A stretch of 64,000 nt of DNA from Balanoglossus misakiensis (lineage: Eukaryota; Animalia; Hemichordata). The notes beneath the pieces were generated by a model. The model saw only the letters and a list, made by a program, of their open reading frames with translations, searched no databases and was not told where the DNA came from. The stretch spans positions 1,602,783 to 1,666,782 of the forward strand of contig CM082580.2 in the NCBI GenBank assembly GCA_040954595.2. The letters are read 5' to 3'. The position numbers were made by a program, and so were the translations under genes. Below, piece after piece: positions 1-64,000 of the stretch; within the stretch, counting starts at the first letter, position 1, and each line of letters starts with the position of its first letter.

Positions 1-3000
1 TTTTTTCAAAAATCGACAAAATTTTGAGATTTTGCAAAGTCGAAAATTTGTAATTTTTTGATGATTTTCACCCATGTTTTTTTTCAAAATTGAACGAACC
101 CATGATTTTTTTCAAAAATCGACGAAATTTTGAGATTTTGCAAAGTCGAAAATTTGTCATTTTTTGATGATTTTCACCCATGTTTTTTTTTTCAAAAATC
201 GACGAAATTTTGAGATTTTGCAAAGTCGAAAATTTGTCATTTATTAATGATTTTCACCCATGATTTTTTTTCAAAAATCGACAAATTTTTGAGATTTTGC
301 AAAGTCGAAAATTTGTAATTTTTTGATGATTTTTACCCATGATTTTTTTTTTCAAAAATCGACGAAATTTTGAGATTTTGCAAATTCGAAAATTTGTAAT
401 TTTTTGATGATTTTCACCCTTTTTTTTTCAAAAATCAACGAACCCATGATTTTTTTTCAAAAATCTACGAAATTTTGAGATTTTGCAAAGTCGAAAATTT
501 GTCATTTTTTGATGATTTTCACCCATGATTTTTTTCAAAAATCGACAAAATTTTTAGATTTTGCAAAGTCGAAAATTTGTAATTTTTTGATGATTTTTAC
601 CCATGATTTTTTTTTTCAAAAATTGACGAAATTTTGAGATTTTGCAAAGACGAAAATTTTTAATTTTTTGATGATTTTCACCCATATTTTTTTTCAAAAT
701 TGAACGAACCCATGATTTTTTTCAAAAATCGACGAAATTTTGAGATTTTGCAAAGTCGAAAATTTGTCATTTTTTGATGATTTTCACCCATGATTTTTTT
801 CAAAAATCGACGAAATTTTGAGATTTTGCAAAGTCGAAAATGTGTCATTTTTTGATGATTTTCACCCATGATTTTTTTCAAAAATCGACAAAATTTTGAG
901 ATTTTGCAAATTCGAAAATTTGTAATTTTTTGATGATTTTCACCCATGTTTTTTTTCAAAAATCAACGAACCCATGATTTTTTTTCAAAAATCGACAAAA
1001 TTTTGAGATTTTGCAAAGTCGAAAATTTGTCATTTTTTGATGATTTTCACCCATGATTTTTCTCAAAAATCGACGAAATTTTGAGATTTTGCAAAGTCGA
1101 AAATTTGTAATTTTTTGATGATTTTCACCCATGATTTTTTTTCAAAAATCGACGAAATTTTGAGATTTTGCAAAGTCGAAAATTTGTCATTTATTAATGA
1201 TTTTCACCCATGATTTTTTTTCAAAAATCGACAAAATTTTGAGATTTTGCAAAGTCGAAAATTTGTAATTTTTTGATGATTTTCACCCATGTTTTTTTTC
1301 AAAATTGAACGAACCCATGATTTTTTTCAAAAATCGACAAAATTTTGAGATTTTGCAAAGTCGAAAATTTGTCATTTTTTGATGATTTTCACCCATGATT
1401 TTTCTCAAAAATCGACGAAATTTTGAGATTTTGCAAAGTCGAAAATTTGTAATTTTTTGATGATTTTCACCCATGATTTTTTTTCAAAAATCGACGAAAT
1501 TTTGAGATTTTGCAAAGTCGAAAATTTGTCATTTATTAATGATTTTCACCCATGATTTTTTTTCAAAAATCGACAAAATTTTGAGATTTTGCAAAGTCGA
1601 AAATTTGTAATTTTTTGATGATTTTCACCCATGTTTTTTTTCAAAATTGAACGAACCCATGATTTTTTTCAAAAATCGACGAAATTTTGAGATTTTGCAA
1701 ATTCGAAAATTTGTCATTTTTTGATGATTTTCACCCATGTTTTTTTTTCCAAAATCGACGAAATTTTGAGATTTTGCAAAGTCGAAAATTTGTCATTTTT
1801 TGATGATTTTTTCCCATGATTTTGTTTTTCAAAAATCGACCAAATTTTGAGATTTTGCAAAGACAAAAAATTGTCATTTTTTGATGATTTTCACCCATGA
1901 TTTTTTTCAAAAATCGACGAAATTTTGAGATTTTGCAAAGACGAAAATTTGTCGTTTTTTGATGATTTTCACCCATGATTTTTCTCAAAAATCGACGAAA
2001 TTTTGAGATTTTGCAAAGTCAAAAATTTGTCATTATTTGATGATTTTCACCCATGATTTTTTTCAAAAATCGACGAAATTTAAGATTTTGCAAAGTCGAA
2101 AATTTGTCATTTTTTGATGATTTTCACCCATGATTTTTTTCAAAAATCGACGAAATTTTGAGATTTTGCAAAGTCGAAAATTTGTCATTTTTTGATGATT
2201 TTCACCCATGATTTTTTTCAAAAATCGACAAAATTTTTAGATTTTGCAAAGTCGAAAATTTGTAATTTTTTGATGATTTTTACCCATGATTTTTTTTTCA
2301 AAAATCGACGAAATTTTGAGATTTTGCAAAGACGAAACTTTTTAATTTTTTGATGATTTTCACCCATGACTTTTTTTCAAAAATTTACGAAATTTTGAGA
2401 TTTTGCAAAGTCGAAAATTTGTCATTTTTTGATGATTTTCACCCATGATTTTTTTCAAAAATCGACGAAATTTTGAGATTTTGCAAAGTCGAAAATTTAT
2501 CATTTTTTGATGATTTTCACCCATGATTTTTTTCAAAAATCGACAAAATTTTTAGATTTTGCAAAGTCGAAAATTTGTAATTTTTTGATGATTTTTACCC
2601 ATGATTTTTTTTTTCAAAAATCGACGATTTTTTGAGATTTTGCAAAGACGAAACTTTTTAATTTTTTGATGATTTTCACCCATGACTTTTTTTCAAAAAT
2701 TTACGAAATTTTGAGATTTTGCAAAGTCGAAAATTTGTCATTTTTTGATGATTTTCACCCATGTTTTTTTTTCAAAAATCGACGAAATTTTGAGATTTTG
2801 CAAATTCGAAAATTTGTAATTTTTTGATGATTTTCACCCATGTTTTTTTTCAAAAATCAACGAACCCATGATTTTTTTTCAAAAATCGACAAAATTTTGA
2901 GATTTTGCAAAGTCGAAAATTTGTCATTTTTTGATGAATTTCACCCATGATTTTTTTCAAAAATCGACGAAATTTTGAGATTTTGCAAAGTCGAAAATTT

Positions 3001-6000
3001 GTCATTTTTTGATTATTTTCACCCATGATTTTTTTCAAAAATCGACAAAATTTTTAGATTTCGCAAAGTCGACAATTTGTCATTTTTTTGATGATTTTCA
3101 CCATGATTTTTTTTTAAAAAATGACGAAATTTTGAGATTTTGCAAAGACGAAAATTTGTCATTTTTTGATGATTTTCACCCATGATTTTTTTTCAAAAAT
3201 GTACGAAATTTTGAGATTTTGCAAAGTCGAAAATTTGTAATTTTTTGATGATTTTCACCAATGTTTTTTTTTAAAAATCAACGAACCCATGATTTTTTTC
3301 AAAAATTGACACCAATGTTTTTTTTTAAAAATCAACGAACTCATGATTTTTTTAAAAAATTGACATTTTGAGATTTTGCAAAGTCGAAAATTTGTCATTT
3401 TTTGATGATTTTCACCATGATTGTTTTTTTCAAAAATCGACAAAATTTTTAGATTTTGCAAAGTCGAAAATTTGTAATTTTTTGATGATTTTTACCCATG
3501 ATTTTTTTTTCCAAAAATCGACGAAATTTTGAGATTTTGCAAAGACGAAAATTTGTAATTTTTTGATGATTTTCACCCATGACTTTTTTTCAAAAATTTA
3601 CGAAATTTTGAGATTTTGCAAAGTCGAAAATTTGTCATTTTTTGATGATTTTTTCCCATGATTTTGTTTTTCAAAAATCGACCAAATTTTGGGATTTTGC
3701 AAAGACGAAAATTTGTCATTTTTTGATGATTTTCACCCATGATTTTTTTCAAAAATCGACGAACCCATGATTTTTTTTTCCAAAATCTACGAAATTTTGA
3801 GATTTTGCAAAGTCGAAAATTTGTAATTTTTTGATGATTTTCACCCATGTTTTTTTTCCAAAATCGACGAAATTTTGAGATTTTGCAAATTCGAAAATTT
3901 GTAATTTTTTGATGATTTTCACCCATGTTTTTTTTCAAAAATCAACGAACCCATGATTTTTTTTCAAAAATCGACAAAATTTTGAGATTTTGCAAAGTCG
4001 AAAATTTGTCATTTTTTGATGATTTTCACCCATGATTTTTCTCAAAAATCGACGAAATTTTGAGATTTTGCAAAGTCGAAAATTTGTAATTTTTTGATGA
4101 TTTTCACCCATGATTTTTTTTCAAAAATCGACGAAATTTTGAGATTTTGCAAAGTCGAAAATTTGTCATTTATTAATGATTTTCACCCATGATTTTTTTT
4201 CAAAAATCGACAAAATTTTGAGATTTTGCAAAGTCGAAAATTTGTAATTTTTTGATGATTTTCACCCATGTTTTTTTCAAAATTGAACGAACCCATGATT
4301 TTTTTCAAAAATCGACGAAATTTTGAGATTTTGCAAAGTCGAAAATTTGTCATTTTTTGATGATTTTCACCCATGATTTTTTTCAAAAATCGACAAAATT
4401 TTTAGATTTTGCAAAGTCGAAAATTTGTAATTTTTTGATGATTTTTACCCATGATTTTTTTTTTCAAAAATCGACGAAATTTTGAGATTTTGCAAAGACG
4501 AAAATTTGTAATTTTTTGATGATTTTCACCCATGACTTTTTTTCAAAAATTTACGAAATTTTGAGATTTTGCAAAGTCGAAAATTTGTCATTTTTTGATG
4601 ATTTTCACCCATGTTTTTTTTTCAAAAATCGACGAAATTTTGAGATTTTGCAAATTCGAAAATTTGTAATTTTTTGATGATTTTCACCCATGTTTTTTTT
4701 TCAAAAATCAACGAACCCATGATTTTTTTTCAAAAATCTACGAAATTTTGAGATTTTGCAAAGTCGAAAATTTGTCATTTTTTGATGATTTTCACCCATG
4801 ATTTTTTTCAAAAATCGACAAAATTTTTAGATTTTGCAAAGTCGAAAATTTGTATTTTTTTGATGATTTTTACCCATGATTTTTTTTTTCAAAAATCGAC
4901 GAAATTTTGAGATTTTGCAAAGACGAAAATTTGTAATTTTTTGATGATTTTCACCCATGTTTTTTTTTCAAAAATCAACGAACCCATGATTTTTTTTCAA
5001 AAATCGACAATATTCTGAGATTTTGCAAAGTTGAACATTTGTCATTTGTTGATGATTTTCACCCATGTTTTTTTTTTCAAAAATGGACGAACCCATGTTT
5101 TTTTTTTTCAAAAATCGACGAATTTTTGAAAATTTTGTTAAGTCGAAAATTTGTAATTTTTTTGATGATTTCCCCCCCCCCCCACGATTTTTTTTTTCAA
5201 AAATCGACGAAATTTTGAGATTTTGCAAAGTTGAACATTTGTCATTTGTTGATGATTTTCACCCATGTTTTTTTTTTCAAAAATGGACGAACCCATGTTT
5301 TTTTTTTAAAATCGACGAATTTTTCAAAATTTTGCAAAGTCGAAAATTTGTCATTTTTTTGATGATTTCCCCCCCCCCCACGATTTTTTTTTCAAAAATT
5401 GACGAAATTTTGAGATTTTGCAAAGTCGAAAATTTGTCATTTTTTGATGATTTTTACCCATGATTTTTTTTCAAAAATTGACGAAATTTTAAGATTTTGC
5501 TGTCGAAAATCTGTCTTTTTTTGACGATTTTACCCATGATTTTTTTCAGAAATCGACGAAATTTTGAGATTTTGCAAAGTCGAAACTTTGTCTTTTTTAA
5601 TGATTTTCACTCATTATTTTTTTCAAAAATCGACGAAATTTTCAGTTTTTGCAAAGTCGAAAATTTGTCATTTTTTGAAGATTTTCACCCATGTTTTTTT
5701 TCAAAAATCGACGAACCCATGATTTTTTTCAAAATCGACGAAATTTTGAGATTTTGCAAAGTCGAAAATTTGTCATTTGTTGATGATTTTCATCAGCTAT
5801 AACCCATTTTTTTTTCAAAAATCGACGAATTTTTGAAAATTTTGCAAAGTCGAAAATTTGTCATTTTTTGATGATTTTCACCCATGATTTTTTTCAAAAA
5901 TGGACGAAATTTTGAGATTTTGCAAAGTCGAACATTTTTCATTTATTGATGATTTTTACCCATGATTTTTTTTCAAAAATTGACGAAATTTTAAGATTGT

Positions 6001-6765
6001 GCAGTCGAAAATTTGTCATTTTTTGATGATTTTCACCCATTTTTTTTCAAAAATCGACGAAATTTTGAGTTTTTGCAAAGTCGAAAATTTGTCATTTTTT
6101 GAAGATTTTCACCCATGTTTTTTTTTTAAAATCGACGGACTTTTGAGATTTTGCAAAGTCGAAAATTTGTCATTTTTTGATGATTTTCACCCATGTTTTT
6201 TTTTCGACGAACCCATGTTTTTTTTTCCAAAATCGACGATATTTTGAGATTTTGCAAAGTCGAAAATTTGTCATTTTTTTATGATTTCCCCCCCCCCCCC
6301 CACGATTTTTTTTTTCAAAAATCGACGAAAATCTCGAAGTTCTTGCAAAGTCGAAAATTTGTCATTTTTTGATGATTTTCACCCATGATTTTTTTTAAAA
6401 ATCGACGAACCCATAGTTTTTTCAAAATCGACAAAATTTTGAGATTTTGCAGTCGAAAATTTGTCATTTTTCGATGATTTTCATCCATGTTTTTTTTCAA
6501 AAATCGACGAAATTTTGAGATTTTGCAAAGTCGAAAATTTGTCATTTTTTGATGATTTTCACCCATGATTTTTCTCAAAAATCGACGAAATTTAGAGATT
6601 TTGCTAAGTCGAAAATTTGTCATTTTTTGATGATTTTCACCCATGATTTTTTTTTTTCAAAAATCGACAAAATTCCCATTTTTTGAAGATTTTCTCCCAT
6701 GTTTTTTTTCAAAAATCGACGAACCCATGATTTTTTTTCAAAATCGACGAAATTTTGAGATTTTG
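1..6765 (+). repeat. Satellite A, ~78-bp monomer tandem array, forward orientation
   Basis: Monomer CAAAAATCGACGAAATTTTGAGATTTTGCAAAGTCGAAAATTTGTCATTTTTTGATGATTTTCACCCATGA(T)n; period 78 bp (e.g. 723 to 801), matching the 26-aa periodicity of the spurious ORFs. A ~30-bp short variant (CAAAAATCGACGAACCCATGA(T)n) is interspersed. Confidence 0.97.
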
Positions 6766-7698
6766 CAAAATCTCAATATTTCGTCGATTTTGAAAAAAAT
6801 CATGGGTTCTTGCAAAATCTCAAAATTTCGTCGATTTTGAAAAAAATCATGGGTTCGTTGAATTTTGAAAAAAAAAACATGGATGAAAATCATCAAAAAA
6901 TGACAAATTTTCGACTTTGCAAAATCTCAAAATTTCGTCGATTTTGGAAAAAAATCATGGGTTCGTCGATTTTTGCAAAAAATCATGGGTGAAAATCATC
7001 AAAAAATGACAAATTTTCGACTTTGCAAAATCTCAAAATTTCGTCGAATTTGAAAAAAATCATGGGTTCTTGCAAAATCTCAAAATTTCGTCGATTTTGA
7101 AAACAATCATGGGTTCGTTGAATTGTGAAAAAAAACATGGATGAAAATCATCAAAAAATGACAAATTTTCGACTTTGCAAAATCTCAAAATTTCGTCGAT
7201 TTTGAAAAAAAATTATGGGTTCGTCGATTTTTGAAAAAAAAAAATGGGTGAAAATCATCAAAATGACCAATGTTCGACTTTGCAAATCTCAAAATTTCGT
7301 CGATTTTTGAAATTAAAAAATCATGGGCTATAGCTCATGAAAATCATCAACAAATGTCAAATTTTCAACTTTGCGAAATCTCAAAATATCGTCGATTTTT
7401 GAAAAAAAAACATGGGTTCGTCGATTTTGAAAAAAAAATCATGGGCTATAGCTCATGAAAATCATCAACAAATGTCAAATTTTCAACTTTGCGAAATCTC
7501 AAAATTTCGTCGATTTTGAAAAAAATTATGGGTTCGTCGATTTTTGAAAAAAATCATGGGTGAAAATCATCAAAAAATGACAAATTTTCGACTGCAAAAT
7601 CTCAAAATTTCGTCGATTTCGAAAAAAATCATGGGTTCGTCGATTTTTGAAAAAAAAAACATGGGTGAAAATCATCAAAAAATTACAAATTTTCGACT
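6766..7698 (-). repeat. Satellite A, inverted orientation (first block)
   Basis: Reverse complement of the same monomer (GCAAAATCTCAAAATTTCGTCGATTTTTGAAAAAAATCATGGGTGAAAATCATC) begins at the TTTTG|CAAAA dyad at 6761-6770. Confidence 0.95.
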
Positions 7699-10600
7699 TA
7701 GTGTGGTATGATGTGTATTCCCGTAGGATTTTTGTGCTAAAATTGATTTTTTTGCTGTTTTGGCTTCTACGGGGACCCAACTACCCGAAAATGATGGGGT
7801 GCAATTTTAAGGGCCCCTCCATCATATTTTTCTGGGGGGGGGGGGGGGTACTTCCGTTTTGTGGTATGATGTGTATTCCCGTAGGATTTTTCTGCTAAAA
7901 TTGATTTTTTTTGCTGTTTGGCTTCAATGGGGACCCAACTACCCAAAAATCATGGGGTGCAATTTTTAGGGCCCCTCCATCAATTTTTTTCGGGGGGTCT
8001 CTTCTGTTTTGGTCACTCGAGGATATTTGTTCACCTATTTACTCTATCATCATGGGAATTTGGGCTACAATTAATTTGTTTTTGTTGTGTTTGCTTTGGA
8101 GGAGACCAACCTGGCCAAAAATAATCGGGTGCAAATTATAGGGCCCCTCCATCATTTTTTATTTGGGGGGGGGGGGGCACTTCCATTTTGGCCACTCCGA
8201 AGTTGTTTGTTGGCCTATTTACTCCCTTCTCATAGAATATTTTGCTAAAAATATTATTTTTCTTTGATGTTTTGGTTTCAATGGGGCTCCACCAGAACTA
8301 AAATGATGGGGTTCAAATTTTTGGAACCTTCCATCATGTCTTGGGGGGGGGGGAGGGTAATCATTTCTGTTTTGGCCACCCTGAAGATACTTATTCACCT
8401 ATTTACTATACGGTTAGTATTGTCGTGGTATTTCTTGCAATTTGGTTTGCTCCTTTGGCTTGAATGCAGACTGACTGCCGAAAAGTGATGGTGTGCAAAA
8501 TGTTGGACCCCTTTACCACATTTTTGGTGGGGGGGGGGGGTTCTCTATATTTGTTTTCGCCAACCCGTTGTAACAGTAGTTTTTTTTTATCTTAGATTTT
8601 TTCGTTTATTCTAAATTTAGTATACTAAGGTAAATTAAAACTCCTTTATATATAATAAAGTACATAATGTGTATTTTAGTTTATTTTCCGAGCTACAGTC
8701 CCATCTCATAAAATGGACCCTTGAGGCACCCTCCCTACCACGGACGGTGCAATAAACAACCCAAGAAGCATAACGATTCTTTTCTGATATCTTGGTATTC
8801 TCAATCATCATTTTCACGAAACCCAGTTCTGTTTGATCTACTCATCGCCAGTGTCGTTATCTTCAAGAACATTTCCCCCTGGTTTTCAGTCTCCACCATA
8901 GCATTTGCAGAGGGGAGTACATAGTAAATCATTCTTTGAGCAACTGCAACGTCCCCTACAACCTGCTTTGCAGCCACATTTGATAAGCTCTAGTACTGCC
9001 TTTGGTGCAGGGAGAGCAAGACATTTTACTGGATAAAACACGCCATTCTCCGATTTCCACCCATTCTTTTTGATTGGGGGAAGTTCAGGACAATTTGTTG
9101 CGTATGATTTATCTCTCATTGTGATGAAGGGGTGGCACCCTTTTCACAGATCACGCAAATCTTATTTTTATCTACATATTAATTCTGTAGTTTATTGCAA
9201 AATGTCCTAATAGCTATCGAACTGGAACGTAAAACGCTGCTTACGGTGCTAAGAAAATAGCCAATATGTATTTAGTAATAAAACTGAGATGTAGTTCACA
9301 GACTTGTTTTATTTTCAGTAGTATTGAGCTACAAAATGAGCCAAATTTGATATTGTTAATGTTTACCAAAACAAGTTTTAGAAGTAAGACATAGTTCAAG
9401 GGCTTTTTACAGCACTATTTTGCTATTGGCATGAAAATTTTGAAAATACTACTTTAAAATAGACAATACTTCAACTGATATGGCTTTATTTACGACAGTA
9501 TTTAACTTTGAAATGAGTTCAACTGAATATCGTTTTAATACCCCAAAAAACAAGTGTTGATTAAAACGTACTTCAGAGTTTATGCACAGACTTATATCGA
9601 TGAGAATTTTAGTACAATGGTAAATATCTCAGACATTGATTGTGCTACGAAAGAATAAACAACTCTTAACGAAAAAGTTACCAGAATCATATGCATATGA
9701 TTCTGGTAACTCACGGCCCCTCGGGTGTAATAAACGGCTGCTATGGCCCTCATGGCCAGGCAATAGGTGTTCACTATTTGGTATAGCCTAGTATACTATA
9801 TTTTTGTAAACCATAGAAAACATGAGTGTGGTGATGAGTTGGGTGGCGGTCCAAGGTGAGGGGAGGTATATTATGCTAAGTCCAAACCAGAGAGATATTT
9901 GTGGTTGATTTGTTAGTGTCAAAATTCAACTAAGTATATTTATAAAAATAAGATAGCGCTGTAGTATATATGACAACTGATACAAATGTAGGTAACTGAT
10001 ATGTTTACCCATAAACCGTCTAATATTTAAGATTCCCAATATGTGGAGAGGCCCTAAAATTTGACCTCATTTTTGAGCAGTTAGGTCCCCATAGAAGTTA
10101 AAAAAAAAGAAATTGGAAGAAATCCTTTACAAATACACATGTCACACTATGAACAAATATCTCCAGGGCTGCTAAAACTAAAGTGACCCCCCCCCCCCTG
10201 CAAGAAAATGTGATGGAGGGGTCCAACAAATTGATTTCCATCATTTTGGGGATGTTTATTCATCATTGAAACCAAAACAGCAAACAAAACAAATAACTAT
10301 TAGCAAAAACTCCTACGAGAATACACGGTATAGGTGAACAAATACCGTTAAGATTGTCGGAATGTAAGTGCCCCCCCCCCCCACAAATGTAATAGAGGGG
10401 CCCTAAAATTTGCACGTGATCTTTTGTGACCAGGTGTCAAAACAGCAAAAAAAAAATTCTTTAGCAGAAAATTCTACGAAAATGGAGTAGATAGGTGAAT
10501 AAATATCTTCGGGGAGGCCAAAACAGGAGTGACGACCCCCCCCCCGAAAAAATATGATGGAGGGGCCCTAAAAATTGCACCCCATCATTTTCGGGTAGTT

Positions 10601-10847
10601 GGGTCCCCATAGAAGCCAAAACAGCAAAAAAATCAATTTTAGCACAAAAATCCTACGGGAATACACATCATACCACAAAACGGAAGTACCCCCCCCCCCC
10701 GAGAAAAATATGATGGAGGGGCCCTTAAAATTTCACCCCATCATTTTCGGGTAGTTGGGTCCCAATAGAAGCCAAAACAGCAAAAAAATCAATTTTAGCA
10801 CAACAATCCTACGGGAGCTGTTTTTCATGACATACCATACCGCACTA
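7699..10847 (-). mobile_element. Non-autonomous Academ-type DNA transposon (internal deletion derivative) with long, internally repetitive TIRs
   Basis: Termini TAGTGTGGTATG (7699) and CATACCGCACTA (10847). 3-bp TSD ACT at 7696-7698 and 10848-10850; removal restores the satellite variant TTTTCGACTGCAAAATCTC. Arms ~7699-8560 and ~10030-10847 are inverted copies built of ~160-180-bp subrepeats with poly-G/C tracts. TAG..CTA ends with a 3-bp TSD fit Academ. Confidence 0.85.
8886..9119 (-). pseudogene. C-terminal remnant of an Academ-type transposase (Cys-rich CXC-like domain)
   Basis: LPPIKKNGWKSENGVFYPVKCLALPAPKAVLELIKCGCKAGCRGRCSCSKNDLLCTPLCKC fits the P..GW...P...PAP..L..I.C.CK..C...CSC...L.CT..C.C C-terminus of Academ proteins, and it lies between the TIRs. 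Confidence 0.75.
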
Positions 10848-13300
10848 ACTGCAAAATCTCAAAATTTGGTCGATTTTTGAAAAAAATCATGGTGAAAATC
10901 ATCAAAAAATGACAAATTTTTGATTTTGCAAAATCTCAAAATTTCGTCGATTTTGAAAAAAATTATGGGTTCGTCGATTTTTGAAAAAAAACATGGGTGA
11001 ATTTTCGACTTTGCAAAATCTCAAAATTTCATCGATTTTGAAAAAAATCATGGGTTCGTTGATTTTTTAAAAAAACATGGGTGAATTTTCGACTTTGCAA
11101 AATCTCAAAATTTCGTCGATTTGGAAAAAAAATCATGGGTTCGTTGATTTTTAAAAAAAAACATGGGTGAAAATCATCAAAAAATGAAAAATTTTCGATT
11201 TTCCAAATCTCAAAAGTTCGCCGATTTTGAAAAAAAATCATGGGTTCGTCGATTGTTTAAAAAAAACATGGGTGAAAATCAACAAAATGACAAATTTTCG
11301 ACTGCAAAATCTCAAAATTTCGTCGATTTTTGAAAAAAAACATGGGTGAAAATCATCAAAAAATGACAAATTTTCGACTTTGCAAAATGTCAAAATTTCG
11401 TCGATTTTGAAAAAAATTATGGGTTCGTCGATTTTTGAAAAAAATCATGGGTGAAAATCTTCAAAAAATGACAAATTTTCGACTGCAAAATCTCAAAATT
11501 TCGTCGATTTTCGAAAAAAAATAATGGGTGAAAATCATCAAAAAAATGACAAATTTTTGATTTTGCAAAATCTCAAAATTTCGTCGATTTTGAAAAAAAA
11601 TCACGGGTTCGTCGATTTTTTTAAAAAACATGAGTGAAAACCATCAAAAAATGACAAATTTAAGACTGCAAAATCTTAAAATTTCGTCGACTTTTGAAAA
11701 AAAGCATGGGTTCGTTGATTTTTTAAAAAAACATGGGTGAAAATCATCAAAAATTTACAAATTTTCGACTGCAAAATCTCAAAATTTCGTCGATTTTTGA
11801 AAAAAAAATCATGGGTGAAAATCCTCAAAAAAACGACAAATTTTTGATTTTGCAAAATTTCAAAATTTCGTCGATTTTGAAAAAAAATCATGGGTTCGTT
11901 GATTTTTTAAAAAAACATGGGTGAAAATCATCAAAAAATGAAAAATTTTCGACTTTGCAAAATCTCAAAATTTCGTCGATTTTGAAAAAAATTATGGGTT
12001 CGTCGATTTTTGAAAAAAAATCATGGGTGAAAATCATCAAAAAATGACAAATTTTCGATTTTGCAAAATCTCAAAAGTTCGTCGATTTTTGAAAAAAAAA
12101 TCATAGGCTATAGCTCATGAAAATCATCAACAAATGTCAAATTTTCAACTTTGCGAAATCTCAAAATATCGTCGATTTTTGAAAAAAAAAACATGGGTGA
12201 AAATCATCAAAAAATGACAAATTTTCGACTTTGCAAAATCTCAAAATTTCGTCGATTTTGAAAAAAAATATGGGTTCGTCGATTTTTGAAAAAAATCATG
12301 GGTGAAAATAATCAAAAAATGACAAATTTTCGACTGCAAATCTCAAAATTTCGTCGATTTTTGAAAAAAAATCATGGGTGAAAATCATCAAAAAAATGAC
12401 AAATTTTTGATTTTGCAAAATCTCAAAAATCACGGGTTCGTCGATTTTGAAAAAAATCACGGGTTCGTCGATTTTTTAAAAAAACATGGGTGAAAACCAT
12501 CAAAAAATGACAAATTTTCGACTGCAAAATCTCAAAATTTCGTCGATTTTTGAAAAAAAACATGCGTTCGTCGATTTCTGAAAAAAAAAATTTTTGATTT
12601 TGCAAAATCTCAAAAATCACGGGTTCGTCGATTTTGAAAAAAATCACGGGTTCGTCGATTTTTTAAAAAAACATGGGTGAAAACCATCAAAAAATGACAA
12701 ATTTTCGACTGCAAAATCTCAAAATTTCGTCGATTTTTGAAAAAAAACATGCGTTCGTCGATTTCTGAAAAAAAAAACATGGGTGAAAATCATCAAAAAA
12801 TGACAAATTTTTGATTTTGCAAAATCTCAAAATTTCGTCGATTTTGAAAAAAAATCACGGGTTCGTCGATTTTTTAAAAAAACATGGGTGAAAACCATCA
12901 AAAAATGACAAATTTAAGACTGCAAAATCTCACAATTTCGTCGACTTTTGAAAAAAAACATGGGTTCGTCGATTTTTGAAAAAAAAACATGGGTGAAAAT
13001 CATCAAAAAATGAAACATTTTAGACTGCAAAATCTCAAAATTTCGTCGATTTTGAAAAAAATTATGGGTTCGTCGATTTTTAAAAAAAAATCATGGGTGA
13101 AAATCATAAAAAAATGACAAATTTTCGAGTTTGCAAAATCTCAAAATTTCGTAGATTTTTGAAAAAAATCATGGGTGAAAATCATCAAAAAATGAAAAAT
13201 TTTCGACTTTGCATAATCTCAAAATTTCGTCGATTTTGAAAAAAATCATTGGTTCGTCGATTTTTGAAAAAAAAACATCGGTGAAAATCACCAAAAAAAA
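10848..13300 (-). repeat. Satellite A, inverted orientation (second block)
   Basis: The array resumes in register after the ACT TSD and ends abruptly at ~13300. Confidence 0.95.
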
Positions 13301-14285
13301 ATAGGTATTTGACTCAGAGTAAACAAGATTGTGTAATTGATACATGTCAGAACGAGATAGAGATATCACGCGCTAAGTTCATGTTTAAGAAATATTAAGA
13401 TGACGTGTTCCTTTTATGACATAATACTTGACTAACGTATTAATAAGAGGTGGTGAAATTTGATATCACATTATTATCACCGGAGATCCGTGACGGGAGT
13501 CAACGAGCATGGATAGAGTCGTGTAATTCTTACGTGTGACCAGTAATAAACCACAACTATTTGTGTTACTCGGAAAACTTGTTGAAAGTCTCGTTATGCC
13601 TCTCGTTAAGTTTACGATATGCCGGGTACCTCTCTCTGACTCTATGAATATGTTGGGTGGAGAAGGAGAGGGAGAGAATTTACACTCTCACCCTTCGGAC
13701 GTGGCTGATTCCCCAAAGAAGCCCCGATGAGGTAAACGTCCGAAGGATGGCGGGCGTAACAAAACTACAGTGTTCGCAACATGACCTCAGGTCCGCCGCA
13801 GGTTTTGCATGTTACAGCAGAAAACGTCTCCGTCAGACCACTAAAAGTAATACCTTTAGGACATAAATTATTTATCTTGAAAGATATTGCTGTATGCAAA
13901 TTTCATCTCCGGATTGCTATCGGCGAAACATACCGAGGCTGTCGTCGCTATAGTTGGGACCGACAGTCGAGACCCACATTGTATTGTAAGGAAAGTTTTA
14001 GACGCAACTTAATCAAAGCAGGTATAGTTAGCAGAGCAGATTAAGTTAGCAGAGGAGTGTCGGTATCGTCCACCGTAAACAGGTGTATTCCTATCGGATT
14101 TCAAGCGACAGTCAATTCCACTGGTCATCGATGTTTTTCTCCAAGGTGTTTGAAATACGTCTGTTCGATAGAGTCGTTGTTCCAAAATATGCACGGATGC
14201 ACGGAATGCGACCACATCTGGTTGTTGACAACAAACTAAGGTAGATTATGACTATAATCCCAACTGTCTCCTGTGTGACACACTC

Positions 14286-16253
14286 CTGTTGTGATTATTG
14301 CTGGAATAGGCAATGTTTTAATCTGCCTGCAAAGACTCGTGTGACAAAGATTGTCGGCCAGTCAACATCACCAACGATATTAACAATATAAAATAAGTAA
14401 AATTTCAACGATTCAACTTCTTTTCTAGCTTCCTATCTGGATAGTTTGTTTTTTTTACTCTAAAGATCGCCTTTCTTCCAGGCCACGTGGCAAGAGACGT
14501 TATCAACTTCTACTATGATCGATGCGAGAGTACTATAGTATTCTCATATACACAGACAAAGGCCACCAAAATAAGAGAATCATTTGGTCAAATGGTAGAG
14601 GGCGCAAAAACAGATATTTCAAATGACAAAATTTTCCGATAAACGTGTTTAATCAAATCAAACTGTGCTCAATGGTATGCTTGCAAAAATTGAATACAAA
14701 TGAAACAAAACACAGCAACTGCCATGAACAAGAAGTTTATTCATGTCAAAATTCAATTTTTTTGAATCATTGATTTCAATTATCAGCTGAAAACTAAAAT
14801 TAGATTGTCATCTTGAACAGTATAAAATCAGCGAGCCATTAGACATTAAGTACCCAGCATACTAAAATAAAACCATGTAAACATGCACAATTAGATAATC
14901 AAATAATTTTTATTTATTCACCATGATGTTTTTAATGTATGTCAAGTCAAAGTACTTGAAGTTATGGACGATCAATTAAAATAGAAAACTGTAATTTTAA
15001 TGGCTGGGTAATGTATCCAATTTCTGCCCAATATATGAAATTTCCGAGTTAGCAACTGAAGAATTCGTGGGGAAAATAGTTACGTGATGTGTAACAGAAT
15101 TCACTTGGAAGTAAGGAGTTTTTGTAAAATCAACATGCATATTACAATTTATTTGAAAAAACTTGATTGGCAATGGAAAATTGGCGTTTAAATATATAGT
15201 ACTTCAAGATGAACAGATAAAATATAAGTTATTACAGATGTCATTTTACGACAACAAGGAATGGTAAATCGTTCTTTAATATCTTTAAAGATGCCAGGTC
15301 AAAGGTCACCTTTGCAAATTCAACCACTGGTACCATAGCCATTTCAAATGTAGCCAAAAGTGCGCCACCACTTTCTTCAAACATACTGAAACCATCTACA
15401 GGTTACCGTAGTCATATATCTCTTGGCATCCATGGCAGTTTAGCTAGTCATGAGCTGGCAAGGGGTGACCTGTAAGCTTTAAACTCTGGCTTCGGTAATG
15501 TCGACTCTGGCTCTGGCATATACTTGCAGGTCCATATGACCTTGGGGTGAACATGGTCATGAAGAAATAAATAGAATCTGTTTGGTGCATTGTCAACTTC
15601 ATTTTATAGTTTCAAAAAATTACAATATGATGAGTAATATTGTTGTTGTTTTCAAAGAGACTCACCACACACTTTAGTAAATCAATGACTTGAAAAAGTT
15701 TTGAGGACTATCATTTGTCAGAATCTCGGACCGCGAGGCACATACTACCTTAAATAGTTTCACTCGCAGCTTCTTGTGGGCAGTTTCTCCTTGCGTACCT
15801 GTACAGACACACCAGGAGGCCGTTCCCGATGAACAACTCAACCCACATGAAAACATTCAAGCGTCTGGTCACACCCATTTCCGTCAAACAAGAACATGAA
15901 TGAAACTGCGGAGGAAGAGAACGGGAGAGTGCCCATTAACCCTGTAATGACCAATCATTTACTGGAACAAGGTTCAGGATGTACGATCACTGGAGTTGAA
16001 AATAAGGTCATGGATTTGAAAATTATTTTGAGTTATGAAATTGAAAATACATATTTTTCATTGTGGATTCTCCGACATAAATATTATCAAAAACAATAAG
16101 GGTTGTCTTTTTAATTTATGACATATAACGCCATGAATCTAGCCCATTAATACAAAGGCAATACTAAAACACATTTCGGGTTAGCGTTATGACAACTTGA
16201 AGAAAGTATGAATACAAACTTTCTAAAGTAATATTTTAAAGGTTGGCGTATTG
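14286..16253 (+). repeat. Segmental duplication, copy 1 (~1.97 kb; partner 31185-33153)
   Basis: Starts CTGTTGTGATTATTGCTGGAATAGGC and ends GGTTGGCGTATTG in both copies; offset ~16.9 kb. Paired ORFs 15896/32797 and 15674/32575 are nearly identical. Confidence 0.95.
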
Positions 16254-16367
16254 ATTACAGCTTGTTTGTTCTGCTATTAATGGAAATTCGGTTAGAGCCG
16301 TTTGAGGCAACTCTTATTCTGTCAAAGTTATGGCGTTAACTTATTCTGATAAAGTTATGTTAACGCT

Positions 16368-16476
16368 AATCTGATTAAAATCAGATGTAGGGAACGGCGA
16401 CGTGTTTTTTATGCTGTCGCAGCATCAAAAAACTACGTCGCCATTCCCTAGGCCTACATCTGATTTCAAACAGATT
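16368..16476. mobile_element. Short hairpin MITE-like element (related copy at 16738-16840)
   Basis: AATCTGATTAAAATCAGATGTAGG...CCTACATCTGATTTCAAACAGATT fold-back. A second diverged copy with the same AATCTG...CAGATT ends lies at 16738-16840. Confidence 0.6.
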
Positions 16477-16510
16477 GTGTTAACATCAGGAACACTTTAC
16501 ATACATAAAC

Positions 16511-16721
16511 TACTGTAAAACACTTTATTTTAGCGAGTTGAAATTTTCACGATATCGAGAGAGGCTACTGTTTCGCGAGTATTAATTTTCGCGTTCTCTT
16601 ATTTCATTCACTGCATCGTTATCTTCAAAAATAATTATGCGACCTCTTATTTTCATACCATTTTGGCTCTCACGTATCTCGCGAAAATGTATTGCTCGCG
16701 AAAATAACTTGTTTCACAGTA
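16511..16721. mobile_element. MITE with TACTGT...ACAGTA ends
   Basis: TACTGTAAAACACTTTATTTTAGCGAG at the left and CTCGCGAAAATAACTTGTTTCACAGTA at the right form imperfect TIRs; internal TTTCGCG/CGCGAAA subrepeats. Confidence 0.65.
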
Positions 16722-17152
16722 TATGCAAATATGCAGTAATCTGAATAAAATCAGATGTATGGTACGACGACGTCTTTTACTTATGTGGTACAGTATTATT
16801 AGTATGCTGTCGTCATACCAACTGCGATTTTAGTCAGATTGTATGTACGTCAACACTGATTGTTGTGGCTGCCTTAAATAGGTTTTCACTTTGCGCTACC
16901 TCTATACGTAACGCGTTCACTCAGTAGACCAAAGTACACGGATGTCCAGCAGACAAGAGTTCCTGTTTATACCATGAGGCTAGAAGACTGTATTGTGTTA
17001 TTATACAGTGGTGCAGTCTAGATTTTAGTGAGGGATTGAAGCGAATCCAATTGCTTGCTTGAAACTCGCCCATCGTGATTGTGCATTGATAAAATACAAT
17101 AATCATACCACAGAAACATAAATTCCAGCTGCGCCTATCAGCGAGATTGTCA

Positions 17153-18080
17153 TAGCCTGGAGACCAGGGCGTCGGGGAAAAGAAACGCCCGGGGACAGTC
17201 TCTATTTACGAACAGAATTCTGTTCGTAGAACGACACGTGTGGTAAATCTTGCGTGTAAGCTAATTGGTCACTCAATGTTAACCACATGACATCGTCGCC
17301 TTCTAAATAAGGAAATAGAGGTGGAGTCATGTGTGAAATTCCCGCGATGGGATGTGGGAGTGGTTTTGAAAGTGTATGAATATTCATAACCAAGCTTTGT
17401 TAAAGGCACGTAAGGTGTAACTTTTGGGATAATTTTCATAATTTTTGTTTCAAACTGCACTACCATTAGTCCATGCAGATGGAGGTAGTGAACAATACAC
17501 AAGCATTATAAACCCTAAGTATGAGTGCATATGCAAGTTTTAACCAGATAAATAATAAAGCTTTGCCGCAAGCGATTATGGCCGCCACCGTGGGAAAATG
17601 CAAGAAACAATGAAAATGTTGCATTTCCGGTTGTGAAACTTCATAAACAAAACATGATCTCATCCACTTGAGCTCATGGAAGTAAATGTACACCACTGAG
17701 ACATCAGATTTTCATTTTTCATTGCAATATTGCGCTTTTTTTAAAATTGCAGGAATTTTCGTTTTTCTTTAATTTTTGGCCATTTTGTCATAAATAAGTG
17801 TTGAGCTTGATATATTATCATGAAATAGCATTTAATAGACATAATTAAAAGCATATATGAGATTATTTAAAACTTTAATTTTTTATCCAGTTACAGCTTA
17901 CGTGCCTTTAATTATATCATCCAACCACTGGCGCCCGTCAACATTTGATAGATCACTCGTTATCCATTTGTTACTAAGCGACCTCGATCGTTGCCAAGAC
18001 TACTATCTTTCAGCTCAGCAGGACTTGCTCGACTGTCCCCGAGCGTTGTATTTTAGATCGACGCCCTGGTCTCCCGGCTA
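17153..18080. mobile_element. Non-autonomous TIR element with 9-bp TSD (AcademH-like)
   Basis: TIR TAGCCTGGAGACCAGGGCGTCG / CGACGCCCTGGTCTCCCGGCTA; exact 9-bp TSD AGATTGTCA at 17144-17152 and 18081-18089; no coding capacity recognised. Confidence 0.85.
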
Positions 18081-18574
18081 AGATTGTCAATATATACGCC
18101 GCATGTTGCCAGCCAGGGCCCCGACTGACATTCCCTCTGAATATACACACCCCTCTATTGAAAATGGAACATTCCTGCAAGCAAAGCATGTTGTACTTGC
18201 TTACATCAGCTGTAGTGACTTGTGTAGACCCCCAGCGCGCGGCCTCTACTGTCTGTATATGGTCTGTCACAGTCCCCGGGAGTAACTGTCATGACAGAAA
18301 TCGGTTTGTCAACGGCAAAACGGAGATAAGGTGTTTTTTCCGAATATAGAATATTCAATTCTGTTTGATTCGGTCATGCCCAAAGTGTGCGTAGCTGTCG
18401 TCCTCTGACAACGCTCGCTCATATTTCATGCAGAGAACTTAAGTAGGTTCAAGCCAAGTTTTAATAGTTGGGCTAAGGTCTTCCCTGATAAGTGTTGAAA
18501 TGTTTGGGGTGTTACTGTCCGGGCTGTAACGACTTGGGTCGTGGAAAATGGGGGCTGAAACGACTGGGGCCGAA

Positions 18575-18630
18575 AGGGTCAGAGTGCCGGAACGACCTGT
18601 TTAAACATGTCGTTCCAGCACTATGACCCT
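18575..18630. repeat. Imperfect palindrome at the end of a short-subrepeat element
   Basis: AGGGTCAGAGTGCCGGAACGACCTGTTT|AAACATGTCGTTCCAGCACTATGACCCT, preceded by GGGCTGAAACGAC-like subrepeats from ~18520. Confidence 0.55.
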
Positions 18631-19619
18631 AAAGTGTTACCTAAGATAGTGTCCAGCGTCTAGCCGTTATTGAAATTATAGACCCTGCAGCGAGACTGAG
18701 CATGATTTGTTGTTGTCATGAAACTCATCTCGTACTCCAGTCACTTTCATACAAAACGGCTATGAGTGTCCAATGGTCTTTGTTGAGACTGTTTGACATT
18801 GAATGGCATTGACCTCGCGGGAGGATATCCTTCATGAATACAATGCAGGATATAATTTACATTGGCAAAGGGCTTTGAGGTGCACCAAATTAGTAATTTA
18901 GACACACCTTAATTATTACATGCCACCCCAAACTTTTTTAAAGCAAGAAACAAAATTGCAGTGCTTTTCCAATGACGCTTTTTAAAATGTAGAATCAGAT
19001 TGTTTTCTTGTCGCTCAGGTGTCCAAAATAAATATAGCTGTGATCAATTCCTACTTAAAGCAAACAAAAGTAAATTGAGATGAATGGGCACGTCCGGCCC
19101 ATATTTGACCCATTTCACATTTTTTCTTTCTTAGGCTGCATTCACAAACACCTCTGGAGGGGGGGGGGGGGGGAATTCATCTTTTACCGCTAATTTTCAC
19201 ATGCCCCCCCCCCCCTTTCACAACCCGAAATATTTTGAAATCCCCCTTCCGAACTGCCAAAATTTTGAAATCCCCCCATTTTCTTTCACAGAGCAAAACT
19301 CATAACTCTGCTCAAGCGCTCCCATGAAAAGAATTTGAAACTGATGTTTCCCCTCATCAGTGGTTATTAAAACTGAACATTGTTTTTATTTTTTAAGTAT
19401 TTTGTATGATTATAATTAAAAAATATACAACTTAGCTAAAATGCTTAGATGAGTTAATCAGATTTTCAAAGTCCACCTAAAAGATCATTTAATCTTTCCA
19501 GGGTGCGGTTTATGTTGGAGATAGTATCAGTTAGGCTATTTCTCAGAAAATCAATGAACGATCTGCGGACACCCCGAATAATATGTTACCACAACGCTAG
19601 CCAGGAAGCACATGGGACA

Positions 19620-19930
19620 TTTCACAATGAGGCAGTGAACACTGGGGGGACCAGACTGACACGTTAACCAATCAGGGAGCTGTATGGTGAATAAATACAT
19701 ATTAATAAGACCTAACCTACAAGGTCCTGCATAATGAGGCAGTGAACACTGGAGGACCAGACCTACACATTAACCAATCAGGGAGCTGTAAAGTGAATAA
19801 TGCATTGTAATAAGACCTAACCTACAAGGTCTGGTGAATAATACATAGTAATAAGACCTAACACATAAGGTCCCTCCAATCAGCGAGCCGCAAGTGGACC
19901 TTAGAGAAGTGGATAAACCAATCAGAACAT
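19620..19930 (+). repeat. Short degenerate tandem repeat (~106 bp) with multiple CCAAT boxes
   Basis: AATGAGGCAGTGAACACTGG at ~19626 and ~19732; TAATAAGACCTAAC three times; CCAATCAG four times. Confidence 0.7.
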
Positions 19931-19974
19931 GTAATACGTGTGCATAGGACCTGTAATGTAGGTCATTTTGAAAC

Positions 19975-20384
19975 AGGACTAGTTCACCATGACCAACCAC
20001 ATGACCCAGGAAATCGATCTGCTCATAACCCACATAACACTTAGTTGGTCTCGCTGTTAACTTTGCCTTTCGTAGTCTGCTCATCAAATCTGTAATTGTC
20101 TTGATATGTTCTTCCCATGATGCAGTGTGGATCAGTATGTGATCGATATAGTTGTCTACGTTCTTCATATCTCTTAACAATCTTCTCATAATTCTGCTAA
20201 AAGTCGCAGCACTATTTACAAGTCCGAAAGGCATTTTGATAAATTGGTATAGCCCATCATGCGTGATAAATGCCGTCAATTGTTTAGAATTATCAGTCAA
20301 CGGGACTTGCCAATATTCTTTGCTGAGATCTACTTTAGTGAAATAGTGATCCTTGGATAACTTAGCAAAAAGCAAAAAGCTCAC
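19975..20384 (-). pseudogene. pol: Reverse transcriptase, C-terminal part (frameshifted, truncated)
   Basis: YFTKVDLSKEYWQVPL, TAFIT, MPFGLVNSAATF; YIDD is mutated to YIDH. Homology stops after FLGHVVGHGEL. Frameshift relative to the upstream ORF near 20370. Confidence 0.9.
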
Positions 20385-21991
20385 TCAGGTCTGGTGTAGG
20401 CTCTGCATCAAACACTGTTATGCGATTGAGCTTTCTCATGTCAACACAACAACGATTGGACCCATCAGATTTCTTCACCATTACCAGTGGAACAGCATAT
20501 GGACTCTCTGAAGGTTCAGCTACTCCCATCTTAATCATCGTTTTGACTTCATCTTTCACTGCTTCACGGAGTGCATGAGGGATGGGGTATGGCCTACTGC
20601 ATACTGGTGTTGGATCCATCAACTTGATGTCATGGAAACCCAGGTTGGTGTTACCACGAATATCAGTTAACATATCTTTGTAATTGATCAGCAACCTCCT
20701 CACCACTTGCTTCTGTATGTCTGACAAGTTGTCACATACATTCACATCTGCAGCAAATTCTTTCTGCTTGAATGCAGGAACCCGCAGTAAGTCATCGTTT
20801 ACTTTAACCCCTGTGTTCTCTTGTACTTCTGAAGATTCATAACTCTGCTCATCTATCACAGATACACACACAATCTCAAGAAGTCCAGCTGATACTTCAT
20901 CTAGCTGATAAGTTCTTCGATAGTACCTCTTCAACAGGTTGGCATGGAATGTTTTCACCCTATGACCAAAGTCAATCTTGTAATCCATATTGCTCGCTTT
21001 CTCCACCACTGGAAAAGGACCCTTCCAGTGCATAAGTAGTTTATTATGGTCAGTAGGTAGTAGCAATAACACCTCGTCACCTTTGTTGAACTTCCTCCAT
21101 TTGGCCTTTCTATTGTAGTAGGACTTGTATTTGCCTTGTGATATCTTCAGTTCTTGTCTTGCTAAATCGCATGCCTTCTTTAATTTCTTTTGAAGATCAA
21201 GGATGTATTGATAAGTCGTTTTGGTTTCTGGTTCACTGATCTCTCCAGTCCATAGTTCTTTCAAGATAGCCATTGGACCACGCACACTCCTCCCATAAAG
21301 TAACTCAAACGGAGAGAATCCTGTGCTCGATTGAGGCGTTTCTCTGTAGGCAAATAGTAAAGCATTCAGATAACGATCCCAATATGTTGGACGTTCCTCA
21401 CACATCTTCCTGAGCATGAGTTTCAATGTACCATTGAACCGTTCCACTAGACCATTGAATGCTGGGTGGTATGGGGTGGTAGTCATCTGCTTTATAGACA
21501 AAAGCCGGCTGACCTCACGCATCACATCTGATGTAAATTGAGTTCCTTGATCTGTCAGAATTTCACGTGGACACCCCACTCTTGAGTAGATGTCCAGGAG
21601 CGCCTCTGCAACAGTCTTGGTATCAATGTTAGTCAATGCAACAGCCTCCGGATAGCGTGTTGCATAATCAACAACAGTAAGTATGTACCTATTCTTGCGT
21701 TCAGTGCATGGATGAATAGGGCCAACCAGGTCTACTGCAATACGTAGGAAAGGGATATCTATTAGTGGCATACTTCCAAGTGGTACCTTGGTCACCCGTC
21801 CCTTTGGTTGTGTCCGTTGACATGAATCACAGGACTGACAGTAACGGGAAACATCTGATGTTAGCCCAGGCCAAACGAAGTTGCTGAGGATCTTGTCTGT
21901 GGTCTTGTGAGTTCCGTGGTGACCACCCAGCACTGATTCATGGGCTAGTCTCATCACCTGGTTACGATACACTCTGGGAACCACCACCTGT
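20362..21991 (-). pseudogene. pol: Integrase followed by RT N-terminus (Gmr1 pol segment)
   Basis: HHCC (AHESVLGGHHG..CDSC), D (AVDLVGP), D (LTDQGTQF), E (LVERFN), GPF module, then RT start (PYPIP, SPYAVPLVMVKKSDGSNRCCVDMRKLN). Confidence 0.92.
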
Positions 21992-22714
21992 CACTACAGC
22001 TTGAACGACGCCACCTATGGGCAGTATTTCCGTGGCAGCCTATGAAGCTCATGAATATTTAATTAGACACAGTAATGGCGTTCGCGATCGAACACAGCTG
22101 TCGATGCACAGCATAATTCGGTGAGTAATATTGCTTTATTCCAAGTTTTGTTTAGTAAAATTAGCAAGATGTCAGAGACAATATGAAATAAAGTTGCGAT
22201 TCTGCTGTGTTATTTATGTGTATCAGCCAAATAACTTGAACATTTTGATCACCCGCTGACAGTCCCTGGCCGTTGCTATAGCAGAAGCCGTCCTAAGCAA
22301 CCATAAACAAACACTAAAAATTACAACGATTCAGCTTCACAGAATTGTTTTTTTCAATTTGAAAACCATACGAATTTAGTCTTTTATACGTAAACATAGG
22401 ATTCCATGTTTAAAATGCTGCTACAAGCAATATGACGAAATCATACCAAGCGAAAATATACGACCCTGTGTGTTCCTTGGCAGCAGCACGGGTTACATTG
22501 ATTGTAATGGCGGCGCTTCGAATTTTCGGCGACATGGTGATATTGTTCATAGAATTGACAGAAAATAAGACCGTAACTGAAAAATCAGAAACCAATAGTT
22601 TGTGCTAAAATATATTCTTGATATAATTCGCTGGAAATTCGAGGGTGAAAACGAAATAAGAAAAAAATGAATGGGCGAGATTGTTATGGTAAGGTTACCC
22701 ACATTCTTTCTATG

Positions 22715-22912
22715 TCACCTTTGACCTCAATTTCTGGAGGAAGTATAATGAGCAGGTGTTTTGTTTTTGCTTCCCTCGGATAGATAATTATTGTAAAGAT
22801 ATTTCTCTTGTTCACCTTTGACCTCAATTTCTGGAGGAAGTATAATGAGCAGGTGTTTTGTTTTTGCTTCCCTCGGATAGATAATTATTGTAAAGATATT
22901 TCTCTTGTTCAC
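22715..22912 (+). repeat. 97-bp tandem duplication in the putative first intron of the transposase gene
   Basis: TCACCTTTGACCTCAATTTCTGGAGG...GATATTTCTCTTGT occurs twice in tandem, immediately before the acceptor CCCTTTTCAG (22921). Confidence 0.9.
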
Positions 22913-22937
22913 CCTTTTCAGGTATAGATTTAGAGCC

Positions 22938-25900
22938 ATGTGGGGCAAACTATTCAACAGGAGTAGCGCACTTCTTAAAAGTTTGTCTATTGTTATGCCA
23001 AATAGAAAAGGGAAAAGTTACTTCAACATAGGCCAGTGGGCAAAGGACCAAAAGATAGCGAGACAGGTAGCTGAAGAGAAGTGTTTACAACAACTATATC
23101 AGGAGAAATTGAAGACTAGATCTTTGTCTGGGAGCGTGGCCAACAACCTATTGGTAGTTAGAACAAAGAGAGGACAGACTAAACACAGGTTTAACTTAGG
23201 AGAGTGGTGTAGACAGAGAAAGAGAAAGAGAGATGAGGAAGAAAGCATAATTCAGGATAAGTTGAATAAGTTGAGTGCAGCTAGGAGACTAGTAAAAAGA
23301 TCCTCAACCCAGCTAGCTAGACTAGAGAAGAAGAACAGTAAGATTTGTGAGATCTTAGCTACAAAGAATAATAAGAGAAAGGTAAGCTAGATCAGATAAA
23401 TAGACTTAGTCATAATTTTAAAAATCTCAGATTTGTATAAATCCTCTTCAAATTTTAGCCCAAATTCGCTTTTTGAACTTCATGTCACATGATCCTGTGT
23501 AAACAATGATAACAAAATGGGTTCAGCTTTGATGCAAAACATCTAGGTTTTCCAACAAACTATGTATATTTTTTAGGATTTTTATTGCAGAAGTTGTCAG
23601 AAAAATACAGGCTACACGTGTGTATTTCTTATCAAGGACATTTAAATTAATGATTAACTTGTAAGAAGATTTTATTTTATATATAATGATTATATTCTAA
23701 TTAGTATATATTTATCACACACTTAATCTTTCAGATTCCTGTTGATGTTGTTAATGTGAAACGCTCTAAATGGGTCCACAAGAACACTGAAGTATGTGCA
23801 GATAATAGTGAATCTTTGAAGCTGTCGCGACGTCAACAGTATGAACGTAGGTGTGAAACCTTATCAGCAGCCATAAATATTCATGTAGCAACTACAGATG
23901 TAAGCCCAGCCAAAGGTATAAATAAACCGAATGTACTACATCCACCAAAAGCAGCACTTGATGGTTTGTGGTATACTCTTGTTAATTCTGCCACTCCTGA
24001 CCAAATGAAAACATTCTTCAGAACCTCTCCCCAAATCAGTAAAAAAGTAATGCCATCAGTATTTGATAAATACATCAGTAAATTTGAGAAAAGTGAGAAC
24101 AATTTGGTGAGGAGTGTCAGAACTATGTATGAGGGCGGAGTACTATCCAAACGAAAATATAACTGTCTGAGGCAGAGTGAACTTCAGATGTTCTCCAACT
24201 TGAAACATCCTAGGAAAGCAGTAGAAATTCATTCTGGCTGTAGAATACCAAGACTGCTCCCATACACAAAAGTTGTACAGTATGTAAGTAACCTTGACAT
24301 TGGAAATCTTGAGCCAATTATATCATCTGAAGGCAAACAAGTCGGCTTAAAAAGAAACCCTGAGGAGTTGCTTATTAAGATTGCCAGTTTATATTTAAAT
24401 ATGGGGGAAACACAGCCTGATATTCTTAACTGGTTCGGTAAACAGGAGGGCTCATTTCAAATCAGTATAGGTGCTGACGGGGCTCCGTTTGGCAAACATG
24501 GACAGGCCACTGCATGGCTAGTTAGTTTCTTGAATGTGACCCACCGTGTTGCTAGCCCAGACCACAATTTTCTCCTATTAGGGGCAAACATAAAAGAGGA
24601 TGACCCCATAATGATTGAATTTGCAATTGCATTGTCAAAAGACCTTGAGTGTATTGAGAAACGTAAATATAAAGTTGGCAGTCTTGATGTAACTTTTCAG
24701 GTGTCACTTTTACCCTTTGATCAGAAGGGATTGGCCAGTGTGTCTGGAGAACTAAGCAATGCAGCAAAGTATTTCAGCTCATTTGCTAACGTTCCAAAAA
24801 TGATATTGATTGTATTGGAGCAGAAATTGGCCCAGGTCAGAAGTGGGATGAATGGAAATATCAGAAAAGAATTAAAGATGCAGAAGCTGTTGAAAAGTTG
24901 AAGTCAACTAAGAAAATTAAAACTGGAAAGCCCAAAACAGTGCGACCCAAAATCACACAATTTATAGCCAGTCTGAGGTCAAGACAGGAATTTGTACCAC
25001 CGTTGGGTAGATTTATTGATTGTGCCAAGGCTGAGCCATTGCATTTAAAGAACAATGCATGGCAATACTACTTCCAACGATTACTGATTGACGCAGTTGC
25101 CCACACTTCGGAAAAGGGTCGTGAAAATGGAGTTAAAATTGAGAATCTACCTAACGAGTCATATCTGTACAAATTCCTGTCTGCCCTAAAATATCAAGTA
25201 AAAGCTGGAAAGTTGTATAATAAGATTGTAAAATACTTCAATGAAAATAGTGTCAAGTCAAATGCCAACATTAATGTGGTTTATCGCTTCACTGGTGAGG
25301 AGTCTCGCAAACTTGCTTGGCATTTCATAGGATTGGTATTAGCATTGAGAAGCGATACAGACAGACCAAAGCGTCGGGCTCAATTAGCTCTCTACACATA
25401 TACTGGTATCTTGCTTAGAGATATCACTTTGTTATTCTCACGATTCAACATAAATGAGGGAGATTTGCTTGTACTTAGGCATAAGTGTCGGTGGTACTTT
25501 AATCTACATTCCCTGTTTCTGAATGTCAATAATACTGTGTGGCACATTGGTTATGTAGTCCCAAAACACACCACTAGTATCTATAAGCAATTCAGTCTGG
25601 GATTAGGCCTAAACACAATGGAAGGCAGAGAGGCAAAGCATCTACGCCTGCTAGAATTCAGTGAAAATTCTACACCTCAAAATAGGTGGGCCCTCATATT
25701 TCGACACGAATATGTGATGCTTTTTTGGCTGAGGAACAAAAGTCCAAAAGCTGACAACTATAGAAATGCAAATGTAGGTCAATTTGAGCTTAAAGAAAAA
25801 GAAAAATACATTCCCAGTCGATATTATGAGAATGCAGGCTACTGTATGTGTGGCAATTTAAAAAAATGAAACAATGACTGCCTGTGAAATATGTGTTGAC

Positions 25901-25975
25901 CCAATTATGGATGACATAAAAAAAGCAGCTGTCACTGGTAAAATATCAAATAAACTCAAGAAACTTATGCTGTGA
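22938..25975 (+). pseudogene. Spliced RAG1/Transib-like DDE transposase (coding exons 22938-23381 and 23735-25975; two apparent 1-bp frameshifts)
   Basis: Phase-0 intron AAG|GTAAGC (23382) to TCTTTCAG|ATT (23734) joins the 161-aa and 381-aa ORFs in frame. Motifs: IGADGAP (D ~24476), PFDQK (D ~24719), EPLHLKNN, FTGEESRKL, GLNTMEGREAKH (E ~25630). Frameshifts near 24793 and in the A-run at ~25860-25866; the second restores a CMCG..CEIC tail ending TGA at 25975. Confidence 0.75.
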
Positions 25976-26827
25976 ACAATGATTGAATTTGAAACAGTGG
26001 ATTGTGTCACTGTGTGCTACTTTAGAATTAAAGGATAACTATAGTATTAATTACATTACAGAATTATAAAGACTCATCTGTAGTTGAGAGCTGCATTTAA
26101 TAAAAATGGAGATCACAAATCACATGAATTCACACTTTTTGAACTGGAGATGATATGTTTCTTATGGGATTTTGTATATGTGTGCATGTATGGGGACAGG
26201 GAAATTGAAACTTATCTTACCACTATTAAGTATTGTGAATAAACCCTTAATCGTATAGTGATTGCAGTGCTTTGCAAAATTAAAATGTATGACATACATA
26301 AGCTTGATAGAAAAGTTTTACATTTTTCTTGAGGAGTTGTTTATTCTGCACCTGCACGAAATTTTAATGAATTTGTGAAAAAATAAAGAATTAAGTCTCA
26401 TCAAATTCTTGATATTTATAAATTTTGTCATGGAATTAATTGTAAATATTAATTAAATTTAGACCAGAAATCCTGGTTAACTGTTAGATGAGCAGTTTTG
26501 ATTGACTTATCAATGTTGATTGTAGGTAACATACATTTTTTTCTGAAACTAATGAAAAATCTATGTTACAATAATGATGGAAAAAAAGAATTTTACAGTT
26601 TAGGAAATTTTGTAAACATTATCTGTTCATTTGTATTGAATGTAGATAAATAAAGACAAGTGATGAATTTTTGAGTCTTCTAATTTTCCTTTTTTTATTT
26701 GAATATATGTCAATTGTGAGAGGACTGTCTTGACAGACTGATACATCTACACTGAACAACATGTGCCACAGATCAGGAAAAAAATGTTCCTCAGATGGGT
26801 TGAATCAGTGTGAAAAATCAATAGGGT

Positions 26828-27478
26828 TCAGTTCTCTGGATGTAATGGAATTCCATGTTTGTTCCAGGCACCAAAGCTGAATCTAACAGCAACAGTCTCC
26901 CTGTTGATAAAATATTTCACAACACAGGGCTTCTCAGGTGTGAATATAACAGCTACCCTCTTTCCACGGACTTTCTTCTCTAGGATATTCTCTGTATGCT
27001 GACCGATAGCGCCCTCGTAGCAATAACCTTTCCGTATCACATACAATAGCTTCAAGGAACTTGTGAAGGTCAAGGTTATGATAGCCCTGGAGGTCTTCTC
27101 GTCGATACCAAAACCGGTCCGAGTAGCAAACTGATGAAAAACATCAAATACTTCCCTCGGCATTTGTCGTGTAAAGCTGCTTTGCCATGGTGACCTTAAC
27201 GACGGGGATGTTGACAGCCGAGCGTAGAAGGTCTTCTGCCAGTAGGTCATATCACGCTGAAACATGGGAAATACGGCGACGTCACGCCAACGAATCTTGT
27301 CCTTTGACAGCTTGTCGTTTCGAAATATGGCCCTTGTTGTCACATCCTCAAGTTCATCAAAGAGTGGGTGTATATACAGATTGTCCGACACGCATTTTTT
27401 ACGTTTAAGCACAGATTTTGCCTCTCGCAATTTGCGTTTTATAACTTTCTCGGCATCGATCAACACGGGCGCCGCCAT
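26828..27478 (-). CDS. Intact 216-aa protein of unknown function, second (convergent) gene of the transposon
   Basis: Uninterrupted ORF; strong start context CCAAGATGGCGGCG 85 nt inside the right terminus; basic NLS-like N-terminus (KRKLREAKSVLKRKK); minus-strand AATAAA downstream at ~26694-26699. Confidence 0.75.
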   Translation of the reverse strand: MAAPVLIDAEKVIKRKLREAKSVLKRKKCVSDNLYIHPLFDELEDVTTRAIFRNDKLSKDKIRWRDVAVFPMFQRDMTYWQKTFYARLSTSPSLRSPWQSSFTRQMPREVFDVFHQFATRTGFGIDEKTSRAIITLTFTSSLKLLYVIRKGYCYEGAIGQHTENILEKKVRGKRVAVIFTPEKPCVVKYFINRETVAVRFSFGAWNKHGIPLHPEN

Positions 27479-27562
27479 CTTGGCAATGCGTTGCTATGGT
27501 GAACATGGGAGCTCGCGCTTCGCGGAATACTGCCCAACATAGCTCTAGTATTTCCCGCAGTG

Positions 27563-29370
27563 TGTAACAGCTTTTCACCAAATTGGACCATTGGCGAATT
27601 GAACTCTCTGTACAGGATCCCATCTTTCATGATGAACTTCAACCTACCTCCATTCCTAGTCACTTTCTCGTCACCCAAAATTGCCTTCTCACGTAGTTTG
27701 TCAAGAGTGGAGTCTTCTTCTTGAGCTTGTTGAAGCTTCCCTGGCATCACCACTTCACCAACAGCTTTAGGTACTTTAAGCTCTCTGATTGGTTTTTGGT
27801 TGGCTATCTTCTGGGCTCTGGTCTCCACAGCATTTGCTAAACCTGGTACCTGTCCAACAGTTGTACACAGTCTACATGTCGGCAATGGTTCCTGCCATGT
27901 AGTATCAGGATTCGAAGGGTCAGATACACCATCAATGTTGCCCAGTATTAAATCATACACATGGTTCATCATGCACAGTGCAGTAACATCACCAACAAAG
28001 TAAGGGGTATCAACTTTTATAGAGGCTACAGGTACTCTTCTAATAGTCCCATCTATCAGAACACACGTCCTGTACTCACCAGTCAGCTGATTACTTGACA
28101 CCAGACTTCTTCGAACTACCACGCTACTACACCAACTATCACGCAAAACGCTAACCAGCTTACCATCGAGCAATCCCTTCATTACCGGCATCTTCTTCAC
28201 TCCATGGGCACTACAAGCAGCACTCATCACTGGGAGCTTATGACCACATGGTAACACGAACTCCTTATTCAGTGTTGCATCTGTTTTATCTATTTCCATT
28301 GCTACCACCATACATGCATAACCAGTGTCTAGTCCCCTGGGCTGTTGACGGTTGCCCCAATGTGTACATTCTTGTTTAGGTGGATAGTTTCTATCTTCTT
28401 CAGTTAACAATACCGCCGTCTTATGCATCTTTGGCTTACTTCTACAATCTTTGGCCATATGACCACCTTTACCACATACGAAGCACGTACCTTTAAAAAC
28501 ATGGGAACCATTGGTTTTGTTATTAAACTTATTTACTTGATTTGGATATACAGCAGGCTTGGTATTTGCTGTCGGCTGGCTCCTTGGATTATTCTTGGCA
28601 TTACTTGGCAGTTTCCACCACCCTCGGGCATCTAAGTATTTTGAGGCAGTAGATACCATCTCTTGGACATTCTCTGGCCGTCGCTCTCTAATGAACATTG
28701 CCATGTCTCTGGAACATACTCCAATAAACTGCTCTCGAAGTAACAGATCTGTAAGCCCATTGTACGTCTTTGGAGTACCAGCCAGTTCTACCCATCTGCC
28801 CAAATAGTCACCAATACGGTCCATAAACTTTTGAGCACTTTCATCATAATGTGGCATACACGAACGGAACTTGTCATGAAAACTCTCCTCACTTAACTGG
28901 TAAGCCCTCAATAACTCTGGTTTCAATTCATCATAATTATTTGCAGACGCTGCAGGCATTTGGTTGTATGTGGATACATCCTTACCTTGTAACAATATGC
29001 ACTGAGATTCACCCCCAGTCATCTTTTTCCCACTTCTGAGCAGTGGCGTAGCGCTGAAAACGTTGAAGGTACGCATCCATATCATCAACATCCTCACGAA
29101 AACCCTGTAGTCTCGGAGCACGCGCTTTGGCCAAATTATTTTCAGTAACCTGCTGTTCTGTATTTTCCCCTTTCAATTTTAATTCTTGTAAGTGAATTTG
29201 CATTTTCAGTATCTCTCTCTCATGTTCCTCGCGCCGCCTATTATCTTCTCTCTGCTCCTCTCTCTCAGTAGCCCTAAGATCCCTCTGTCTAATTTGTTCC
29301 TCTCTAACATAATCTTTTAAAGCAGTCCCTTCCAACCCAAATTTTCTCCCTATCTTAGATATTCTTTCTG
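27563..29370 (-). pseudogene. gag: Gmr1-like gag-protease (frameshifted)
   Basis: Coiled-coil N-terminus, DDMDAYLQRFQRYA, SCAN-like LLLREQFIGVCSRDMAMFIRERRPENVQEMVSTA, CCHC knuckle CFVCGKGGHMAKDC, protease LRDSWC (DSG degenerate) and DLILGN; frameshifts near 29000-29015. Confidence 0.88.
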
Positions 29371-29654
29371 CATATATGCTTTGCTGTATCGCGATTTACA
29401 ACCCCCAGTTTGACAACCCCTAGCAGTACAGGGCATTCAGCACAAGTCAACACAGCCAAACGCACGACGCAAACCAACACGGCCCATATTATATAGCAGG
29501 AAACCACAAGCGCACATACAGTAACAGTACCAGCCTACAGACCCAGCACCGTCTTCACAATTTGCAGAATCTCTACCTAGCAAAACCATGGTCTCCACTA
29601 TATGGCAACAATTTATGATAGTATACAAACAAATGCACAACAAAACGATAAAAC

Positions 29655-29671
29655 TCCCGGACGAGCCCCCA
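29655..29671 (-). promoter_or_regulatory. Primer-binding site complementary to tRNA-Pro
   Basis: Minus strand TGGGGGCTCGTCCGGGA, 2 nt after the LTR end ...TGACA; this is the canonical tRNA-Pro PBS. Confidence 0.9.
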
Positions 29672-29673
29672 AA

Positions 29674-30970
29674 TGTCAGAGGTGGAGGGCACCCCTCTGA
29701 TTCCAGGATAAATATTGAGCAGCTCTCAGTGCCAAGGAGTAAACATCCGTGGATAAGGTATGGGGAGAAACTACACAAACCAGTGCGGATACAATAATAC
29801 AGTTGATTTAATTTAAATCAATTAAATAATATAAAGATAATACTAGGAATATAATTTTTGTGCACAATATGCACAATATCAAATGTCTCTGTCCTAACCA
29901 ATTTAGCAGGTACAGGTATGCTGATACAATTGGTCATACAATACAATGGGTTACTTAATATATTACATAAATGAATATATTCACAATATCACTATAGTTT
30001 ATTGTCTATTGCATATTGTCTAAACAATGGTAAGTGTCACTTAGCTGTATATAACATTCATAGTAAACAATCATGATTCAACCACAATATGGGATGGAGT
30101 CCTGTATAGATGAACGATGTAGCGACGATCCACATTACACATACAATCTGTGATACACCATGTTTTCTACCACTTGTAGTCCTCCAGTAGTCAAGTAAAC
30201 ACACTGAAGACTGACTTGTTAGATGCAAGTCTTGGGTTAAATGGCTGAATGAAAAATCAACAAACATTGACTGAAATGTCCACCTTAGCAACTGTTCACA
30301 AATGAATACTGACGTTTCTCAATAATAATTATCAGAAATTTGGACTAGTTAAAGCGTCATGATTACATGTGATATCATGGAAAATTATGCTTTAACTATG
30401 ACCGTCCTATTACTTACAAATTGTCGAATTTGACATAAATATCCATAAAATATAAATTTAAGTTATAGTAAATAAATAAACAAATACATTACTTACACGA
30501 GAATTCTTCACCACACTTCATGCTCAGCAATACCGGGTCTATAGGATGGTTCCACAGAACTCTGCTTGGAGCAATTTCCAGCCACACCACATACGACCAT
30601 GCCAGCCACGCCAATCGCCCGACCACACCGGTTTGCACTGAATAAGCACAATTCTGCTTTCTAGAAGTACTGAATTTACTTCCACTCGAATTGCAGAAAC
30701 AGTGGTCCTGAGAGCACTAATGCGCGCTACAGCATTACATGGACACAGCAAGGTATGGTGCAATATTTCCCCTAGTATTTCTACTCACTGAGCAGGGAGA
30801 CCCGACTTGTTGCTCCCTTCAAGACCTAAATTGAAGTGTGCTCTCTTACTACACGAAACTTAGCTAACGAAGCCCTATTCATTAACATGACAATACACGG
30901 TGTCACTACACCTGAAATTATGCGGGCACCTGGGTTTCCACTGACTCCAGTACTACCTAATTATATGACA
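29674..30970 (-). repeat. Putative 5' LTR of the Gmr1-like element (~1.3 kb, single copy)
   Basis: TGTCA...TGACA termini; inner end abuts the PBS; outer end coincides with resumption of homology to 13952. No second LTR is available to confirm. Confidence 0.7.
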
Positions 30971-31184
30971 AGTTGGGACCGACAGTCGAGACCCATACAG
31001 CATTACAATCAACAAATAGTAAAAAAAATAAAAAAGTAAACAAAAAACAGGAAAACATTTTAAAAATACAAATAAAATTATGAAACTACTAAAAAAACAA
31101 AACAAAAACAAAAACAACACAAAAACACAAAACAACAAGCGAGGTCAATAAAGATTAACGCTTACAAAGATAGAAAAAGTAAGA

Positions 31185-33153
31185 CTGTTGTGATTATTGC
31201 TGGAATAGGCAATGTTTTAATCTACCTGCAAATACTGGTGTGACAAAGATTGTCGGCCAGTCAACATCACCAACGATATTAACAATATAAAAATAAATAA
31301 AATTTCAACGATTCAACTTCTTTTCTAGCTTCCTATCTGGATAGTTTGTTTTATTTTACTCTAAAGATCACCTTTCTTCTAGGCCACGTGGCAAGAGACG
31401 TTTTCAACTTCTACTATCATCGATGCGAGAGTACTATAGTATTCTCATATACACAGACAAAGGCCACCAAAATAAGAGAATCATTTGGTCAAATGGTAGA
31501 GGGTGCAAAAACAGATATTTCAAATGACAAAATTTTCCGATAAACGTGTTTAATCAAATCAAACTGTGCTCAATGGTATTCTTGCAAAAATTGAATACAC
31601 ATGAAACAAAATACAGCAACTGCCATGAACAACAAGTTTATTCATGACAAAATTCAATTTTTTTAATCAGTGATTTCCATTATCAGCTGAAAACTAAAAT
31701 TAGATTGTCATCTTGAACAGTATAAAATCAGCGAGCAATTAGACATTAAGTACCCAGCATACTAAAATAAAACCATGTAAACATGCACAATTAGATAATC
31801 AAAGATTTTTTATTTATTCACCATGATGTTTTTAATTTATGTCAAATCAAAGTACTTGAAGTTATGGAAGATCAATTAAAATAGAAAACTGTAATTTTAA
31901 TGGCTCGGTAATGTATCCAATTTCTGCCCAATATATGAAATTTCCGAGTCAGCAACTGAAGAATTCGTGGGGAAAATATTTACGTGATGTGTAACAGAAT
32001 TCACTTGGAAGTAAGGAGTTTTTGTAAAATCAACATGCATATTACAATTTATTTGTAAAAACTTGATTGGCAATGGAAAATTGGCGTTTAAATATATAGT
32101 ACTTCAAGATGAACAGATAAAATATAAGTTATTACAGATGTCATTTTACGACAACAAGGAATGTTCAATCGTTCTTTAATATCTTTAATGATACCAGGTC
32201 AAAGGTCACCTTTGCAAATTCAACCACTGGTACCATAGCCATTTCAAATGTAGCCAAAAGTGCGCCACCACTTTCTTCAAACATACTGAAACCATCTACA
32301 GGTTACTGTAGTCCTATATCTCTTGGCATCCATGGCAGTTTAGCTAGACATGAGCTGGCAAGGGGTGACCTGCAAGCTTTGAACTCTGGCTTCGGTAATG
32401 TCGACTCTGGCTCTGGCATATACTTGCAGGTCCATATGACCTTGGGGTGAACATGGTCATGAAGAAATAAATAGAATCTGTTTGGTACATTGTCAACTTC
32501 ATTTTAAACTTTCAAAAAAATAACAATATGGTGAGTAATGTTTTTGTTGTTTTCAAAGAGACTCACCATACACTTTAGTAAATCAAAGACTTGAAAAAGT
32601 TTTGAGGACTATCATTTGTCTGAATCTCGGACCGCGAGGCACATACTACCTTAAATAGTTTCACTCGCAGCTTCTTGTGGGCAGTTTCTCCTTGCGTACC
32701 TGTACAGACACACCAGGAGACCGATCCCGATGAACAACGACACCCACATGAAAACATTCAAGCGTCTGGTCACACCCATTTCCGTCAAACAAGAACATGA
32801 ATGAAACTGCGGAGGAAGAGAACGGGAGAGTGCCCATTAACCCTGTAATGGCCAATCATTTACTGGCACAAGGTTCAGGATGTACGATCACTGGAGTTGA
32901 AAATAAGGTCATGGATTTGAAAATCATTTTGAGTTATGAAATTGAAATACATATTTTTCATTGTGGATTCTCCGACATAAATATTATCAAAATCAATAAG
33001 GGTTGGCTTTTTAATTTATGACATATAACGCCATGAATCTAGCCCATTAATACAAAGGCAATACTTAAACACATTTCGGGGTAGCGTTATGACAACTTGA
33101 AGAAAGTATGAATACAAACTTTCTAAAGTAATATTTTAAAGGTTGGCGTATTG
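31185..33153 (+). repeat. Segmental duplication, copy 2 (partner 14286-16253)
   Basis: Colinear near-identical match to 14286-16253; an extra 25-bp match 30971-30995 = 13952-13976. Confidence 0.95.
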
Positions 33154-33686
33154 CTTAGCATAATCATTTTTCCGTTTGCTGTGACATTTGTCTCCCTGTG
33201 AGAGTTTAAGTAAATGTAGAGTCACGCAAATTAGGCAACATCAATATCCCATACGTAATTCAGTGTGTTTTGTTCGCATTTTTGGTTTTCATTTTGAAAA
33301 TGAACAAAGGACTTTCCTATCATTGACCAACACTCGTATGAATACATCCAAATTACCCAACTTTAATTTTCCTTAAAGAATTGGTCAGCTCTGCGAATAT
33401 ATTTCACCTGACCACTTCCTTTGCTAAGGAAGAGTGTTGTTTATGTAATAATATTTTTATAATATTTATAACTTATGTAGCACATTAAATCTCAACGTGC
33501 TTTAAGTTGTCCCATGGTCATTTGAGCTAGGATGTTGGACCTAAATATTCCATTCAACTCCCTGGGGAGCAAACAACATCTCACCATCATTAGAAATGCC
33601 AAATTACAGTGCTTTTGGCCACGTATTAACCTGGGGATTTACAGTTAACTTTAAATACACACGCATATGCATTTAATCCCCATGTG

Positions 33687-34028
33687 AGGGACAAAGTCTC
33701 TCTCTCGCTGCCCTTTTCCCATATTATATTTGATAAGAGACACCGTTTGTTATTCTACATGTGGATATATAGCGAATGAACGTTCAACCACACACAACTT
33801 CCATCCCTCTTATAGACAGGAGAGTGAAAAACTCGCCAAAATGAATAATCGTTCTTTACCATTTATTCATTTTGGGCGAGTTTTTACTCTCATATCGTAC
33901 AAACGAGACGGAAGTTGTGTGTGGTCGAATGTTGATTCACCATATATCCACATGTAGAATAACATCAATGGCGTCTTGTATCATACATAATTAATTGAAA
34001 AAAGGCAGCGATGAGAGACTTTGCCCCT
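33687..34028. mobile_element. Kolobok-derived fold-back MITE
   Basis: AGGGACAAAGTCTCTC...GAGAGACTTTGCCCCT followed by TTAA; arms match the terminus of the large Kolobok at ~49830-50016. The left TTAA is lost relative to the copy at 51777. Confidence 0.8.
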
Positions 34029-34099
34029 TTAAACAATTGGTCAGCTCTGCGAATATAGTTCACCTGACCACTTCCTTTGCTAAGTAAGAGTGTTGTTTA

Positions 34100-34457
34100 T
34101 GTAATAATATCAATATAATATTTATTACTTATATAGCACATTATGCAATAAATCTCAATGTGCTGCTTTGAAGTGTTTCCCATGGTAATTTGACCTAGGT
34201 CGTTGGACCTAAAATATTCCATTCCACTCCATGGGGAGCAAACAACAGCTCACATGTGCAGCTTTTATATCAGCAAAGCAGACCTATACATACACATTAC
34301 AATATCCGATCCACCAAATTACCCTTTTCTTATAGGCGGGGAGAGGCAAGGAGATGTAAATTGCCTTGCCAGAGGACACAACACCACAACCATGCCAGGG
34401 ATCAAACTCTTGATTCTTTGATTATGGGTCTGATGCTCTAACCACTGGACTATGACA
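34100..34457 (-). mobile_element. tRNA-derived SINE (decayed)
   Basis: Minus strand: A-box-like TAGTCCAGTGG, B-box-like GAGTTTGATCCC, central TGTGTCCTCTGGCAAGGCAATTTAC (CORE-like), tail GTGCTATATAAG followed by a TTA-rich end. Confidence 0.7.
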
Positions 34458-35920
34458 TTAATTTGAGGCCATCGCTTTCGTCAATTTCCCTGCGCTCCCC
34501 CTGGTAGTTTACGTCCAGTCCCTTACTTGTAATTGTCTTTGTTTGGCAACTGCAGGCCAAAAAGTTTTACTACCATGAATAAATCTACCCTAATCGATTA
34601 TTCATAAAAGTACAACGTTTTTTTTTTGGAACTACTGTCGACATTGTAAAAACCCCAGGTAGTAACTTGGGGGTGAAACAAGGCAACTCTCAGTAGCTCC
34701 TGGGAACAGTTCAATTTCATGGTCATATCATTAAATGTGCTGGTCCAGTGAAAAAAAATGGGTCTCATGAACGTTCCCCAATTCATGACTCATCGCCAAG
34801 GTCCTTGGAATGAAGCACATTTTAAAACAGGCAACTGGTCTGGTCTTTTGCTTTGTCAACTTTCGACAAGCTTTAGCCGTGCATGCCCTGTAAGTCACAA
34901 TGCACATTAGACATCAACATTACTTTAGAACATGGTGAATTTCACACAGTGTGTAGGTTATATTATTGACTGCTACAATATTTTCAGTGTTTGGGTGTAA
35001 AATGAACCCAGGTAGCTGGCAGTTGAAACACTACTGAACAAACAGTTTCATGTCAATGTAATCCAGACATTATCACTGAAGAGGTGTGAACGAGCGAAGA
35101 CATTCAGGAGGCTCCTCTGTGCAAACACTGCCCTTGGCTACCAGCTGTGAAGTGATATGATAGAATTGTACCACATCAACTAGCAAGGCCCTGCACTGTA
35201 AGATGTTAAGTGTTATTTTTTGTGTGTTTTATTTGGTCCCATTTGTATAGGTATATACAGTGGGACCTTATGGATTTGGTTGCGTCTGTATGTATGTATG
35301 GACATATGGACGGATAGATGGATGTATGTCCGTACACATCAAAAACTTGAAAACCGTTGCGCCAATAACCTCGATATTTGGTGTGTAGATGCATGCTAGG
35401 CTGTAGATGGGAGTTTGTTCAAACGAAGTTGTCATTGCCAAAAATATATACAAATTAGCTGGGAAAACCTTAATTTGGTCAAAACTCAGAAACACGACAA
35501 GTCCTGGTCATGTTGATTTGAAAAAATGGTATGATAGTACCTTATATTAGCCTCACACATTTCTGTATGTTTTAAGCTAATAGTGTGAATTTTCTACTTG
35601 TTATGCATTTTTTTGTCTTTTTCCACATTTTTGGTAAAAAATCTACTTTTCTGGAATTGATCAGCCGACTTCTGTGAAATTTACTATGGAGCTTCATATA
35701 GGTGATCTGAGTTACATGATGGATACCAACGTAAAACCACATATTGCCACCAGTCAAATATGTTGAAAACAGTGTCATATTTGCTACCGAAACAGATCCT
35801 ACTGTATCCTTTAACACCCCATTAGGGAACATGTATTCAAAGCATAGTAAGTTTCCACAGTGGGAAAAATACATGCAGTAAATGTCACAGTGCATTGTTA
35901 ACAATGCATAAATTAGATAA

Positions 35921-37780
35921 TTAAGTCAAAGGCTGACATTTCTCACTGTGTGTGACCAGGGTATCATTTTAAACACAGACTGGACTTTGAGTATTGTGTC
36001 CAATGGAAAAAATACATCAGCATCTATGTCTGCAAAAATGGTGTCAGAACTGACATATCTTATCATGTATGCCATCGAACTCAAATGATAAAATCTTCCT
36101 TTCATGTGACCTGTCTGGTTAAAATTTACTGCCAACATTTCACCATGCTTTACCCACCCAAGACACAGTGTGTCAAATCCAATATTTGGTTCAATGAATG
36201 AACCATGAAAGTTTCCGAATTGGTACTACCCGAAAACGTCACATCAAGCTAAATTTGGAATTTTGATGGGGTGGGGAGGTAAAGCTTATCTAACATATAG
36301 TCGTTTAGATTTAACACTATGCCTGTGAGTTACATGTTAATATTTTCTGCATGTCTGTCGCGTACAATGCGTCGGTGCGCAAAAATGATCACAGGTACTA
36401 TTCAGAAGAATTCCGCTGATTCATGATGACTATGTGCATGGAAAAACCCTGATTATGATCTAACTGATAAACAATAGCATGATATTAATAAAATATACAC
36501 ATTAACCAATGAATGAACCATCATGAAGATTGTGCCCTAACACTTATTTAAGCTTTTATCACTATTATACCTTTGTCATTACTAAAGATATGAACAGCCC
36601 TGTACACCAAAGCTATCACCACATTTGTTAACCTTTATTACACCATTCATATGAAACCATTCACCATCATCAACCTCTATTATATTCATTGTTTTGCCCA
36701 TTATAATCTGTGTACCCTCAATTTTACCACAAACCATCACCACATCAGTTAACTGTTTATTAAACACTTCCACATGTGTTGCCCATTATTATACCATTGA
36801 AATTTGTAAATCGATCATTATACCTATCATACAAGCAATTGCTGATTGCTGTTAACCCTTGTGTACCACAAGCCATTATCATGAAATAGGCAACATGAAT
36901 TTCACATAACACAGTTTGTCAGCTCTGAAAATGAAGTTATCATGATCATTATCTATGCTAATTAAAAGTGTACGTGGGAAATTGACCTTAGCAGGCGCTG
37001 CCTTATTAAGCTCAAAGTCAGAGTATAAATAAATGTACAGGCGTATAAATTAGACAACATCAATATAACGCAGATAACACAGTTTGTCAACTCTGAGAAT
37101 ATTGTTCTCAGGACCATTTCCCATGCTTAATTAAAGTGTTGTGTATGTGGTACAGTTTGGATTCCTTGTCAGATTTCCTATAACACAGGTCGTGAGCCCC
37201 GAAAAGTACCATAACACAATTCTCATGAACATTTTCCATGATCAATAAAAGTGTTGTGTGTAGCATAGTCATTTTTCCGTTTGCTGTGACATTTGTCTCC
37301 CTGTGAGAGTTTAAGTAAATGTGGAAACACGCAAATTAGGCAACACCAATATCCCGTACATAATTCAGTGTGTTTGTTCGCATTTTTGGTTGCCATTTTG
37401 AAAATGAACAAAGGACTTTCCATTGACCAACACCCGTATGAATACGTCCAAATTACCCAACTTTAATATTCCTTAAATAATTGGTCAGCTCTGCAAATAT
37501 TTTTCACCTGACCACTTCCTTAGCTAGGTAAGAGTGTTGTTTATGTAATAATATTAATATAATATTTATAACTTATGTAGCACATTAAATCTCAACATGC
37601 TTTAAAGTTGTTCCATGGTCATTTGACCTAGGTCGTTGGACCTAAACATTCCATTCAACTCCCTGGGGAGTACAGCTCACCATCATTAGCAATGTCAAAT
37701 TACAGTGCTTTTGGCCACATATCAACCTGGGGATTTACAGACAACTTAAAATCCCCCTCAGCATGCATTTAATCCCCATG
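35921..37780 (+). repeat. Segmental duplication (partner 50017-51716)
   Basis: Both begin TTAAGTCAAAGGCTG and run colinearly through unique sequence, degenerate tandem units, a SINE tail and the first satellite B monomer. Confidence 0.9.
36880..37540 (+). repeat. Degenerate tandem repeat C (also 33154-33440, 50980-51470, 52520-53480)
   Basis: Recurrent AATTAGGCAAC..CATAACACAGTTTGTCAGCTCTGAGAATA..CCATTTCCCATGCT..AAAGTGTTGTGTATGTGG units, heavily diverged. Confidence 0.7.
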
Positions 37781-38325
37781 TCAAAGTGCAGAGCTTGCAT
37801 CACCATCTACCCCTTACAGTACTTATGGCCATGTATTAACCTAGGGATTTACAGTCAACATTAAATACCCATGCATATATTAACCTGGGAATTTACATTC
37901 AACATTAAATACCCATGCATATATTAACCTGGGAATTTACATTCAACATTAAATACCTATGCACATGCATTAAATACGTATGCCAAAGCGCAGAGCTTGG
38001 ATCACCATCTACACTGATGCATCATTAGGCTTGCTACGCCATTTCCCCTAATGCAAAGAATCACATTCAATGTCACCATTGTATTAGCTATGTCAAATTT
38101 CAGTGCTTTTGGACTTGTATTAACCCAGGGATTTTCAGTCAACTTTTAATCCCCACATGCATTTAATACCCATGTCAAAGTGAAGTGTTTGCATCACTAT
38201 CTACCGGGATGCATCATCAAGCTTGCATCGCCATTTACCCTGATGCAAAGAATCAGATTCAGTGTCACCATTTCATTAGCAATGTAAAATAAAATTGCTT
38301 TTTGCCAAGTATTAACCAGGGGTAC
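37678..38325 (+). repeat. Short block of satellite B monomers
   Basis: CATTAGCAATGTCAAATTACAGTGCTTTTGGCCA...GATGCATCATCAAGCTTGC units, the same type as the 54250-64000 array. Confidence 0.9.
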
Positions 38326-38716
38326 CAATTCTCTGCCCTAGCAAGGGCCAGGGGTACTTATTCTCTGCCCTAGTAAAGTTTACAATCCCATAAATCACTA
38401 TTGCAATAACATGAACTATGACATGTTCAATGCACAGCAAAACAGCAGCAACCAATCCAATTGAATGTTAAAACATGTCTCAATATTTATTATCAAATAT
38501 TAATTTTTAAGATTACCCTAAGAAGTCTCTATAGTATCACACATTTTAACATCTAGGCTAGCTGATGATAAGTAATACTTACCAGAAACTTGTCCATATC
38601 TGATGCTTTTTGACAACAATACCAAAAGTGGTTCACAATGTGGGTCACCCATTTCAGCAGTGGTTTGCACTCTTTGTTTTGTGCAGCCTTAAAAAAACAC
38701 AGAATACACTCATGAT

Positions 38717-38870
38717 TGTGATGTCCGGGGAGGGGTTATTGACAGTCGACAACGACGGAGTTCCACAGAAGTGATGTTTATTGAATGACAACCACGCGGG
38801 AACTAACAGTTACAGGAAATCACGTATACAGACCATGTGACAATCACGTGATCATGACAATACTATCACA
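38717..38870 (-). repeat. 3' LTR (154 bp)
   Basis: Direct repeat of 43564-43717 with TG..CA ends. Confidence 0.96.
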
Positions 38871-39121
38871 TCTCCTCAACTTTAGAAGAAAACTTGTACT
38901 TTAAGTTTACAACTCGCTTTGGAAAGTATGAAATTTGCCAACACTGTCAAATTGTAATGCTTTGTGAATGATCATGTTCTAACAAACGAAAACAAACAGA
39001 ACCTTAACCTTAACAAGAACTTGAGAACTTCATAACTAGGAAAATACAAATCTCCAAGAGAAAATTTGCTCTACAGAAACTCATTCCATAATGTTTGTGG
39101 ACAGCCTTATGTCAATATAAT

Positions 39122-41941
39122 CTATCCTTCTGGCATGCAATAGTCTTTGTGCCAAGGAGGTTTAGATTTTATTCTTGTTGAGCGTCTCACATCAGTACTA
39201 TTGGGGTTTACATTTGTCTTAGGTGATATTGTCACTGGCATTGTTGGAGGAACATTTACAATCGTTTCCAACGATGCTGTACCAGTAGGTGAAACAGGAC
39301 TAGGACATGCTGGTCCAGTTGATTTCTGACTAGAACAGACGGGTTATACTGGCAAGTTATCCAGGTTGTTATGTGTAGACAAATCATGGATATGGGGGTT
39401 ACAGGATGGAACACCATTTTGAACCCTTTGAGGTTGTTCATATGTCAAATGTTTGGAGTTCCATTCAGTGCCCTGGAAGGAAAATTCTGGATATTCCTCA
39501 ACATATTTCTTTACATGTCCAGTGGACCTTCTTTTTACACCTTTGGAGTTTTCCAATACTAACGCACCTCCATCTTTCTGGATGACTTTGTATGGTTCTG
39601 TCTCGAAATTGGGAGTGAGTTTGTTTTGCCTAAATGCTTGCTGGAGCAAAACAGTATCACCTTCCCTGATATCTGAGGAAGTGGCATGTCTCCTGTTGTC
39701 GGCATAGAACTTTTGTTTCATTTTCATTCTGTTGTTTCTTTCTCTCATTTTGATTTGCCAATCAGACTCATTGATTGTTTGGGATGGAATTCTCAGTCTA
39801 GGAATTTTGTCCCTAAACTCTCTTCCCATCAGAGCCATAGCAGGAGATATGCCTGTCACAGTATGGGGTGTATTTCTATATTCAAATAGAAAATGTGTCA
39901 AATCTTTGTACCAACTTTTCTTTTGCAATTTAGCAATTCGTACAGACTTCAAAATTATTTCATTCAGCCTCTCAACACTTCCATTGCTCTGAGGCCAGTA
40001 TGGAATGGAATATTCATGATCAATACCTAAGTAATCAAGGAAACCTTCAAACTCGGCTGAGGTAAAAGGTGGACCATTGTCTGATTTGACACAGTAAGGC
40101 AACCCATGTGTAAGAAACATAGCTTCCATGGCTTTTATGACATGGGCAGCATCTGTTTTCTTTAACAAAACTACTTCAGGCCATCTAGAGTATAAATCAG
40201 TTACCACTAGTAATTTCTCACCATCACATACATCCAAAAGATCAACTGCTAAATCGAACCATGGTCCTTCAGGTAACTGTGTGGGAAATAATGGCTCTGG
40301 GTTTGGCCTGGCACTGACCAATTGACATGGATGACAGGATCGTATCAGTTTTTCCACATCCCTGTCCATTCCTGGCCACCAAACTCTGTCACGTAAACGA
40401 GCCTTTGTCCTCACAATTCCCTGATGACCCTGGTGTGCAATTTTCAAGATTTTTCTTTGCAAAACTTGAGGAACAACCAATCTGTTACCACGCATGATCA
40501 ATCTGCCATACAACCATAATTCGTCTTTCACATGCCAATAGGGTGAAGACTTCAATTTTGACCAATTTGCAGAGGTAATACACTTTTCAACCAATTGCAA
40601 GCTCTGGTCTTTTGCAGATTCTCTCTCAATATCACGTGGGGTGATAGCAGATGGCATAGCCTCTAAAACAACACTACATGCAAAATCTTCAGTCTCTCTA
40701 CAATAGTTGTCAGATGGTTCGTCCACGGGCAATCTACTCAACATGTCCGCATAATTATTCTTTCCCTTGATATGGGTGATATGATAATCAAATTGTTGCA
40801 TATATAACAGCCATCTCTCAATTCTAGCTGAAGGGGGCCTGGAGTTAGGGCTGAATACTTTCAATAAAGGCTTATGGTCAGTTCTGACCTCAAAATGACT
40901 GCCTAGCAGAAACTGCTGAAGTTTCTCACATGCCCATTTAACTCCAAGCGCCTCTCGCTCAAACTGAGAGTACCTCGACTCAACATGTGTAAGCTTTCTG
41001 CTAACATAGTACACTGGTTGATATGAACCATTACTTTGCATTTGTTCAAGGATTGCTCCAACACCAACGGGCGATGCATCAGAAGTGACTCGAGTTTTAG
41101 CACCCTGCTTGAAATAAGCCATGAATGGACTTGTGGTCAATTTATGTTTGATGAGATTGAATACTTTCTCATGCTTGGGAAGCCATTTCCACTTTGCATC
41201 TTTGCGAGTCAAATCCCACAGTGGGCTTGTCACTGTTGCAAATTTATCGACATATTTTGAGCAAAATTGAGCCAGCCCAAAGAAACTTCTCAATTCTGAT
41301 TTGTCAGTTGGCGTTCGAGCTTTTACAATAGCTTTGACCTTCTCATCAGTGAGTTTCATACCCTGGGCCGTCATCAAGTGACCCATGAATATCATACTGT
41401 CTCCTAGCTTACATTTTGTAAAGTTCAGCGTTAAACCATGCTCACTAAAACGCTTGATCACTTTCCCAACTCTGGCATGCAGCTGCTCATAATTTTCAGC
41501 TACTACTCTAATATCATCATGCATGTTGTGGGCACCCTCACAGCCCTTCAAAACCTGGCTAATTAGATTTTGAAACTTTTCAGTCGCCATGTTCACACCA
41601 AAAACTAAACGCTTGTAGCGATACAAAGAGTTGGGCCCTGAAAAGGTTGTAATATCCCTGCTCTTTTCATCGAGCTCAATTTGATGGAAAGCCATATTCA
41701 TATCAAGCTTGCAAAATACCTTGGCCCCTGAAATTTCCTCTAGCGTTTCATCCATGGTGGGAACAGGGTGTCTTTCCCTAACAATGGCTTGATTTGCTTT
41801 TCTCATGTCCAGACATAGTCTGATATCCCCATCAGGCTTTTGTACTGTTACAAGGGGGTTGACCCAAGAGGTCGGACCCGAAACCTTCTCTATTACTCCC
41901 AGCTTTTGAAGCTCGTTGAGTTTTTTCAACAACTTTAGCAC
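39122..41941 (-). CDS. pol: Pol (RT-RNase H-integrase); premature TAA at 39344-39346
   Basis: RT (WVNPLV, IRLCLDMR, KLDMNMAFHQI, LVFGV, MHDD), RNase H (SDASPVGVGA, EREALG, TDHKPL, ADMLSR), integrase (HQGH..CHPC, AVDL, SDNGPPF, VERLN). The frame continues past the TAA to RRSTRIKSKPPWHKDY and TAG at 39122. Confidence 0.93.
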
Positions 41942-43463
41942 GGCGGTTGAAAGGAATTCGCCGGTACTGGGCTATGGGTTTGACACTCTCATCAATATGC
42001 AAATGGAGCTTGTAGCCCTTTAACTTACCCAACCCATTAAATACCTCAGAATATTTCCTCCGCAATTCTGCAAGAATTGGCGAAGAATTATCAGCAGATA
42101 TTGAATTTATCGTGTACAGATTCACATTTCCAACTCTCAACATATCTAAATTCTCAGAAGTACTCCGACTCAACAAAATCGGTTGATCAGCCTTGATCAC
42201 TATAAAATCAGCAATACATTTCTTTTTAGTAGGCGCTTCAACATGTAAGGCACATTTACCCAATATATCTAAAGGTTTACTAGAACCATAGGTAAACACT
42301 TTATTGTTACAATTTCGAACTTTCACACCACGCTTTTCAGCAAGTCTGCGAAATTGTCTTTCACCAATGAGATTACATGTAGCACCACTGTCGATGATAA
42401 CCGGCACGTGTTGATTCTCGATCTGAATACCTGTATCAGTGAGGTCCTTCCCACTGGAAGCACGGAAAGCAGCATTGAAAGCATAGTACGCTTTCTCCTC
42501 GTCAGTCTCGACGTCTGCATGGCCACCATCGGCGTTTGCATCAGTAGTCGTCTGAGCTACCTTGTGTGTACCGCGACCATCACCACGCGTACGGCCACGT
42601 CCACGTGCGCTGCGGTTACCACCACTGCCTCGACTGTTGCCATTTTCACTGTCTTTAGACGGACAGTCTTCCCACTTAGCACGACAGTCTGCAGCTCTGT
42701 GTCCCGGTTTTTGACATCGGAAACACCGGTCGGACTTTTGTTCGGCATTGCGAGAACTACCACTTGTACTGGCGCGACATTCACGTTGCATGTGACCTTT
42801 CCTTCCACAACGGAAACAGGCTAAGTCCGCCATTTTGTTTTTGGCGCGCGTACGTTTACCGCCAATATTGACTGCATTTGCACTCACAGCTTGAGTACCA
42901 GACACCAAAACTAGTGCATCTTTGTCGTGATACGACCATATGATTTGTAGTAGTTTGGTAGTGTCCAAATTCTTTTCACGATACAGCTTGCTTTTTAGCA
43001 CCTTGTCGCTGATGTAGAGCAAGACACGATCTCTTATCTGGTTGTCTTTTTCCGTCTCGGGAAAATCACAGTCTTTCAGTAGGTTCTTGAGACGTATTAC
43101 GTAGCTGTCGACCGTCTCCCCGGACGTGGGAGTTGCGCTGTAAAACTTCTGTCTCGCCATAGGAACGTTTTTCTGCAGTTGAAAGTGTTTATCCAAACAT
43201 GCTATCAACGTTGCGCAGTTTGTGACGTCACCAGTTTCATCTTCAGATTTAGTGCAAACAATGTCTCTGATGCCCGCTCCAGCCATGTGCAAAAGTAAGG
43301 CACGCTTCTGCGCATTATTTGAAACACCAGAAGCTGCTACGAACAGTTCAAATTCCTGAAGCCAACGCTCCCACCTTTGCTGAAGAGCCTCCGGTTCGCC
43401 TTCACAGTCGAATCCCGCCACTCCTGGCAGTCCGGACAGCGTTACGGGTGTAGACATTTTCAT
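41832..43463 (-). CDS. gag: Gag-protease with two CCHC zinc knuckles
   Basis: WERWLQEF, QKRALLLH, CFRCGRKGHMQREC, CFRCQKPGHRAADC, protease IIDSGATCN and PILLSR; separated from pol by one extra A in an A6 run near 41925. Confidence 0.93.
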   Translation of the reverse strand: MKMSTPVTLSGLPGVAGFDCEGEPEALQQRWERWLQEFELFVAASGVSNNAQKRALLLHMAGAGIRDIVCTKSEDETGDVTNCATLIACLDKHFQLQKNVPMARQKFYSATPTSGETVDSYVIRLKNLLKDCDFPETEKDNQIRDRVLLYISDKVLKSKLYREKNLDTTKLLQIIWSYHDKDALVLVSGTQAVSANAVNIGGKRTRAKNKMADLACFRCGRKGHMQRECRASTSGSSRNAEQKSDRCFRCQKPGHRAADCRAKWEDCPSKDSENGNSRGSGGNRSARGRGRTRGDGRGTHKVAQTTTDANADGGHADVETDEEKAYYAFNAAFRASSGKDLTDTGIQIENQHVPVIIDSGATCNLIGERQFRRLAEKRGVKVRNCNNKVFTYGSSKPLDILGKCALHVEAPTKKKCIADFIVIKADQPILLSRSTSENLDMLRVGNVNLYTINSISADNSSPILAELRRKYSEVFNGLGKLKGYKLHLHIDESVKPIAQYRRIPFNRRAKVVEKTQRASKAGSNREGFGSDLLGQPPCNSTKA

Positions 43464-43546
43464 GCACTCAAATCACGGCTAAAAAGTCACCAAATCTCGT
43501 AAAGGTTGCTTGCGTATGTTCTTCGATAGTTAATTTAGACAACTAA

Positions 43547-43560
43547 ATCCTCGTCGCCAT
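43547..43560 (-). promoter_or_regulatory. Primer-binding site of the Mag-like element
   Basis: TGGCGACGAGGATT on the minus strand, a few nt after the 5' LTR; a common Mag-clade PBS. Confidence 0.8.
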
Positions 43561-43563
43561 TTA

Positions 43564-43717
43564 TGTGATGTCCGGGGAGGGGTTATTGACAGTCGACAAC
43601 GACGGAGTTCCACAGAAGTGATGTTTATTGAATGACAACCACGCGGGAACTAACAGTTACAGGAAATCACGTATACAGACCATGTGACAATCACGTGATC
43701 ATGACAATACTATCACA
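43564..43717 (-). repeat. 5' LTR (154 bp)
   Basis: Direct repeat of 38717-38870. Confidence 0.96.
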
Positions 43718-44203
43718 ATGATCTGATATAAACTGATGGTTCATAACTATTCACCATAGACCTGAACTTGTTTGTGACATTTACTGATGCAAATAACAAC
43801 TGCACAATTTGAATATTGCCATAACTATTTTCAAAGGTAGTTTGACACCCACCCCACCCAAAATGATAGAAGGATCAGTTAGTAACATTCTATACCCTTA
43901 CATTTTTATGTGTCAGTGTCACACATATTTAGAAGATAAATGAAAACTGAATACAAGAATAAAAGTTTGTCTAACCTTTATGATCTTCTTTGACAAGTTC
44001 TTGGCAGCATGCCAAATGTCATGAGAATGTTTTATGTCTGGGTGATCGTCTCCTATAAGAGTGGGTAAATGTGATTACAAATGGAGCTTCAAAATGACAG
44101 TGTTATGATTGCCAAATACATTATCTCAGAAAAACAAAATCAACATTGACCTGTATAACAGCTTTGCTTTTGGCATTTCAAAGCAACATATAACCCAAGT
44201 TAA

Positions 44204-44998
44204 GATGGGTCCCTAGGATCTTTTTGCTCGTTGCTATGGGCCTTTATAGGACACTACACTCAATTTTGATCGAAACCGTTATGAACGTCCGACAAGGGGC
44301 TTGTAACTAGTTAAAAATACGCACGATTGTGTGCACACCCCCTGTCCGAGTATGGTTACGGCAGCTACCGCCCGGCCATAGGCCGCCACGCTAATATGGC
44401 AAAGCAGCAGTCACCGATAGCGTGCGCGTCCTGTAACCACAGTAACTGGATCGAACGCTAAATATCCAATGTTTTGTACACAGAGATTTTGTACCGTTCA
44501 CGAAAATCCCTAAGGCTTTTTTCATAGGCGACGTAGGCCAGCCAAATTTGACCTGCTTGTTGAGAACGCACTTCCGCATAGTGTGACGGATCGTTTTTTC
44601 GGTTTTCGTCGTGCTAAGAAGCGATACCGGTGGAAGAGTGCGTCCAAAAACACCCAAAATCGATGACTTTTTCAGGTGTGGTACGGGTATGCTGAAATCG
44701 TAGGATACAACGATAATATTCGAAAACAAAATCCGTCACGATCTTCCCTGGTTCAAGCAACTAATGAATACGTATCAAGTTCGTTTTTGAGGTCACGGAA
44801 TAAAAAGCCTTAGGCTTTTGAAATTTGACCTAGCTAATTTGCATATCAATGGCGTCAGGGGGCGCGCGCTCACAATCGTGCAGATTTTCAACTAGTTACC
44901 AGCCCCTTGTTAGACTCTGAAAACGGCTTAGTCCAAATCGGGGTGTAATGTCCTATAAAGGCCCATAGCAACGGGCAAAAAGATCCTAGGGACCCATC
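44204..44998. mobile_element. Non-autonomous TTAA-specific TIR element (Kolobok-type ends) in a Kolobok intron
   Basis: TTAA|GATGGGTCCCTAGGATCTTTTTGC...GCAAAAAGATCCTAGGGACCCATC|TTAA; imperfect TIR ~130 bp; the RR terminus favours Kolobok over piggyBac. Confidence 0.88.
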
Positions 44999-46317
44999 TT
45001 AAAATCATAAAATTACACTTACTCATCAGAGCTGTAATCTGCATGTGGGCATCTGTTATGACTTCTTTGACATTTACACCTTTCTCCTGAAGCTGGTTTA
45101 GACTTTTAACAAGGCAGGCCTTTTCCATGTTTGTTGACTTCTTCTCTGTTTCTCTTTTGTCCATGGTTATTATCGACAGAATTTTCTTGGTGGTTTCCTC
45201 CATCACAGTATAGGTGCAATATTGCGCACAAAAACCCGGGGAATCCATTCGCCCATCACCTGAGACATAATCAAGTAAATATGTCAGTCAAATTATACAT
45301 AAGTATGCATAAGTGAGAACATTTCCAATTCAATGATTTTACAATGAGTATGAAATGATGCAAATGAGGAAGTAAATGCCACCAAATAATAACTATTGTA
45401 TTCTTTTCTAAATCAGCAGAATAGAGTGTGTAAGTATAAACTTTTAGACATAAATTACAAGTGCATTGGCCGACATGTGATGGATAATCAGTGGGGTGAG
45501 CCAATCAGATTAGGTGCGTGTCATTAACAATGAAGCTAAAAACTTACCCAGTAAAACAAGTTCTTGGCCATCAAATGAATCAATGATGTCTTGTTGTTGT
45601 CGTATCCAAAATTCATCAAGACATGGTATTAGATAAGCTTTCTGAATTCTATTGTAAGTATTCTGGGAGCAAATTCTGAGTGACAGAATGCTTGCCAAAA
45701 AATTAATTTTGGCATAATTATTACCAGACAATAGAATGACAGCTGCTGTGAAGAGATCACCACTATGAAGTCTCCTGTTCAAAATTGGTTGTGAACACCA
45801 TTCGTAGTCAAGGTGACCAGCTGAGCATTCCTGAAAAAAAAAAGTTTAAAGATTCATGCTTATTTGATCATTTCATGTTGATTTCTCCAAGACACGATAA
45901 AACAGATGTTAATACCGATAACTTTGTAATTTCAGTTGACTATTGTTTTTTATTATAAACCTAAAGGAACAATGTGCACCCACATAGGATTATAACTAGA
46001 GTTTCCTGTTCATCTAAATAATACTGGCATAGTGATTGTCCATACAATGCACACTACAGTTGGTATAGTTTAACAATAATTGTCAAGAATATACCATATT
46101 TAGTTCACACTCACCCACTTTAGATATAAAGCTGAGCCAACAAACTTTGAAGTAGAGGATATCAATCCACTGCAAGACTTCAATGCACAGACTTGCCTAA
46201 TAGATTTTTTGCCAAGGGCCAGAAGCTGGTTAAAAAAAACAGACATGTTGTAGAGTCACCAAGGAGGCTTTCCCCATCTTCTTCTGTGACAACTCTCTGC
46301 AGACCCGGTGATGGTGT

Positions 46318-46319
<2 letters not shown>

Positions 46320-46353
<34 letters not shown>
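46320..46353. repeat. (CAT)n microsatellite encoding poly-Asp in a Kolobok exon
   Basis: About 11 CAT units; reads DDDDDDDDDDD on the minus strand. Confidence 0.9.
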
Positions 46354-46354
<1 letters not shown>

Positions 46355-47514
46355 CCACCGTCACTTTCAATATCGTCGTCACCAATGGCAGGAACCACCT
46401 GCACGCCATTAGTTCTGAGAAATGGACAAAAAATCCTAACAATGCTCATGACTTGTCCATCAGAGTTTGTCAGTCAGCTGTTAGTACAAATGTTGTAAGT
46501 TGATGTTTCATTCATAAAAGAAAATTTATCATATATATGAATTTTAGCGTCCAACACTTAGGCTTTTTTTAACCATGAGGATATTTTGCTTTCCATTTGT
46601 TGTGTACCCATCCAATAAGGAACTTTGATGATAGTGATAAATGCGCACTTACATTATAGAAATATCAAAGCTGGGCTCATAGTCATAATCATCATCGTCA
46701 CATAGGTTCATGTCTTCCTCTTTGTCTTCCTCAGAAATATCAATGCTCAACCTGGTAGTAATAAAACCAAGGAATTAATCTGAATAGTGGGACAATGCTG
46801 CTCACTAAAAATACATATAGTCACTCATAAGCACAAAAAAGAAAGAAAACATTTCCCATGAATTTAAGTACAAGCAAATGTTCTGACACACGTGATGCAT
46901 GTCATGAAACTGATTTTCCCAACAAATTTAAATTTAGTGTAACAGGAGAAAAGAAGCAATCGAAAAGGCTTGCTCAAGCAAGGGAAACATGCATGCCGTA
47001 TATGACAATAGAATAAGGAAAACTTACTCAAATGGATTGATGAAAGACTCAGACAAATTTCTTGGAAATCTTACACGGCCGCTGGAGAAAAAAATGACAA
47101 AATAGGCACACATGAGACGGCAATATGTACTGAACTAATTTACAGCTGTGAACTAAATATAACACACATGAAAATTGAACTCTGAAACAAAGTGACAGGG
47201 GCACACAGGGACAGCAGCATCACTGCTTATTTTTACAGGTTCCTCTCTATCTTGGTTTCACACAAGTAAATTTAGGGTGCTTGGTAAACATTTGCCATTT
47301 TGCTTTCTAAGAAATATTTTCATGTTGATAGCTACACAGAATAACTTATTCACACAAGCATAAGCAAGGGAGTTAGAAATTAGTACATTTACATGTATGT
47401 AAAGCAGTCGCTCCTGCTTTTGTCCTAAAGCAGGAGATTAATGTTTATCACAAAAGGTACAAAAGAGGGGGGAAAGCCACATTTCACTATAAAAGTTTAC
47501 CTAACTACAGTTTA

Positions 47515-47945
47515 TCTTCAGATTAATAGAATCTCACACTCCCAAGGACCTGGGATCACATTTCTCACAAGAGTTGGGGATTTTCTGTCCCACACGAGCC
47601 GCAGGCTCGTGTGGGACAGAATATCCCCGACGAGTGTGAGAAATATGATCCCAGGTCCTTGGTGTGTGAGATTCTTTTTCTCACACGGTCACAAATTAGC
47701 CAAGTTCGTTAAAAACATTGAATAAATGACTCTGGAATTGTTGTCTGGGGGCACGTTGTAGTCTCTGTGCCTGTAATACACATCGCGCCATTGGATAACA
47801 TTTAGTGCGCGTAGCGACAGAACACTTTGTTAACCAATCAGCACTCACGTCATATACAGCTTTCTATTCAGTGAGATTGTGAGAACAATTTGTTCCCACA
47901 CTCTGTTCTCACACTCCCAGCGTACGGGGAGTGTAAGAAAAGATA
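47515..47945. mobile_element. Palindromic non-autonomous element (Crypton-like architecture, tentative)
   Basis: 148-bp fold-back at 47528-47675 centred on CACGAGCCGCAGGCTCGTG; internal CCAAT/ATTGG boxes; second small hairpin TCTCACACTCCC..GGGAGTGTAAGA at ~47907-47938; no TSD seen. Confidence 0.55.
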
Positions 47946-50900
47946 GTGTCATACCTTTCACTTTGTACTGGCTGTGATGGGCCTTCTGTAGATTCCATAG
48001 GTTTCTCTTGTGATGATTCTCCTATCTCCTGAACATCTATCTCTGCAATTCCAGAGATGGAAGAAACCCTGTACAAAGAAAAAAAAGACTAAAATTTGAT
48101 ACATGACAAACTAGGTCTGCACAAACGTTGTAGGTTCCAGTTCCCCCTAATCCCCCAACCAGTAAGCAGTGAAAAACCTATGTTTGCTGGATTAAAACCA
48201 TAGACGTGAATGTCTTGGTCAACACACTGAATAAATTGTATAGGATGATTTTGGTTGTTTATTGGAGGGCAAATGTCAGGTATACTTCGCCATTGTTATG
48301 TTGATTATTGTCACCTGAGAGTTTGAGCAGAGGCTTTTCCTCATACTACAGATTGTGGCTAGAAGCATTGAAATTATCATGTAATGTAAAAAAACAGTGC
48401 TTAAACACCTACCTGACTGATGATATTTCTGATGCAACTAATTCTTCTAAATTTTTTTCGATATCACAAAGATGGCCATTTCCTGGCGTTGATGTCATAG
48501 GAAAAGTTTGGGTGGCTTGTCCTTGATCATCACGTTGCCTATAAATTTTAAGAAACAAATATATACTTTTAGGTATTCCCATCTATCACACAGATAACTA
48601 TGTGGAATGCAACATTTCATTGTTTCATTTCTATAAATTATATTACGGACACAATTACTTTTCATGAGCCATAAAAACATGTCACCTCTTTAAAACAATA
48701 TACATCATGTATACTGCAAGAGCCCCATCAAATATGAAAATCTATTGTGTACTATACAAAGCTCAAAGTATCATGATCAAAATTTATTTGGTACCTAGTT
48801 TCCATAGACGGTGCAAATACTTGCAGTGTTTCTTGGCCACTTGGAGATGATGCAGGCCTGGTAAATTCTGCATCTGTTGTTGCTGTAACTTGATGTTCAT
48901 AATACCTGTCCACACAAATAATAAGACACAATGAACCTTTTTTGCCTTTACAATGGCTTGTTTACGTAGCCAATTTCTGTCTTTAGAAGGGATTACACAC
49001 AGCCATAATTTGCCTCAGAGGACAGGTTACAGACACGTAAGGTGAGAATAAGATAACTACGAGAAAATAGCCAAATTTTTCTTCAGTTCATATACAGCTC
49101 AAGAAATGTACACAACTGGCTATAACAAAACGGAAGTTGTAGCAGAACAAAGAACAACCAAATTCCGCTAAAAGCATATTGTCTCGTATGTTCGATAACA
49201 GTAATACATGTAGATTGTCCGGAGGAAAAAAAAGAAAAAAAAAATTGCAGTACCGTACAATTTATCTCGCATAGTCATACATTGATACAAACGGTCCAGC
49301 GTACTACATACAACTGCTGGTCGAGGGCGAGGTATGCGCTGGGCAAAATCACTAAGTGAAATACGACTTGAAACAGCACATTTAGAATTACATTGAGATG
49401 ATGCTCGCAGTGATTCTGTGAGACACAGATTCTAAATTCATGTACACAATTCATGCCGTATCTTTGGCTATGGAGTACGTACACAGTGAATGCACGAATA
49501 TGTACTTACCGGTCGATCAGTACCTTTGCGACCTGGCGGTTCGTTTCCAATACCAAGGAGCGTTTGATTTCATTCCAACGATGAATTTCCGAGAAAATGT
49601 TTATCTGACCTACTTGTTTCAGCAATTGTTTACGTTTTTTTGCCGAAGCAGTGGTTTGTGGGCGGCCACGAGCACGTTTACGTTTACCACTGCTACTGGG
49701 AACAGACGCCAAAGCATCCGCCATGACTGTCGCTACAGCTATAATTATATGTATGACGTTTCATTTTGTGTATATACCCTTGCACATGCGCACATTGGTA
49801 ATGATCGAAGCCCGGCCCGCGTCCGCGCTCGAATAAATGGTAAAGAACGATTATTCATTTTGGTGATTTTTTTACTCTCGTGTCTACAAGCGGGATGGAA
49901 CTTGTGTGTGGTCGAACGTTGATTCACTATATATCAACATTTAAAATAACATACACAGTGTCTTGAATGAATCAAAAGTAATGGAAAAAAGGCAAAAAGA
50001 GAGAGACTTTGTCCCTTTAAGTCAAAGGCTGGTATTTCTCACTGTGTGTGACCAGGGTATCATTTTAAACACAGACTGGACTTTGACTACTGTGTCCAAT
50101 GGAAAAAATACATCAGCATCTATGTCTGCAAAAAGGTGTCAAAACTGACATATCTTATCATGTATGTCATCAAACTCAAAGGATAATATCTTCATTTCAT
50201 GTGACCTGCCTGGTTAAAGTTTACCGCCAACATTTCACCATGCTTTACCCACCCATGGCACAGTGTGTCAAATCCAATATTTGGTTCGATGAATGAACCA
50301 TGAAAGTTTCCGAATTGGTACTACCCGAAAACTGCATGGCAAGCTAAATTTGGAATTTGGATGGGGTGGGGAGGTAAAGCTAACCTAACGTACAGTCGTT
50401 TAGATTTAACATTATGCCTGTGAGTTACATGTTAATATTTTCTGCATGTCTGTCGCGTACAATGCGTCGGTGCGGAAAAATGATCACAGGTACTATTCAG
50501 AAGAATTCCGCTGAATCATGGTGACGATGTGCATGGAAAAATCCTGATTATGATCTAACTGATAAACAATAGCATGATATTAATAAAATATACACATTAA
50601 CCAATGAATGAACCATCGTGAAGATTGTGCCCCAACACTTATTTAAGCTTTTATCATTATTATACCTTTGTCATTACTAAATATATCAACAGCCCTGTAC
50701 ACCAAAGCTATCACCACATTTGTTAACCTTTATTACACCATTCATATGAAACCCTTCACCATCATCAACCTCTATTATATTCATTGTTTTGGCCCATTAT
50801 AATCTGTGTACCCTCAATTTTACCACAAACCATCACCACATTAGTTAACTGTTTATTAAACACTTCCACATGTGTTGCCCATTATTATACCATTGAAATT

Positions 50901-51776
50901 TATAAATCGATCATCATACCTATCATACAAGCAATTGCTGATTGCTGTTAACCCTTGTGTACCACAAGCCATTATCATGAAATAGGCAACATGAATTTCA
51001 CATAACACAGTTTGTCAGCTCTGAGAATATTGTTCTCAGGACCATGTCCCACGCTTAATAAAAGTGTTGTGTATGTGGTACAGTTTAGATTCCTTGTCAG
51101 ATTTCCCATAACACAGTTCGTGAGCCCCGAAAAGTACCATAACACAATTCTCATGAACATTTCCCATGATCAATAAAAGTGTTGTGTGTAGCATAGTCAT
51201 TTTTCCGTTTGCTGTGACATTTGTCTCCGTGTGAGAGTTTAAGTAAATGTGGAAACACGCAAATTAGGCAACATCAATATCCCGTACAGAATTCAGTGTG
51301 TTTTGTTCGCATTTTTGGTTGCCATTTTGAAAATGAACAAAGGACTTTCCATTGACCAACACCCGTATGAATACGTCCAAATTACCCAACTTTAATATTC
51401 CTTAAATAATTGGTCAGCTGTGCAAATATTTTTCACCTGACCACTTCCTTTGCTAAGCAAGAGTGTTTTTTATGTAATAATATTAATATAATATTTATAA
51501 CGTATGTAGCACATTAAATCTCAATGTGCTTTAAAGTTGTCCCATGGTCATTTGATTTAGGTCGTTGGACATAAATATTCCATTCAACTCCCTGGGGAGC
51601 AAACAACATCTCACCATCTTTAGAAATGTCAAATTACAGTGCTTTTGGCCACGTATTAACCTGGGGATTTACAGTTAACTTTAAATACACATGCATATGC
51701 ATTTAATCCCCATGTGACTATAAAACAGTTTGTAAATGTGAATATGTCCACATTACACAACTTGAATTTTACTTAA

Positions 51777-52107
51777 AGGGACAAAGTGTCTCTCTCGCTG
51801 CCCTTTTTACCATTAATTATGTTTGATACAAGACATCGTTTATGTTGGCTGTATAGTGAATCAATGTTCGACCAAACACAACTTCCACCCCACTTGTACA
51901 CACAAGAATGAAAAAACTCGCCAAAATGAATAATCGGTGTTTACCATTTATTCATTTTTGCGAGATTTTTACTCTCAGATTCTACAAACGGGATGAAAGT
52001 TGTTGGTTGAATGTTGATTCACTATATAGCCACATGTAGAATAACATAAATGGGTTCATGTATCAAACTTAATTGAACAATGGTGGCGAAAGAGAGACTT
52101 TGCCCCT
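51777..52107. mobile_element. Kolobok-derived fold-back MITE with TTAA TSD
   Basis: TTAA|AGGGACAAAG...CTTTGCCCCT|TTAA; paralog of 33687-34028. Confidence 0.85.
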
Positions 52108-52179
52108 TTAAACAATTGGTCAGCTCTGCGAATATAGTTCACCTGACCACTTCCTTTGCTAAGTAAGAGTGTTGTTTAT

Positions 52180-52521
52180 GTAATGATATCAATATAATAT
52201 TTATTACTTATATAGCACATTACACAATAAATCTCAATGTGCTGCTTCAAAGTGTTTCCCATGGTAATTTGACCTAGGTCGGTGGACCTAAAATATTCCA
52301 TCCCACTCCATGGGGAGCAAACAACAGCTCACATGTGCAGCTTTTATATCAGCACAGCAGACCTAAACATACTCATTACAATATCGGATCCACCAAATTA
52401 CCTTTTCTTATGGGCGGGGAGAGGCAAGGAGATGTAAACACCACAACACCACAACCATGCCAGGGATCAAACCCTTGATTCTTTGATTATGGGTCTGATG
52501 CTCTAACGACTGGACTATGAC
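52180..52521 (-). mobile_element. tRNA-derived SINE (paralog of 34100-34457)
   Basis: Same head (TAGTCCAGTCGTTAGAGCATCAGAC..GGGTTTGATCCC) and tail, with a short deletion in the central domain. Confidence 0.7.
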
Positions 52522-53482
52522 TTTATGTGGCACAATGACCTTTCCATTTAGTGCCTTGTTCAGCTCTCAGTCAGGGTTTAAGCAAATATGGAAACATGCA
52601 TATTAGGCTCTTTGAATTTCCAAAAATTCAGTGTGTCAGCTCCCATTTCCCAAGACCAGTTCCCGTGCTAAATAAAAGTGCTGTGTGTGGCATAATCATT
52701 TTTCCGTCTGCTGTGACATTTGTCTCCCTGTGAGAGTTTAAGTAAATGTGGAGACACGCAAATTAGGCAATCCCATATATCCCATACATAATTCAGTGTG
52801 TTTTGTTCACATTTTTGGTTTTTATTTTGAAAATGAACAAAGGAGTTTCCTATCATTGAGCAACTCACTCCATTAACAGTTGCTCGATATGCAGGCTAAC
52901 TTGCTAGATCACTAAAGACTTAAAGCATGTTGAGGTTGGTGCCCCAAACCCTCTTGAAGACAACTGGTTGCTAACGATTGCCAATTAGGCAATTTGGATA
53001 TTCTACACATAACACAGTTTGTCAACTTTGAGAATACTGTTCTCAATACTATTTCCCATGCTTAATAGAAGTGTTGAGTAACAGTATGTGGTAGAATGGC
53101 ATTCCTATACGTTGCCTTCTTTTGCTCATTATCACGGTTTCAGTAAATTTAGAGACACGCAAGTTTAGCAGCTTGAATTTCTCATAACACAGTTTTGAGC
53201 TCCGAGAACACAGTTCTCATGAACATTTCCCATGCTCCATAAAAGTGTTGTGTATGTCTTACAATGATCTTTCCATACGCTGCCTTGTATAGCTGCTGTT
53301 AATAATTCAAGTTAATGTGGAGACGTATTAGGCAACATCAACGTCCCATACATAACACAGTTTGTAGGTATGAATACATCCAAAATACCCAACTTTAATT
53401 TTCCTTAAAGAATTGGTCAGCTCTGCAAATATATTTCACCTGACCACTTCCTTAGCTAAGTAAGAGTGTTGTTTATGTAATA

Positions 53483-54117
53483 TTATCATACATGCAACGC
53501 CTGTATTTAACACTTTCTATTGTTCTCGCCCCGAAGATATTTTACGGTATTTCACAATGTGAAAATATCGCGTCCACGTCTCGGCGTGACAGTTCACTGC
53601 GCGCGCGAGCGACACACGGGGCATAGTGGAGAGGGGTGTTGTAAAATTCGGTTATTAGAAGCTGTAATAAAGTTTTCAAAGCTGGCGGTTTTGTCATGTT
53701 GAATGCATCATTTTTAGTTCTTCGAAATTCTCAATGCAAAATAATTGTTAACATGATATTTTGAAAGAGAACGTAGACAATTTTATTTAGAATGTGGATG
53801 TGCCCATCGTAATGAAAGCTGCCAACCCCCTTAAAATGATACTACGGCCCACACGTCATACGTCACAACATGGCTACTGCCGTGATCCCAGCGCCCGGTT
53901 CAAATTTGAAATTATTTTTCTCGGCGCATTTCTGCAAATCGTACTGTTTTATAGGTAGGCATGTATGATAAAGAGGTTATTACACGAATTTTGGTCGATA
54001 ACGCGACGCATTCTCGTGATGTCTGTATTTTGACTCGTTGCGAAGCGCAACTCATCAAAATACGGACATCACTCGAATACGACGCGTTATCGACCAAAAT
54101 TCGTGTAATAACCCCTA
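53483..54117. mobile_element. Palindromic insertion (Crypton-like architecture, tentative) in a SINE tail
   Basis: Interrupts TTATGTAATA|ATATTAATATAAT, which is contiguous at 37541 and 51471; carries a 139-bp fold-back GGTTATTACACGAATTTTGGTCGATAACGCG...CGCGTTATCGACCAAAATTCGTGTAATAACC at 53975-54113. Confidence 0.65.
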
Positions 54118-54249
54118 AATATTAATATAATATTTATAACTTATGTAGCACATTAAATCTCAACATGCTTTAAAGTTGTCCCATGGTAATTTGACCTAGG
54201 TCGTTGGACCTTACTATTCCATTCAACTCCCTGGGGAGCAAACAACATC

Positions 54250-57200
54250 TCACCATCATTAGAAATGTCAAATTACAGTGCTTTTGGCCACGTATTAACC
54301 TGGGGATTTACAATCAACTTTAAATCCACATATGCACCATATTCCAATGTCAATGTGAAGGGCTTGAAATACCATCTACCCTGATGCATCATCAAGTTTG
54401 TTTCGACAACTTTAAATCCCCTTCAGCAAGCATTTTATACCCATGTCAAAGTGCAGAGCTTGCATCACCATCTATCCTGATGCATCATCAAGCTGCTTCG
54501 CCATTTGCCCTGATGCAAAGAATCAGATATAGTGTCACCATTGCATTAGCAATGTCAAATTACAGTGCTTTTGGCCAGGTATTAACCTGGGGATTTACAA
54601 TCAACTTTAAATCCCCATATGCACTATATTCCAATGTCAATGTGAAGGGCTTGAAATACCATCTACCCTGATGCATCATCAAGTTTGTTTCGACAACTTT
54701 AAATCCCCCTCAGCAAGCATTTTATACCCATGTCAAAGTGCAGAGCTTGCATCACCATCTATCCTGATGCATCATCAAGCTGCTTCGCCATTTGCCCTGA
54801 TGCAAAGAATCAGATATAGTGTCACCATTGCATTAGCAATGTCAAATTACACTGCTTTTGGCCATGTATTAACATCGGGATTTATAATCAACTTGAAATC
54901 CCCATATGCTTTTTATACCCATGTCAAAGCGAAGTGTTTGCATCACTATCTACAGTAATGCATCGTCAAGCATGCTTCGCCATTTGCCGTAATGCAAAGA
55001 ATCAGATTCAATGTCACCATTGCATTCGCAATGTCAAATTACTGTGCTTTTGGCCACATATTAACCTGGCGATTTACAGTCAACTTTAAACATCAGTGCA
55101 TATGCATTAAATACACATGTCAAAGTGCAGTGTCTCCATCACCATTGATCCTGATGCATCATCAAGCATGCTTCGTTATATGCCCTGGTGCAAAGAATCA
55201 GATTTAGTATCACAGTAGCATTAGCCATGTCAAATTACAGTGCTTTTGGCTATGTATTAACCTAGGGATTTACACTCAACTTTAAATCCCCATATGCATT
55301 ATATGCCAATGTCAATGTGAAGGGCTTGAAATACCATCTACCCTGATGCATCATCAAGTTTGTTTCGCCATTAACCCTGATGCAAATAATCAGTGTCACC
55401 ATAGCATTAGCAATGTCAATTTACTGAGCGTTTGGCCATGTATTAACTTGGGGGTTTACAATCAACTTTAAATCCCCATATGCATTATATTGCAATGTTA
55501 ACTTGAACGGCTTGAAACACCATCTATACTGATGCATCATCAAGCTTTCTTTACAATTTACCCTGATGCAAAGAATCAGATTTAGTGTCGCCATAGCATT
55601 AGCAATGGCAAATAAAAGTGTTTTCGGCCACATATTAACCCAGGGATTTATAATCAACTTGAAATCCCCATATGAATTTTATACCCATGTCAAAGCGAAG
55701 TGCTTGCATCAATATCTACCGTGATGCATCATCAAGCTTGCTTCGCCATTTGCCCTAATGCAAAGAATCAGATTCAATGTCACTGTAGCATTAGCAATGT
55801 CAAATTACAGTTCGTTTGGCCGTATACTAACCTGGGGATTTACAATCAACTTTAAATCCCCATATGCATTATATTCTAATGTCAATGTGAAGGGCTTGAA
55901 ACACCATCTATCCTGATGCATCATCAAGCTTGCTTCACCATTTTCCCTGATGCAAAGAATCAGATTTAGTGTCACGGTAGCATTAGCAAATCCCCATATG
56001 CATTTAACACCCACGTCAAAGTGAAGTGTTTGCATCCCTATCTACCGTGATGCATCATCAAGCTTGCATCGCCATTTACCCTGATGCAAAGAATCAGATT
56101 CAATATCATCGTTGCATTAGCAATGTCAAATTACAGTGCTTATGGCCACGTATTAACCTGGGAATTTACAGACAACTTTAAATACCCATGCATATGCATT
56201 AAATACCTATGTCAAAGTGCAGAGCTTGCATCACCATCTATCCTGATGCATCATCAAGCTGCTTCGCCATTTGCCCTGATGCAAAGAATCACATTCAATG
56301 TCACCATTGCATTAGCAATTTTAAATTACAGTGTTTTTGGCCATGTATTAACCTAGGGATTTGCAATTAACTTTAAATCCCCATATGCGTTATATTCCAA
56401 TGTCAAGTGAAGGGCTTGAAACACCATCTATCCTGATGCATCATCAAGCTTGCTTCACAATTTACCCTGATGCAAAAAAATCACATTCAGCGTCACCATT
56501 TCATTAGCAATGTCAAATTACAGTGATTATGGCCACGTATTAACCTGGGGATTTACAATCAACTTTAAATCCCCATATGCGTTATATTCCAATGTCAATG
56601 TGAAGGGCTTGAAATACCATCTACCCTGATCCATCATCAAGCTGCTTCCCCATTTGCCCTGATGCAAAGAATCAGATATAATGTCAACATGGCATTAGCA
56701 ATGTCAAATTACAGTGCTTTTGGACACGTATTAACACAGGGATTTATAATCTACTTGAAATCCCTATATGCTTTTTATACCCATGTCTAAGCGAAGTGTT
56801 TGCATCACTATCTACTGTGATGCATCATCAAGCATGCTTCGCCATTTACGCTGATGCAAAGAATCAGATTCAATGTCACCATTGCATTAGCAATGTCAAA
56901 TTACAGTGCTTTTGGCCATGTATAAACATCGGGATTTATTATCAACTTGAAATCCCCATATGCTTTTTATACCCATGTCAAAGCGAAGTGTTTGCATCAC
57001 TATCTACAGTAATGCATCGTCAAGCATGCTTCGCCATTTGCCCTAATGCAAAGAATCACATTAAATGTCACTGTTGCATTCGCAATGTCAAATTACTGTG
57101 CTTTTGGCCACGTATTAACCTGGCGATTTACAGTCAACTTTAAATCCCCATATGCATTATATTCCAATGTCAATGTGAAGGGCTTGAAAAACCATCTACC

Positions 57201-60200
57201 CTGATGCATCATCAAGTTTGTTTCGCCATTAACCCTGATGCAAATAATCAGTGTCACCATAGCATTAGCAATGGCAAATAAAAGTGCTTTCGGCCACATA
57301 TTAACCCAGGGATTTATAATCAACTTGAAATCCCCATATGAATTTTATACCTATGTCAAAGCGAAGTGCTTGCATCAATATCTACCGTGATGCATCATCA
57401 AGCTTGCTTCGCCATTTGCCCTAATGCAAAGAATCAGATTCAATGTCACTGTAGCATTAGCAATGTCAAATTACAGTTCGTTTGGCCGTTTACTAACCTG
57501 GGGATTTACAATCAACTTTAAATCCCCATATGCATTATATTCTAATGTCAATGTGAAGGGCTTGAAACACCTTCTATCCTGATGCATCATCAAGCTTGCT
57601 TCATCATTTTCCCTGATGCAAAGAATCAGATTAAGTATCACGGTAGCATTAGCAATGTCAAATTACAGTGCCTATGGCCACGTATTAACCTCGGGATGTA
57701 CGGACAACTTTAAATACCCTTGCATATACATTTAATACCTATGTCAAAATGCAGAGCTTGCATCACCATCTACTCTGATGCACCATTAGGCTTGCTACGC
57801 CATTTCCCCTAATGCAAAGAATCACATTCAATGTCACCATTGCTTTTGGCCATGTATTAACCTGGGGATTTATAATCAACTTTAAATCCCCGTATGCGTT
57901 ATATTCCAATGTCAATGTGAAGGGCTTGAAACCTGGGGATTTACAGTCAACTTTTAATCCCCCTGTATACATTTTAAACCCCGGTGTCAAAGTTTAGTGA
58001 TTGCATCATCATTGACCCTGGTGCATCATCAAGCATTCTTCAGAATTTGCCCTGATGCAAAGAATCAGATTCAATATCACCCTTGCATTAGCAATTTTAA
58101 ATTACAGTGCTTTTGGACATGTATTAACCTGGGGATTTACAGTCAACATTAAATACCCATGCATAGGCATTAAATACCTATGTCACAATGCATAGCTTGC
58201 ATCACCATCTACTCTGATGCACCATTATGCTCGCTACGCCATTTCCCCTAATGCAAAGAATGACATTCAATGTCACCATTGCATTTGCAATTGTAAATTA
58301 CAGTGCTTTTGGCCATGTATTAACCTAGGGATTTTCAATCAACTTTAAATCCCCATATGCGTTATATTCCATTGTCAATGTGAAGGGCTTGAAACACCAT
58401 CTGTCCTGATGCATCATCAAGCTTGCTTCACAATTTACCCCGATGGAAAGAATCAGATTTAATGTCACGGTAGCATTAGCAATGTCAAACTACAGTGCTT
58501 ATGGCCACGTATCAACCTGGGGATTTACAATCAACTTTAAATCCCCATATGCGTTATATTCCAATGTCAATGTGAAGGGCTTGAAATACCATCTACCCTG
58601 ATGCATCATCAAGTTTGTTTTGACAACTTTAAATCCCCCTCAGCATGCATTTAATCCCCATGTCAAAGTGCAGAGCTTGCATCACCATCTATCCTGATGC
58701 ATCATCAAGCTGCTTCGCCATTTGCCCTGATGCAAAGAATCAGATATAGTGTCACCATTGCATAAGCAATGTCAAATTACAGTGCTTTTGGACACGTATT
58801 AACACAGGGATTTATAATCTATTTGAAATCCCTATATGCTTTTTATACCCATGTCTAAGCGAAGTGTTTGCATCACTATCTACTGTGATGCATCGTGAAG
58901 CATGCTTCGCCATTTGCCTTAATGCAAAGAATCAGATTAAATGTCACTGTTGCATTCGCAATGTCAAATTACTGTGCTTTTGGCCACGTATTAACCTGGC
59001 GATTTACAGTCAACTTTAAACATCTGTGCATATGCATTAAATACGCATGTCAAAGTGCAGTGTCTCCATCACCATTGATCCTGATGCATCACCAAGCATG
59101 CTTCGCTATATGCCCTGATGCAAAGAATCAGATTTAGTATCACAGTAGCATTAGCCATGTCAAATTACAGTGCTTTTGGCTATGTATTAACCTGGGGATT
59201 TACAATCAACTTTAAATCCCCATATGCATTATATTCCAATGTCAATGTGAAGGGCTTGAAATACCATCTACCCTGATGCATCATCAAGTTTGTTTCGCCA
59301 TTAACCCTGATGCAAATAATCAGTGTCACCATAGCATCAGCTATGTCAAATTACTGAGCATTTGGCCATGTATTAACTTGCGGGTTTACAATCAACTTCA
59401 AATCCCCATATGCATTATATTGCAATGTTAACTTGAACGGCTTGAAACACCATCTATACTGATGCATCATCAAGCTTTCTTCACAATTTACCCTGATGCA
59501 AAGAATCAGATTTAGTGTCGCCATAGCATTAGCAATGGCAAATAAAAGTGCTTTCGGCCACATATTAACCCAGGGATTTATAATCAACTTGAAATCCCTA
59601 TATGAATTTTATACCTATGTCAAAGCGAAGTGCTTGCATCAATATCTACCGTGATGCATCATCAAGCTTGCTTCGCCATTTGCCCTAATGCAAAGAATCA
59701 GATTCAATGTCACTGTTGCATTAGCAATGTCAAATTATAGTGCGTTTGGCCGTATACTAACCTGGGGATTTACAATCAACTTTAAATCCCCATATGCATT
59801 ATATTCTAATATCAATGTGAAGGGCTTGAAACACCATCTATCATGATGCATCATCAAGCTTGCTTCACCATTTTCCCTGATGCAAAAAATCAGATTTAGT
59901 GTCATGGTAGCATTAGCAAATCCCCATATGCATTTGATACCCATGTCAAAGTGAAGTGTTTGCATCACTATCTACCGTGATGCATCATCAAGCTTGCATC
60001 GCCATTCACCCTTATGCAAAGAATCAGATTCAATGTCACCGTTGCATTAGCAATGTCAAATTACAGTGCTTATGGCCACGTATTAACCTGAGGATTTACA
60101 GTCAACATTAAATACCCATGCATATCCATTAAATACCTATGTCAAAGTGCAGAGCTTGCATCACCATTTACTCTGATGCACCATTAGGCTTGCTACGCCA

Positions 60201-63200
60201 TTTCCCCTAATGCAAAGAATCACATTCAATGTCACCATTGCATTAGCAATTTTAAATTACAGTGTTTTTGGCCATGTATTAACCTATGGATTTGCAATTA
60301 ACTTTAAATCCCCATATGCGTTATATTCCAATGTCAAGTGAAGGGCTTGAAACACCATCTATCCTGATGCATCATCAAGCTTGCTTCACAATTTACCCTG
60401 ATGCAAAAAATCACATTCAGCGTCACCATTTCATTAGCAATGTCAAATTACAGTGCTTATTGCCACGTATTAACCTGGGAATTTACAGACAACTTTAAAT
60501 ACCCATGCATATACATTAAATACCTATGTCAAAGTGCAGAGCTTGCATCACCATTTACTCTGATGCACCATTAGGCTTGCTACGCCATTTCCCCTAATGC
60601 AAAGAATCACATTCAATGTCACCATTGCATTAGCAATTTTAAATTACAGTGTTTTTGGCCATGTATTAACCTATGGATTTGCAATTAACTTTAAATCCCC
60701 ATATGCGTTATATTCCAATGTCAAGTGAAGGGCTTGAAACACCATCTATCCTGATGCATCATCAAGCTTGCTTCACAATTTACCCTGATGCAAAAAATCA
60801 CATTCAGCGTCACCATTTCATTAGCAATGTCAAATTACAGTGCTTATTGCCACGTATTAACCTGGGAATTTACAGACAACTTTAAATACCCATGCATATA
60901 CATTAAATACCTATGTCAAAGTGCAGAGCTTGCATCACCATCTACTCTGATGCATCATTAGGTTTGCATCGCCATTCCCCCTAATGCAAAGAATCAGATT
61001 CAATGTCACCCTTGCATTAGCAATTTTAAATTACAGTGCTTTTGGACATGTATTAACCTAGGGATTTTCAATCAACTTTAAATCCCCATATGCGTTATAT
61101 TCCATTGTCAATGTGAAGGGCTTGAAACACCATCTGTCCTGATGCATCATCAAGCTTGCTTCACAATTTACCCCGATGGAAAGAATCAGATTTAATGTCA
61201 CGGTAGCATTAGCAATGTCAAACTACAGTGCTTATGGCCACGTATCAACCTGGGGATTTACAATCAACTTTAAATCCCCATATGCGTTATATTCCAATGT
61301 CAATGTGAAGGGCTTGAAATACCATCTACCCTGATCCATCATCAAGCTGCTTCCCCATTTGCCCTGATGCAAAGAATCAGATATAGTGTCAACATTGCAT
61401 TAGCAATGTCAAATTACAGTGCTTTTGGACACGTATTAACACAGGGATTTATAATCTACTTGAAATCCCTATATGCTTTTTATACCCATGTCTAAGCGAA
61501 GTGTTTGCATCACTATCTACTGTGATGCATTATCAAGCATGCTTCGCCATTTACGCTGATGCAAAGAATCAGATTCAATGTCACCATTGCATTAGCAATG
61601 TCAAATTACTGTGCTTTTGGCCATGTATAAACATCGGGATTTATAATCAACTTGAAATCCCCATATGCTTTTTATACCCATGTCAAAGCGAAGTGTTTGC
61701 ATCACTATCTACAGTAATGCATCGTCAAGCATGCTTCGCCATTTGCCCTAATGCAAAGAATCACATTAAATGTCACTGTTGCATTCGCAATGTCAAATTA
61801 CTGTGCTTTTGGCCACGTATTAACCTGGCGATTTACAGTCAACTTTAAATCCCCATATGCATTATATTCCAATGTCAATGTGAAGGGCTTGAAAAACCAT
61901 CTACCCTGATGCATCATCAAGTTTGTTTCGCCATTAACCCTGATGCAAATAATCAGTGTCACCATAGCATTAGCAATGGCAAATAAAAGTGCTTTCGGCC
62001 ACATATTAACCCAGGGATTTATAATCAACTTGAAATCCCCATATGAATTTTATACCTATGTCAAAGCGAAGTGCTTGCATCAATATCTACCGTGATGCAT
62101 CATCAAGCTTGCTTCGCCATTTGCCCTAATGCAAAGAATCAGATTCAATGTCACCCTTGCATTAGCAATGTCAAATTACAGTTCGTTTGGCCGTATACTA
62201 ACCTGGGGATTTACAATCAACTTTAAATCCCCATATGCATTATATTCTAATGTCAATGTGAAGGGCTTGAAACACCATCTATCCTGATGCATCATCAAGC
62301 TTGCTTCACCATTTTCCCTGATGCAAAGAATCAGATTTAGTATCACGGTAGCATTAGCAATGTCAAATTACAGTGCCTATGGCCACGTATTAACCTCGGG
62401 ATGTACGGACAACTTTAAATACCCTTGCATATACATTTAATACCTATGTCAAAATGCAGAGCTTGCATCACCATATACTCCAATGCATTATTAAGCTTGC
62501 TTCGCCATTTTCCCTGATGCAAAGAATCAGATTAAATGTCACCGTTGTATTAGCAATGTCAAATTAAAGTGCTTTTGGACTTGTATTAACCCAGGGATTT
62601 ACAGTCAACTTTTAATCCCCCTGTATACATTTTAAACCCCGGTGTCAAAGTTTAGTGATTGCATCACCATTGACCCTGGTGCATCATCAAGCATTCTTCA
62701 GAATTTGCCCTGATGCAAAGAATCAGATTCAATGTCACCCTTGCATTAGCAATTTTAAATTACAGTGCTTTTGGACATGTATTAACCTAGGGATTTACAG
62801 TCAACATTAAATACCCATGCACATGCATTAAATACCTATGTCAAAATGCATAGCTTGCATCACCATCTACTCCAATGCATCATTAAGCTTGCTTAGCCAT
62901 TTCCCCTAATGCAAAGAATTACATTCAATGTCACCATTTCATTAGCAATGTCAAATTACAGTGCTTTTGGATGCGTATTAACCCAAGGATTTGTAATCAA
63001 CTTGAAATCCCCATATGCATTTAATACCCATGTCAAAGTGAACTGTTTGCATCACTATCTACCGTGATGCATCATCAAGCCTGCATCGCCATTTACCCTT
63101 ATGCATAGAATCAGATTCAATGTCACCGTTGCATTAGCAATGTCAAATAAAAGTGCTTTTGGCCATTATTAACCTAGGGATTTACAATCAACTTTAAATC

Positions 63201-64000
63201 CCCATATGCATTATATTCAAAAGTCAATGTGAAGGGCTTGGAACACCATCTATCCTGATGCATCATCACGTTTGCTTCACCATTTATCCATATTCAATGT
63301 CACCCTTGCATTAGTAATTTTAAATTACAGTGCTTTTGGCCATGTATTAACCTCGGGATTTAGAGTCAACTTTAAATATCAATGCGCATGCATTAAATAC
63401 CCATGTCAAAGTGAAGTGTTTGCATCACTATCTACTGAGATGCATCATCAAGCTTGCATCGCCATTTACCCTGATGCAAAGACTCAGATTCAATATCATC
63501 GTTGCATTAGCAATGTCAAATTACAGTGCTTATGGCCACGTATTAACCTGAGGATTTACAGTCAACATTAAATCCCCATATGCATTATATTCAAAAGTCA
63601 ATGTGAAGGGCTTGGAACACCATCTATCCTGATGCATCATCACGTTTGCTTCACCATTTATCCATATTCAATGTCACCCTTGCATTAGTAATTTTAAATT
63701 ACAGTGCTTTTGGCCATGTATTAACCTCGGGATTTAGAGTCAACTTTAAATATCAATGCGCATGCATTAAATACCCATGTCAAAGTGAAGTGTTTGCATC
63801 ACTATCTACTGAGATGCATCATCAAGCTTGCATCGCCATTTACCCTGATGCAAAGACTCAGATTCAATATCATCGTTGCATTAGCAATGTCAAATTACAG
63901 TGCTTATGGCCACGTATTAACCTGAGGATTTACAGTCAACATTAAATACCCATGCATATGCATTAAATACCTATGTCAAAGTGCAGAGCTTGCATCACCA
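54250..64000 (+). repeat. Satellite B, ~193-bp monomer with higher-order duplications
   Basis: Monomer GCATTAGCAATGTCAAATTACAGTGCTTTTGGCCA..ATTAACCTGGGGATTTACAATCAACTTTAAATCCCCATATGC..GATGCATCATCAAGCTTGCTTCGCCATTT..GCAAAGAATCAGATTCAATGTCACC; period ~193 bp (56884 to 57077); runs off the window end. Confidence 0.97.

Follow-up and report, generated by a model that had tools for sequence, protein, structure and literature searches.

A broken two-gene transposon in a hemichordate, with a predicted RAG1/Transib-type transposase and a conserved convergent partner gene

A long-standing question is how the two-gene RAG machine arose from the single-gene Transib transposons. In the literature searched, RAG2 alone is established as a gene lying convergent with a RAG1-fold transposase. 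The RAG-like transposons (RAGL/ProtoRAG, PDB 6B40) combine the RAG1 core fold with CAC tips and two convergent genes, make 5-bp target-site duplications, and carry as second gene RAG2L, which encodes a six-bladed kelch propeller. The zinc motifs of RAG1, ZnC2 and ZnH2, and its C-terminal tail motif (CTT, Cx2Cx3GHx4C) are defined in the available text of PMC7204232. Transib (HzTransib, PDB 6PQX/6PQN) is described as encoding a transposase only (PMC1131882). It has zinc motifs and usually makes 5-bp duplications; some Drosophila Transibs make 3-bp duplications, according to the accessible part of 10.64898/2026.08.26.747230. In the available portions of PMC4079192 and PMC4411706, Chapaev3, a CMC family, is described with TWA duplications, the C(2)C and H(4)H motifs and a Chapa zinc finger. 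The EnSpm/CACTA transposons and the CMCT clade (Plavaka, ESTA, Lanisha) have CA..TG ends and 2-5 bp duplications, and C(2)C and H(3-4)H are given as common to all CMCT groups in the accessible text of PMC12730594. EnSpm also has a second protein (PMC1131882).

Boundaries, host and terminal ends of the element

The window analysed here is a 64,000-nt stretch of the genome of Balanoglossus misakiensis (contig CM082580.2). A preliminary description of it had proposed a precise 5571-bp insertion with a TGT duplication, removal of which restores the frame of a host pol gene. Both points are confirmed. The flanks are identical at lengths 1 and 3 (TGT) and mismatched at 2 and 4-8. They share the same codon phase, the element plus one duplication comes to 5574 nt (3 x 1858), and the host protein continues across the insertion point when translated with X at the break. 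The LTRs of the host (14286-16257 and 31185-33157) are 96.8% alike, and its order on the minus strand is gag (SCAN, zf-CCHC), integrase and RT, an integrase-before-RT order of the Gmr1 type. The copy of the element is broken, with two frameshifts in the transposase gene and an intact ORF2. Feature coordinates are given in Table 1.

Table 1. Features of the element and its surroundings (positions in the 64,000-nt window)
Feature	Position	Strand	Remarks
Host Gypsy LTR retrotransposon	14286..33157	-	integrase before RT; pol split by the element
Left target-site duplication	21989..21991	.	TGT; flank comparison
Whole two-gene DNA transposon	21992..27562	.	5571 bp, CAC..GTG ends
Left end	21992..22028	+	CACTACAG, spacer, inner box TGGGCAGTATT at 22018-22028
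5'-leader intron (predicted)	22689..22921	+	GTAAG..TTTCAG; prediction only
Transposase exon 1 (predicted)	22938..23381	+	ATG at 22938 or 22995; basic; FNIGQWAKDQK motif
Intron (predicted)	23382..23734	+	phase 0, GT..AG; joins exon 1 to main exon in frame
Transposase main exon	23735..25975	+	two frameshifts; D/D/E codons; C-terminal CxC..CxxC tail
Catalytic triad codons (predicted)	D1 24476-24478, D2 24719-24721, E 25630-25632	+	conservation and order
ORF2	26828..27478	-	216 aa, open, basic (pI about 10); conserved partner gene
YY1-type motif	27474..27482	+	GCCATCTTG; overlaps ORF2 start codon, ~80 nt from end
Right end	27526..27562	-	CACTGCGG, spacer, inner box TGGGCAGTATT at 27526-27536
Right target-site duplication	27563..27565	.	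TGT; flank comparison

The element starts with CACTACAG and finishes with CCCGCAGTG. Each end has two parts, a CACT(A/G)C tip and, beyond a divergent spacer, TGGGCAGTATT at nt 27-37 from that tip; the left and right ends match at 22 of the first 45 nt. The tips of the element read CACTA and CACTG; related ends mostly begin CACGC or CACGG. A diverged relative, found in contigs of runs X1 and X2, keeps the inner box, with another spacer and a GTG terminus 25 nt past 27537. The 9-mer of the YY1-type motif is identical to one in TR5 of ProtoRAG, as given in the available text of PMC7481187. This sharing is weak evidence, the motif being common.

The 3-bp duplication with CAC..GTG ends is found in the element and in five relatives. 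Clean 3-bp duplications are present in 5 of 13 two-ended loci (L003, L006, L075, L076 and L081; permutation p 0.008); the flanks are unmatched in 7 of the 13, and one is ambiguous. In the element and the five relatives the duplications read TGT, GAT, ATT, TAG, ATT and ATA, with one ambiguous TTA besides, and none of these six loci has a duplication longer than 3 bp. L068, with one base of left flank, was left out of the tally, and the duplication of L049 was set aside as ambiguous because it sits at an internal end-like repeat. Copies of one family sit in different flanks; the single flanks shared by L073 and L075 and by L011 and L012 are interpreted as collapsed assemblies. A 3-bp duplication is not unusual in the clade, as Chapaev3, EnSpm and some Drosophila Transibs show.

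A transposase with a predicted RAG1/Transib fold

The proposal of a spliced transposase gene agrees with the predicted phase-0 intron, although splicing itself is predicted from sequence. The predicted 5'-leader intron contains a perfect 97-bp tandem duplication (22715-22908); contigs skip it, which may reflect graph collapse. The motif in exon 1 is alike at 9 of 12 residues in Lineus P0050 (E 3e-4), 10 of the 13 two-ended loci have an RF(P/N)(I/V)G-type motif upstream of their main exon, and exon 1 of the element has three scattered cysteines. Of the two frameshifts in the main exon, one is near 24791 and the other falls in an A7 run near 25865. All of the motifs listed in the preliminary description were located, in the order known from RAG1: ADG at 24473, FDQK at 24716, EPLH at 25033, TGEESRKL at 25291 and MEGREA at 25618. 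The AATAAA noted after each gene is present in both cases, but 68% of shuffles of the 71% A+T gap have one per strand. Frequencies are thus at chance level, and the signals carry no weight as evidence.

Searches of PDB and Pfam by sequence gave nothing useful for the transposase or for ORF2, and a profile search found no match to the RAG family at E<=10. The structural model is of the closest relative, P0001 (74-75% identical to the transposase of the element; pLDDT 91.4), and not of the broken protein of the element itself. All listed Foldseek matches of this model at E<=0.001 are RAG, BbRAGL or HzTransib (best E 6.7e-12). A wide structure search ranked RAG1 first (Z 21.6), followed by BbRAG1L (19.9), HzTransib (14.4) and the P element (11.3), with the next match at 7.5. 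A second structural comparison gave Z 22.5 for RAG1 and Z 20.0 for HzTransib, the latter over 425 residues. The match to the RAG1 core spans ~465 residues (Z 19.9-22.5, rmsd about 4). Based on this model, we predict a RAG1/Transib fold for the transposase, in line with the RAG1/Transib-related lineage first suggested. Identity in the structural alignments to RAG1, HzTransib and BbRAG1L is 8-14%, and the P0001 fold is about as near to HzTransib and BbRAG1L as to RAG1. Thus, the resemblance to ProtoRAG lies in the layout and does not demonstrate kinship.

The candidate catalytic residues are almost invariant among 68 relatives (D181 in 68/68, D262 in 67/68, E566 in 68/68), and D181 and D262 lie at strand ends in the P0001 model. 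Based on conservation, order and secondary structure, we predict that they are the counterpart of the RAG1 triad. The preliminary description overlooked one absence: the transposase has no C(2)C zinc motif, which Transib, RAG1 and CMC transposases have in common. The motif occurs in 0 of 68 relatives across the 38 columns scanned after D2, and Cys or His predominates in none of the remaining columns between D2 and H370. An H(3-4)H motif is present in 24 of the 68 and LH in all of them. The zinc site of RAG1/Transib appears to have been lost. The C-terminal tail, CxC..CxxC, is found in 49 of 68 by pattern, and its individual cysteines in 63-66. CxxC is absent from the N-terminal part of the 68 proteins, many of which are without exon 1.

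Linkage, selection and fold of the second gene

The intact minus-strand frame of 216 aa reported earlier is open from 27478 to 26828 and lies convergent, tail to tail, with the transposase gene. Conservation of this arrangement was assessed in 81 loci, comprising the best 80 of 212 metagenome relatives and one contig; the Ptychodera, Lineus and Owenia genomes were left out. ORF2 lies downstream on the minus strand in 35 of the 81 loci, in 31 of the 33 with at least 1.5 kb downstream and in 22 of the 23 with at least 2 kb; it was never found downstream on the plus strand. The two testable loci that lack it are L018 (1.8 kb downstream) and L037 (6.1 kb, with a partial transposase). At the level of families, ORF2 is linked in 15 of the 17 with enough flank. 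Two relatives, L003 and L006, are complete, and in both the main exon of the transposase and ORF2 are open. None of 64 pattern matches in viral contigs encodes a relative. In prokaryotic genomes 1 of 23 matches does: this is L081, from an Anaerolineae MAG, which carries a transposase gene, ORF2 and a 3-bp duplication and is probably animal DNA in that bin.

The ORF2 and transposase trees are congruent (Mantel rho 0.63, p 0.0001, 16 elements). Four close pairs have an ORF2 dN/dS of 0.29-0.34 and a near-identical pair, separated by 1 synonymous and 5 non-synonymous changes, has 1.41; another seven pairs are distant and saturated. Judged from the sequences of the four close pairs (dN/dS about 0.3), ORF2 is under purifying selection. 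A role for ORF2 as no more than a passenger, acquired in a single capture, is thus very improbable: linkage within one element would yield congruent trees without function, but the dN/dS of about 0.3, and an open frame, MA start and C-terminal motif kept at ~22% median identity against ~39% among the transposases of the lineage, argue against it.

ORF2 relatives are 205-250 aa long and form 739 clusters at 50% identity. They have conserved aromatics and arginines, and no acidic position is conserved in more than 70% of rows. A word-index search with ORF2 alone found no relative; relatives came via loci and profiles. The ORF2 model (pLDDT 77) has three long N-terminal helices and a mixed alpha/beta domain. 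Foldseek of this model against PDB returned nothing at E<=0.001, and in a wide structure search matches to the N-terminal hairpin took up the list (best Z 7.1). A second comparison of the alpha/beta domain gave Z<=5.0 (YwmB, RnlA, AcrID1, TBP-like and helix-grip folds), and a fold search gave one viral match (E 7e-4, TM 0.17). The alpha/beta domain, modelled within the whole of ORF2, may have a known fold. As modelled, ORF2 is a basic alpha/beta protein and not a kelch propeller, which agrees with the earlier suggestion of a non-RAG2 accessory gene. An Argonaute N/APAZ identity was considered and rejected: Atlas clusters at 0.93 and five SPARTA rows at E 0.09-0.14 did not recur.

Proposed mechanism, alternatives and meaning

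Our favoured reading, which we consider probable, is a broken cut-and-paste transposon with a RAG1/Transib-type transposase and a conserved convergent gene likely encoding a transposition accessory factor. Going by the structural likeness to RAG1 and HzTransib, the transposase would bind the 30-50 bp, imperfect and symmetric ends, cleave at the CAC tips by two-metal chemistry, probably via flank hairpins, and insert with a 3-bp stagger. Its four-cysteine tail is probably what recognises the inner end box, and promoters just inside the ends likely drive both genes. Filling the role of RAG2 for RAG1, but with an unrelated fold, ORF2 might bind the transposase or the transposon DNA, a role to which we give an even chance. 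A binding partner is not the only reading of the linkage and the selection, since any useful cargo gene would show both.

The strongest alternative, less likely in our judgement, is that ORF2 is a regulator or anti-silencing cargo that aids persistence outside the transpososome, either restraining the transposase or protecting the element against silencing by host small RNAs or chromatin. The linkage, the agreement of the two trees and the purifying selection are equally compatible with it. In 6 of 17 families the 5' region of the transposase contains copied pieces of ORF2 DNA, which could couple both RNAs, but these pieces vary in position among families and are missing from the element, L003, L006 and L076. 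One Atlas search pointed to Argonaute N/L1/PAZ clusters; this lead has low recognition (1361), is absent with the family member P0343, and finds no Argonaute chain among the best 50 rows of the second structural comparison.

It is somewhat more doubtful still that the element belongs to a catalogued CMC family (EnSpm, Chapaev or Transib in Repbase/Dfam) with an unannotated second gene. According to the available text of PMC12730594 and PMC4079192, EnSpm and Chapaev3 typically combine CAC..GTG ends with 3-bp duplications. The transposase family is common, with clusters of up to 531 members and named members in corals, and ORF2 relatives have a precomputed Pfam accession, PF26709, so that protein family has already been noticed, although PF26709 is not mentioned in the literature searched. 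Against this, every named relative is labelled 'uncharacterized', 'hypothetical' or 'unnamed', no transposase family is among the best 25 of 57 weak Pfam families for the 68 members, the duplications are other than TWA, and C(2)C is missing and H(3-4)H partial, where the accessible text of PMC12730594 makes both CMCT-wide. A description of the lineage was not found in the literature searched, with Repbase and Dfam outside that search; on these literature searches the lineage is undescribed.

Compared with ProtoRAG and RAG1, the element shares the core fold, convergent genes, CAC tips, a cysteine-rich C-terminal tail and a YY1-type 9-mer near one end. It differs in its 3-bp duplication, its alpha/beta second protein, its CxC..CxxC tail, its lack of C(2)C and an inner box equidistant from both tips. 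Transib is alike in fold and CAC..GTG ends, but usually makes 5-bp duplications, has zinc motifs and is described without a second gene. Chapaev3 is alike in CAC..GTG ends, 3-bp duplication, LH motif and animal hosts, and unlike in TWA, C(2)C, H(4)H and the conserved second gene. EnSpm/CACTA resembles the element in its CA..TG ends, in duplication length and in having a second protein, and CACTA/CACTG tips are seen in the element itself but not in most related ends; it and the CMCT clade are set apart by the zinc motifs of their published descriptions. The fold, triad, convergent ORF2 and 3-bp duplications, without C(2)C, therefore point to a two-gene lineage of the RAG1/Transib/CMC clade that differs in these features from ProtoRAG, Transib and Chapaev3.

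The lineage has the layout of RAG1-RAG2 with an unrelated partner, across at least 17 families and under selection, and two large unannotated protein families of coral, hemichordate, nemertean and annelid genomes are given an identity. L003 and L006 offer a direct test of what a partner adds to a RAG1-fold enzyme, and allow study of a 3-bp versus 5-bp stagger and of an enzyme free of the zinc site. More tentatively, this may be a widespread animal lineage that ranks as a superfamily and is the sister of RAG1/Transib. In it the zinc site would have disappeared, and an obligatory second subunit of new fold, docking where RAG2 docks on RAG1, would have been acquired independently. If true, it would be a natural parallel to the origin of RAG1-RAG2, one that could be rebuilt from the intact L003 and L006.

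An insertion in a Gypsy pol gene and its ends

The element splits pol in a Gypsy element that lies on the minus strand, has the domain order gag, integrase, RT and carries LTRs 96.8% alike. It has CAC..GTG ends with TGT on either side, flanks are unmatched at lengths 2 and 4–8, and the Gypsy sequence keeps one codon phase across the two flanks. These features bear out the precisely bounded insertion with a 3-bp duplication proposed in the preliminary description. Over their first 45 bases the left and right ends agree at 22 positions, which fall into two blocks: the tip, and an inner box, the 11-mer TGGGCAGTATT. By itself this count is not above chance (35 of 100 shuffles). We regard this inner box as a genuine end feature because it lies at an identical distance from both tips (nt 27–37), not because of the match count. 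Its two terminal copies are the sole matches in the window with at most one mismatch allowed, and in a diverged relative from this sample the box and the terminal GTG stand equally far apart, with other spacer sequence between them.

Coordinates of features in the window, and of one array on a contig of a bacterial MAG
Feature	Position	Strand	Remarks
Element	21992–27562		first bases CACTACAG, last bases CCCGCAGTG
Tandem duplication	22715–22908		97 bp, perfect
Transposase exon 1	22938 or 22995 to 23381	+	basic
Intron	23382–23734	+	phase 0, predicted
Transposase main exon	ends 25975	+	frameshifts near 24791 and near 25865
ORF2	27478–26828	−	216 aa
ORF2 start context	27474–27482		YY1-type
Second Gypsy element	39347–43472	−	gag (PNMA, zf-CCHC) and pol (RT, RNase H, integrase) frames long, open
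Repeats flanking second Gypsy element	near 35921–36971 and 50017–51067		94.6% alike
Satellite arrays	1–13300 and 54250–64000		large; one satellite A+T-rich, unit ~79 bp, 27–28 bp subunits, orientation switch near 6.7 kb; other unit ~192 bp
Tandem array, L081 (contig in Anaerolineae MAG)	2512–4240		~294-bp units, each starting CACTC(C/T)TGGG, just outside left end of that element; contig of bacterial MAG

Transposase relatives and predicted fold

Given its two frameshifts, the window copy is probably dead. The plus-strand gene described earlier is present as exon 1 and a main exon, and its splicing is that of a predicted intron. The 97-bp duplication lies within the predicted leader intron and is skipped by contigs of X1 and X2, sequencing runs of the same sample; one X2 contig has an additional base at the 24791 frameshift. 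X1 and X2 contigs also carry diverged relatives of both genes (patches ~80% alike, against window 23945–27537), which means that more than one family of the element is present in the organism.

Querying 3152 candidates with the 359-aa middle frame gave 76 relatives of 630–2000 aa. The best, P0001 from Ptychodera flava, shares 75% of residues with this frame and, across 288 residues, 74% with the preceding one; the remainder are 32–44% identical to the window frame. The named ones among them are from corals, an anemone, Lineus and Owenia, and each is annotated 'uncharacterized', 'hypothetical' or 'unnamed'. When 68 of the 76 are aligned, the putative DDE triad is nearly invariant (D181 68/68, D262 67/68, E566 68/68). 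No C(2)C motif occurs in these 68, an H(3–4)H motif occurs in 24, and a CxC..CxxC C-terminal tail, by pattern, in 49.

The P0001 model (pLDDT 91.4) matches the structures of RAG1, BbRAG1L and HzTransib, in agreement with the fold first proposed. Foldseek returned 49 matches at E ≤ 0.001, and among the matches listed all are one of these three. A Foldseek-free search of 48,161 chains placed RAG1 on top (Z 21.6, rmsd 4.1, 468 aligned), followed by BbRAG1L (19.9), HzTransib (14.4), the P element (11.3) and the next at 7.5; a second comparison gave Z 22.5 for RAG1 and 20.0 for HzTransib (rmsd 4.3, 425 aligned). Sequence identity in these matches is 8–14%, and RAG1 was absent from the hits when PDB sequences were searched with a profile at E ≤ 10. 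Thus, the predicted structure is of the RAG1/Transib fold; the matches do not place it closer to RAG1 than to Transib, and no Chapaev or EnSpm structure is among them.

The second gene and the mobility of related loci

Of 253 pattern matches in a metagenome scan, 212 proved to be relatives. The best 80 of the 212 were analyzed together with L081, from a prokaryotic scan, giving 81 loci in 44 families (80% nucleotide identity). The contig hosts are likely corals, judging from the named relatives. At 35 of 81 loci an ORF2 homolog follows the transposase in opposite orientation; most of the others end too early, and no locus has one downstream on the plus strand. Where at least 1.5 kb follows the transposase the count is 31/33, and 22/23 with at least 2 kb; by family, ORF2 is present in 15 of 17 with enough flank and in 17 overall. 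The convergent gene claimed earlier is therefore conserved, homologs lacking it despite sufficient flank being only L018 and L037.

For 16 elements (the window element plus 15 families, leaving out L078 and L081), pairwise identities of ORF2 and transposase correlate (Mantel rho 0.63, p 0.0001), and their trees recover largely the same groups. Together these show long co-inheritance but do not establish interaction. Four close pairs give an ORF2 dN/dS of 0.29–0.34 and one near-identical pair 1.41; seven distant pairs are saturated.

Grouped at 50% identity, the ORF2 family comprises 739 clusters, and Paramuricea and Pocillopora contribute named members; all 17 word-index matches carry the precomputed accession PF26709. 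Its model (pLDDT 77) combines helices at the N-terminus with an alpha/beta domain and shows no propeller, which upholds a non-RAG2 partner. Conservation falls on aromatic and basic positions (W80, R86, R87, P97, F111, Y189), with a C-terminal YG.WN..G.PQH motif and a median pI of 9.3. In most families ORF2 opens with ATGGCG, set in the YY1-type context AA(A/G/T)ATGGCG and typically 76–120 nt inside the right end; the window 9-mer is the same as in ProtoRAG TR5 (PMC7481187).

Related ends mostly start CACG(C/G)(C/T)GGG, with 30–50 bp imperfect inverted repeats. Among 13 two-ended loci with flanks (L068 was dropped for too little flank), five have clean 3-bp duplications (GAT, ATT, TAG, ATT, ATA), none of them longer; one (L049) is ambiguous and seven are unmatched. 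When flanks were permuted, five or more matched in 0.8% of trials, the rows being not fully independent. The single flanks shared by L073/L075 (left) and L011/L012 (right) suggest collapsed multi-copy assemblies, and show several insertion sites per family.

In 6 of 17 ORF2-bearing families (L002; L010/L011/L012/L063; L015/L047–L052/L057; L068; L073–L075; L081), pieces of the element's own ORF2, 30–340 bp long, 84–96% identical and in ORF2-sense orientation, are copied into the stretch that leads from the left end up to the transposase. They may reflect a right end having repeatedly replaced the left one, or a self-silencing device. The left 840 bp of the L048 family opens with a right-end-like tip, upstream of an internal end-like repeat.

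Known systems and proposed mechanism

The element differs from RAGL in its partner gene, in having no 5-bp duplication and in lacking the zinc site. Transib is a single-gene system, described as encoding transposase only (PMC1131882), whereas the element carries two genes. The TWA duplication and C(2)C of Chapaev3 (PMC4079192; see also PMC4411706) are both missing in this family. It departs from RAGL, Transib and Chapaev3 in these defining features while behaving like a CMCT member. A 3-bp duplication has been reported in some Drosophila Transibs (10.64898/2026.08.26.747230). Among the titles, abstract openings and passages covered by the literature search, we found no description of the lineage; Repbase, Dfam, subscription journals and the RAGL/Transib supplements may hold such families.

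The ends, duplications and triad imply cut-and-paste transposition with a 3-bp stagger. By analogy with RAG1L, hairpin chemistry would be used and the cysteine tail would recognize the ends, as the RAG1L tail binds the TIR (PMC7204232). RAG1L contacts RAG2 through the alpha11–alpha12 part of its zinc-binding domain (PMC9435367); a conserved stretch of ~109 residues with two helices, D262 to H370, may be the equivalent here. ORF2 has roughly an even chance of assisting the transpososome or its DNA binding as an accessory factor; a role as regulator or anti-silencing factor is less likely. With the fold match and the conserved linkage of ORF2, it is well supported that this is a real two-gene transposon lineage of RAG1/Transib fold with a non-RAG2 partner, as originally suggested.

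Follow-up and report, generated by a model that had tools for sequence, protein, structure and literature searches.

The stretch of Balanoglossus misakiensis DNA analysed here (64,000 nucleotides, called the window below) carries a DNA transposon of 5,571 bp at 21992–27562, the span that its two ends enclose (about 5.6 kb, with two genes). It lies within an LTR retroelement, which we take to be of the Gypsy type from its gag/pol motifs, and pol peptides of that retroelement adjoin on either side of the transposon, so that pol is interrupted. These adjoining peptides support the transposon boundaries, as does a perfect 3-bp duplication, TGT. The LTRs of the retroelement lie at about 14286–16257 and 31185–33157 and are 96.8% identical, and no target duplication was obvious outside this pair at the boundaries read (14286–16259 and 31185–33160). 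Large tandem arrays flank the region (window 1–13300 and 54250–64000, with units of about 79 bp and about 192 bp), the first of which switches orientation near 6790. The features of the locus, in window coordinates, are these:

14286–33157, minus strand: LTR retroelement, presumably Gypsy-type, recognized by its LTRs and gag/pol motifs, with pol split by the transposon
21989–21991, unstranded: left copy of the 3-bp target-site duplication TGT, from flank comparison
21992–21997, plus strand: left terminus, CAC-initiated, a likely cleavage determinant by analogy with the system described in PMC8289069
21998–22017, plus strand: left spacer, positions +7 to +26, from left/right comparison; the family's +6 motif is degenerate here
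22018–22028, plus strand: left distal block TGGGCAGTATT, positions +27 to +37, a putative and likely transposase binding site, from exact match and profiles
22715–22908, unstranded: perfect 97-bp tandem duplication upstream of the transposase, seen as a sequence repeat
22938–23381, plus strand: predicted transposase exon 1, 148 codons followed by a GT donor, from splice prediction on sequence only, with weak similarity to three related loci
23735–25975, plus strand: transposase exon 2, with the DDE core (predicted RAG1-type fold) and a C-terminal CxC..CxxC finger, from homology and a model
26828–27478, minus strand: ORF2, an intact convergent partner gene of 216 aa with a C-terminal GxWNxxGxPxH motif, member of a conserved family
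27526–27536, minus strand: right distal block TGGGCAGTATT, positions +27 to +37, by exact match
27547–27555, plus strand: inverted AGTATTTCC core within the right spacer, overlapping the +6 motif (CGGGAA inward)
27557–27562, minus strand: right terminus, CAC-initiated, read from the sequence
27563–27565, unstranded: right copy of the target-site duplication TGT, from flank comparison

Contigs from two sequencing runs (X1 and X2) of one sample, possibly the source, span both transposon junctions over window 21600–28000 with no branch, and no joint of an empty site was found in them over that interval, so that retroelement and transposon may have been amplified together. Contig depth is about 1500–1700 across the junctions, with one variant at 30; such depth is no copy number, and, in a comparison without a single-copy control, it may mean that many copies have this insertion in common. 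An independent insertion of the same element was not seen in the X1 and X2 contigs, and a single loose end of 8 nt, at 27564, is not enough to call a second insertion. The contigs also skip the 97-bp duplication, and the single window bases at 23000 and 24221 are likewise absent from those listed for the sample. The copy in the window may thus represent a minority variant, or it may contain assembly differences. Exon 2 of the transposase is frameshifted near 24791 (where one X2 contig has an extra base) and near 25860, and because of these two frameshifts the copy is likely inactive, to judge by its sequence.

Relatives of the transposase are numerous. A search with its C-terminal half gave 76 proteins among 3152 candidates and a profile search 331 among 7997 scored; the closest relative is from Ptychodera flava (75%), followed by proteins of corals, an anemone, a nemertean and an annelid at 32–44%, relationships that by themselves point to a hemichordate or a similar marine invertebrate as the probable host. 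No relative turned up among viral contigs. Among 61 aligned transposases the catalytic residues are conserved (D181 in 61, D262 in 60, E566 in 61), with 304 aa from the second D to the E, and an LH motif is present in all 61. A conserved CxxC, the C(2)C zinc motif, is absent across the same alignment, and H(4)H is incomplete, H545 being kept in 59 of the 61 and H540 in 24, with a tyrosine at the latter position in the window. Neither half of the transposase matched Pfam, and no Pfam family was common to more than two of the 61 proteins; a match of exon 1 to the Pfam entry HA fell below its cut-off. The exon 1 region (22881–23387) contains an FxIG(Q/E)W-like motif twice, and relatives from Lineus and Owenia have a similar one once, near the N-terminus. 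In Dendronephthya gigantea, the transposase core forms the end of a 1124-aa protein (P0209), possibly through fusion, domestication or an annotation error.

Sequence searches of the PDB gave nothing meaningful, and the comparison of the transposase with RAG1 is one of predicted structure. The model was made from the Ptychodera flava protein (P0001, 75% identical to that of the window and without its first ~200 residues) and reached a pLDDT of 91.7. It aligned with RAG1 (Z 21.7, rmsd 4.1, 465 residues aligned, about 10% identity), BbRAG1L (Z 20.1, rmsd 4.1, 460 aligned) and HzTransib (Z 14.6, rmsd 7.1, 381 aligned); the P element gave Z 12.0, and these matches stood well above unrelated entries. 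The Atlas placed P0001 in unnamed cnidarian clusters with RAG1 (TM 0.63), Transposase_21 (TM 0.62), DUF1280 and Plavaka as neighbours, and since the first two are tied no claim is made that RAG1 is closer than EnSpm. From the model, the transposase appears to be a DDE enzyme of RAG1/Transib fold. Two of the RAG1 alignments start at RAG1 residues 403–405, ranges that give first and last residues only and leave an NBD-like domain unproven; the nonamer-binding region of RAG1 is given as residues 387–480 in PMC1131882.

The partner gene, ORF2, starts 84 bp from the right end, and both transposon genes begin near the ends. Its homologues number 81 among 1.84 billion representatives, and the ten homologue clusters looked up are unnamed except for one uncharacterised nemertean protein. 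From the 212 related stretches of a metagenome scan the best 80 went into the analysis; several of the metagenome loci group with named cnidarian proteins on a quick tree. Within these best 80 of 212, ORF2 is convergent and downstream of the transposase in 34 loci, and in 30 of the 32 loci that have at least 1.5 kb of downstream DNA it is convergent. Its divergence tracks that of the transposase (Mantel r 0.55, reached in none of 2000 permutations, 16 loci), so the two are co-inherited, which demonstrates linkage and not function. In one locus grouping with nemertean and annelid transposases (L078, 2754–3890) the ORF2 homologue is split in two, apparently by an intron, and in Tubulanus polymorphus an ORF2-like domain ends a 613-aa annotated protein (P0141), again a possible fusion, domestication or annotation error.

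The ORF2 model (pLDDT 92) has six helices and seven short strands, arranged as a helical hairpin followed by an alpha/beta domain that ends in GxWNxxGxPxH. This predicted architecture, in a protein of 216 aa with helices and a small sheet, is not that of a RAG2-like partner with a six-bladed kelch and a PHD. The protein is basic, with a net charge of +17 for the window copy and a median of +9 over 75 aligned proteins, and no conserved cysteine pattern runs across the alignment. Pfam had no match to ORF2 and no family common to more than one of the 75 proteins, and a word-based search was likewise without a match. Foldseek against the PDB (best E 0.027) and a viral fold search (best E 0.0011) gave no clear match; a wide fold search with VIA reached Z 7.6 for the N-terminal helical hairpin only, and a second look Z 6.2, where the alpha/beta part did not exceed 5. 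These searches used the whole protein, and its C-terminal domain may have a known fold. An Atlas feature score of 0.93 for Argonaute N/L1/PAZ (140 of 256 features in common, low recognition) is a weak lead, and TIR-APAZ entries were weak too (E 0.075–0.17, TM 0.16). A complex of transposase and ORF2 modelled for the related locus L003 scored 0.00, in a run without alignments and with an uncertain partner fold, and is not evidence either way. ORF2 is likely a cofactor or regulator of the transposase, and a functional analogue, not a homologue, of RAG2.

The two ends of the transposon begin with CACTAC on the left and, read inward from 27562, CACTGC on the right, exactly as the first-pass annotation had them. 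The same annotation placed one 11-mer at positions 27–37 of both ends, and TGGGCAGTATT does occur exactly twice in the window, at the two sites listed above. Two matches at up to one mismatch are not rare per se (35 of 100 shuffles), and it is the register that matters: of 200,000 random pairs, 4 had a run of at least 11 matches in register within the first 50 nt. When left and right are compared, 5 of 6 bases agree at positions 1–6, 5 of 20 at positions 7–26 (chance level) and 11 of 11 at positions 27–37. The spacer, described earlier as non-conserved, is indeed so in this element, where 15 of 20 bases differ. Point decay of a once continuous repeat, which the first-pass annotation had allowed for, is rejected because that many mismatches are too many at the level of change in the LTRs: the probability of at least 15 mismatches in 20 is 1e-14 at a per-site change of 3.2% and 4e-4 at 20%, with the caveat that the transposon could predate the LTR pair if both were copied together. 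The inverted core reported in the right spacer is also present; it equals the 9-mer of the left end, the right end's own distal copy being one T shorter. A hairpin formed with it would not be unusually stable (z -0.55; 55 of 200 shuffles fold equally well), and no internal inverted word longer than 6 nt occurs in the first 45 nt of 25 related ends. The inverted core is real, but it is no family trait.

Those 25 non-redundant ends represent 17 families and were found by a terminal pattern search, except for one located by homology drop alone, so positions 1–10 of their consensus are circular. Redundant copies and internal-looking or unverifiable candidates were left out by eye (e.g., L006, L013, L034, L036, L061 and L078). 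For most boundaries a homology drop, a paired end or a duplication gives support, and for five (L008, L032, L045, L055 and L066) the pattern alone; related families are not independent, and the two identical 11-mers of the window count as one test. The consensus reads CACGCYGGGC, then a variable middle, AAAW at 23–26 and GGC at 29–31, and the first 10 bases of the window's ends differ from it. A profile of positions 27–36 made from the relatives alone ranked +27 on the window's ends first of 55 registers, and did so in 200 of 200 draws of one end per family, with 0.2% of internal 10-mers scoring as high. When each family was left out in turn, positions 23–36 ranked first of 51 shifts in 13 of the 25 ends, whereas a control block at 40–53 did so in 1; the information content of positions 23–36 exceeded that of 2000 of 2000 offset shuffles. 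The distal site is thus a family trait, and the fixed position that the earlier reading had staked itself on is borne out in distant relatives. Positions 12–22 ranked first in 8 of 25 ends by the same leave-one-family-out procedure, a weak conservation across families, so the spacer is not sequence-free. The profile of positions 6–11, the YGGGCA motif at +6, has another peak 21 bp further in, at +27 (mean -1.45 against -8.63, sd 1.92), although in only 7 of the 25 ends is the best local match to YGGGCA located exactly there.

Eight related pairs of ends could be compared, the two ends of family C coming from different contigs. Five pairs are near-continuous repeats, alike at 11–16 of 16 spacer positions, and three (L003 and families B and D) are gapped, alike at 1–9 of 16. 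An unconserved spacer is therefore no family rule, and the continuous repeats that were to count against the two-part reading do exist in most pairs, with three of the eight on its side. Together with the signal at positions 12–22 this makes the two-part appearance a matter of degree; on a quick tree, gapped and continuous ends do not form two separate clades. Both ends were available for ten related loci and both flanks for nine, with a 3-bp duplication in three (L003, L075 and L076), a 2-bp match in one and nothing of at least 2 bp in five; the duplications seen, including that of the window, are TGT, GAT, TAG and ATT. Their absence from six of the nine is probably due to assemblies joining different copies; L073 and L075 have the same left flank. 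One relative, L003, combines gapped ends with a perfect 3-bp duplication and two apparently intact genes (746 aa and 208 aa). Other structures were seen in individual loci: a second CACGCC end about 845 bp inside the left end and like the family's right end (L048 at 3240, also L047, L049–L052 and L057), an internal inverted repeat of 156 bp in family A (L010, 1014–1168 and 5277–5432), and an ORF2 fragment on the plus strand near the left end in family D (L073, 1165–1263).

Parts of this design are shared with known systems. Like RAGL/ProtoRAG elements (PMC8289069, PMC7204232, PMC10462144), the transposon has two convergent genes between CAC-initiated ends, a predicted RAG1-type transposase fold and ends composed of a terminal block, a spacer and a distal block (in ProtoRAG TR1, spacers of 27/31 bp and TR5; PMC8289069), and its C-terminal cysteine finger is analogous to the RAGL CTT*. 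It differs in the partner, which is of 216 aa with helices and a small sheet instead of a kelch propeller with PHD, in the duplication (3 bp here, 5 bp there), in having equal spacers, and in a transposase without C(2)C and with about 10% identity to RAG1. In Transib, a variable spacer of 23 bp separates the heptamer of each end from its nonamer (PMC1131882). The likeness to Transib extends to CAC termini, ends of about 37–38 bp in which an outer and an inner block are conserved and the middle varies (PMC1131882; bioRxiv 10.64898/2026.08.26.747230), the same fold (HzTransib, Z 14.6) and the 3-bp duplications that some Transibs give. Transib, however, has one gene and not two, its inner block is A-rich, 206–214 aa lie between its second D and E (PMC1131882) against 304 here, and SxxCxxC is absent here. 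Given the two-part ends with a variable spacer already published for Transib (PMC1131882) and ProtoRAG (PMC8289069), the end design is a variation on a known one.

With Chapaev3 and EnSpm/CACTA (CMC; PMC4079192, PMC12730594) the family shares CAC..GTG termini, a 3-bp duplication and the LH motif (61 of 61). It lacks their C(2)C, has an incomplete H(4)H and no Pfam transposase match, and adds a convergent ORF2; of the Chapaev3 set of C(2)C, LH and H(4)H only LH is fully kept, and the duplications TGT, GAT, TAG and ATT do not fit the TWA of Chapaev3 (PMC4079192). According to PMC12730594, all CMCT lineages and RAG1 have C(2)C and H(3-4)H in common. The element has the 5'-CA..TG-3' termini, the duplication within 2–5 bp (3 bp here) and, in the P0001 model, the RAG1/Transib-fold DDE of that assemblage; without C(2)C it is best described as a CMCT-like family lacking one defining feature. 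Three motifs of the family were not found in the supplement of PMC12730594, a weak search, since its long cells are truncated and it displays no CMCT alignment. The Transposase_21 cluster (TM 0.62), which belongs to the comparison with Chapaev3 and EnSpm/CACTA, counts among the structural neighbours. In plants, CACTA elements have a second protein, TnpA, that binds the ends.

Vertebrate RSSs, to which the ends had been likened, also have a CAC start, a poorly matched middle and a distal block. The comparison holds in that the ends are real, the distal block lies at a fixed distance and the predicted fold is that of RAG1/Transib. It fails in that both spacers are 20 bp, with no 12/23 asymmetry and no heptamer or nonamer consensus, that TGGGCAGTATT is G/C-rich and resembles the family's +6 motif and not an A-rich nonamer, and that relatives often have continuous repeats (five of the eight pairs).

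The boundaries with their duplication, the distal register fixed over 17 families, the conserved D-D-E and the co-inherited convergent ORF2 are established, and the reading we favour, with a probability of about 0.65, is that of a two-gene transposon with CAC termini, whose transposase, of predicted RAG1/Transib fold, likely cuts at CAC and grips the +27 site. Transposition would be by cut-and-paste, with a transposase dimer cleaving at the terminal CAC as described for RAG and ProtoRAG in PMC8289069, and integration would have a 3-bp stagger. A family end would be an imperfect inverted repeat of about 36 bp with two YGGGCA-like binding sites, at +6 and +27, the latter about two helical turns inward, so that both could be bound on one face of the helix. 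In most relatives the outer site appears strict and the inner loose; in the window element the outer would have drifted, above all at the left end, with the inner perfect, and recognition would then lean on the distal site. The +27 site is likely read by the N-terminal helical region (that aligning from RAG1 403–405 onward) or by the C-terminal cysteine finger. A model for such a shift may be found in RAG and RAGL, where, as reported in PMC10462144, the nonamer mode of RAG and the TR2 mode of RAGL are redundant and either can be lost.

Other explanations have to be weighed against this one. A true RSS-like system would have a short cleavage motif, a sequence-free spacer of fixed length, a nonamer-like motif bound by an NBD-type domain, and unlike ends. 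In the window element only the six terminal bases and the 11-mer match and the right end alone has an extra inverted core; three of eight related pairs are also gapped, and alignment to the RAG1-type fold starts within the nonamer-binding region (387–480 in PMC1131882). We nevertheless consider it unlikely, as the spacers are equal in length and weakly conserved across families, the distal motif is G/C-rich, five of eight related pairs are continuous, and the quick tree does not divide gapped from continuous ends. Recognition of the +27 block by ORF2 or a host factor instead of the transposase, for instance within the two end-proximal promoters, is quite improbable: the block is symmetric, keeps one fixed spacing to each cut site and echoes the terminus-adjacent motif, all of which fits end recognition better, even though ORF2 is basic, starts close to the right end, and both genes start near ends.

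The ends could also have started as a conventional, continuous inverted repeat and have decayed or been rearranged after insertion. The inverted core in the right spacer is what a template switch at that end would leave, the first 10 bases depart from CACGCYGGGC, and the comparison covers a single insertion of this element. Against this, the LTRs suggest ages at which point decay is excluded; the element still has an intact ORF2, a perfect CAC terminus on either side and a perfect duplication, and L003 repeats the gapped arrangement with a perfect duplication and two intact genes, so we hold decay or rearrangement to be very improbable. A cut at CAC with the +27 site as the grip remains the reading preferred here.

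The larger finding is the element itself, with two genes, a predicted RAG1 fold and no zinc motif, and not its two-part ends. The papers searched, a set outside Repbase, Dfam and most subscription journals, did not describe any element that joins a RAG1 fold to a convergent partner other than RAG2, and the family may already be catalogued. In the absence of a Pfam model, annotation pipelines call both of its proteins uncharacterised. Tentatively, and at somewhat under even odds, we propose an undescribed RAG1-fold lineage of superfamily rank, in cnidarians, hemichordates, nemerteans and annelids, that has lost its core zinc site, gained a convergent partner of a new family independently of RAG2, and in some members shifted recognition from the outer site to that at +27, much as in the step to RSSs with a spacer and a distal motif. 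If true, RAG1-fold transposases would have become paired with a convergent gene a second time and independently, and the two cases could be compared to see why RAG1 became dependent on RAG2 and whether the core zinc site is dispensable. L003, apparently intact and with gapped ends, makes this testable. A trade-off between terminal and distal recognition has been proposed for RAG and RAGL (PMC10462144), and the family would show how recognition passes from the terminus to a distal site.

Follow-up and report, generated by a model that had tools for sequence, protein, structure and literature searches.

A convergent second gene accompanies a predicted RAG1-fold transposase in a CMCT-like DNA transposon family represented in Balanoglossus misakiensis

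Transposons of the RAGL group carry, beside the transposase, a partner gene encoding a kelch-PHD protein, and in protostomes their TSDs are invariably 5 bp long (PMC7204232; PMC numbers here and below refer to excerpts of the papers). The CMCT clade (EnSpm, Mirage, Chapaev and Transib) is defined by CA..TG termini, a TSD of 2–5 bp and a C(2)C motif (PMC12730594). Chapaev3 is described with CAC..GTG ends, a 3-bp TSD of sequence TWA, an LH motif and C(2)C, and the excerpt mentions no second gene (PMC4079192). Second proteins are described elsewhere: maize Spm requires TnpA besides TnpD, TnpA being made by alternative splicing (PMC1636069), and the second protein of Harbinger/Nuwa (Myb/SANT) is described as DNA-binding (PMC12730594).

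The window, that is, the whole 64,000-nt stretch of Balanoglossus misakiensis DNA analysed here, contains a 5.6-kb transposon with two genes (Table 1). The element begins with CACTACAG and its other end is the reverse complement of CACTGCGG. Its flanks agree at 3 bp (and trivially at 1 bp) and disagree at 2 bp and at 4–8 bp. It was inserted into a single Gypsy element, the two flanks being adjoining parts of it. The start of the second gene (ORF2, minus strand) sits 85 nt inside the right end, so that this gene and the transposase (plus strand) are arranged tail-to-tail. The transposase carries two frameshifts and the copy is therefore a non-autonomous relic. Upstream of the transposase there is a perfect 97-bp tandem duplication at 22715–22913; the X1 and X2 contigs show one unit, which may be collapse or real variation.

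The window as a whole is rich in repeats and animal-like in character. Two overlapping ORFs of a second Gypsy element, at 39344–43472 on the minus strand, encode gag (PNMA-like, with two zinc-knuckle matches) followed by reverse transcriptase, RNase H and integrase. At about 44000–46500, also on the minus strand, lies a transposase-like gene of several exons, which contains a GDGRMDSPG motif and matches nothing in Pfam at E 0.01. AT-rich satellite occupies 1–7700 and 10800–13300 (unit 78–79 bp, subunits 26–29 bp, strand switch near 6750), a 156–158 bp repeat is found in inverted orientation at 7702–7997 and 10536–10816, and a further satellite fills 54250–64000 and 37830–38321, its unit measuring about 192 bp and its higher-order periods 287, 378 and 387 bp.

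Table 1 Features of the transposon and its flanks in the window; ORF2 parts are given in residues
Feature	Position	Strand	Remarks
Whole DNA transposon	21992-27562	.	5,571 bp, ends CACT...AGTG
Left TSD copy, TGT	21989-21991	+	Flanking sequence comparison
Right TSD copy, TGT	27563-27565	+	Flanking sequence comparison
Left TIR, degenerate	21992-22032	+	CACT and a subterminal 11-nt block also present at the right end
Right TIR	27523-27562	-	ORF2 start codon 85 nt inside
Gypsy flank: integrase then reverse transcriptase (integrase-before-RT order)	19770-21988	-	Domain matches
Gypsy flank: gag (SCAN, zinc knuckle), protease-like part	27566-29395	-	Domain matches
Transposase, predicted first coding exon	22938-23381	+	Basic; F-N-[IL]-G-x-W twice; coiled-coil-like stretch; splice sites by eye
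Transposase, main exon	23735-25975	+	D (DGAPFG), D (PFDQK), LH, E (MEGREAKH), C-terminal CxCG..CxxC
Transposase frameshifts, two	near 24797 and near 25863	+	
ORF2	26828-27478	-	216 aa, 651 nt, ATG 27478 to TGA 26828, single exon
ORF2, N-terminal helical hairpin	residues 3-53		Predicted model
ORF2, basic helix	residues 69-87		Predicted model
ORF2, alpha/beta domain	residues 99-205		Predicted model
ORF2, conserved motif G-x-W-N-x-x-G-x-P-x-H	C-terminus		Homolog alignment
AATAAA, candidate poly(A) signal	26694-26699	-	About 130 nt past the ORF2 stop

Long homologs of the transposase number 23, at 35–43% identity; named members of their clusters belong to Pocillopora, Porites, Acropora and Paramuricea, and Actinostola gives a partial match. 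Full-length homologs begin similarly to the predicted first exon, with an RFP[IVL][GA]E start, and that exon resembles the helicase-associated HA domain at a score below threshold (E 4e-4). The residues D259, D342 and E643 are invariant in all 34 aligned sequences. A model of homolog P0087 (pLDDT 82) was searched with Foldseek and gave RAG1 as best match (E 5e-14, TM 0.47 by query length, 12% identity), followed by BbRAG1L (3e-8) and HzTransib (4e-6); from this model a RAG1 fold is predicted for the family. It may simply be that no members of the clade other than RAG1, Transib and ProtoRAG have solved structures. Sequence-level searches of the transposase against RAG1 gave no match (identity 11–13%).

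C(2)C is absent from the 45 aa past the second D in all 34 sequences, where a YFSSF-like sequence is found instead, and cysteines conserved in at least 80% of the 34 are all N-terminal to the second D or C-terminal to the E. H(3-4)H, a further motif of the CMCT clade, precedes the E in 14 of them, its second His, H622, being invariant. At the C-terminus, a CxCG..CxxC tail distinct from that of RAGL is present in 29/34, and the RAGL CTT motif, Cx2Cx3GHx4C, in none. Toward the N-terminus, where Chapaev3 has its Chapa zinc finger, no conserved Cys was seen before position 297 in alignment A3, which is without most first exons. Transposase_21 (PF02992) was matched by none of 22 transposase members at E ≤ 0.1 and by none of the pieces in the window.

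The element was compared with several described groups. Its likeness to ProtoRAG/RAGL consists in two convergent genes between TIRs starting with CAC, a DDE transposase with the RAG1 fold (as predicted for P0087) and a Cys-rich C-terminal tail; the differences are a TSD of 3 bp rather than 5 bp, a transposase without C(2)C and without the Cx2Cx3GHx4C tail, and a second gene with neither a kelch nor a PHD domain. RAGL/ProtoRAG membership was rejected on the 3-bp TSD and the lack of C(2)C, the CTT motif and a kelch-PHD partner, and the ProtoRAG setting implied by the first-pass annotation, an earlier reading of this DNA, was given up with it. Chapaev3 shares the CAC..GTG ends, the 3-bp TSD and the LH motif, but its TWA occurs in only one of six TSDs here and C(2)C is missing, so that this assignment too was rejected. 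Because C(2)C is absent and the TSD is 3 bp, the transposase is not one of RAGL/ProtoRAG, Transib or Chapaev3. With EnSpm/CACTA there are in common the CACT ends of the window element, a short TSD and two element proteins, one of them likely non-catalytic; however, alternative splicing of one transcription unit yields TnpA as well as TnpD, whereas ORF2 is encoded on the strand opposite its transposase, and the absence of Transposase_21 in 22 transposases led us to reject membership. Harbinger/Nuwa elements also have a 3-bp TSD and a separate second protein, but their transposase belongs to another superfamily and ORF2 has no Myb/SANT match. The CA..TG termini and 2–5 bp TSD of the CMCT clade are found here and its C(2)C motif is found in 0/34 transposases; for this reason we call the family CMCT-like, judging by sequence. 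By analogy, the gene pair resembles ProtoRAG in layout and Spm TnpA/TnpD in logic. Among the papers that literature searches turned up, no title or abstract opening describes this pairing, and a motif search of one supplement of PMC12730594 gave no match; Repbase, Repbase Reports and other supplements could already contain the family. This lineage of two-gene transposons, whose transposase is predicted to share the RAG1 fold, is apparently undescribed.

ORF2 is the clean, intronless 216-aa frame that had been described at first pass, with a GC content of 45% (GC3 50%). The first-pass annotation had also proposed a structure prediction and a fold search. The predicted structure is confident (pLDDT 91, pTM 0.80), with 5 helices and 7 strands over its 216 residues: helices at 3–27, 30–53 and 69–87 are followed by strands and helices up to residue 205. 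The four hydrophobic stretches from which a beta-rich domain had been suspected, IITLTF, VAVIFT, CVVKYF and VAVRFSFG, are all present and each lies on a predicted strand (E133–138, E173–178, E185–190 and E195–205). PDB and fold searches with the full model gave no clear match. The basic N-terminus noted earlier is real in the window's copy (net charge +5) and does not extend to the family, whose median is −1 (range −13 to +6, 50 sequences); from these sequences it is peculiar to this copy. The basic part of the family is the C-terminal region (median +11), and the pI exceeds 9 in 72% of 50 sequences. K or R occupies positions 86, 87, 168 and 183 in 80–95% of the family, the window's protein carrying Ala where R86 is conserved. 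No nearly invariant D or E occurs in the family alignment; among 60 sequences no Cys column reaches 50%, and one His is conserved.

ORF2 had been called an orphan, a description that no longer applies. A word-index search gave zero matches, and phmmer against 1.84 billion representatives returned 81 proteins at E ≤ 1e-3 (12 at ≤ 1e-10) with identities of 20–39%, in clusters of up to 216 members. Alignment A1 was built from the query and 59 of the 81 homologs, leaving out the shortest fragments and a 613-aa fusion (P0065). Its columns conserved in at least 90% of sequences are P97, F111, G203, W205, N206 and H213, and the full-length homologs mostly terminate at the same C-terminal motif as the window's protein. 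In a profile search 19 of the 20 matches bore the precomputed Pfam accession PF26709.1, which indicates that this protein family already has a Pfam entry, PF26709. A local Pfam scan of 60 members found neither PF26709 nor any known chromatin-reader or enzyme family, Myb/SANT or ArgoN/PAZ.

The last of these bears on the reading of ORF2 as an RNA-binding relative of the Argonaute N domain that would serve as a decoy against small-RNA defence. Language-model features rank Argonaute N/PAZ clusters first (score 0.93, with agreement among 9 of the 10 best family-bearing matches), and the beta-alpha-beta-beta-alpha order of the model is compatible with it. However, the tool itself rates the lead as weak (recognition 1361 vs 2300, common features 140 vs 170); it disappears with homolog P0017 and has no counterpart among the 60 members scanned for ArgoN/PAZ, and we regard this relationship as highly improbable.

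The ORF2 domain is also seen in one host-like protein. In Tubulanus polymorphus the locus LOC141906646 (P0065, P0169 and P0170) encodes a Tau/MAP protein with three tubulin-binding repeats and the ORF2 domain at the C-terminus (E about 1e-23; one figure is 5e-23), which may reflect exaptation or, alternatively, a gene model fused to an inserted element.

The genomic surroundings of the transposase were examined in related elements. A scan with alignment A2 confirmed the transposase in 174 of 411 metagenome stretches and in 1 of 30 stretches from prokaryote genomes, and the best 80 of the 174 together with the latter gave 81 loci, all found via the transposase. Of these 81, 28 have an ORF2 homolog downstream, 0.3–4.0 kb away and on the opposite strand in every case; most of the remaining loci end too early. 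Where the transposase match reaches the C-terminus, a convergent homolog is present in 27/39 loci with at least 1 kb of downstream DNA, 23/28 with at least 1.5 kb, 16/20 with at least 2 kb and 12/14 with at least 3 kb. The possibility raised at first pass that related elements might have no homolog of the gene was not borne out, and its transposon-borne position, convergent with the transposase inside the TIRs as RAG2L is in ProtoRAG, was upheld. At the five other loci of the 28 no homolog was detected even at E 10; a reason is visible only for L033, where a TIR-like end follows 746 nt past the transposase. The loci of the survey are not independent and collapse to 13 families, or 14 with the window. 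The only non-convergent matches in the search were to a 31-aa fragment in L017–L019. Partial plus-strand copies of ORF2 occur upstream of the transposase (L081:6988-7329, L017:1168-1260, L018:804-896 and L019:3228-3320), near the left end in L081, L017 and L018, which suggests inverted duplications inside some elements.

Complete homologous elements span 4.7–8.5 kb with the layout seen in the window, and some copies are intact, L001 and L017 among them. Their right ends read CAC[AG][CG][CT]G[GA]G and lie 71–132 nt from the ORF2 start, whose codon is usually within A[AT]ATGGCG, a sequence that may resemble a YY1 site. Ten loci with both ends and at least 6 nt of flank on each side were picked by eye for comparison of TSDs. 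A 3-bp match was found in five, a 2-bp match in one and a 4- or 5-bp match in none, the chance of at least five 3-bp matches in ten being about 5e-7; the mismatched flanks may be joined flanks of different copies. Together with the window the 3-bp TSDs are TGT, TTA, TAG, AGC, ATT and ATA. One complete element with a 3-bp TSD, L081:6403-14944, comes from a contig assigned to an Anaerolineae MAG; its flanks (55–60% GC) contain no ORF of at least 150 aa and for that reason the contig is probably eukaryotic contamination.

The convergent position is an argument for taking ORF2 as a highly diverged RAG2 homolog, and the host-like Tau/MAP protein of Tubulanus is one for taking it as a passenger gene captured by the window's copy. 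The model, however, is three helices and an alpha/beta domain, not a six-bladed propeller, and the family lacks GG repeats (median 0; none in the window's protein, which has 3 Cys) and conserved Cys, in agreement with the first-pass view that the protein is not RAG2-like. Against a passenger, and against the host exon in a single copy that had been contemplated, ORF2 occurs in 14 families in which it tracks the transposase, and the Tubulanus case is a single locus open to the explanations given above. Both origins are extremely improbable.

The shared descent of the two genes is seen in their pairwise identities (Mantel rho 0.65, p 1e-4, 14 families) and in their trees, which have 7 of 11 splits in common (p 1e-4); among splits with support of at least 90, three are common and none conflict. 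The position of the window is poorly resolved in both trees. Selection was estimated by the Nei–Gojobori method for 28 pairs at 45–99.5% identity out of the 300 pairs among 25 ORF2 sequences. The dN/dS ratio is 0.31 for L001/L005 (dS 0.30, p 8e-6), 0.32 for L005/L062 (p < 2e-5) and 0.51, not significant, for L001/L062 (p 0.10); in the other 25 pairs, at 47–57% protein identity, dS is saturated. By sequence comparison ORF2 is under purifying selection among homologs, with a ratio of about 0.3 and not near 1 as had been allowed for; every relative of the window's copy is too distant for such an estimate. That its ORF2 is intact beside a frameshifted transposase, to which meaning had been attached, is correct as an observation; a 651-nt ORF would stay open by chance with P = 0.62 at two frameshifts per about 2.7 kb, and the contrast therefore says nothing on selection here.

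We propose, with a probability of roughly 0.55, that ORF2, the conserved second gene, encodes a small, basic, non-catalytic helper, which binds the element DNA or the transposase–DNA complex and promotes transposition. It would be transcribed from a promoter in the right end of the element. The protein may contact DNA via its conserved basic helix (W80..R86-R87) and K168/K183, with the near-invariant C-terminal GxWN..PQH surface as a putative partner contact, and would act in trans on the ends or the transpososome as a non-catalytic cofactor needed for transposition.

An anti-silencing or regulatory function would account just as well for the co-inheritance and selection. An anti-silencing or chromatin factor would protect the element against silencing by the host and make no contact with the transposase. 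It predicts the same pattern of co-inheritance and selection, and is consistent with the faster divergence of ORF2 (mean identity 23% vs 41% for the transposase); fungal transposons of the CMCT clade carry TET/JBP genes proposed to aid escape from silencing (PMC12730594), and TnpA itself also acts on promoter methylation (PMC1636069). On the other hand, the Pfam scan linked none of the 60 ORF2 members to a known family of chromatin readers or enzymes, and TET genes move between superfamilies (PMC12730594), unlike ORF2, which follows its transposase with no conflict among well-supported splits; we consider this role unlikely. A negative regulator, keeping copy number down by binding to the ends or to the transposase, or a convergent transcript acting as antisense, would suit the convergent layout and a basic, apparently non-catalytic protein. 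Purifying selection at the protein level rules out an antisense role of the RNA only, and retention in deep lineages would be easier to explain if ORF2 helps the element to spread, which makes a negative regulator very unlikely.

The helper proposed above could take a more specific form, in which a RAG1-fold lineage independently recruited an obligatory subunit, ORF2 docking on its transposase like RAG2 on RAG1 and shaping the 3-bp stagger. We offer this tentatively, as a rather doubtful extension. The ORF2 fold would then possibly be new as well as unrelated to RAG2, going by the predicted model, and, if so, the two-component RAG design would have evolved twice, with the same convergent layout.

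Work on the origin of adaptive immunity still faces the question of how RAG2 was acquired by a Transib-like element with a single gene. The present family offers a parallel case, in which a transposase predicted to have the RAG1 fold has an unrelated convergent partner, kept over deep divergence, together with a different TSD length and the lack of C(2)C. The partner has a confident model without a clear match among solved structures. With intact copies available and relatives of the transposase in corals, the benefit conferred by a second subunit is directly testable.
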